32,710 nucleotides of DNA, taken from IMG/VR virus record IMGVR_UViG_3300046049_000003, positions 1 to 32,710 of that record. The stretch is one strand, 5' to 3'. Of this stretch, positions 1 through 32,710 are shown in pieces. Below the pieces are notes generated by a model that worked only from the letters and a program-made list of their open reading frames with translations, did not search any database and was not told where the DNA came from. Position 1 is the first letter of the stretch. Each line of letters opens with the position of its first letter. Source of the stretch: a virus. Lineage: Duplodnaviria > Caudoviricetes. A program made the position numbers and the translations under genes.

Positions 1-94
1 ATCCTCGTAGTGGTAGAGCCTCCAGTAGCGGTCTGGACCTACCTCTATGGAGGGACGGAGAGTCTGGGTTTTACCACTCTCCCAGGATGTCATG
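1..94. repeat. Terminal redundancy: 1-94 repeats at 32558-32651 (3 mismatches); circular/permuted genome
   Basis: Direct comparison shows mismatches only at positions 55, 56 and 61. Confidence 0.95.
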
Positions 95-515
95 CCTCCA
101 CTAGCTCCTTTATCCGTAGCTCCAGATAGTCAGAGACTGACTCTGGGTCTGGGACTCCGGGAGACTCCCTCATCACTATCCCCAGGAGACGGTCCCTGAC
201 CTGCTCCTCCTCTCCGTTCTCCCAGGCCCTCTGGAGAGCGGCCTGATCTGCTACGACATGCTCCTCTGCCACTGCCTGCCACTCTGTGAGGTCCTCCTCA
301 TGGACCTCTCCCTGGACTATCCTGTGGAGGTGGGCCTGGGGGACCTGGAGTTTAGCAGAGAGGGTCTGGACATCCACGTCTGGGACCTCTATCTCCAGGT
401 CCAGAGGGACTGCTATCTCGTAGGGACTGGTTTGTGACGGTTTGGTCTTACGGACTTTAATGCCCTCATCCCGCCAGTCCACCACCAGATAGCAGGACAT
501 GTCTTTTGTAGTCAT
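90..515 (-). CDS. Hypothetical acidic protein; optional gene absent from the allele at the other window end
   Basis: 141-aa acidic ORF with ATGA overlaps at both ends, flanked by GTCATG at 89-94 and 511-516. Confidence 0.8.
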   Translation of the reverse strand: MTTKDMSCYLVVDWRDEGIKVRKTKPSQTSPYEIAVPLDLEIEVPDVDVQTLSAKLQVPQAHLHRIVQGEVHEEDLTEWQAVAEEHVVADQAALQRAWENGEEEQVRDRLLGIVMRESPGVPDPESVSDYLELRIKELVEA

Positions 516-853
516 GCTCTCTCTGCGTCCTCCAGGAGGTCCTCTAACTTCCAGTCCTCATCCTCTGGGAGAGCTATCCGGTTTTCTACGGCCTGTGCCA
601 GGAGCCTCTGGTTAGTCCTGTGCATGTCCAGAAGCGTCTCCAGGAGGTCCTCCCTCTGCTCCTCCCAGGACTCTGCCAGGTGGACATCTGCCTCCATAGT
701 GGAGTGAGGACTGTAATTTTCATAGTCCCCCGTGGAGACCTTTTCACTGGCAGAGACCTTAACGGAGGTCACTTTCACTCCACGGTTATGCTCCTCCTGA
801 AAACGGTTTAGCTGCTCCACTGCCTCCTGCAGAAAAGGCTGCTCTCCACTCAT
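512..853 (-). CDS. Hypothetical viral protein
   Basis: 113-aa acidic ORF, GGAGG upstream, ATGA overlap with the next gene. Confidence 0.8.
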   Translation of the reverse strand: MSGEQPFLQEAVEQLNRFQEEHNRGVKVTSVKVSASEKVSTGDYENYSPHSTMEADVHLAESWEEQREDLLETLLDMHRTNQRLLAQAVENRIALPEDEDWKLEDLLEDAERA

Positions 854-868
854 GCCAGGGACCCTCCG

Positions 869-1030
869 TTACCCTCCCCAGAGCCTAATCTCGTGCAGGG
901 AGACGCTCTGATGAAAGACCTGGGGACTGTTGACTAGCTTACTCTGCTTTAGGAGGACTAAATCCTCATTACGTCCCGTTATGGGACAGACCAGTCCGGG
1001 GGTTTTCCCGGTATGCTGACGTTTACTCAT
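869..1030 (-). CDS. Small basic protein (53 aa, MSKRQHTGK...), first gene of the leftward early operon
   Basis: ATG at 1030 lies in the conserved GACCACAG-ATG motif, downstream of TTATAA at 1094-1099. Confidence 0.55.
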   Translation of the reverse strand: MSKRQHTGKTPGLVCPITGRNEDLVLLKQSKLVNSPQVFHQSVSLHEIRLWGG

Positions 1031-1211
1031 CTGTGGTCCAGGGTCCATTATACACTGCCTACGGACCCTACCTGTCAATCACCCACTCCCCACTTATAAC
1101 TTATGCAGTGACTAATTTGCTACAATAGGTTTATGTACGGGGGCTACACACTGGGTTAACAGAGACTAAACGTCCTCTGTAAAGGACAGTCTCTGGAGGC
1201 AGTGTCATGGA
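1028..1211. promoter_or_regulatory. Divergent promoter region; both leaders carry the conserved motif
   Basis: Minus: TATA 1094-1099, AGGCAGTGTAT 1050-1060, GACCACAGATG 1028-1038. Plus: TTTATG 1130-1135, hairpin 1160-1195, AGGCAGTGTCATG 1197-1209. Confidence 0.7.
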
Positions 1212-1683
1212 GGACAGTGAAAAACCGCTCTCCCGTGAGGAACTTACAGCAGTTATAGAGGTACAGAGAGACCGGATAGAGGAGCTAGAGGGGAGGATAG
1301 AGCGTCTGGAGCAGACCCTCTCTGACGTAGAGGGACAGGTAGACCGGACTGATGAGATAGTCAAACAGCTAAATGAGGGGTCAATAGGGGGTAAGGCAGG
1401 AGTGGACCTGCTTACGGAGCTAGCTCCTGCTCCCACTGGGGGTCTGACGGAGGCTAGAGCCAGAAACATATACAAGAATATAGTGGAGGACTACAGAGTG
1501 GAGGGGTGGATAAAGACCTCCACGGTCAAAAAGTGGTTAGACCTGGAGCATAGTACACAGGCTCACAGAGCTATGGAGACACTCCAGCAGATGTGTGAGG
1601 ATGGTATTCTCCTGGGTCACATAGACATTAAAAAGAGACGACAGCAGAGATGTATCAGGATGACGGGGACAAAAGACGACTGA
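1207..1683 (+). CDS. Coiled-coil plus probable winged-helix DNA-binding protein
   Basis: N-terminal heptad repeats (IEELEGRIERLEQTL); C-terminal helix-helix-wing pattern (TSTVKKWLDL..QAHRAMETL..IDIKKRRQQRCIRM). Confidence 0.65.
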   Translation: MEDSEKPLSREELTAVIEVQRDRIEELEGRIERLEQTLSDVEGQVDRTDEIVKQLNEGSIGGKAGVDLLTELAPAPTGGLTEARARNIYKNIVEDYRVEGWIKTSTVKKWLDLEHSTQAHRAMETLQQMCEDGILLGHIDIKKRRQQRCIRMTGTKDD

Positions 1684-1684
1684 C

Positions 1685-1987
1685 ATGGTAGGAGGGGACC
1701 TCACCCACACAAAGGGGGACACTGGACCCAGGGAGGAGCCTGCTAAGTGGCTCATCAAAGATGACCCTTCTATAGCTATATCCCGGATAAGAGGACTCCA
1801 TACCGTGGAGGAGACCAGGGAGTGGATTGATTTTGAGGTCCGTCACAGGACCAGGCAGGACATCATAGGTCTGCTCAATCAGAGGCAGGCAGAGCTACAG
1901 GAGATGGGCTATTATGACCGGACTGACCTCCCGTGGACAGAGGAGGGAAAGGTAAAAGCAGGCTTTGGTCTACTTTTTGACGGATAG
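1685..1987 (+). CDS. Hypothetical protein
   Basis: 100-aa ORF starting 1 nt after the previous stop; composition matches the other genes. Confidence 0.7.
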   Translation: MVGGDLTHTKGDTGPREEPAKWLIKDDPSIAISRIRGLHTVEETREWIDFEVRHRTRQDIIGLLNQRQAELQEMGYYDRTDLPWTEEGKVKAGFGLLFDG

Positions 1988-1999
1988 CCTCTCCTCTAG

Positions 2000-2060
2000 G
2001 TCACTGTAGTCCTCCAGGACATCTCTCTGTCCTGGATTGAAGTGGTGTTTTGCCAGTGAC
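2000..2060. terminator. Stem-loop between convergent genes
   Basis: CCAGGACA/TGTCCTGG hairpin nested inside GTCACTG...CAGTGAC. Confidence 0.4.
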
Positions 2061-2091
2061 AGGCCCTCCAGACTCTCTACGTGTTGGGGTT

Positions 2092-2427
2092 TCATGAGTG
2101 GTTTTCCCGGATAGACCGTAGCTCCTCTATCAGAGCGTCTTTGGACCGTCCTCCAGTCCTCTCTATGACATCATACTCACCCGCCAGGGGGAGTAGCTCC
2201 TGCTGATACTGCAGGCTCTCCAGGTCCTCTGGGATGGGAGGGTTATCTCCCGTGAGGTCCAGGCTCTGCTGCTGGACCGCTCCAGAGAGTAGGTCCAGAC
2301 CGCTCTGGTCCAGGTCTATTTCCAGGTCCACTCCGTCCTCAAGAGTGACCTCCAGGACATCTCCACTAGCTAGCTGCTCCAAATCATCTCCGGTCAGACG
2401 GAGACTGACTGTTTTGTGTCGTAACAT
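2092..2427 (-). CDS. Hypothetical protein with C-terminal helix-extended-helix (Rho-N/LEM-like) domain
   Basis: C-terminus IPEDLESLQYQQELLPLA...RSKDALIEEL; own TATA at 2483-2488; GACCACAG-ATG start. Confidence 0.75.
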   Translation of the reverse strand: MLRHKTVSLRLTGDDLEQLASGDVLEVTLEDGVDLEIDLDQSGLDLLSGAVQQQSLDLTGDNPPIPEDLESLQYQQELLPLAGEYDVIERTGGRSKDALIEELRSIRENHS

Positions 2428-2521
2428 CTGTGGTCCAGGACCGTGAGGTCCTACCTGGGTATAGAGGGGTCTGCCCCCTTTGTTATAACCTCTCTAAAAA
2501 ACGGGACGGACTGGTTACTGC

Positions 2522-3097
2522 CTATGCCTCTGCCTGGTCTCCGTCCTCTACCAGACGCTCCGGGAGGATACGGTCCTCCTCCGTGAGACGCTCTTTGACT
2601 ACCCTGTAGAGGGTCCTGACATGGACATTGTGAATGTCTGCTACCTCCGGGACAGTCTCAATGTCCTCTAATCTGCCTGCCTTGAGAGCTTTGTAGTCCC
2701 GGATAATCGCTCTGGCAGTCCGCTCCCGCTCTACAGGTTTCTCCAGGAGGTCCAGTGCCTCCTCTGCAGGGTTACGCTCCTGGTCTACCTCTCCCTCCAC
2801 GGGAGGATGACTCCACTCATCAGCGTCTGTCTGACCCAGGATGTCCTGGTAGAGGTCCAGGAGGTCATGCTGGATGGGGACCTGCCTGCCTCCCCCGCCA
2901 GGACCTCCGGGAGCATACTCCGTAGCCAGGTCTGACCCTGGGAGGTCCAGGACCAGTCCAGGCTCCCGGACCTCCTCATTCATCCAGTCCTTTGGGACGG
3001 ACTCCACTCCCATTAGCTCCGTAGACTGTGCCTCTCTGGTCATCCCCATGTAGAGGTATTTCTTCCCCACTTTGAGGATGATTCCGTATTTACTCAT
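2522..3097 (-). CDS. HTH-domain protein (putative regulator)
   Basis: C-terminal TVPEVADIHNVHVRTLYRVVKE fits a helix-turn-helix. Confidence 0.7.
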   Translation of the reverse strand: MSKYGIILKVGKKYLYMGMTREAQSTELMGVESVPKDWMNEEVREPGLVLDLPGSDLATEYAPGGPGGGGRQVPIQHDLLDLYQDILGQTDADEWSHPPVEGEVDQERNPAEEALDLLEKPVERERTARAIIRDYKALKAGRLEDIETVPEVADIHNVHVRTLYRVVKERLTEEDRILPERLVEDGDQAEA

Positions 3098-3575
3098 GTT
3101 TTAGTTTCTCCTGCTGCTCTTTGTGTTCTCCCAGGAGCCAGAGGATAGCCCCCTTGAGTGACCTATTCCAGGCTCTCCACTGACCACTGCTCCCGTCAGA
3201 GTATCTGGAGTCTGCATGGGGGTTTGACATCTCCTCTATCTCCTGGAGACGCTCCTCTAGACCCTCACGGTCCAGGTCCAGCGTCCTGTGCCACTCCTCT
3301 ATGTGACACTTTATCCCGTAAAAGGATAGGTCCTTTGGACCCCTGGAGTCTCTCCGGTCTAGCGTCTCCGGGATGACTCCAGCGTCTATGTACCTGGCGG
3401 TCAGGTCCACCTCTGCCTGGGTCCTGTGGTCATCATACATCTCCGGCAGGTCCTCCTCATCCACGTCCCAGGGACGGTCCACAGCTAGCTGTTCATGCTC
3501 CCTGACAAAGTGACGGACTGCTGCTCTCCGTCCCTCCAGAGAGTCCATGTCCCACTCTAGCTCTGCTGCCGTCAT
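3090..3575 (-). CDS. Hypothetical protein
   Basis: 161-aa acidic ORF overlapping its neighbours. Confidence 0.8.
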   Translation of the reverse strand: MTAAELEWDMDSLEGRRAAVRHFVREHEQLAVDRPWDVDEEDLPEMYDDHRTQAEVDLTARYIDAGVIPETLDRRDSRGPKDLSFYGIKCHIEEWHRTLDLDREGLEERLQEIEEMSNPHADSRYSDGSSGQWRAWNRSLKGAILWLLGEHKEQQEKLKHE

Positions 3576-3739
3576 GATGGGGTGCCTCCCTGGGTCCGCT
3601 CCTGTCCCGTGATGACTGACGGACTGACCACTTTTCCACAGTCCTGGCAGACATACATGGACATCTCAGCCTCCTGGACTAGCTCACCGCCACAGTCCTC
3701 ACAGGAGACGGAGGAGGTCCGGGGGTAGCTGCTACTCAT
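3572..3739 (-). CDS. Zn-ribbon microprotein (CxxC...CxxC)
   Basis: MSSSYPRTSSVSCEDCGGELV...YVCQDCGK; start reassigned to ATG 3739, which overlaps the upstream stop. Confidence 0.75.
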   Translation of the reverse strand: MSSSYPRTSSVSCEDCGGELVQEAEMSMYVCQDCGKVVSPSVITGQERTQGGTPS

Positions 3740-4004
3740 CCTCATCCTCCTGGTCCTGCCTCTGGGGGTCAATCTGCCGGGAGCGGTCCAGGACCTCCCG
3801 CTCCAGGTAGTCCAGAGCCTGGGTGTGTTTCTCTATGGCTCCGTGGAGGGAGTAGTCCTTAGCTTTGACCGTATGCTTGTCCTGGTCCCTGGTCCCAGTC
3901 CCCCGCTTTAGCTCCGTAGTGATGGAGACTCCCACGTCAGTCCGCTCCACATACGTCTCCTCATCATACTCCCGCTCCGGGGAGTCCTGCTCTCCATCAG
4001 TCAT
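3732..4004 (-). CDS. Haloarchaeal-type hypothetical protein (KRGTGTRDQD motif)
   Basis: Acidic ORF; motif recalled from haloarchaeal hypothetical proteins; start taken at MTDGEQ. Confidence 0.75.
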   Translation of the reverse strand: MTDGEQDSPEREYDEETYVERTDVGVSITTELKRGTGTRDQDKHTVKAKDYSLHGAIEKHTQALDYLEREVLDRSRQIDPQRQDQEDEDE

Positions 4005-4641
4005 CCTGCTCACTCTCCTGGAGACGGGAGACTACATCCTGGTAGTCCTCTCCGTTGTGCTTACGGACCTCTGCCAGAGCTAGGAGCAGGGAGTCACAGA
4101 AAACTCCCTTTTTCTCCAGAGCCTCCAGGACATCTGCAGGGTCAGGAGTCAGTCCAGGACCCCCACGTTTTACTTTGAGGTCCAGGTCTCCTCTCTGGTT
4201 TGCCACCTTGATGTAGGTGGTAGGTTTGGCAGTGACCTCTACCACCCAGTCCTGGATGTCAGTGATGGACAGGTCCTCCCGTCCTATCTGCTCCAGACCC
4301 CACCTGACTGCCTCCTCTGCATTGAAAGACGCTTTACGGGAATGGTTACTCCCCAGGAGAGCGTCCTCCAGGTCTCCCGTGGACATGATGGGGACAGAGA
4401 GGTCCACCTGGACCTCCTGCTCCACGGTCAGGTCATAGTTCCTGATGGTACCTCCCCGCTCCCGGACCTCCGTGGTCTGGAGAGCAGGTCCCTCTGCTCT
4501 GATGACCAGAGGAGAGTCAAAAACGACTCCCTCCAGCGTCTCCTCAAAGCCAGGCTCCTCCTGGCTCTCTTTCTCTTTCTCTGCCTCTGCCTCTGCCTCA
4601 CTGCCATGCTCCCCGTCAGGGGAGTCCGTCTCTGCAGACAT
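3997..4641 (-). CDS. Hypothetical protein
   Basis: 214-aa acidic ORF; GACCACAG-ATG start; long structured leader. Confidence 0.8.
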   Translation of the reverse strand: MSAETDSPDGEHGSEAEAEAEKEKESQEEPGFEETLEGVVFDSPLVIRAEGPALQTTEVRERGGTIRNYDLTVEQEVQVDLSVPIMSTGDLEDALLGSNHSRKASFNAEEAVRWGLEQIGREDLSITDIQDWVVEVTAKPTTYIKVANQRGDLDLKVKRGGPGLTPDPADVLEALEKKGVFCDSLLLALAEVRKHNGEDYQDVVSRLQESEQDD

Positions 4642-4790
4642 CTGTGGTCTGTCCTCCAGTGGTAGTCCACTAGCCAGGAGACCGCTCTGACACTGCCTGG
4701 GTCCCCACAGGCCCTCTCCTGGGTATGCTCCAGGACTCCCGTGAGACGGGAGCGGTCTAGCTCCAGAGGGTAAACCGCATACTGCTATAT

Positions 4791-4985
4791 CTAAGCTGTT
4801 CTCACGTTGCTAAGACAGCCTGGACAGAGCAGGACATACCCGTCATGATCCTCACGGAGGTCCTCTGACAGGACCAGGTGAGTGTTAAAGTCACAGTCAT
4901 GACGCTCCTGGACCTCCACGTCTTGAAGGTCATCCTCCTGCTCCAGACGCTCCTTAGCCTCCTCTATTGAGTGGTAGTCCGTCAT
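4791..4985 (-). CDS. Small putative Zn-binding protein
   Basis: HDC...CPGC; ATGA overlap with the upstream gene. Confidence 0.7.
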   Translation of the reverse strand: MTDYHSIEEAKERLEQEDDLQDVEVQERHDCDFNTHLVLSEDLREDHDGYVLLCPGCLSNVRTA

Positions 4986-5254
4986 GCTCTCCGCTCCTGG
5001 ATGAGTTTCTCCGTCATCTCATCCAGCATGGAGTAGTCATCAGGATCAAACTGGGGATACTGGTCCGTTTTGACCACCCAGGAAAGTGTGTCAACCATAG
5101 CGGACCGCCTAACCCCGTGATGAGTGGAGTCAGAGAGGCAGGCTTTGTAATAGGCTCTCTCCACTGCTCTCTCTACTGCCTCCATGACGGAGAGGTCTGC
5201 AGGCTCATCCTCTGGGTCCAGACCCCGCCGCTCCAGGTAGCTCTCCAGCGTCAT
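4982..5254 (-). CDS. Hypothetical protein (start MTLESY)
   Basis: ATG 5254 lies 1 nt after the upstream stop; acidic. Confidence 0.7.
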   Translation of the reverse strand: MTLESYLERRGLDPEDEPADLSVMEAVERAVERAYYKACLSDSTHHGVRRSAMVDTLSWVVKTDQYPQFDPDDYSMLDEMTEKLIQERRA

Positions 5255-5255
5255 A

Positions 5256-5648
5256 TTACCGCTCCTCACTCCATCCACAGTGGGGACAGGACCCCCATGC
5301 CTGACCTGCCATAGTCTGGACTGACGTATGGACTCCAGGCAGTCCACAGGCGGGACACTCCATCTCTGGGTCTGCCACAGTGTAGCTCCCCTGGACGCCC
5401 TCTGTGGGGACTCCTCTCATGTCTGACTCCAGCAGGACTCCCCCGTCATCCAGGAGCCTGGGGAGCCTGTGCGCCGGGATGTTAGCCCAGTGACCTGGCT
5501 CACTGTAATACTGTCCCTCTACAGGATCATGCACACAGGTCTCGCTGGAGTCCCTCTGGAGTGGTTCCTGATCTGGGACCGGAGTGTGATCCATCTGCTC
5601 TCTGTAAAACTGGTCTACCTCGCCGTTTTGCGTTTTGTCTGGCGTCAT
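5256..5648 (-). CDS. CPxCG Zn-ribbon protein, first gene of an operon
   Basis: CPACG...CPHCG at the C-terminus; TATA at 5715-5720; both leader boxes present. Confidence 0.8.
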   Translation of the reverse strand: MTPDKTQNGEVDQFYREQMDHTPVPDQEPLQRDSSETCVHDPVEGQYYSEPGHWANIPAHRLPRLLDDGGVLLESDMRGVPTEGVQGSYTVADPEMECPACGLPGVHTSVQTMAGQAWGSCPHCGWSEER

Positions 5649-5739
5649 CTGTGGTCTCCGGGAGTGTATGACACTGCCATTTGACTCCCTATGTCCTATG
5701 ACACAGGCATGGCTAATAAATCCTCTGCCATTTGTCCAG

Positions 5740-6152
5740 AGGGTTAGGTAACACCTGATGTTAGGATAGTGTTGACCTACAGCCTTACAGGACCTTAACG
5801 TGAGATGTTAATATGAGGGGGGTAGAAACCCGGACCGCCAGACGGCGGGATGTTAAGAAAACGTTAGGCGTTAAGGGAGAAAAACGGAGGGGGTGTGGAG
5901 GTCCTTACCTCCCTTTTGAGGGGGTAAGGTCCGGTCCCATGTCTGCTCGTAGGGGCTTAGTAGGTAGTGTAGTAGCAGGGGGTAATAACTCTTTCTCTGA
6001 CAGGTTAACATCCTGTGTTAGGATAGTGTAAAGCTCTTGTAGGTAGTCTGACTGGAACCCCGTCCAGCTTAACACCACCACCGTTTTTCCGGGTTAACGC
6101 TTAACGTTTTCTTAACATCCTGCCTTACAACTTCTTAACACAGAATGTTAAG
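5740..6152. other. Candidate replication origin (repeat-rich intergenic region)
   Basis: 27-bp inverted repeat 5848-5874/6094-6120 (1 mismatch); direct repeat TGTTAGGATAGTGT at 5759 and 6016; many GTTAA/TTAAC/GTTAG units; lower GC. Confidence 0.55.
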
Positions 6153-6620
6153 TCAGTCATCTACGTCCCCGTGAGGAGTCCCACCACCTGGCTCACGGTC
6201 ACTGCCTCCCCCGTAGTAGGGCCTATCTCTACTGTCATCATGGTAGTCCTGCTCCCGCTTATCCAGGATGTCTGATGGGAGACTGTCTACCCCCATCTTA
6301 TCCCGGAGAGCGTCTCCATCTACGTGAGGGTCCTGCTCATGGAGGGTGACTATGACTCTCTCCATACGCTCCTGGCGTTTTTCCACGTCATGAGCAGTCT
6401 GTTTGGTCTCTTTCACGTCTGACTTTATCTCCTGGATGTCCCCGCCTAGCTCCTCTACCACCATCCTGTTGGCTTTCTGTCCCTCTTTACGGTTGCTCTG
6501 GCGCTTATCCAGCCAGTCCCGGATATATCCATCCTCCCAGGACTTTAGCGTCAGGATGAGGAAAGCCAGCAGGACTAGTCCCACAAACGTAGCAGCCTGG
6601 GTCAGGAGGTCCGGGGACAT
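6153..6620 (-). CDS. Membrane-anchored coiled-coil protein (possible holin/lysis function)
   Basis: One N-terminal TM helix then a coiled coil; last gene of the late operon. Confidence 0.6.
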   Translation of the reverse strand: MSPDLLTQAATFVGLVLLAFLILTLKSWEDGYIRDWLDKRQSNRKEGQKANRMVVEELGGDIQEIKSDVKETKQTAHDVEKRQERMERVIVTLHEQDPHVDGDALRDKMGVDSLPSDILDKREQDYHDDSRDRPYYGGGSDREPGGGTPHGDVDD

Positions 6621-8557
6621 CAGATAGCGTCCCCCCGTTTTCTCCCCTCTCTACGGACTGTGCTAATTTGCCTTCCCAGTGACTCTGGAGTCCCCAGGTC
6701 AATATTAGCCTGCAATTGCCCTCCTGACTCCTGCCATGTTACTCTCTCTGCCGGTCTGTAGAGGTCCCAGTCTGCTACGTAGTAAGATTTTCCTGGCTCT
6801 ACTGGCGGTCCTGCAACTGTTATCCCACCCTCCAGACGGTCTAACGTGGACTTTTCCCTGATGAGAGCCTCTGCCACACCATCAGCGTCAGTGACGGAGG
6901 TGATCTGGGGGTCAGTTTTCACATAACTGATTACCGTATTATTGAGACGGGAGACCTCCCCGTCATTTGTCTTTATGATCACTGGTCTGCTGCCGTCATC
7001 TCTCCGTTTACCCCGGACTTTGACTCTGTTGGCATACCCCTTTACGTCTATTTTCCGCTTGTGATCTAGGACATCCCAGTCCTGGGTAGCCTGCTTACCC
7101 CTGGGGTAGGACTCTACCTCTAGTCCACCGGCAGTGTGGTCAATTGAAAACCGCATATTTGCTAACTCATGCAGCGTCTGGAGGTTTTCCAGGTGTGTAC
7201 CATTAAGCTCCCGCTCTGATATGAGACGCTTATCGTTAGCGTCTATGTAGACTTTGAATACAGACGTTTTCTGACCCTCTGTCCCCTGGGTGGGGGTAGA
7301 GTCCGTCTGACTCCCGTACCTGGAGAGGGTCAATTTAGGAGTGATGACCGCTCCATCATTAGCGAACGTCTTTGTCAGTGTCTCTGTATTAGTAGCAGAG
7401 ACGGTCTCCGTCCCCCCGGAGGTGTCCAGGTCTACACTGATAGCCTGGTTGTTGCTGGTATCATCCATGTTGGTCTGGACCTCTACGTCAGTGACATTGA
7501 GTCCGGTATCTACCCCATCAAACTCCACAGTAAACTCATGGGGGAGAGCCTCCGGTCCTGATAGTTGGTCATTAGCGTCTAAAGAGTTAGGCCAATTGTA
7601 GAGGAAACGATCATCATAGAGAGTTACCAGGTCAAAATGCTGTCCCTTTGAGCCAGTCTCCTCTACAGCTAGCTCCACAGTATGGGTCCCTGGCTCCAGG
7701 TCCCCCCCGTCATACCCCACATTATACCCGTAGTATGGCATGGGCCTACTCCAGTCCAGAAAGGCACTAATGACTTTATTAGCCTCATCTGCCACATTAC
7801 CGTCTATCTTGAATTGCAGTCTGGGTCCTCTGCCTGACTGATTATTAGGTATCCTGTCCCGGACTGTCAGAGCTACATGCTCCTCCGGGATTTTATAGTC
7901 AATATCAAACTCATATCTGGCAAAGCTCCCCTCCCGTTTGAGGCTGATACCAGTCCCGTCTGTGAATAAGTCCTCCGTCCCCTCATTTGAGTCCCATACT
8001 TTCTCTATACCGCTCTGGTCATCCCAGTATCTGGCGTCTCTGGTAAAGGCAGACTGGAGGAGGTTAATCTGGTCTCCTGTGACCTCTATGGGGTCCGTGG
8101 GGTCCACTGTGAGAGCGTTTTCAAAGGAGCTAGTCGAGGAGCAGGAGAGGACCAGCCTGTCTGTAGCGAACGGGTCAACTGTCGGCTTATCCACAGTGGC
8201 GGAGAAATTGGTGTAGTTATTCCAGTAGTCCTCAATAGCCTCTGCAGCAGAGGTATTGGTGTATGTCACTGCAGCCTCTCCATCTATCAGGACTTTTCCT
8301 CTCCCCCTGCCTGATAGAGTGGTCTTTGAGCCTGCCTCTCGGCTATTGATGACCTCCAGGTAGCCTTTGAATTTCCTGGCTCCACCCTCCTGGATGTCTA
8401 CCTCTGAAAATCTCCACTCCTCCAGGTCCAGGTTATACGGGATATTCACTTTCCAGTCAGAAAGAGCGGTATGCTCCCGTACAATCTGGAGACCTGACTG
8501 GTCATCCAGGCTGTAAGTGTTACCATCCAGGTCAGTCAGAGTGATTGTATATACCAT
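6620..8557 (-). CDS. Minor tail / baseplate-hub (Tal-like) protein with inserted beta-sandwich domains
   Basis: 645 aa; hub-like ends (LSGRG..L, YANRVKVRG, ERVTW); internal LEPGTHTVEL..FDLVTL CBM-like segment; position in the tail module. Confidence 0.7.
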   Translation of the reverse strand: MVYTITLTDLDGNTYSLDDQSGLQIVREHTALSDWKVNIPYNLDLEEWRFSEVDIQEGGARKFKGYLEVINSREAGSKTTLSGRGRGKVLIDGEAAVTYTNTSAAEAIEDYWNNYTNFSATVDKPTVDPFATDRLVLSCSSTSSFENALTVDPTDPIEVTGDQINLLQSAFTRDARYWDDQSGIEKVWDSNEGTEDLFTDGTGISLKREGSFARYEFDIDYKIPEEHVALTVRDRIPNNQSGRGPRLQFKIDGNVADEANKVISAFLDWSRPMPYYGYNVGYDGGDLEPGTHTVELAVEETGSKGQHFDLVTLYDDRFLYNWPNSLDANDQLSGPEALPHEFTVEFDGVDTGLNVTDVEVQTNMDDTSNNQAISVDLDTSGGTETVSATNTETLTKTFANDGAVITPKLTLSRYGSQTDSTPTQGTEGQKTSVFKVYIDANDKRLISERELNGTHLENLQTLHELANMRFSIDHTAGGLEVESYPRGKQATQDWDVLDHKRKIDVKGYANRVKVRGKRRDDGSRPVIIKTNDGEVSRLNNTVISYVKTDPQITSVTDADGVAEALIREKSTLDRLEGGITVAGPPVEPGKSYYVADWDLYRPAERVTWQESGGQLQANIDLGTPESLGRQISTVRREGRKRGDAI

Positions 8558-8561
8558 CTGT

Positions 8562-9548
8562 CTAACTACTGGTGTTAAGTGCCACTTTTACTTTGGGTCC
8601 GTATATCTCCACCCATTCCTCTGCATTAACATACTCCCCGTCTCTGGCATTACCTGGAGAGTCATGTATCTCTATGCCAGCTAGTGAGGTCCCCACGTCC
8701 CCGTCATCTCCTCCGCTCCCGTCATCTGGGGTGAGTCTGATTGTATCACTGATGTTAGACCCATCCACCTCCACGTTTAGGACCCCCTCCTCATACCCAT
8801 CAGAGTTAGCCCTAATCTCATACTGTCCATTACGGAGGCTCACAGTGGCCTGTCCAGTGTCTGTAGAGGTGTCTGTTACTTTGTCTCCTACGTCATTGTA
8901 AACGGAGAGATAGACCGTCTGGGAGTCTATCAAAGCTCCCTGGTCATCCTCTATGTCCAGACTGACATCATACGTAGTGATTGTAAAGTTGGGGAGGGTC
9001 CCCGGAGTGTCATCAACACTGTGGGGCCTGGCGTCAGGAGCAGTCTCATCAGCAGGCTCATCCTCTGGGTCCCCCACGAAAGGTCCGTCTCCAGCGTCAG
9101 GGTCCGTATAGGTAGCAGTGTCAGTGTCTATGAGAAAGGCATTTTCTACGTCAGTGAGGGAGGCGTAGTCAGAGTGAGGGGCTAAGACCAGGATGTCCAG
9201 TGAGAGGACTGCCTCCTGGACTGGCTTAACCGTCTCATCAGTCCCTCCTACCAGCAATCCCCAGACTCCTTTAGCTCCCTCACTGCTGCTCCCTGGGACT
9301 ATCTCCAGGACCAAGCTCTGGCGGTCATGACGCTCCCTATACCAGGGAGTCTGGTCCAGGTACGTCCCGTGGTCTACCCTCTGAGTGTATTCCAGGAGGT
9401 CTCTGATGTCCTGGTAGTGTGTGAGGTAGTTATCCACCCTGGGAGTCCACTTGAAGGTCATTGAGACGGTCTGACCCTGTGTGACCACTGGATGAGAGCC
9501 TACCAGACCAGCAGTCTCCTTACCGTTTATAGTCCATCTCTTAGTCAT
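8562..9548 (-). CDS. Minor tail protein (Dit-like N-domain, acidic linker, PEGA/Ig-like C-domain)
   Basis: N-terminal 140 aa paralogous to 9558-9995; C-terminal TDTGQATVSLRNGQYEIRANSDGY. Confidence 0.65.
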   Translation of the reverse strand: MTKRWTINGKETAGLVGSHPVVTQGQTVSMTFKWTPRVDNYLTHYQDIRDLLEYTQRVDHGTYLDQTPWYRERHDRQSLVLEIVPGSSSEGAKGVWGLLVGGTDETVKPVQEAVLSLDILVLAPHSDYASLTDVENAFLIDTDTATYTDPDAGDGPFVGDPEDEPADETAPDARPHSVDDTPGTLPNFTITTYDVSLDIEDDQGALIDSQTVYLSVYNDVGDKVTDTSTDTGQATVSLRNGQYEIRANSDGYEEGVLNVEVDGSNISDTIRLTPDDGSGGDDGDVGTSLAGIEIHDSPGNARDGEYVNAEEWVEIYGPKVKVALNTSS

Positions 9549-9557
9549 GAGTATAAG

Positions 9558-9995
9558 TTACGACCTACTAACCTTAAATTGGTCCTCTACATCAGAGGCA
9601 GTAGCATAGTCTGACTGGTTAGCCAGGATAAACACTGTCAGATTTAATCTGCAGAGGCTCTGTGGGTGAGAGGTCTCATCAGAGCCTCCGGTCAGGACCC
9701 CCCAGACCCCTTTGGCTGCAGTGGAGTCCGGTCCGGGGGTTATCTCCAGGAGGAGAGAGTCCCCAGTATGCTGTTCAATATACCAGGGGAGACCCTCACT
9801 ATTCGTCCCCGTAGCCACCGCTCCAGCTTTCTCCATGAGGTCCCTAAGCGCCTGGTAGCGGGAGATATGGGCCCCGTCCCCACGGGGGGTAAAGTAAAAT
9901 TGAAAGTTAACGGACTGTCCGTGGATGATCTGGGGGTGGCTGTTCACCAGTCCGTCTGTCGTGGTTCCATTAACGGTCCACCTGGTGTCTGGCAT
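9558..9995 (-). CDS. Minor tail protein (Dit-like)
   Basis: Paralog of the adjacent gene; lies between the TMP and the hub. Confidence 0.65.
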   Translation of the reverse strand: MPDTRWTVNGTTTDGLVNSHPQIIHGQSVNFQFYFTPRGDGAHISRYQALRDLMEKAGAVATGTNSEGLPWYIEQHTGDSLLLEITPGPDSTAAKGVWGVLTGGSDETSHPQSLCRLNLTVFILANQSDYATASDVEDQFKVSRS

Positions 9996-10037
9996 GGGAG
10001 AAAATACCTCCGCCAGCAGGTTAGCAGTTTGGGAGAG

Positions 10038-10139
10038 CTAGCTGGATGTATTGAGGCTATTGCCCTCTCCAGTGGTAGCCAGGACCTCCCCGTCACCAGA
10101 AAGGTAAACGTCTGACCCATCTATGTCAGAGTCCGTCAT
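10038..10139 (-). CDS. Possible 33-aa acidic microprotein (MTDSDIDGSDVYLSGDGEVLATTGEGNSLNTSS)
   Basis: Hand translation; fills the gap 6 nt after the upstream stop. Confidence 0.45.
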   Translation of the reverse strand: MTDSDIDGSDVYLSGDGEVLATTGEGNSLNTSS

Positions 10140-10145
10140 GTCTAG

Positions 10146-10553
10146 CTAGCTGTTCCAGTCAGGGTCATATATAATGACGGGGTTATTGTCGTCTGCCAGA
10201 TGGAAACTGGACTCCCGGAGAGGGAGTCCGTCCCCTATGATCTCCTCTATGACCTCCTGTATTTCCTTTTCATTATCATTTTCTACGTCATCTCTCACAC
10301 TGTCAGAGGAGTCTCCACCCCCACAACCCTGGGGACTGACACAGATGAGGGACCCCTGGTATGTCTTAGGCGCTCTCTGTGCCTCTATCCAGACTACTGC
10401 ATTGAGAAACTCTCCCTGTATAGCAGGCAGTGTCCCGGAGATGAAACTGGGGCTAAAAATAAACTCTCCAGTGTATTGTGGTAATGTTCCAGAGGTTAGG
10501 CTATTGCTGCCTATGAAATCCCCGGACTCACTTACAGAGCCTGTGATGACCAT
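10146..10553 (-). CDS. Hypothetical tail-region protein
   Basis: 135 aa; internal repeat SGTLPQYTGEF/SGTLPAIQGEF. Confidence 0.65.
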   Translation of the reverse strand: MVITGSVSESGDFIGSNSLTSGTLPQYTGEFIFSPSFISGTLPAIQGEFLNAVVWIEAQRAPKTYQGSLICVSPQGCGGGDSSDSVRDDVENDNEKEIQEVIEEIIGDGLPLRESSFHLADDNNPVIIYDPDWNS

Positions 10554-10563
10554 GCTCTACCCC

Positions 10564-11382
10564 TTATGAGTGTTGGAAAAAGGCAGGCTGGTTATAGAAA
10601 TTCCCATCATATTTGTCAAAGTATGTAAAGAGTTTACCAGTCCCAGTATCTACCTCATCCAAATGCTCCCGGTCCTGGTAGTTGGGGTCATACCCCCATC
10701 CCTCAAACGTCCCCAGAGGGACCCCATCACTTAGGTTGCTGACATTCCATGACTGCACTACGTTTCTCTCCGTCCCTTTCCACTCCCCGGAGGATGTCAC
10801 ACCCCCAAACATGTATGGACCAATTGGACCATTTTGGGAAGGGGCATCATTGTAACTCTGGATTCCACAGGTAGCCCCAAACGTCCCCCCGTCGTTCCAG
10901 TTTGTGCCACCCAGATAGAGAGCGTACCTATGCGCTCCATACTCTGAATTGTAGTCCCAGGCTTTGTCCACAATTGAGGTCCCCAAAGCACAGTAACTAT
11001 AGCGGTCGTTTGTGTTACTATCTGGATAGGATGTAGAAACACCCCATATCCAGGAGAAATCAGTATTAGAGTAGTAGTGATAATTAACATTTTGAGTCTG
11101 ATACATTGTACTTTGCAGGTAATCCCCCCCATATGAGTCTTTGAAACTCGCTCCGTTTTCATCCATGCTCTCGTATCTATACCCAATTCCCCCCCTCGCA
11201 TTTCCATACCCATAGTCCCAGGTAAACGCAAAGTCCTCATCATCCACTCCTATGGCAAAACCCTCTCCGTCTGCACTGTCAAAAGTGTCCACTATGGACA
11301 GGTTCCCAGGGGTGGAGAGTGTGCTCTCTGCCTGGGTCATGAAACCACTCCAGTCTGACCCTGTTGTTGATGAGTATGCCAT
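10564..11382 (-). CDS. Putative receptor-binding/tail accessory protein (AT-richer)
   Basis: 272 aa, rich in Y/G/S/N, beta-type; atypical composition. Confidence 0.6.
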   Translation of the reverse strand: MAYSSTTGSDWSGFMTQAESTLSTPGNLSIVDTFDSADGEGFAIGVDDEDFAFTWDYGYGNARGGIGYRYESMDENGASFKDSYGGDYLQSTMYQTQNVNYHYYSNTDFSWIWGVSTSYPDSNTNDRYSYCALGTSIVDKAWDYNSEYGAHRYALYLGGTNWNDGGTFGATCGIQSYNDAPSQNGPIGPYMFGGVTSSGEWKGTERNVVQSWNVSNLSDGVPLGTFEGWGYDPNYQDREHLDEVDTGTGKLFTYFDKYDGNFYNQPAFFQHS

Positions 11383-11386
11383 TGAA

Positions 11387-12229
11387 TCAGTCCTTAAACA
11401 GGCAATTGTTATCCTGCGGAATTAAAGTTATGTATGTGCCAGAGGCTGTCATGGTCCCCTCATGTCCCATCCTGGGTCCTTTCTGACTGACATCCACCCA
11501 TTTATCATGCTCTCCTGCAGTCCCTACATAGTCATTTGTCAGAGTCCAGGAGTCGTCCCGCTCATACGTGTTTTCTGGGAGTCTCTGACCCTCCAGCCTG
11601 CTACTGATGTCCTGGTCATAGTCATTCCCTGATGTAGTTCCCCAGGTCTGGTCATACCAGGAGCCACCCAACTTTAGAAAGGCACTATACATAGCGGGGT
11701 TGTAACCGGTCTCAAATGATGTATAGTCATTACCCTCACTGTCAGTACACTGCACCTCCTCACTAAATGACTGATAGTTAGGACTGGTCCCCAGGTTTGC
11801 TAGCCCCATCTGGATAGTATTCCAGGAGGCATAAGGGTGAATGACTATCCACCCACTCCCCCTCCATATACTGGCTGGAGTGTTTGAATCATACTGCAGG
11901 CTGGTAGAATCTGACCAGACGCTCCCTGGAAAGCTAGGTTGGTTACACTCATCTGCATTGTAGCTATCTGGATAAACCCAGTCCTGAACCTTATCCCCAG
12001 TGTCAGGGTCATCCTCCACCCAGTTTAGTCCTGCAGTGACGGTCATGGAGGTGTAATCAGTGTTAAACTCAAATTTGTAGGAGTCCTCCCCGCTCCCGTC
12101 TATGACAAAGTAAGAGGGGTCTGCTCCTATCTGGTTAGTGTTTGTGGAGAAATTACTGGCTGCTACCATCCCATTTAGTATTTCTCCAGCTAGCCCCCCT
12201 GATACTGTGTCATGGACCTCTGTAGCCAT
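11387..12229 (-). CDS. Putative tail accessory/receptor-binding protein
   Basis: 280 aa, rich in S/T/D/N/Y/W; directly after the TMP. Confidence 0.6.
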   Translation of the reverse strand: MATEVHDTVSGGLAGEILNGMVAASNFSTNTNQIGADPSYFVIDGSGEDSYKFEFNTDYTSMTVTAGLNWVEDDPDTGDKVQDWVYPDSYNADECNQPSFPGSVWSDSTSLQYDSNTPASIWRGSGWIVIHPYASWNTIQMGLANLGTSPNYQSFSEEVQCTDSEGNDYTSFETGYNPAMYSAFLKLGGSWYDQTWGTTSGNDYDQDISSRLEGQRLPENTYERDDSWTLTNDYVGTAGEHDKWVDVSQKGPRMGHEGTMTASGTYITLIPQDNNCLFKD

Positions 12230-12266
12230 AGAGGAGAGACGGACTCACTCTACTTATTTCTGGAGG

Positions 12267-14579
12267 TCAGGATGAGACCCCAAACAGCCTTTCTATCTCC
12301 CTAATCTGCTCATCCTGAAGGTCCTCCATCATGGACTTAACCTCCTCTCTAGCCTCATCAGTCAGTCCACCCAGGACCTTAACCGCTCCTGCCATTATCC
12401 TGGCGTCTATCTGGACTGTCTGACTGTCTCCATCTCCCTCGCCAGAGGGACTAGCTGGAGCAGGGGTGGGGACGGGAGTGTCAGGCTGCTCTGGGTCAGG
12501 ACTCATTAACTCTGCTGTCTGCCGCGCCTCCGTCGCCACTACGTCCCGCTCCTGCTCCATCCCGTCTGCTATTGTGTGCATAAATGCTGGACCAGTGGAT
12601 GACAGGTCAGAGAGTGGCCCCTCCTTTGCGTCTGAAAACGGGAGCTTATCCCGGACTCCACCTACTACGTCATCTACTGTTCCCATCAGGTCTGGGATTT
12701 TGTCCTTAATCCCCTCTTTGATGGTCCTGATGAAAGCTGGACCAGTGGCAGACAGGTCAGAGAGTGGACCCTCTTTGGCGTCTGAAAACGGGAGTTTATC
12801 CCTGATGGAGCCAGCCATGTCATCTACTACTCCTCCTACGTCTGGGATTTTGTCCCTGATACCCTCTGCAAAGCTGCTAAGTAGCTCTTTGCCTCTCTCC
12901 CTCATCTCCCCTACAAAGTCCAGTTTATCCAGGATAGCCTCTTTAGCAGCCTCGACTGGCTGATCTGGTGCCCATCCTAGCAGGATGTCCTGGAGAGCCT
13001 GGACCCCCTGGTCAAATTTCTCCTCTCCGGTGTTCCAGAGGTCTGTCACTGCATTTATCGCCTCATCCCTGTACTGCCAGATGAGTCCAGGCAGGGTCCA
13101 GTTTAGGATTACCTGCTGGACAGTCTCTACCCCCTGGTCAAATAACTCCTCTCCAGTGTCCCAGAGGTCCGTCACTGCAGCAATTGCCTCATCCCGCTTT
13201 TGCCAGAGGATACCTGGGAGCGTAAAGTCCAGGATGAGGGTCTTGAGAGTCTCTACACCCTGGCTGAAAAGTTCCTTTCCGGTTTCAAACAGGCTTGTGA
13301 TGACCTCTATAGCCTGCTCCTTTTTGCGGTTAAGTATCTCTGCCGGATTGAACCCTGTAAATACGCCAGTGATGAACTCAAATGCCCCAGTTACAAACCC
13401 TATCAGACTGTCCAGTAGGCCCTTTAGGAAATTGATAGCTGCCTTTGTTTTCCCTCTGATGTCTCCCCAGTTATTTTTCCAGGCTAGCGCTAGGCCACCT
13501 ATGACTGCCGAGATAGCCAGGATAGCGGGGAGGAGTGGACCCATAGCGGTCACAACGCCAGTGATGGATGGGATGAGAGCAGACGTGTTGACGGTGGCTA
13601 CCAGGCTTTGAGCAGACCCCAGACCCATCAGAGCGGGAGCCAGGGAGTCAATAGGACCCATGACCCCTGCTGCCTTAAGCTTGAACTCATCAAACTTTTG
13701 CCGTAATTCGTCAGTGGTGGTGACGGACTCATTAGCAGCCTCTGCATACTCCTCCGTCATCCCACTGCTGTCCTCCAGAGCGTCCCCCTGGTCCTCTATG
13801 GACTCCTGGCTGATACCCAGGACCTCTGCAAACTCCTCCTGGCTCTCCGCTCCAGAGTCTGCAGCCTCACGGAGTCTCTGCATAGCCTCTCTCCCCTGGA
13901 TACCCTCCTCCTCCATAGCTGCTATCATGGCTGCAGAGTCCTCTGTGGAAATACCTGCCTCCCTCATCTGGGGTCCAAACCGCTCCAGAAGTCCGGTAAA
14001 GTCCTCTAGCTCTGCAGAGGTCTCCTGCTGGATAAAGGTAAATGTGTCAGTGTGCTCACCAGCGTCCTCTATATCTTCCCCCATAGCCCGGAGAGCAGGA
14101 CCCACCTCATTAGTTATCTCCTCTGCAGACCTCCCCGTGGCGTCTGCCAGTGTGTCCATCTCTGTAGCCAGGGTTTTCATCTGCTCCTCTGACTCTACCC
14201 CCTCCTGTGCCAGTGCGTTCATGGTTGCAGTGGCGTCCTCCATAGGGAACGTGGCGTTAGAGATAGACGTAGCTAGATCATTAGCCTCATCAGAGGTTAT
14301 CCCCATATTGACGGAGACTCTCCCTAGCTCCTCTCTGGTAGATTTGGTGTCCTGGAGGGTTTTCTCCATAGCCCCACCTACGGAGGCTATTGTGGCTCCT
14401 GCAGCTACCCCTGCTTTGTCCACCTGGATGAGAGACTGCTCCATCTCCCCCATCTGACCTGCAGATGTCTCTGCAGAATTGCCTGCCTCCTCCATAGACT
14501 GTCCTGCTCCCTCCATCCCCTGCTGAAAGTCCTGGTCCCCCTCTAACATCATCTCCGCCAGTATTTCCCCGCTACTCAT
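12267..14579 (-). CDS. Tail tape measure protein
   Basis: 770 aa helical; LALAWKNNWGDIR motif, Trp-periodic repeats, LPFSDAKEGPLSDL motifs; follows the chaperone pair. Confidence 0.93.
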   Translation of the reverse strand: MSSGEILAEMMLEGDQDFQQGMEGAGQSMEEAGNSAETSAGQMGEMEQSLIQVDKAGVAAGATIASVGGAMEKTLQDTKSTREELGRVSVNMGITSDEANDLATSISNATFPMEDATATMNALAQEGVESEEQMKTLATEMDTLADATGRSAEEITNEVGPALRAMGEDIEDAGEHTDTFTFIQQETSAELEDFTGLLERFGPQMREAGISTEDSAAMIAAMEEEGIQGREAMQRLREAADSGAESQEEFAEVLGISQESIEDQGDALEDSSGMTEEYAEAANESVTTTDELRQKFDEFKLKAAGVMGPIDSLAPALMGLGSAQSLVATVNTSALIPSITGVVTAMGPLLPAILAISAVIGGLALAWKNNWGDIRGKTKAAINFLKGLLDSLIGFVTGAFEFITGVFTGFNPAEILNRKKEQAIEVITSLFETGKELFSQGVETLKTLILDFTLPGILWQKRDEAIAAVTDLWDTGEELFDQGVETVQQVILNWTLPGLIWQYRDEAINAVTDLWNTGEEKFDQGVQALQDILLGWAPDQPVEAAKEAILDKLDFVGEMRERGKELLSSFAEGIRDKIPDVGGVVDDMAGSIRDKLPFSDAKEGPLSDLSATGPAFIRTIKEGIKDKIPDLMGTVDDVVGGVRDKLPFSDAKEGPLSDLSSTGPAFMHTIADGMEQERDVVATEARQTAELMSPDPEQPDTPVPTPAPASPSGEGDGDSQTVQIDARIMAGAVKVLGGLTDEAREEVKSMMEDLQDEQIREIERLFGVSS
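12570..12870 (-). repeat. Tandem 150-bp (50-aa) duplication in the TMP
   Basis: GACAGGTCAGAGAGTGG at 12601 and 12751; RDKLPFSDAKEGPLSDLS twice. Confidence 0.9.
12975..13330 (-). repeat. About three 126-bp (42-aa) repeats in the TMP
   Basis: CCAGAGGTCYGTCACTGCA at 13035 and 13161; RDEAI.AVTDLW.TGEE.FDQGV units. Confidence 0.85.
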
Positions 14580-14812
14580 AGCTGGTCTGTGACCTCATTA
14601 GGTAGGCTTTGAGTGTCTACCTCCATATGTGTTAGTCCTGCTGGATTCCCAGAGGACCCCTCCTGACCCTCTGCCATAGTCTGCCTGGTAGTCACCCAGT
14701 GTCGTAGCATATACTGCCTGCTCCAGTGGGGGATGTCATGCCACTCATGGGGACGGACTCCCCAGGACTGGAGCATGAGTCCCCATTCCTGACCTATGTC
14801 ACTCTGTGAGAA
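14576..14812 (-). CDS. Tail assembly chaperone extension (gpT-like), probably reached by +1 frameshift
   Basis: The +1 frame is open from 14818 (PPFSQSDIGQEWGLMLQSWGVRPHEW...), overlapping TCC TTT CTC of the upstream gene. Confidence 0.65.
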   Translation of the reverse strand, partial: FSQSDIGQEWGLMLQSWGVRPHEWHDIPHWSRQYMLRHWVTTRQTMAEGQEGSSGNPAGLTHMEVDTQSLPNEVTDQL

Positions 14813-15422
14813 AGGAGGCTACCTCCCCCATCTGCTCCTGGTATCTCCCAAACAACGCACCGTATAGTTCCATCCTCAACTGACTGGGGTAGTTGTCAGG
14901 GTCCTCAAAGTAGGGAAAGCCCATCCCCTCCTCTGCCACTATCCCCCTGTGGAGGGGGGAGCCTGCCTCTGCCTCTGGGTCCCCTCCCAGGAGTTTATTG
15001 AGGTTTTGATCTGCAGCGTCTAGCTCCTCCATCATGTCCTCATTGATGTCCTCCACCTTCCCCACTGCCTGGACCTGCAGGTAGAGTTTTGTGAACTCCT
15101 TGATTTTCCGTATTTGAGACTCTGCAGGCTCATACATCTCCACGGGGATGGGTCCCACCTCCTTATCCTCCATGACCTCTGCTGTCCAGGTCTCCTCCAT
15201 AGCCTCGTTAATCAGGTCTATGGCAGACTCTGCCTCATCTGCAGAGATGTCAGGCTCTCCCTGGTCTACTGTGGCGTCTGCTGCTCCCTCCCCACCCTGG
15301 GTCATCCTCTCCCGGAGGAGACGGTCCTGCTCCTCCCGGTCTAGCTCCTGCCATGCGTCCCCGTCACTCTCTGGACTCCCGTCATCTACGGACATACCTC
15401 TACGTAGTGGTGTAGAGGACAT
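14799..15422 (-). CDS. Tail assembly chaperone (gpG-like)
   Basis: Position between the tail tube and the TMP; acidic and helical. Confidence 0.75.
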   Translation of the reverse strand: MSSTPLRRGMSVDDGSPESDGDAWQELDREEQDRLLRERMTQGGEGAADATVDQGEPDISADEAESAIDLINEAMEETWTAEVMEDKEVGPIPVEMYEPAESQIRKIKEFTKLYLQVQAVGKVEDINEDMMEELDAADQNLNKLLGGDPEAEAGSPLHRGIVAEEGMGFPYFEDPDNYPSQLRMELYGALFGRYQEQMGEVASFLTE

Positions 15423-15437
15423 AAAAGGTCATGCTAC

Positions 15438-15947
15438 CTACGAGGTAGTGACGGTAAACCGCTCCCTGGAGTGGACCTCTAGCTCTCCTGCAGAGTAGTC
15501 ATCCTCTGCAATTGTGGTACTGCCGTAGACTACCAGACAGTCATAGGTCTCATACCCCAGTTTCACAGTGTCATTAGACACTGCGTCCTCATCCTCGTAG
15601 ACGTAAACCCGGAGAGCCTCATCCCCGTCAGAGGGGTTGTCTACGTCCCCTATGAGGTTCACAAACCCCTTAAGCTCATCACTGGACGTGATGAGACCCA
15701 GGTTGTTTAACGCTCCCAGAGTGGACTGGACCAGGTGCTCAAAAGAGAGCATCCATGCCTCACTGGTAGCGTCCTTTTCGTCCTGGAGTTTATCATGGAC
15801 AGTGGTCTCTGCAACGTTTACGTCAGAGTCGATTGAAACCTCTCCTCTGGTCCGTCCTACCTGTGTCCAGACCCACTCTGAATTAGTGGCGTCGTAGCTC
15901 CCATGCTCTACTTTGATTACGTCCCCTACTACGGTATTGCCTGACAT
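15438..15947 (-). CDS. Major tail tube protein
   Basis: Beta-rich, about 170 aa (VGRTRGEVSID); follows the terminator gene; GGAGG precedes ATG 15947. Confidence 0.75.
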   Translation of the reverse strand: MSGNTVVGDVIKVEHGSYDATNSEWVWTQVGRTRGEVSIDSDVNVAETTVHDKLQDEKDATSEAWMLSFEHLVQSTLGALNNLGLITSSDELKGFVNLIGDVDNPSDGDEALRVYVYEDEDAVSNDTVKLGYETYDCLVVYGSTTIAEDDYSAGELEVHSRERFTVTTS

Positions 15948-15964
15948 CTTGTGTCCTCCTATGT

Positions 15965-16429
15965 TCAATGAATGTTAGCTGGTTTCATAAGTGTGAGGGT
16001 CAGACTGACCGTCTGGACTGCCTGACCATCAATCACTCCTGCTCCTGGCTCCATCTCCTCTACAACTAACCTGGAGCAGGTCCGGTTAAGAGTCCGGTTA
16101 TTGTAGAGGTCATTTTCTAGCCTGGCTCCTGTCCTGATAGCCTCCCGGAGGTTAGCCTCCTGCTCTTTAACGTCTGCTGCTCTGATGACCCAGATCACTG
16201 TCTGGATGTCATGTAGCTCTGACTTAGTGTCAGACTCCGGTCCAGTCCTGACTTTCGTAAACTCCGGGATAAAGCAGGCAGGATAGGTGATTCCAGCAGA
16301 GGTCCGGTCCCCCACTATGACCCAGGGGTCTCCATCAGGGTCAGTCCCCCAGGTGACACTCCCATTTTCCAGTGTCTGGACCAGTGCGTCTAAGGTTTCA
16401 TCATACCAGTCTACCCAGTTTACGCTCAT
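15965..16429 (-). CDS. Tail terminator/completion protein
   Basis: TYPACFI and LYNNRTLNRT motifs; synteny. Confidence 0.7.
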   Translation of the reverse strand: MSVNWVDWYDETLDALVQTLENGSVTWGTDPDGDPWVIVGDRTSAGITYPACFIPEFTKVRTGPESDTKSELHDIQTVIWVIRAADVKEQEANLREAIRTGARLENDLYNNRTLNRTCSRLVVEEMEPGAGVIDGQAVQTVSLTLTLMKPANIH

Positions 16430-16914
16430 GATATGAGACCTCTATCTCTGGCTACTTGAGTCATTATTCCACTGGCCTGCCGCTCCGTCCTGGACAGAGC
16501 GGGACTGACAAAATCATGCTCCTCCGTCCCGTACCTGGCTATACCCCAGTAGATAGACTCGAACCCCCCAGGGTAGCCTACCCTGTCCGCCCATCTAGCT
16601 AGAGAGCGGTTTTCACTGGCAATAGGAGAGCCTGGAGGATGAGGGTCAGACCCCTCCAGGACTGGGAGGGTGTAGTCCACCCCATTCTCCCCGCCAGCCA
16701 TGACGTGGATGAGGTTAGAGTCTGCCTCCACGGACCTGATGGTCCCCTGGAGTCGTGAGGTGTTAGTATTGACCTCCCGCTTTAGTCCTCCCACCAGGTT
16801 TTCTGCCACTGCCAGGAGGATAGCCCTCCTGTGACCGGGAAAGTCCTGGAGGTCCTCCTGGAGCTTTGCCTGCATATCCGAGACATCCAGGTCCAGGTCC
16901 ATCCTGACGGTCAT
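16426..16914 (-). CDS. HK97 gp10-like neck protein
   Basis: NTSRLQGTI..YTLPVLEGS..GTEEHDFVSPAL resembles the gp10 pattern (TG.L..SI, YA..VE.GT, PF..PA). Confidence 0.8.
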   Translation of the reverse strand: MTVRMDLDLDVSDMQAKLQEDLQDFPGHRRAILLAVAENLVGGLKREVNTNTSRLQGTIRSVEADSNLIHVMAGGENGVDYTLPVLEGSDPHPPGSPIASENRSLARWADRVGYPGGFESIYWGIARYGTEEHDFVSPALSRTERQASGIMTQVARDRGLIS

Positions 16915-17060
16915 GTGACTCTCCTCCAGAGACGGACTGGAGCTAGCAGCAGTGACCTCACAGCCAGGAGGAGTGTGTAGATGACCAGTCCCACCCAGAT
17001 GACCAGGATGTCCGTGAGAGTTAGCTCAGTGTATCTCTGACCGTCTGTGTTTTGCGTCAT
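16911..17060 (-). CDS. 49-aa membrane microprotein (MTQNTDGQ...)
   Basis: One TM segment with a basic tail; ATGA overlaps on both sides. Confidence 0.65.
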   Translation of the reverse strand: MTQNTDGQRYTELTLTDILVIWVGLVIYTLLLAVRSLLLAPVRLWRRVT

Positions 17061-17176
17061 TTGCTGTGATGGGTGGGGATACAGCCAGCATGGACTGGCT
17101 CCCCTCCGTATTTTGCCACTGCTCCCCTCCTGATGGGTCTCCGGCAGTGGTGGCAGATGGTCTGGGAATCCGTCAT
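17057..17176 (-). CDS. 39-aa Zn-finger microprotein (MTDSQTICHHCRRPIRRGAVAKYGGEPVHAGCIPTHHSK)
   Basis: Hand translation; CxxC...HxxC; ATGA overlaps on both sides. Confidence 0.7.
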   Translation of the reverse strand: MTDSQTICHHCRRPIRRGAVAKYGGEPVHAGCIPTHHSK

Positions 17177-17901
17177 CCCCCACCCCTGCGGTCTTTGTAC
17201 TGCTCCAGGTCCATCTGGACCTCCTTGGTCATGCTCACTGGGGTATTGACATCTACCTCAAACTCATCAGTCTGGATGGTAGTATTCTCCCGCTTTGAGA
17301 GGAGACCCTGTAGTTCATGGTCTGCCAGTTTTAGCTCTGCTTTGAGGATGTCCCTGGGGAGAGCAGGGTCACTAGCGGACCATCCCTGGGTGGGGTCATC
17401 TGGGTGGGGGTAGTAGCCAAACGTCAGAGTGACCTCTACGTTATTGTAGCCAGCAGACCAGACTGCCTTTTGTTTGGACTGCAGTCCCGGAGGACTGCTG
17501 TTTTGACCCAGGCGACTGGAGGCTCCACCCACCCCGTAGTTACGCCTATTACCGCCAGACGCTCCTGTCCTGATGAGGCTCCCATGCTCTTTCCATTCAA
17601 ACTCATCCCCCTCTGCCAGTGTGGACCCACCCTCTTTTACAGTGGACACACTGTGGACTGGGTGGGGGAGGTTTAGCATTTTCCTGTCCCCGTTTTTCCC
17701 ATCCAGGCTGATTGTCACTCCGTCATGGAGGTCAAACCCCCATGTCTGCCTCCCAGTATAGGCGTCTATCTGGTCTTTGGCAGACCCCAGGAGAGCCTCA
17801 CAAAGACGACTAAACTCATCACTGGTTAGGGACAGGTCAGTAGCCTCTACCTGGGTGTATTCCTGCAGACGGTCCACTGACGCATATGTCTCTGTCATCA
17901 C
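17173..17901 (-). CDS. Head-tail adaptor (HK97 gp6 / SPP1 gp15-like)
   Basis: YASVDRLQEY, AKDQIDAYTGR, VEVTLTFGY, LPRDILKA, LEQYK motifs. Confidence 0.85.
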   Translation of the reverse strand: MMTETYASVDRLQEYTQVEATDLSLTSDEFSRLCEALLGSAKDQIDAYTGRQTWGFDLHDGVTISLDGKNGDRKMLNLPHPVHSVSTVKEGGSTLAEGDEFEWKEHGSLIRTGASGGNRRNYGVGGASSRLGQNSSPPGLQSKQKAVWSAGYNNVEVTLTFGYYPHPDDPTQGWSASDPALPRDILKAELKLADHELQGLLSKRENTTIQTDEFEVDVNTPVSMTKEVQMDLEQYKDRRGGG

Positions 17902-18257
17902 TCTGTCCCGGATAGCTCCACGTACACAGAGGTTTCTGCTCCCCCGTCATTTTGGACTCTGAGGGAGGCTCTAACCAGGGTGGTGAAGAAACTAAACAGC
18001 AGATACACGTCCTCCTCACCAGAGATGTCCAGGTTTGTGACTTTTGTGGGTGGATTATCCAGGCTGCTCTGCGTTGTCACTGCCACAGGCCCCACGCCAG
18101 TCCTGGTAGAGTTAGCCCCCAGGGGAGTTACTGTGAGGTCCGTGGAATCTACGTCTCCATTGAGCCTGACTACCAGGTCTCTATCCCCCTGGATGTCTAT
18201 GGCCGTGGAAAACTCCTCCTCCGCTCCAGGCGCTATGGTCAGGACCTCATTAGTCAT
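17898..18257 (-). CDS. Hypothetical beta-rich virion protein (decoration-like)
   Basis: 119 aa between the MCP and the adaptor. Confidence 0.6.
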   Translation of the reverse strand: MTNEVLTIAPGAEEEFSTAIDIQGDRDLVVRLNGDVDSTDLTVTPLGANSTRTGVGPVAVTTQSSLDNPPTKVTNLDISGEEDVYLLFSFFTTLVRASLRVQNDGGAETSVYVELSGTE

Positions 18258-18810
18258 CTCTCATCTCCTCCAGAGTGGAGATGAGGTCTTCTGTGGAGCG
18301 GGACTCTGCCTCCTCCACTGCTCCCGTGGTTTGTGCCAGTGGGAGTAGCTCCTCCCGGTAATCCAGGGACTCCAGGTCCTCCGGGATGTCTCCCAGGTGG
18401 TCCTCCTCATCCTCCTCATCAGTCCCCTCTGCAGACCCCTCTGGCTCCTCTGACTCCTCTCCATCCTCCTCTGCAGACTCCTCTACCTCCTCTGTCTCTG
18501 CCTCTGCCTCCTCCTCATCAGTCTCCTCATCCTCTGACCGCCAGTCATCCAGGACCTCCTGGATGGTCCGGTCTGGGTCCTCTGCCTGGTAGATAGAGTG
18601 ACACTCCGCTGCTACCTCCTCTGGGACCTCCTCCAGTCCTAACCGCTCTAGCTCATTCCAGGCTGTCTGGACTCCCGTGAGGACTATCTCCTCCGGGGAG
18701 TAGATGACTGCTCTTTGAAACCTGTGCGACCCCTGTCCCTCATTGTATTGATGACGGACTCCGTGGACGTTTTGCGGTCCCTCTGGCGGGATAAAGCCTC
18801 TAACTGTCAT
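18250..18810 (-). CDS. Acidic post-capsid protein with C-terminal helix-extended-helix domain
   Basis: Poly-E linker; C-terminus IPEDLESLDYREELLPLA; typical position after the MCP. Confidence 0.75.
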   Translation of the reverse strand: MTVRGFIPPEGPQNVHGVRHQYNEGQGSHRFQRAVIYSPEEIVLTGVQTAWNELERLGLEEVPEEVAAECHSIYQAEDPDRTIQEVLDDWRSEDEETDEEEAEAETEEVEESAEEDGEESEEPEGSAEGTDEEDEEDHLGDIPEDLESLDYREELLPLAQTTGAVEEAESRSTEDLISTLEEMRDD

Positions 18811-18884
18811 GCTTGCATGTCCTCCAGTAAGAGCGTAATACCTCCAGTGAGGTATAGATGGGGGGTAATCCAGCTACCCTGTCG

Positions 18885-20030
18885 CTACGCCAGGTCCGTG
18901 AGCAGACTGCCGTATTTGTCCGCGCCGGCAGAAAGCTCGTAGACCCCATACTGCTTCATGAAGTAGTCATCACTGTCCTGGGTCTTACCCAGTGCCTCCA
19001 TCACCAGGTCAGACAGATTGTGGAACATGCTAAAGCGCATGTCCAGAGTGATGAACTCCCTGCTGTCTGCAGCGTTTGGCATGTAGTCAGAGACCACAGT
19101 GGGGACCCCATCCACTCTGATAGCCCTAGCCCCAAATTCAATGGTCCGCTGACCATCTACTGTGGTGATCTCCAGGGGGTCATGCTCATCACTGTCATTT
19201 TTGAGGTCCGTGAGAGTCTTGAGGTCAGTGACATTGATGAGGCTACCCATGTCACCTCCGTCCTCTGCAGCCAGCCTCATGTTTTCTCTGACCTCCTCCG
19301 TAGTGATGGAGGTCCCTGCTCCAGCAGAGGGACTCCGGTCTCTACCCTGATCTGCCAGGATAGTCCTGACTCCCTTGAAACCTCTTTCGTCAGTGAGACT
19401 CCCGTCAGTGGTCCCTGCAGTGGGGTCCCCATTGAGAGCAGCGTTCTCAGCCCACTGCCGCATGGACATGGACTTTCGCTCCTGGTCCCCTGCCATGCTG
19501 TTACGGAGTCCAGCAGAGGCTAGCTGCATGGGACCGGAGACCTCCCCTCTAATCCGCCAGTAGGACATGTCCAGACTCTGTGTCTGGATAGTGTCCTCTC
19601 CGTGGTCAGAGGGAACGTCAGTCTCTCCCCCAAACTCCGGTTCCGCCAGGCCAGTCACACTGTCCTGGTCCACAGAGTCCGTCTCTGCAGTGAACTTGGG
19701 GAGAGCCTCGTAGAAGGGGGTCCGCTTAGTCGCCAGCATGGTCAGGTCCTCTCTGGGGAAAACGGGGAGGGTGATGTCATCCGTCCCAAAGAAGGCTTTT
19801 GCCACCTCAGAGCTAGCAGACCGGAATGTCTCACCGTCCTGCATACGCTCATCTATGGCTCTGTAGACTGGCTCCAGTTGCTTTGCCATGTGGGGACGCT
19901 CATCCACAGGTCTGCCACTGTGGAGACCCATAGGGTCAGAGTAGAGCGTCCCGCCAGGGAGGTCCCCGAAAGACCCCCTGTAGTTCTTTCTGACATTGAT
20001 ACTCCTGTTACTCTGGTAAAGTGATTGCAT
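18885..20030 (-). CDS. Major capsid protein (HK97 fold)
   Basis: 381 aa; AENAALNGD, RGFKGV, DGVPTVVSDYMP, EALGKTQDSD motifs; synteny. Confidence 0.9.
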   Translation of the reverse strand: MQSLYQSNRSINVRKNYRGSFGDLPGGTLYSDPMGLHSGRPVDERPHMAKQLEPVYRAIDERMQDGETFRSASSEVAKAFFGTDDITLPVFPREDLTMLATKRTPFYEALPKFTAETDSVDQDSVTGLAEPEFGGETDVPSDHGEDTIQTQSLDMSYWRIRGEVSGPMQLASAGLRNSMAGDQERKSMSMRQWAENAALNGDPTAGTTDGSLTDERGFKGVRTILADQGRDRSPSAGAGTSITTEEVRENMRLAAEDGGDMGSLINVTDLKTLTDLKNDSDEHDPLEITTVDGQRTIEFGARAIRVDGVPTVVSDYMPNAADSREFITLDMRFSMFHNLSDLVMEALGKTQDSDDYFMKQYGVYELSAGADKYGSLLTDLA

Positions 20031-20033
20031 GGG

Positions 20034-20867
20034 TTAGTCACTCTCCTGGCTCTGCTCCTGGCTAGCTCCCTGTGCCTCCGTCTGGGACTCCTTGCCTTTC
20101 TGGATAGCGTCCTGGAAGGCCAGCGTCCCGTCAGACTTTGAGACATGGCCTACCTCCTCCTGGAGGTCAGTGTCCAGAGCTGTCCCAGTCCCCTTTCTGG
20201 TCTGGTCCTGCTGGACTGCTTTCTCCAGCGTCTCCAGACGTTTCTCCAGATCATCCTCCTGGGAGCCACCGTCTCCGCCTCCGTCTCCCTCCTGGGACCC
20301 CTGGGAGCCAGCCTCCTGACCCTCCTGGGTCTCCTGACCGTCAGAGCTAGAGTCTCCGTCCTCCGTGAGACGCTCCTCTAGTTCATCAATCCGGTCCATT
20401 AGCTCCTGATTGATGTCCTGGTCACTGCCACCGTCCTGACCGCCAGCGTCCTGACTGCCACCGTCTCCGCCCTCCGGGAGGTCTGCCTCCTGGAGTCCCT
20501 CCTGGACCCCCTCTGCCGCAGCCTCCTTAATTGCCTGTGTGAACTCGTCTACGTCAGTGTTACTGTCTCCACTCATGCTTTTTGCTACCTTTTGTAGTGT
20601 GTTTGATTGCTCTAGCTGGCCTGGGTCTGCTACGTCAGAGAGGACTGCCTCTAGCTCCTCCTCTACCTCTGCCACTCTCCCGTTTTTGACAGACTGGAGG
20701 ATGGACTCCAGACGGTCAAAGTTTCTCTGGGAGAGTGTCCTCCCCTCCTTGCTGATGGGAGGGTCCCCGTCTGCTCGTTTGGCTACCAGAAACCTAGCGT
20801 CATCCACTGCAGGGTCATCCACTAGGGAGACATGGCTCACAAAGTCCAGGTCCAGAAGGTTAGTCAT
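20034..20867 (-). CDS. Scaffold protein with N-terminal protease strand (HVSLVDDPA)
   Basis: Start MTNLLDL at 20867; acidic coiled-coil segments; upstream of the MCP. Confidence 0.75.
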   Translation of the reverse strand: MTNLLDLDFVSHVSLVDDPAVDDARFLVAKRADGDPPISKEGRTLSQRNFDRLESILQSVKNGRVAEVEEELEAVLSDVADPGQLEQSNTLQKVAKSMSGDSNTDVDEFTQAIKEAAAEGVQEGLQEADLPEGGDGGSQDAGGQDGGSDQDINQELMDRIDELEERLTEDGDSSSDGQETQEGQEAGSQGSQEGDGGGDGGSQEDDLEKRLETLEKAVQQDQTRKGTGTALDTDLQEEVGHVSKSDGTLAFQDAIQKGKESQTEAQGASQEQSQESD

Positions 20868-21300
20868 CTGCAGCCTCCTCCAGGGAGCGTCTCTCTCCCT
20901 GACCGTAGATGGAGAAACCAGTGTAGTCTCCATCCATGACTCCTTTCCAGACCTCATCCTTTGTGACCCTGACCTGGAACAGCCAGGTCCCCTTTGGGAT
21001 TACGTCCTCCTCAAAGGAGACATCTGGCTCCCCTCCAGGGAGTCCCTCCGGGTCTAGATGGAGGTCCCCTGGGAGCGGGAGGCTACCTACTGGGACCCCT
21101 ACCTCCTCAAAGGTATGCATGAGGTCCACGTTTTGGTAGTCCTCCATGAATTTCCAGGCCACTGTTTCTATGTTCTCCTCTCTGACAACATCCCCATGAC
21201 GGTCCTCCTGGTCAGGGATGAGGACTGGACCAGTGACTACCTGCTCCTCCTCATCTACCTTTACAATAGGGACCCGCTTCTGGACTGTCTGGGGACTCAT
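20860..21300 (-). CDS. Prohead protease, XkdF-like
   Basis: VTGPVLIPD..DRHGD, NVDLMH, IPKGTW, GDYTGFSI motifs; TATA-like TTTACTTAAG about 25 nt upstream. Confidence 0.85.
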   Translation of the reverse strand: MSPQTVQKRVPIVKVDEEEQVVTGPVLIPDQEDRHGDVVREENIETVAWKFMEDYQNVDLMHTFEEVGVPVGSLPLPGDLHLDPEGLPGGEPDVSFEEDVIPKGTWLFQVRVTKDEVWKGVMDGDYTGFSIYGQGERRSLEEAADD

Positions 21301-21402
21301 CCACTCTCATCTATACCCCCCTTAAGTAAAGGTTTAGTCTGACGTTTACCCTGTGTCTACCCCGTCAGAGTAAGCTATTTGTCGTATGAGGGTTATTGTC
21401 AT

Positions 21403-21602
21403 AGTAGGTGTGGAACTCTCATGGGTAGGGCCTATAGGTTCCCACCTGTGGACAGGCTCCTCCACGGGGGCTTTTCACCTCCGTAGGAGTGGCAGAGATA
21501 AATCAGAGGGAGGTTAGCACCGGACCCCCTCTGTCGTGAAAGCACCCACTGGAGGTCCTGGGGGAAAAATAAGGACCACTCCACCCCTGGAGGGTGGTTT
21601 TT
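21403..21602 (+). ncRNA. Candidate structured ncRNA (five consecutive hairpins ending in hairpin+T5)
   Basis: Stems at 21406-21447, 21457-21489, 21504-21533, 21554-21577 and 21581-21597, then TTTTT. Confidence 0.5.
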
Positions 21603-21650
21603 GGACTCTTTACCTGGGTATGACCGTAACTGACCGGAGAAAAGACCGCT

Positions 21651-21743
21651 CTATAGCACCAGGACCAGGAGGAGCGTCCCTCCCAGGACCAGGACACAAA
21701 ACACGAAAAGGAGGACTCTGACGGACCAGTCCAGGAGGTCCAT
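21651..21743 (-). CDS. 30-aa single-TM peptide (MDLLDWSVRVLLFVFCVLVLGGTLLLVLVL)
   Basis: Hand translation; starts 2 nt after the upstream stop, GGAGG upstream. Confidence 0.6.
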   Translation of the reverse strand: MDLLDWSVRVLLFVFCVLVLGGTLLLVLVL

Positions 21744-21745
21744 CC

Positions 21746-22051
21746 CTACCTATTCCTCCACATGAGGTCAGAGATGTCTCCCACGGTCTCCAGAGTGTCA
21801 TACTCTGCCTGTCCGTTTTCCCAGTCCCAAAAGTGGACCTCATCTGCCTGATGGTAGTCCTCCCCATCAATAGTAGCGGGAGTCCAGATATGCTCCAGAC
21901 TGCTCTCCCCTTTCTCCCAGATGGAGATATGACCCCCTCCGTCTGGGTTGTAGACCCACTCCACTACCCAGGTGGAGATGGACTTTCTCTGATACTCCAT
22001 ACCGTCATCCAGGTCCCCGTTAACAGGGGTCCGGTTTTCAGTGGTCATCAT
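21746..22051 (-). CDS. Moron-like hypothetical protein (start MMTTENR)
   Basis: Start overlaps the conserved AGGCAGTGTCATGATGACCAC motif; inserted between portal and protease. Confidence 0.7.
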   Translation of the reverse strand: MMTTENRTPVNGDLDDGMEYQRKSISTWVVEWVYNPDGGGHISIWEKGESSLEHIWTPATIDGEDYHQADEVHFWDWENGQAEYDTLETVGDISDLMWRNR

Positions 22052-22109
22052 GACACTGCCTCTACTACCCTCTACAGCACCCACTGACAAAAGTGTTGTG
22101 GGTGGTGTG

Positions 22110-24662
22110 TCAGTCACACAGTGACCCTTTGAGACCGGACTGCTCTATCCATTTGTAGTAAGTGGCTTTGGACCCCAGTCCCATCTCCTCCCATGCCTGC
22201 GAGCGGGAGAGGTCCCCCCGTTGGACAGCTAGCTCCTTGCGGAGGAGGACTTTCCAGGTCTCCACCCCATGCTGTTTTCTGACCTCCTCCCTGGCGTCAG
22301 ACTCTACGGACTGTCCCCACTCCTTTGCGTTTTGGACCACTCCCCTGGGGATAAGCTCATAGTCACACCTACACTGGATACCCCACTGACTGTCTCCGGG
22401 ATACTCCTCCTCCACCCCACTGGGTCCGTTTTGGTCCTCCGTATTGTAGTCTACCACAAATGGCTCCTCTAAGGGGACTGTCTCCCCATCCATCAGAGCA
22501 TGTGCGTCCCGCTCCCTGCCGTCTATATTGGTAATCCACTGTTTGGACCAGCCTCCTACCTCCCCGGCAGTCTCTCTGGCAAATTCCATCCTCCCCTCTT
22601 TGGCTGCTTTCCCCATCTGGTCTCTAGCTAGACGCTCTGCCTCTGTGTCCGTCCATTTGTCCGTCAGGGACTCTATGTCCCGCTCTATGTCAGTGATGGA
22701 CTTACCCTCTGACCATCCCTCCTGGAGTGTCTCCTTAATCTCCCCCTCCAGCCTCTGGGTGATGTCCTGGGAGACCTGCATGGTCCGTCTTTCCAGACGG
22801 GTAGCCACCCTGTCAGTGAACTCCCCTAACTCTATGTCACTGGCATCCAGTCCTGCCTGTGCTAACTCCCCCTTTATGGAGTTCTGACCATCCAGGACTT
22901 TCCTGGCTTTGTGGGTAGCCACCACCTCCCCTAGCTCCTTTGCCATGTCCCCCCTGATGTCCTGCTCTATCAACTGGAAAAAGTCCGGGAGAGCTTTCTC
23001 CGCCTCTCCACCCTGGACCTGCTGCTCTGCAGTCCACTGCTCAGAGTTAGCTTTGATGTCATCCAGGACGCTCTCCAGATATTTCCTATATACGTCACTG
23101 ACATCCTCCAGGAGCGTCTTAATCTCCTTTGGCTGGAAACTCATCTCCTGGTAGTCTGCAGACTGACGGAGTGGGGTGTCCTCTAGGGACATCTCCCCCT
23201 CCTTGGCTACCCCAGAGCAGCTATGGGAGCCACCCTGGGGACCGCTAAAATCCTTGGTCTGCCTCTCCTGGACCTCCTGGTCCGTCTCCATCATAGGCTG
23301 CAGACCCTCTGTCAGAGCGTCCTGGTTATCTGCCTCCGTAGACTGTTCCCCCATGATGTCTGACAGTGGTCCTCCGTCACCACCCCCGCCAGAGCCAGAC
23401 CCTATGTTAGGCGGGGGACCCTCTCCCCAGTCCTTTGGCTCTTTGCCTAACATCTCCCTCCCCTCATTGATGTTTAGGATACTCTTTTCTACCAGGGTGG
23501 TAGCCATGCTAGCTAGCTCCTTTTTCTCCATGAGGTCCAGACCAGGCTCATACCTAAACTCCAGGTCCTCCGTAAAGTGAGCCTGGATAAACTCCTTATT
23601 CCAGGTCTCCTCCCGCTCATTGAGGAGGCTCTGGATGGTTTTTTGCTTGTACCGCTGCCTCTGACTTACGTCAGTGGCTCTGGTCATCTCCTCCCCTATG
23701 GCTAGTCCGTTCTCACTCACTGGGACTTTGAAGATAGCTCCCACCAGCTTGAAATACCACTGCTGGCGGTCCAGTATCTGGAGGTCTTTGTAGGAGGCAG
23801 TGAATGGCTCAAACTTAGCCTCCCCTTTCGCCAGAGGGACCTTATGCTGCTCCCCCTTTACGTTGTTTTCCCAGTAGTCCTCAAAGCGGTTGTAGTCATT
23901 ATCAGACCAGTCCCCTACCAGACTGACTATCCCCGGAGGCATACCCTCCTCTAGTTCCCGCTCCTCACTGTCCATCAGACCCCCTATGATATTGATAACT
24001 CTCTGGAGTTTTTCCGTGGGGGAGTGACCGTATATCATGGCTCTGGAGGTCTCCTTACCCAGGGTCTCCCAGATGATCTGCTCTGGGTCAAACCTGGTAG
24101 GCTGTCCCCAGAAACCAGAGCCTGCCTGTGGATACTGCCAGAAGGCTCTAATCACTCTGTGGGAGTCCCAGTCCACGGTGAAAGTGTTAGGGTCCAGGGG
24201 ATTGACCTCCACCCGCTTGTTATCTATCTGGAAATTCTTAACTGCCACTGCATTACCCACCTCCAGGAGGTCCCTCCAGAGAGCCTCATCTACGTCAGAG
24301 CGTGACTCATCATTAGGCGTCATCCTCTGCAGGTGCCTTTCTGCGGTCTCTTTCACCTCATCTGCCACCGGGTTATCTGGGTCTGTGGGTCCAGTGGCAG
24401 TGTCAATAGCCTTGAGGTCAGAGATGATATGCTCTACAGCAGACTGGACTGCCTCTGTGTCAGATAATCGCCGTAGGCCAAAGGGATTAAACGGCCTGGG
24501 TTTGCCCCTGAATGGAGTGACTACATGCTCTGGGACCTGACCCAGACGCTCTCCGTCCTGCTTTCTCACACCCCCAGACAGATTACCCGCTCTATACCTG
24601 CCGTCTGACTCTCTCACGTCTCCACTCCACAGGGTCTTAGCCAGCCTATCAGTAATTTTCAT
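22110..24662 (-). CDS. Portal protein fused to a MuF/SPP1 gp7 head morphogenesis domain
   Basis: Portal motifs (DLLEVGNA, YGHSP, GMPPGIV, AIFKVP, NINEGREMLG), then MuF motifs (AERLARDQ, KQWITNIDGRERDAH, IQCRC). Confidence 0.9.
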   Translation of the reverse strand: MKITDRLAKTLWSGDVRESDGRYRAGNLSGGVRKQDGERLGQVPEHVVTPFRGKPRPFNPFGLRRLSDTEAVQSAVEHIISDLKAIDTATGPTDPDNPVADEVKETAERHLQRMTPNDESRSDVDEALWRDLLEVGNAVAVKNFQIDNKRVEVNPLDPNTFTVDWDSHRVIRAFWQYPQAGSGFWGQPTRFDPEQIIWETLGKETSRAMIYGHSPTEKLQRVINIIGGLMDSEERELEEGMPPGIVSLVGDWSDNDYNRFEDYWENNVKGEQHKVPLAKGEAKFEPFTASYKDLQILDRQQWYFKLVGAIFKVPVSENGLAIGEEMTRATDVSQRQRYKQKTIQSLLNEREETWNKEFIQAHFTEDLEFRYEPGLDLMEKKELASMATTLVEKSILNINEGREMLGKEPKDWGEGPPPNIGSGSGGGGDGGPLSDIMGEQSTEADNQDALTEGLQPMMETDQEVQERQTKDFSGPQGGSHSCSGVAKEGEMSLEDTPLRQSADYQEMSFQPKEIKTLLEDVSDVYRKYLESVLDDIKANSEQWTAEQQVQGGEAEKALPDFFQLIEQDIRGDMAKELGEVVATHKARKVLDGQNSIKGELAQAGLDASDIELGEFTDRVATRLERRTMQVSQDITQRLEGEIKETLQEGWSEGKSITDIERDIESLTDKWTDTEAERLARDQMGKAAKEGRMEFARETAGEVGGWSKQWITNIDGRERDAHALMDGETVPLEEPFVVDYNTEDQNGPSGVEEEYPGDSQWGIQCRCDYELIPRGVVQNAKEWGQSVESDAREEVRKQHGVETWKVLLRKELAVQRGDLSRSQAWEEMGLGSKATYYKWIEQSGLKGSLCD

Positions 24663-24680
24663 GTCTCTATTATCCTCCGT

Positions 24681-26207
24681 TTAAGTCTCCAGGGACTTTA
24701 CTCTGGGTCCCCAGTGGGTCTCATCTGCAGCCAGGACAGCCAGTCCAATTGACCAGAAAGCCTCCCCGTGGCCCTCATCAGTCTCCACTGCCTCCAGATC
24801 ATTACTGACCGCCAGGACCTGCCTCCGCTGGCGGTCCTCCGGGAACAGGATGAGTCTCTCTGCTCCTGCATAGACATCAAACTTAGTTGCTATTTTGTCA
24901 TTAGTCCCGCCAGACAGAGACACACCATCCATCTCATCTGGGAGGTCCCCCATCTCATCCATACTTTCAAACTCTCCCCTGGTGTTATCATACTTTATGG
25001 TCTTAACCCCAAAGCAGTCTATGGCCCTCTCACAGTATTTTGCCTGCCTGGTGTAGTCCCAGGAGTCCATCCATTTAGAGTGGACCTGGACCATCTTTCT
25101 CACGGAGTCCTCCCCCTCCTCTGATAGGACTGCAAAGACCGCCAGGTGGGAGGGATGTCTCTTTTTCCCTATGTCCATGCCTCCCACATACCCGTCTATA
25201 GTCTGGGGAGCGGGACTGTCCCAGTTAGACTGGAGTTTTGTCTCCTCCCCCAGGTCCTGGAGTCCGTCCTGGAGCAGAGGGGCTAGCTCCTCCTCCCGGA
25301 AATAGCCTATCTCCCTGCTCATTGGTTCACACATATACTCCTGATTGAATAGCTTAGGGCCTATCTCCTCCTTTTCCTGCATGAGCCAGTCATAGGACCG
25401 CCAGTTATCCCAGATGACATCCGGGGGGTCATGGCTCTTAATTGCAGGGTCTATCCTGTGAGCATACTCCTCCATGAGGTCCTGGTCAAAAACAAAGTCC
25501 TCCTCCGTCTGGGGGGTGGTCACAATATGTAGCTGGTCATCCTCATGGGTGGGTATGCCTTTGACAGTGGTCTTAAAGATGTAGTTGATTTTCAGGACCT
25601 TGGTAGGGTTTAGCTGTCCTGCTCCTCCCTTGCCGGCGGGGTCCTGGAAGGGGTCATCTACATACACTACGTCCCCGTGGATACCCCTGGAGTGGCTCAT
25701 CATACCGTGAGGAGAGAGGGTCTGATGGTGGTCTCCGTCATCCCAGGTCCACTTACCCTTGGTCTCTGCCGTGGGTTTGCAGTCCTCCAGTGAATTGAAC
25801 CAGGGGTTTCTCTGTATCAGAGCGGAGATGGAGTCCTTTGCCTCCCCTATATGGTAGCCTGCTGATTTTTCCTTATACGAGAAATAGTGACCCTCTACAC
25901 CTGCCTGTCCGTCAGTCCAGTCCATCTCCTCCATCCCATCAAACCTAGCTCTCCAGACGGTCCAGAGCCAGTGTGCATAGAGACCTGTGCTTTTCCAGTG
26001 GTTACGGGGACCCACATGACAGGACCTGCTATTGGAACCCAGGAACCTGGCTCTGGTCAGGAGCCACTCACCTCTGACAAAGTTCTCAAATGAGTCACTG
26101 AATACCAGGTCAACAAAGGTAGGAAAGTCCTGGTAGGTAGCCTGGTAGAGAGCTAGGAGCGTCTGGTCATCTAGCTGCTCCTCTGGGTCATCTGGGAGGT
26201 CCTGCAT
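24681..26207 (-). CDS. terL: Terminase large subunit
   Basis: Walker A GPRNHWKST, Walker B RGIHGDVVYVDDP, FNQEYMCEP, nuclease motif GGMDIG. Confidence 0.95.
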   Translation of the reverse strand: MQDLPDDPEEQLDDQTLLALYQATYQDFPTFVDLVFSDSFENFVRGEWLLTRARFLGSNSRSCHVGPRNHWKSTGLYAHWLWTVWRARFDGMEEMDWTDGQAGVEGHYFSYKEKSAGYHIGEAKDSISALIQRNPWFNSLEDCKPTAETKGKWTWDDGDHHQTLSPHGMMSHSRGIHGDVVYVDDPFQDPAGKGGAGQLNPTKVLKINYIFKTTVKGIPTHEDDQLHIVTTPQTEEDFVFDQDLMEEYAHRIDPAIKSHDPPDVIWDNWRSYDWLMQEKEEIGPKLFNQEYMCEPMSREIGYFREEELAPLLQDGLQDLGEETKLQSNWDSPAPQTIDGYVGGMDIGKKRHPSHLAVFAVLSEEGEDSVRKMVQVHSKWMDSWDYTRQAKYCERAIDCFGVKTIKYDNTRGEFESMDEMGDLPDEMDGVSLSGGTNDKIATKFDVYAGAERLILFPEDRQRRQVLAVSNDLEAVETDEGHGEAFWSIGLAVLAADETHWGPRVKSLET

Positions 26208-26385
26208 GTCTACCTCCCCCCTGACGCTCCTCCATGACCTGCCTCCAGACTCTGCTCATGAGCCAGGCTCCCAGGATCATACCCAGGGAGAGACCGGAGA
26301 GAAAGTAGTGGACCTCCTTAAAGGTGGAGAGGATGGTCCCCCAGACTCTCCTGGAGGCGTGAGGCTCACCCTCTGGGTCTGTCAT
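26188..26385 (-). CDS. Small membrane protein
   Basis: 65 aa with one hydrophobic segment. Confidence 0.65.
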   Translation of the reverse strand: MTDPEGEPHASRRVWGTILSTFKEVHYFLSGLSLGMILGAWLMSRVWRQVMEERQGGGRHAGPPR

Positions 26386-26760
26386 CTACTCGCTCTCCAC
26401 GTCCTCTCCCCCGTCTGCTCTCTGCTCCTGGACTGACTGCTGGATGTCCTCTGCCTGGTCCTTAGCTGCCTCTACTGTGGTGGTCCCAAAGACCACATTA
26501 GCCCATATCAGATAGAGGTATCCTAACGCTCCTGCCACTGCCAGGATAGCTAACTCAGAGGAGAGGACTCCTGCTACCCCGGAGAGGTCTGGGAGCGTCC
26601 CATACCTGGCAGTCCTGTAGCCTATGCCCACTGCTGCCACTCCCACGGACCAGAGCAGCAGGATGGGGGGACCTGCCAGGAGCAGGATAATGATGTTTTT
26701 GACCCAGGGGTGAGCCTGGGAGCCTGTGCCTCTGTCTGGGAGACTGTCTGTTATGCTCAT
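26386..26760 (-). CDS. Membrane protein with 2 TM helices (holin-like candidate)
   Basis: Two long hydrophobic stretches and an acidic C-terminal tail. Confidence 0.7.
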   Translation of the reverse strand: MSITDSLPDRGTGSQAHPWVKNIIILLLAGPPILLLWSVGVAAVGIGYRTARYGTLPDLSGVAGVLSSELAILAVAGALGYLYLIWANVVFGTTTVEAAKDQAEDIQQSVQEQRADGGEDVESE

Positions 26761-27545
26761 GTGTCAGTGTCCTCCTGGCCCTCTCCAGCTAAGTTAGTCT
26801 GGGAGGCTTCAATGACTGCCTGGATGACTTGATCTGGAACGGAGACCTCCGTATTGATGTCTAATTCCCCGGAGAGGGTAATCTCCTCCTCATAGATACC
26901 CAAAGCGTCCCCCTTCTGACGGAGATGACTGCTCTGTTCCTGGCGGAGGAACGACCTGCCAGTCCGGTCTGGGATGTCCCGCTCTATCCCCACCACCTCC
27001 TTAGTATAGACTGGCTGTCCTTTCCAGTCCCTCTTTGGGTATTTGACTCCTGGCTGGACTACCTCATACCCATCAGTAATCCGTATGATTGTATCTATTT
27101 CTGGGTCTGCTCCCACTGGAGCAGAGTCTGGGATGGGGTCTCCTGGCTCCACCACCTCCCAGGAGTAGGGTATCTCTTTGGCGCTAGCCCTCCGCCCATC
27201 CACCTTATCCTCTACGGGGACCAGTCCTGGGACAAATTCGTCCTCTGTGGTCTGCTTTTCTGCAGACCTGGCTCTCCTGTAGAGGTCCTCATGACGGTCT
27301 GCTATCTGCTCTCTGGCGTCTGCATGTTTATCTCGGACCTGCTCCAGGACCTCCTCACTGGGTTTGCTGTTTATCCACTTTTTGATGGTCCGCTCTGAAA
27401 AGTAGGGACCGTCACCGTGATGACTCTCTATCCCCTCCTCATACAGACGCTCCTGGACCTCCGGGATGGTCAGATGGTCCAGATGGAACCACTTTAGAGC
27501 TAGTGTGACTCTCCGCTTATGCTTACTCTGCCTGCCTATGGTCAT
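26757..27545 (-). CDS. terS: Probable terminase small subunit
   Basis: N-terminal HTH (LTIPEVQERL..SERTIKKWI), helical middle, C-terminal LGIYEEEITLSG; upstream of terL. Confidence 0.7.
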   Translation of the reverse strand: MTIGRQSKHKRRVTLALKWFHLDHLTIPEVQERLYEEGIESHHGDGPYFSERTIKKWINSKPSEEVLEQVRDKHADAREQIADRHEDLYRRARSAEKQTTEDEFVPGLVPVEDKVDGRRASAKEIPYSWEVVEPGDPIPDSAPVGADPEIDTIIRITDGYEVVQPGVKYPKRDWKGQPVYTKEVVGIERDIPDRTGRSFLRQEQSSHLRQKGDALGIYEEEITLSGELDINTEVSVPDQVIQAVIEASQTNLAGEGQEDTDT

Positions 27546-27621
27546 GGTAGTCCCCTGGTCTACCTCTACCAAAGGGTAGGTGGACCTCTGATGTAAAGGG
27601 ATGGGTCACTCTGGAGAGTGA

Positions 27622-28608
27622 CTACCAGTCAATACTGATTACATCCCGTAGCTCTGACTGACGGTCTCTGACCTTTTGACGGTCCTCCTCCATCTGGTCC
27701 TCATCTACCTCATCAAGAATTGCCCCCTCTATCATGTCCTCAAACTCCTGCCTGTGATACTCCTTTAGAGCGTTTAGCTCCACGTTTACGTCCTGTCCCC
27801 CACTGACATGAGTCATGAAGCGGTCCCTGATGGTCCGGTCTTTGTCAGAGGAGGATGGGGTGGGGTTTTCTGGGAGGTCATACTCCTGGATATGCTCCAC
27901 GTTTAGAGCTACCCTCTCAAAATTCAGACTGGGGGACCCATCTATGTTCTCCAGGACCCACCCATCCCAGGGACTGATGTCGTAATATTTCCGGTCAGAG
28001 GAGTCTGCCTTTTCGTCCCGGATTGGTAGTCCGTAGTGAGCCATAGTAGTCTGGACCGCCACTGGAGCATGGTAGCCACTGGGGTTAAAGTCCCCAAAGT
28101 AGAGGATTTTGACATCCTCCCCATCCTGGAGTTTTTCCCCAAGCCTCTGAGTGGCTCTGTAGATTTTAGAGTCGCTCCAGTCTCCTCTGGTAGCCTCCAG
28201 TCTGACATTATATTCCCTGCAGATGTTATCAAAGACAGACTCCAGGGAGGCTTTCTCTAACCAGACCTCTACATAGGTATCCTGGTTATTCCAGAAATTC
28301 TCATAATAGCTATTCCAGATACCCTGGACCATATCCTCTACAAAGTCCTCCGGGGATTCCCACCCCTCTGACACTCTGGTAGTAGCAGACCTGGATGTAT
28401 CTATGATCTGTGAGGGGTCAATGTAGCCTGCTCTCCGTCCCTTTTTGACTGCTCTGGCTACCTCCTCGTAATCGTATTGATGTCCTCTCGCCTCCAGAGC
28501 ATAGTAGAGGTCCCTGGAGGTCCTCTTTTCTCCGTTTTCCAGGAGGTCCTGGATGAGGCTAACTAGCTCTCTATACTTTGACCGTGGACTCCAGTCACTG
28601 TCTCTCAT
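27622..28608 (-). CDS. Topoisomerase VI-A/Spo11-like winged-helix plus TOPRIM protein
   Basis: TSRDLYYAL, VEVWLEK, ILYFGDFNPSG, ERVALN, ELNAL motifs. Confidence 0.8.
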   Translation of the reverse strand: MRDSDWSPRSKYRELVSLIQDLLENGEKRTSRDLYYALEARGHQYDYEEVARAVKKGRRAGYIDPSQIIDTSRSATTRVSEGWESPEDFVEDMVQGIWNSYYENFWNNQDTYVEVWLEKASLESVFDNICREYNVRLEATRGDWSDSKIYRATQRLGEKLQDGEDVKILYFGDFNPSGYHAPVAVQTTMAHYGLPIRDEKADSSDRKYYDISPWDGWVLENIDGSPSLNFERVALNVEHIQEYDLPENPTPSSSDKDRTIRDRFMTHVSGGQDVNVELNALKEYHRQEFEDMIEGAILDEVDEDQMEEDRQKVRDRQSELRDVISIDW

Positions 28609-28673
28609 CTGTGGTCATGGGATGACACTGCCTGCTATCCCTATATCACTATCAGATGGGGGAGTGGTATAAA
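28606..28673 (-). promoter_or_regulatory. Promoter and leader with both conserved boxes
   Basis: TTTATA 28668-28673, AGGCAGTGTCAT 28622-28633, GACCACAGATG 28606-28616. Confidence 0.75.
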
Positions 28674-28696
28674 CTTACCCCAACCCCAGAAAGTAG

Positions 28697-28771
28697 CAGG
28701 CAGGAGGGTATTTGAAACCCTGACCTGGAGGGTAGAAGCCTCACGCTCTATCCTGACTAAGCTACCTGCCT
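28697..28771 (-). tRNA. tRNA-Arg (anticodon UCU) with non-canonical features
   Basis: Cloverleaf: AGGCAGG TA GCTT AGTCAGGATA GAGC G TGAGG CTTCTAC CCTCC AGGTC AGGGT TTCAAAT ACCCT CCTGCCT G. Confidence 0.85.
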
Positions 28772-28840
28772 ACGAAAGCTGTGGTACCATCCCTGTACCT
28801 CTGACAGTGGTGGGATGGTGGTGGGGGTAAGGGGTGGGGT

Positions 28841-28894
28841 CAGGGGAGTGACTCTGTAGGCAGTGTCATGGACCACAGATGTCCTGCTCCCCTG
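28841..28894 (-). ncRNA. Candidate trans-acting antisense sRNA (three-way junction)
   Basis: CAGGGGAG/CTCCCCTG closing stem; two hairpins complementary to the leader boxes; TTTTATTA at 28919-28926 (about -25 to -32). Confidence 0.7.
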
Positions 28895-28936
28895 CAGGTG
28901 CATATAGTGAGGAGGGATTAATAAAACTGGCTCCAT

Positions 28937-28984
28937 CCCACTGACCCGCCACTGACATGGCCCCCGCCAGAGCGTCAGTATGGG
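28937..28984 (-). ncRNA. Second candidate small structured RNA
   Basis: CCCAtACTGAC/GTCAGTGGG closing stem with two inner hairpins; TATATTAA at 29003-29010. Confidence 0.4.
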
Positions 28985-29016
28985 TGTATCTCTGACTTAA
29001 ACTTAATATATCTCTG

Positions 29017-29103
29017 TCAGTGATACCAGAGTATCAATCCTGTCCATCCCAGGATGAGGAGCAGGGACAGAGTGAACACTATCCAGAGCAGCATACGGTC
29101 CAT
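29017..29103 (-). CDS. 28-aa single-TM peptide (MDRMLLWIVFTLSLLLILGWTGLILWYH)
   Basis: Hand translation; starts 2 nt after the upstream stop. Confidence 0.6.
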   Translation of the reverse strand: MDRMLLWIVFTLSLLLILGWTGLILWYH

Positions 29104-29105
29104 CC

Positions 29106-29573
29106 TCATGGGATGAGACCCATGAGCCAGGCTGCAGCCAGGACCAGCGTCAGGAGCGTCAGGAGGACTGTGAGGTAGCCTCTAGCTCTGCTGGTCCAGT
29201 GGTCAGAGTTGATGAGTGCTGCCAGATGACGGAGCCAGGCTAGGATAGCTCCGTGAGCAGGCAGGATGTGGTCCTGTGTCTGGATGACCTCCATCTGCAG
29301 TAACTGTCTCCTGGCGTCATAGTCAGACTGTATGATGACGGGTCTGCTATGCCTGTTACGGACCCAGACCTTTACCGGGACGCTCCTGATGTAGCCCCTC
29401 TCCAGAGCCTCATCCAGGCTCATCTCCTCCTCCTGCATGGAGTCCCAGTCCACGTAGAGGGTTTCTGACCCTACGTCATGATCCAGGGTCTGGCTGCTCC
29501 AGAGTGTCTGCTGCTCCCCTGTGGGAGTGTCTGACTGGCGGTCCTCCATCTCTTTGCGGTCTCTTAGGCTCAT
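29106..29573 (-). CDS. Hypothetical protein with C-terminal membrane anchor (start MSLRDRK)
   Basis: Start reassigned because a Zn-finger gene occupies 29578-29721. Confidence 0.7.
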   Translation of the reverse strand: MSLRDRKEMEDRQSDTPTGEQQTLWSSQTLDHDVGSETLYVDWDSMQEEEMSLDEALERGYIRSVPVKVWVRNRHSRPVIIQSDYDARRQLLQMEVIQTQDHILPAHGAILAWLRHLAALINSDHWTSRARGYLTVLLTLLTLVLAAAWLMGLIP

Positions 29574-29577
29574 ATTC

Positions 29578-29721
29578 CTAGCTCCTCTCCTCCCGGAGTT
29601 TACGCTCACTATGCACATGTCCATTTGTGCATTGGTAGAATGACTTTCCTGCCTCCTCAAAGAAGGGATTAGTCCGGTCCCCACAGTGAGGACAGTAGCG
29701 CCAGTCCGGGATGTCACTCAT
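29578..29721 (-). CDS. 47-aa CPxCG Zn-finger microprotein (MSDIPDWRYCPHCGDRTNPFFEEAGKSFYQCTNGHVHSERKLREERS)
   Basis: Hand translation; CPHCG...CTNGH; overlaps the upstream stop. Confidence 0.75.
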   Translation of the reverse strand: MSDIPDWRYCPHCGDRTNPFFEEAGKSFYQCTNGHVHSERKLREERS

Positions 29722-30484
29722 GGTCTGTCTCCTGGGACTGTATCTTATCCCGTTCCATCTCCGTCACTGCATTACGGACTGCAGCATGACGCTTAGTGTG
29801 CTTTTTCAGGGTGAAGAGGGTCAGGGTCCGGTCCATCTCCAGGAGGTCATCCACATCCCGCTTTGCCTGGAGCCAGTCAAACCGCTCCGTAGCCTCATCA
29901 TAGTTGGCTATGAGGCAGGACAGGACCGCTTTCTGGTCTACGGACTCCATGCAGAGTTTTAGGTCCAGGGTGGCCTGCTGCTCATCCTGCTCTGCTTTCA
30001 GTCCACGGAGGTCTGGCTCATCCATGTCCTGATGACCCCAGTAGGAGCGGTCATTTTGTGCGCCATGACGCTCTCTGACCTCATCCTCCAGGTCTTTGAT
30101 CCGCTCTGCAGTCTCTGGGTAGTGTGCCTCCAGGATGAGTAGCTCCACCTGGCGATTACCAAAGGCTCCACAGAGACACTCCCCGGAGTGATGGTAGGTC
30201 TGTTTAACGGGGGACCGGGGAAGGTCATGCTCCTCCATGTACTCTCTGCAGTCCTCCTCTGACCAGTGGAGGATGGGACTGTGCCAGACGTATTGTTTTG
30301 CCTCCTCCACTTTCTGGTCAGAGGTAGTCCTCATCCGCCGGTCAGACTCATCCTGACGTATGCCAGTGTCGATATGGAGGACTTTCTCCGTCTCTCCGCT
30401 CTCCATGCAGTAGTGGGTAGATACCAGGGAGTCATGCCCTCCACTAAACAGGCAGACGTGTTTAGGAGCATACTCCTCCGTCAT
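29714..30484 (-). pseudogene. PAPS-reductase-family (PP-loop) gene, in frame but apparently missing its central part
   Basis: SGGHDS PP-loop; HIDTGI fused directly to GIRQDESDRR; SPILHWS and SGECLCGAF motifs. Confidence 0.65.
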
Positions 30485-31221
30485 TTGAGCCACTCCCAGG
30501 GGGAGCGTCCCTCCTTGTATGCCTGCCTGACTTTCTGCTCTTTGCCTTCCCGTCTCTGCTTTACACTGTCAGAGGGGAGAGCTATCCCCATCTGATTCCA
30601 TTTGCGTCTGGCTGCAGTGATGGACTCCGGGGTGGTGGTCCGATACTCCCAGTCCTTGGGGACTCCGTAGACCTGACCCCCTGGGTCTCCGGTCCATCCT
30701 CCCCAGATGAGTCTCCACTGCAGGATGAGGTCTTTGTCAGAGTCCCTGGTCTCCGGGACATTGAGGAGGACCCATAACACCTGGTCCTCAAAGCCTACGG
30801 GAAGGTCCTGGATGTCTGCTCCCCGCTCCTCTAACTGCTCCTCCTGGCGGTCCCTGATGTAGGACTCCCACTCCTCCTCATCCTCCCACTCATTCCGTAT
30901 GTAGAGGTCCAGGTCTGCTGGTCCAAATTGGTCAGTCCGCTCTACGTCTCGTCTAGCTCTGACTATGCTGGCGTCAGACCGCTCCCCACTCCGGTCCTCC
31001 GGGATTGTGATGACCAGGTGGTTTGGGTTTTCTGATACTATATCCCACCCGTCATAGGTCAGATGGTAGTAGAGAGTCAGGAGGTCATCATGACGGAGGG
31101 TGTATGAGTGGTTTTTGCAGAGTCGCTCCACTCTGTAGTTTAGCGTCCTCTGCTCTGGCTTTTCCGTGGGTATTTTCATGCTTGTACCGTCATCCTCTGT
31201 GAATGTGTCCAGTGTGGTCAT
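30481..31221 (-). CDS. Hypothetical protein with two tandem homologous domains
   Basis: TLRHDDLL..GW..SDASIVRARR versus ETRDSDKDL..GW..TPESITAARR. Confidence 0.8.
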   Translation of the reverse strand: MTTLDTFTEDDGTSMKIPTEKPEQRTLNYRVERLCKNHSYTLRHDDLLTLYYHLTYDGWDIVSENPNHLVITIPEDRSGERSDASIVRARRDVERTDQFGPADLDLYIRNEWEDEEEWESYIRDRQEEQLEERGADIQDLPVGFEDQVLWVLLNVPETRDSDKDLILQWRLIWGGWTGDPGGQVYGVPKDWEYRTTTPESITAARRKWNQMGIALPSDSVKQRREGKEQKVRQAYKEGRSPWEWLK

Positions 31222-31655
31222 CCAAATGCCTCCGCTATTGATCGACAGTGGTCATGGTCCTCTATCCTGATGGAGTAATTACCCCGGTCTGTCTGATGAC
31301 AGGCTTTCACCTGCCTAAAGTACCATTGAGAGTGAGACCGGAGGTCTGGCTTTACAGCTAGCCAGGGTATGCCTCCCGCTCTCTGTGCTAGCTCTGATAG
31401 TTGTCCCCCCTCCTCTCTGTGGAAGGTGGCAGACCCATCAGGGTCTACCTTTAGCTCCACCAGGTGGACTGTGTGACGGTCTCCGTACCATGTCTGACGG
31501 TCTCCATACCGGACTGCTATGATGTCTGCTCTGGCTCTCTGGGTAGTCCCGCCAGAGCCAGGAGACCGCATAGCAGCATACCCATACTCATCCTCCAGAG
31601 TGTCAGAGAGGTCCCTCTCTGCTTTGACCCCTTTCCCCATGCTCATGACCTCCAT
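31218..31655 (-). CDS. hjc: Archaeal-type Holliday junction resolvase
   Basis: KGVKAERDL, AAMRSPGSGG, ADIIAV and VELK PD-(D/E)xK motifs. Confidence 0.9.
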   Translation of the reverse strand: MEVMSMGKGVKAERDLSDTLEDEYGYAAMRSPGSGGTTQRARADIIAVRYGDRQTWYGDRHTVHLVELKVDPDGSATFHREEGGQLSELAQRAGGIPWLAVKPDLRSHSQWYFRQVKACHQTDRGNYSIRIEDHDHCRSIAEAFG

Positions 31656-31670
31656 GTGTAGTGGTCCTCA

Positions 31671-32144
31671 TCAGTCATGGTTTACCCCCATATCTGCCAG
31701 TTTTACCTGGCTGCTCACCTCGTAGACATCTCCCCGCTTTTTTGCCTCCTCAATCTGTCTCTCTCCGGTCACTGCTACCAGGTCCTCACGGGGGACTCCC
31801 TCTCCAGGAGCGTCCTCCATCTCGCGGACCATACTACGGAGGCTCCGTGGCTCCTCTGGACTGTCGTCATCCCACTGCTCTGGGATATGCCAGTAGTCAC
31901 TGGGAGCGAGTATTAGCTGGATTTGGGTCCACGTCCTCTCATACGTCATGACGGAGAGACCCAGGTTATCCATGATGGACTCCAGTATTTCCTGTGCTAG
32001 CTCTGGCTCTCCACCTTTGAGATATTTGACCCTCATCACTGCCTGACCTCCAGAGGGGAAATTAACAGTCCCCACTCCGTTAACATCTAAGAGGATGTCT
32101 TTCCACGCCAGGAGGTCCTGGCGGTCTATCTCCCCCTCACTCAT
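31671..32144 (-). CDS. Hypothetical protein with C-terminal winged helix resembling the archaeal MCM C-terminus
   Basis: MVREMEDAPGEGVPREDLV...QIEEAKKRGDVYE; start MSEGEID. Confidence 0.65.
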   Translation of the reverse strand: MSEGEIDRQDLLAWKDILLDVNGVGTVNFPSGGQAVMRVKYLKGGEPELAQEILESIMDNLGLSVMTYERTWTQIQLILAPSDYWHIPEQWDDDSPEEPRSLRSMVREMEDAPGEGVPREDLVAVTGERQIEEAKKRGDVYEVSSQVKLADMGVNHD

Positions 32145-32370
32145 GGTCCTCTGCCTCCTCCAGACGGTCCAGAGCGGTCCCCATGATGTCATCCCAGGAC
32201 TGGGTTTTGCTCCCTACCAGGTCATCCAGTCTCCTGGCGTTATGGAGGGAGACTGCCAGGGTGTGAGTGAGGTCCTTAGCCACCTCCCGCTCCTGGTCAG
32301 TCCACTCTGCCACTGGCTTGTTACGTAGCTGCTCTTTGCTGATGTCCGTCTCTGTGTTTGGGTTACTCAT
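32137..32370 (-). CDS. Hypothetical protein
   Basis: 77-aa acidic ORF overlapping its neighbours. Confidence 0.7.
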   Translation of the reverse strand: MSNPNTETDISKEQLRNKPVAEWTDQEREVAKDLTHTLAVSLHNARRLDDLVGSKTQSWDDIMGTALDRLEEAEDHE

Positions 32371-32650
32371 GTGGTAGTCTCTGATGTTTTCCGTTATGCT
32401 CTGCAGTCTCCAGAGCCTCTAAATTTTCCGGGGAGTTATTCCAGAGGTCAGTATCCTTATGATGGACCTCCCTGGGGTCCTCCTCAAAACGGATATGGTC
32501 TATCTTTCCATGTGCGTATGCTACCAGCCTCTGGAGAGTGACACAGTATTTCTCCCCATCCTCGTAGTGGTAGAGCCTCCAGTAGCGGTCTGGACCTACC
32601 TCTATGGAGGGGTGGAGTGTCTGGGTTTTACCACTCTCCCAGGATGTCAT
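32363..32650 (-). CDS. HNH endonuclease-like protein (HNH_3 type)
   Basis: QRLVAYAHG..EVHHKDTDLWNNSPENLE..AEH; its 5' part is repeated at 1-93. Confidence 0.85.
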   Translation of the reverse strand: MTSWESGKTQTLHPSIEVGPDRYWRLYHYEDGEKYCVTLQRLVAYAHGKIDHIRFEEDPREVHHKDTDLWNNSPENLEALETAEHNGKHQRLPHE

Positions 32651-32710
32651 GTTCCCTCTGCGTCCTCCAGGAGGTCCTCTAACTTCCAGTCCTCATCCTC
32701 TGGGAGAGCT
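32646..32710. repeat. Second copy of 511-575 (2 mismatches), joined directly to the HNH start
   Basis: Direct comparison of the two segments. Confidence 0.95.

Follow-up and report, generated by a model that had tools for sequence, protein, structure and literature searches.

A candidate trans-acting antisense RNA against the starts of seven reading frames in a haloarchaeal tailed virus

When a motif that precedes start codons in a viral genome recurs once more, inverted and in an intergenic position, the question arises whether this copy encodes an RNA directed against the leaders that it mirrors. The question is posed here by the minus strand of a metagenomic viral sequence of 32,710 nucleotides (hereafter the window, meaning that whole stretch), where a non-coding element at positions 28841-28895 is the complement of sequence around the starts of seven reading frames. 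An original prediction, made from the letters alone, viewed this element, whose sequence and coordinates it gave correctly, as a multi-target antisense RNA comparable to the C4 RNA of phages P1 and P7 and to the CI RNA of P4.

Judging by its gene content (acidic proteins, terminase, portal, protease, capsid, tape measure and an archaeal Holliday junction resolvase), the window is a near-complete haloarchaeal tailed virus. Its capsid protein is 24-27% identical to those of HHTV-2, HCTV-2 and HSTV-1, and close strains are present in three halite metagenome runs, two of which are referred to below as X2 and X3. The public runs listed for the virus include no RNA run, which does not bear on its expression. 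The ends of the window overlap in two ways (1-109 with 32558-32666, and 511-575 with 32646-32710), which suggests, at the sequence level, that the genome is circular and that its assembly combines variants that have gene 90-515 and variants that lack it. The gap between the late and early regions (5844-6124) contains a 53-nt inverted repeat of 85% identity, possibly an origin or a large RNA, and is resembled by GTTAAC/GTTAGG-rich DNA near 13340-13700 of the relative G002.

What, then, does the element look like? On the minus strand, the TATA-like box TTTTATTA (28926-28919) is followed by 24 nt and by the anticipated 8-bp closing stem (28894-28887 paired with 28848-28841). From the TTAT to the first base of the 5' stem, as picked by eye, there are 29-30 nt in nine of ten units and 32 nt in the tenth; this spacing fits haloarchaeal promoter geometry. 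The start of the stem 29 nt after TTAT suggests a primary 5' end rather than one made by RNase P. A sigma-70 promoter and terminator scan, whose bacterial models do not fit archaea, returned no match. The best predicted fold is not the pair of hairpins initially proposed: it is a single long irregular hairpin of -26.0 kcal/mol (z -2.9; 2 of 200 shuffled sequences fold as well), with the two-hairpin shape appearing as a suboptimal fold at -23.7, that is, 2.3 kcal/mol above the best. Arm 1 of the window element is predicted to be unpaired only to 0.24.

Behind the element lies a feature that had been overlooked, a tRNA-Arg(UCU), which is likely to be co-transcribed with the RNA upstream of it; the cognate codon AGA accounts for 80 of the 295 arginine codons in the 12 window genes counted. 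Since the promoter in the window is also needed for the tRNA, the promoter alone is no evidence for a small RNA. None of the differences listed for runs X2 and X3 falls within 28904-28937, as compared with 11 positions in 28938-29025. The contigs of both runs stop on either side of the arms, leaving 28820-28893 uncovered, and such breaks are common in both. A loose end at 28872 in run X2 was considered as a rearrangement and is better explained by the leader of gene 1207, which matches over about 24 nt. The tRNA-Arg(UCU) of run X2 carries two changes by which, as read by hand, the top anticodon-stem pair and a usual loop base are seemingly restored, and the DNA downstream of it differs from the window.

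The motif shared by the element and the leaders is far too frequent for its length. The 11-nt box GACCACAGATG (box 1), which ends in ATG, occurs six times against 0.09 expected (100 order-3 Markov genomes, maximum 1): five sense copies end in the ATG of 1030, 2427, 4641, 5648 and 28608, each of them exactly complementary to arm 1 as had been claimed, and one is inverted, at 28871-28881. Similarly, GGCAGTGTCA is present in seven copies against 0.24 expected from order-3 Markov genomes, with the 8-mer GACCACAG alone showing no enrichment (9 observed, 3.7 expected). Arm 2 had been credited with complementarity to six leaders; the match is complete (12 of 12) only at 1207, 22051 and 28608, being 11 of 12 at 4641 and 5648 and 9 of 12 at 1030 (11 nt counting the upstream extension). 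Box 2 stands ahead of box 1 in four window leaders, with gaps of 5, 11, 13 and 37 nt, and at 1207 and 22051 it carries the AUG itself; start codons are covered by both arms, in different targets. In all six sense non-coding copies, box 1 ends in the start codon.

The leaders have structure of their own. A stem surrounds box 2 in each of the five leaders that have box 2 ahead of box 1, and its letters differ from leader to leader. The stems score -13.7, -13.5, -8.9, -6.3 and -3.6 (null median -1.4 and -0.8), four being stronger than about 90% of random places and that of 28608 lying within chance; they may just protect the messages. Box 2 itself is unpaired only to 0.27-0.78 in longer predicted folds. 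Pieces of box 2, 6-7 nt long, also occur upstream of the start site at the 5648, 2427 and 1207 promoters of the window.

The set of targets is less uniform than the phrase "all early units" of the original prediction implied: 22051 lies between the portal and head protease genes, and no TATA box is seen in the 110 nt before 22051 or before 4641. Nor does the presence of a protein-sized reading frame separate the sense copies from the inverted one as had been proposed, the ORF at 1030 having just 53 residues and no acidic character (D+E 0.06) and a 21-codon plus-strand ORF following the inverted copy. The only target downstream of the element is 28608, behind its own TATA box; its leader (28606-28633) has no listed difference in run X3, against 8 listed in the flanks. 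This topoisomerase VI-A-like gene (27622-28608), with its own boxed leader, is absent from that place in the relatives G002 and L008, so that the regulon seems to have gained this cassette; in run X3 the gene is present but the DNA upstream of it is different.

Table. Positions of the candidate RNA, its surroundings and its putative target leaders (window coordinates unless a genome is named)
Feature	Position	Strand	Remarks
TATA-like box of candidate RNA / pre-tRNA unit	28919-28926	-	TTTTATTA; TTAT 29 nt ahead of first stem base in 3/3 viruses
Candidate small antisense RNA, about 55 nt, with 8-bp closing stem from predicted start site	28841-28895	-	fold prediction, detector, syntenic copies
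Arm 1, complement of box 1 and AUG	28871-28881	-	11 consecutive bases identical in 3/3 viruses
Arm 2, complement of box 2	28858-28870	-	mostly in predicted terminal loop, mean unpaired 0.71; varies between viruses
Spacer between RNA and tRNA, second predicted hairpin at about 28786-28819	28772-28840	-	fold prediction
tRNA-Arg(UCU)	28696-28771	-	69 nt past the stem of the element; also in run X2; absent from G002 and L008
Target leader of ORF 1030: box 2 within 5' stem, followed by box 1-AUG	1028-1069	-
Target: box 2 with AUG of gene 1207	1197-1211	+	15-nt exact complement; start continues likewise in run X2
Gene 1207: coiled coil and predicted winged-helix protein, divergent from early genes	1207-1683	+	target in window and G002; look-alike target in HHTV-1
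Target: box 1-AUG of gene 2427, no box 2	2424-2437	-
Target leader of gene 4641: box 2 (4688-4698) in stem, box 1-AUG (4639-4649) 37 nt on	4637-4698	-
Target leader of gene 5648: box 2 in stem, box 1-AUG	5646-5678	-
Target: box 2 with AUG of small ORF between portal and head protease	22049-22061	-
Target leader of gene 28608 (topoisomerase VI-A-like, phrog_6247): box 2 and box 1-AUG	28606-28633	-
Inverted element copies	G002 25244-25319; L008 1846-1921		syntenic with window element
HHTV-1 (L201, NC_021322.1): TATA-led structured element; leaders	34283-34410; 23959, 35081, 36155, 37721, 40358, 48874

Further evidence comes from comparison with other viruses. Two true relatives were found, L008 (11,770 bases) and the syntenic G002 (33,358 bases), both about 60% identical to the window at the protein level (capsid and terminase of G002, 61% each). 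G002 encodes at 7558-12972 a tail protein of 1,804 residues with eight repeats of about 103 residues, and relative to its homologue in G002 the PAPS-reductase-like gene of the window (29714-30493) seems to lack its middle part.

In both relatives, the element has the homologue of ORF 29106-29717 on one side and the small terminase gene on the other; it is on the same strand as terminase and has no tRNA with it. Its locus, strand and TATA distance are the same in all three viruses. The original prediction had named, as an outcome that would speak against it, relatives that keep the boxes and lack the inverted copy; G002 and L008 keep the copy. The closing stems are unrelated in sequence (8 bp in the window; 11 of 12 bp paired in the relatives, z -3.2), a T run follows the stem in G002 and L008, and a single irregular hairpin is predicted in all three viruses. 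The 11 bases of arm 1 are identical throughout, and arm 2 of the relatives differs from that of the window at two neighbouring bases. Both box-2 leaders of G002 (14346 and 17055) carry the change that matches arm 2 of G002, whereas all six box-2 leaders of the window keep the window type over those two bases; this co-variation, which had been suggested as a check, is a single contrast between the window and G002, L008 being close to G002 and without the early region, and the three element sequences include two that are nearly identical. Window-type box 2 has no copy in G002 or L008, and the G002 type has four copies in G002, namely the two leaders, the RNA and one coding site. Furthermore, G002 has a third arm, and the leaders of 14346 and 17208 each contain the third box that it matches: the G002 RNA is collinear, as a complement, with the three boxes of the 14346 leader (13, 12 and 10 nt), and complements box 2 at 17055 and box 3 at 17208. 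Of these genes, 17055 is the orthologue of 1207 (50% identity), 14346 has no significant alignment to window 4641, and 17208 shares with 1030 a 7-residue motif only (E 0.24).

Beyond these relatives, the exact element pattern was found in no viral contig and a relaxed pattern in G002 and L008 only. A metagenome scan with an overly loose pattern yielded 117 loci, none of them blastn-similar to the window, and a genome scan 59, none haloarchaeal by title; protein scans with TerS and 1207 reached no viral contig, and terminase scans recovered only distant loci at 30-43% identity.

Predicted pairing is stronger between cognate partners. Upon cofolding, the cognate RNA binds the leaders with -14.2 (1030), -11.3 (1207), -14.5 (14346) and -13.8 kcal/mol (17055), as compared with -2.5, -3.4, -2.4 and -1.3 kcal/mol, respectively, for the RNA of the other virus. 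The energy ranks are imperfect: among 48 in the window, 5648 is seventh and 28608 eleventh, in a ranking that is partly circular in that targets were chosen by complementarity and 1030 was added by hand, and in G002 17208 falls outside the top 11 of 46 and the box-less 19513 reaches -12.5. A sequence-blind detector ranked the element first in the window, G002 and L008, with 6, 3 and 1 start regions, respectively; 8 of 4,000 random segments reached six and 47 of 4,000 at least three, the element itself not being excluded from the draw. The same detector, tuned on the window, gave at most one target in HHTV-2, Humcor1, HCTV-2 (49,992 of 54,291 bases), HSTV-1 and L001-L007.

Taken together, the complementarity, the conservation of locus and stem, the co-variation of arm and box, and the place behind a TATA-like box make it likely, as far as sequence comparison can tell, that the element makes a stable trans-acting antisense RNA, which would pair with the viral messages and block their translation. 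Its transcription, processing, pairing and repression can be envisaged as follows. The host RNA polymerase would initiate at the first base of the stem; in the window virus, RNase P cleavage and trimming would release the RNA from the 5' portion of a pre-tRNA, and the RNA of G002 and L008 would end at the T run. The exposed arm 2 would then seed pairing on box 2, which four window leaders hold in a 5' stem, after which arm 1 would open, cover the AUG and block initiation; where box 2 carries the AUG, at 1207 and 22051, arm 2 could suffice. The duplex of RNA and leader would perhaps invite a duplex-directed RNase such as that described for phiH (PMC8707807), an activity present in haloarchaeal hosts.

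Alternatively, as the original prediction had itself named among the outcomes against it, the boxes could be bound as DNA, and here gene 1207 becomes important. The predicted fold of its C-terminal 90 residues (pLDDT 84, from 12 sequences) has as its best structural match F-112 of SSV1 (E 0.007, probability 1.0, TM 0.55/0.67; none under 0.001), and most of the matches listed are winged-helix proteins; a coiled coil precedes this domain, and the full-length model has no fold match. The family is small, with 12 representatives at E <=0.001 and 9 at 1e-10. The protein is probably, on the strength of this model, a transcription regulator, which makes it a sensible target for an RNA and also a candidate binder of the boxes. 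They could thus be asymmetric operators of the 1207 protein, akin to the mycobacteriophage stoperators mentioned in PMC3203893, with the inverted copy serving as a site for the tRNA or a late unit. In addition to the winged-helix prediction, several observations fit: the 1207-type gene has a box in its own leader in both the window and G002; operators would likewise co-vary with a protein that is 50% identical; intergenic repeats of HF2 have been interpreted as operators (PMC8707807); and two TATA-led leaders of HHTV-1 show an inverted half-site between the TATA box and the predicted start. Moreover, in G002 the anti-box-2 9-mer stands in direct repeat on either side of the TATA box of 14346 (14240-14276), in two copies that lie outside the predicted transcript and are not explained by the RNA model; the same 9-mer is also found in seven coding places of G002. 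However, operators leave unexplained that box 1 ends in a start codon in all six sense non-coding copies, that the spacing of the boxes varies and that the stems around box 2 change their letters, and why the single inverted copy is collinear, compressed and set in a conserved closing stem at a start site. Operators are an unlikely account, although the main rival to the RNA; a mixed system of operators and RNA is possible.

A second alternative gives the plus strand the active role: an RNA-binding protein would recognise the leaders, or these would just be efficient initiation signals with 5' hairpins for protection, and transcription of the inverted copy from the plus strand would yield a decoy. 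The plus strand does fold equally well (-26.6), and box 2 starts with the SD-like GAGG, but in all three viruses the one TATA-like box at a suitable distance faces the opposite direction and none was seen upstream on the plus strand, which makes the decoy improbable. It is harder still to believe that the element is what remains of an inverted duplication of an early leader, or nothing but a tRNA leader: the window element does sit in a pre-tRNA, and the copy in G002 looks like a single leader in compressed form, but the same locus is kept without a tRNA in G002 and L008, each copy matching the boxes of its own genome. Least credible of all is an eighth sense leader serving the 21-residue plus-strand gene (28879-28944), in which two changes in runs X2 and X3 are, as read by hand, a silent third position and a stop-to-stop replacement, but whose frame stops after three codons in G002 and L008 and has no promoter that could be seen.

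Returning to the antisense RNA, what could it be for? Since the RNA and its targets have the same type of promoter, a timer that works by accumulation is slightly likelier than immunity: as a delayed negative feedback, a stable RNA would accumulate and damp the winged-helix regulator together with the first genes of the early units. Of two records searched, neither matched the tyrosine integrase family (PF00589); both are rated about 40% complete, though both appear to wrap.

Whether such control is more widespread can be approached through the cultured virus HHTV-1, whose gp32 is homologous to the 1207 protein (36% over 113 residues). Behind the tail genes of HHTV-1, the detector flags 34283-34390 with four start regions, a number that 66 of 4,000 random segments reach. 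An 11-nt box has seven copies in HHTV-1 against 0.33 expected: five sense copies ahead of gp32, gp43/44, gp45, gp52 and gp55, one on the minus strand at 48874, and one inverted, in the linker behind a predicted four-way junction; gp32 ranks third of 72 in binding energy. The element has no evident sequence in common with the window RNA and overlaps the annotated gp41, which, given its doubtful composition, may not be a gene. Four leaders contain a long inverted repeat with the box as its 3' side, an arrangement compatible with RNA hairpins and with operators, and several leaders share a downstream hairpin with a conserved loop. The HHTV-1 element might be an unrelated antisense system directed against a homologous gene, a lead rather than a proof; the accessible text of PMC3950731 mentions no such element. 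Only tentatively can it be proposed that haloarchaeal tailed viruses run trans-acting small-RNA regulons in which a single stable RNA turns off a conserved winged-helix regulator along with the first genes of early units and the variable arm is a virus-specific address, an RNA immunity code, with HHTV-1 using an unrelated RNA against a homologous gene. If true, this would show how a virus without a polymerase of its own times its genes in a host with many leaderless messages, and would offer orthogonal pairs of RNA and leader for gene control in Haloferax; HHTV-1 provides the laboratory route, the principle being testable in Haloarcula hispanica.

How does the element compare with known systems? 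In the literature searched, mostly at the level of abstracts and with few subscription journals, no archaeal virus was described as having a small RNA that acts in trans on multiple targets, and the antisense control reported there for haloarchaeal viruses (phiH Tant, HF2, HFTV1) is cis-encoded. As far as the accessible text of PMC3203893 goes, the start-associated sequences of Cluster K mycobacteriophages are bacterial and have no cognate RNA gene described. The Tant transcript of phiH1 and the antisense transcripts of HFTV1 are cis counter-transcripts (PMC8707807, PMC6210493, PMC12542753) and, like the RNA proposed here, represent antisense control of early genes in haloarchaeal viruses; unlike them, the element is not encoded opposite its targets but occupies a separate intergenic locus in all three viruses and has short matches to many leaders. 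The CI RNA of the phage-plasmid P4, which causes termination, is released from between seqA and seqC of the very transcript under its control (PMC4825925). Both are short structured RNAs with bipartite leader pairing, whereas the targets here are dispersed up to 28 kb away and are centred on start codons.

The C4 RNA of P1 and P7 (PMC5320573; also cited in PMC12197685) has two pairing segments, one over the initiation region and one variable between related viruses, and the same arrangement on a bipartite target is found here in silico: a small viral RNA, one segment covering the initiation region and the other differing so that it would set specificity, with a possible RNase P step. The likeness that had been drawn to C4 and CI extends no further than the mechanism. 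C4 has three stem-loops where a single long hairpin is predicted here, and the element has its own promoter, a predicted primary 5' end, three to seven dispersed targets and an archaeal host. At the locus, the Rfam C4 model had no match with E up to 5 in the window, nor with E up to 1 in L128 and L008; lacking an Rfam match and differing in predicted fold and in layout, the element falls outside the C4 and CI families. Among archaea, sRNA162 of Methanosarcina mazei acts in trans on the message for a transcription factor, masking both its ribosome site and its start codon (PMC4152357). It is encoded by the host and has one known trans target; the viral element shares with it, in silico, the layout of a separate archaeal gene whose RNA would act in trans through short pairing over a ribosome site and start codon.
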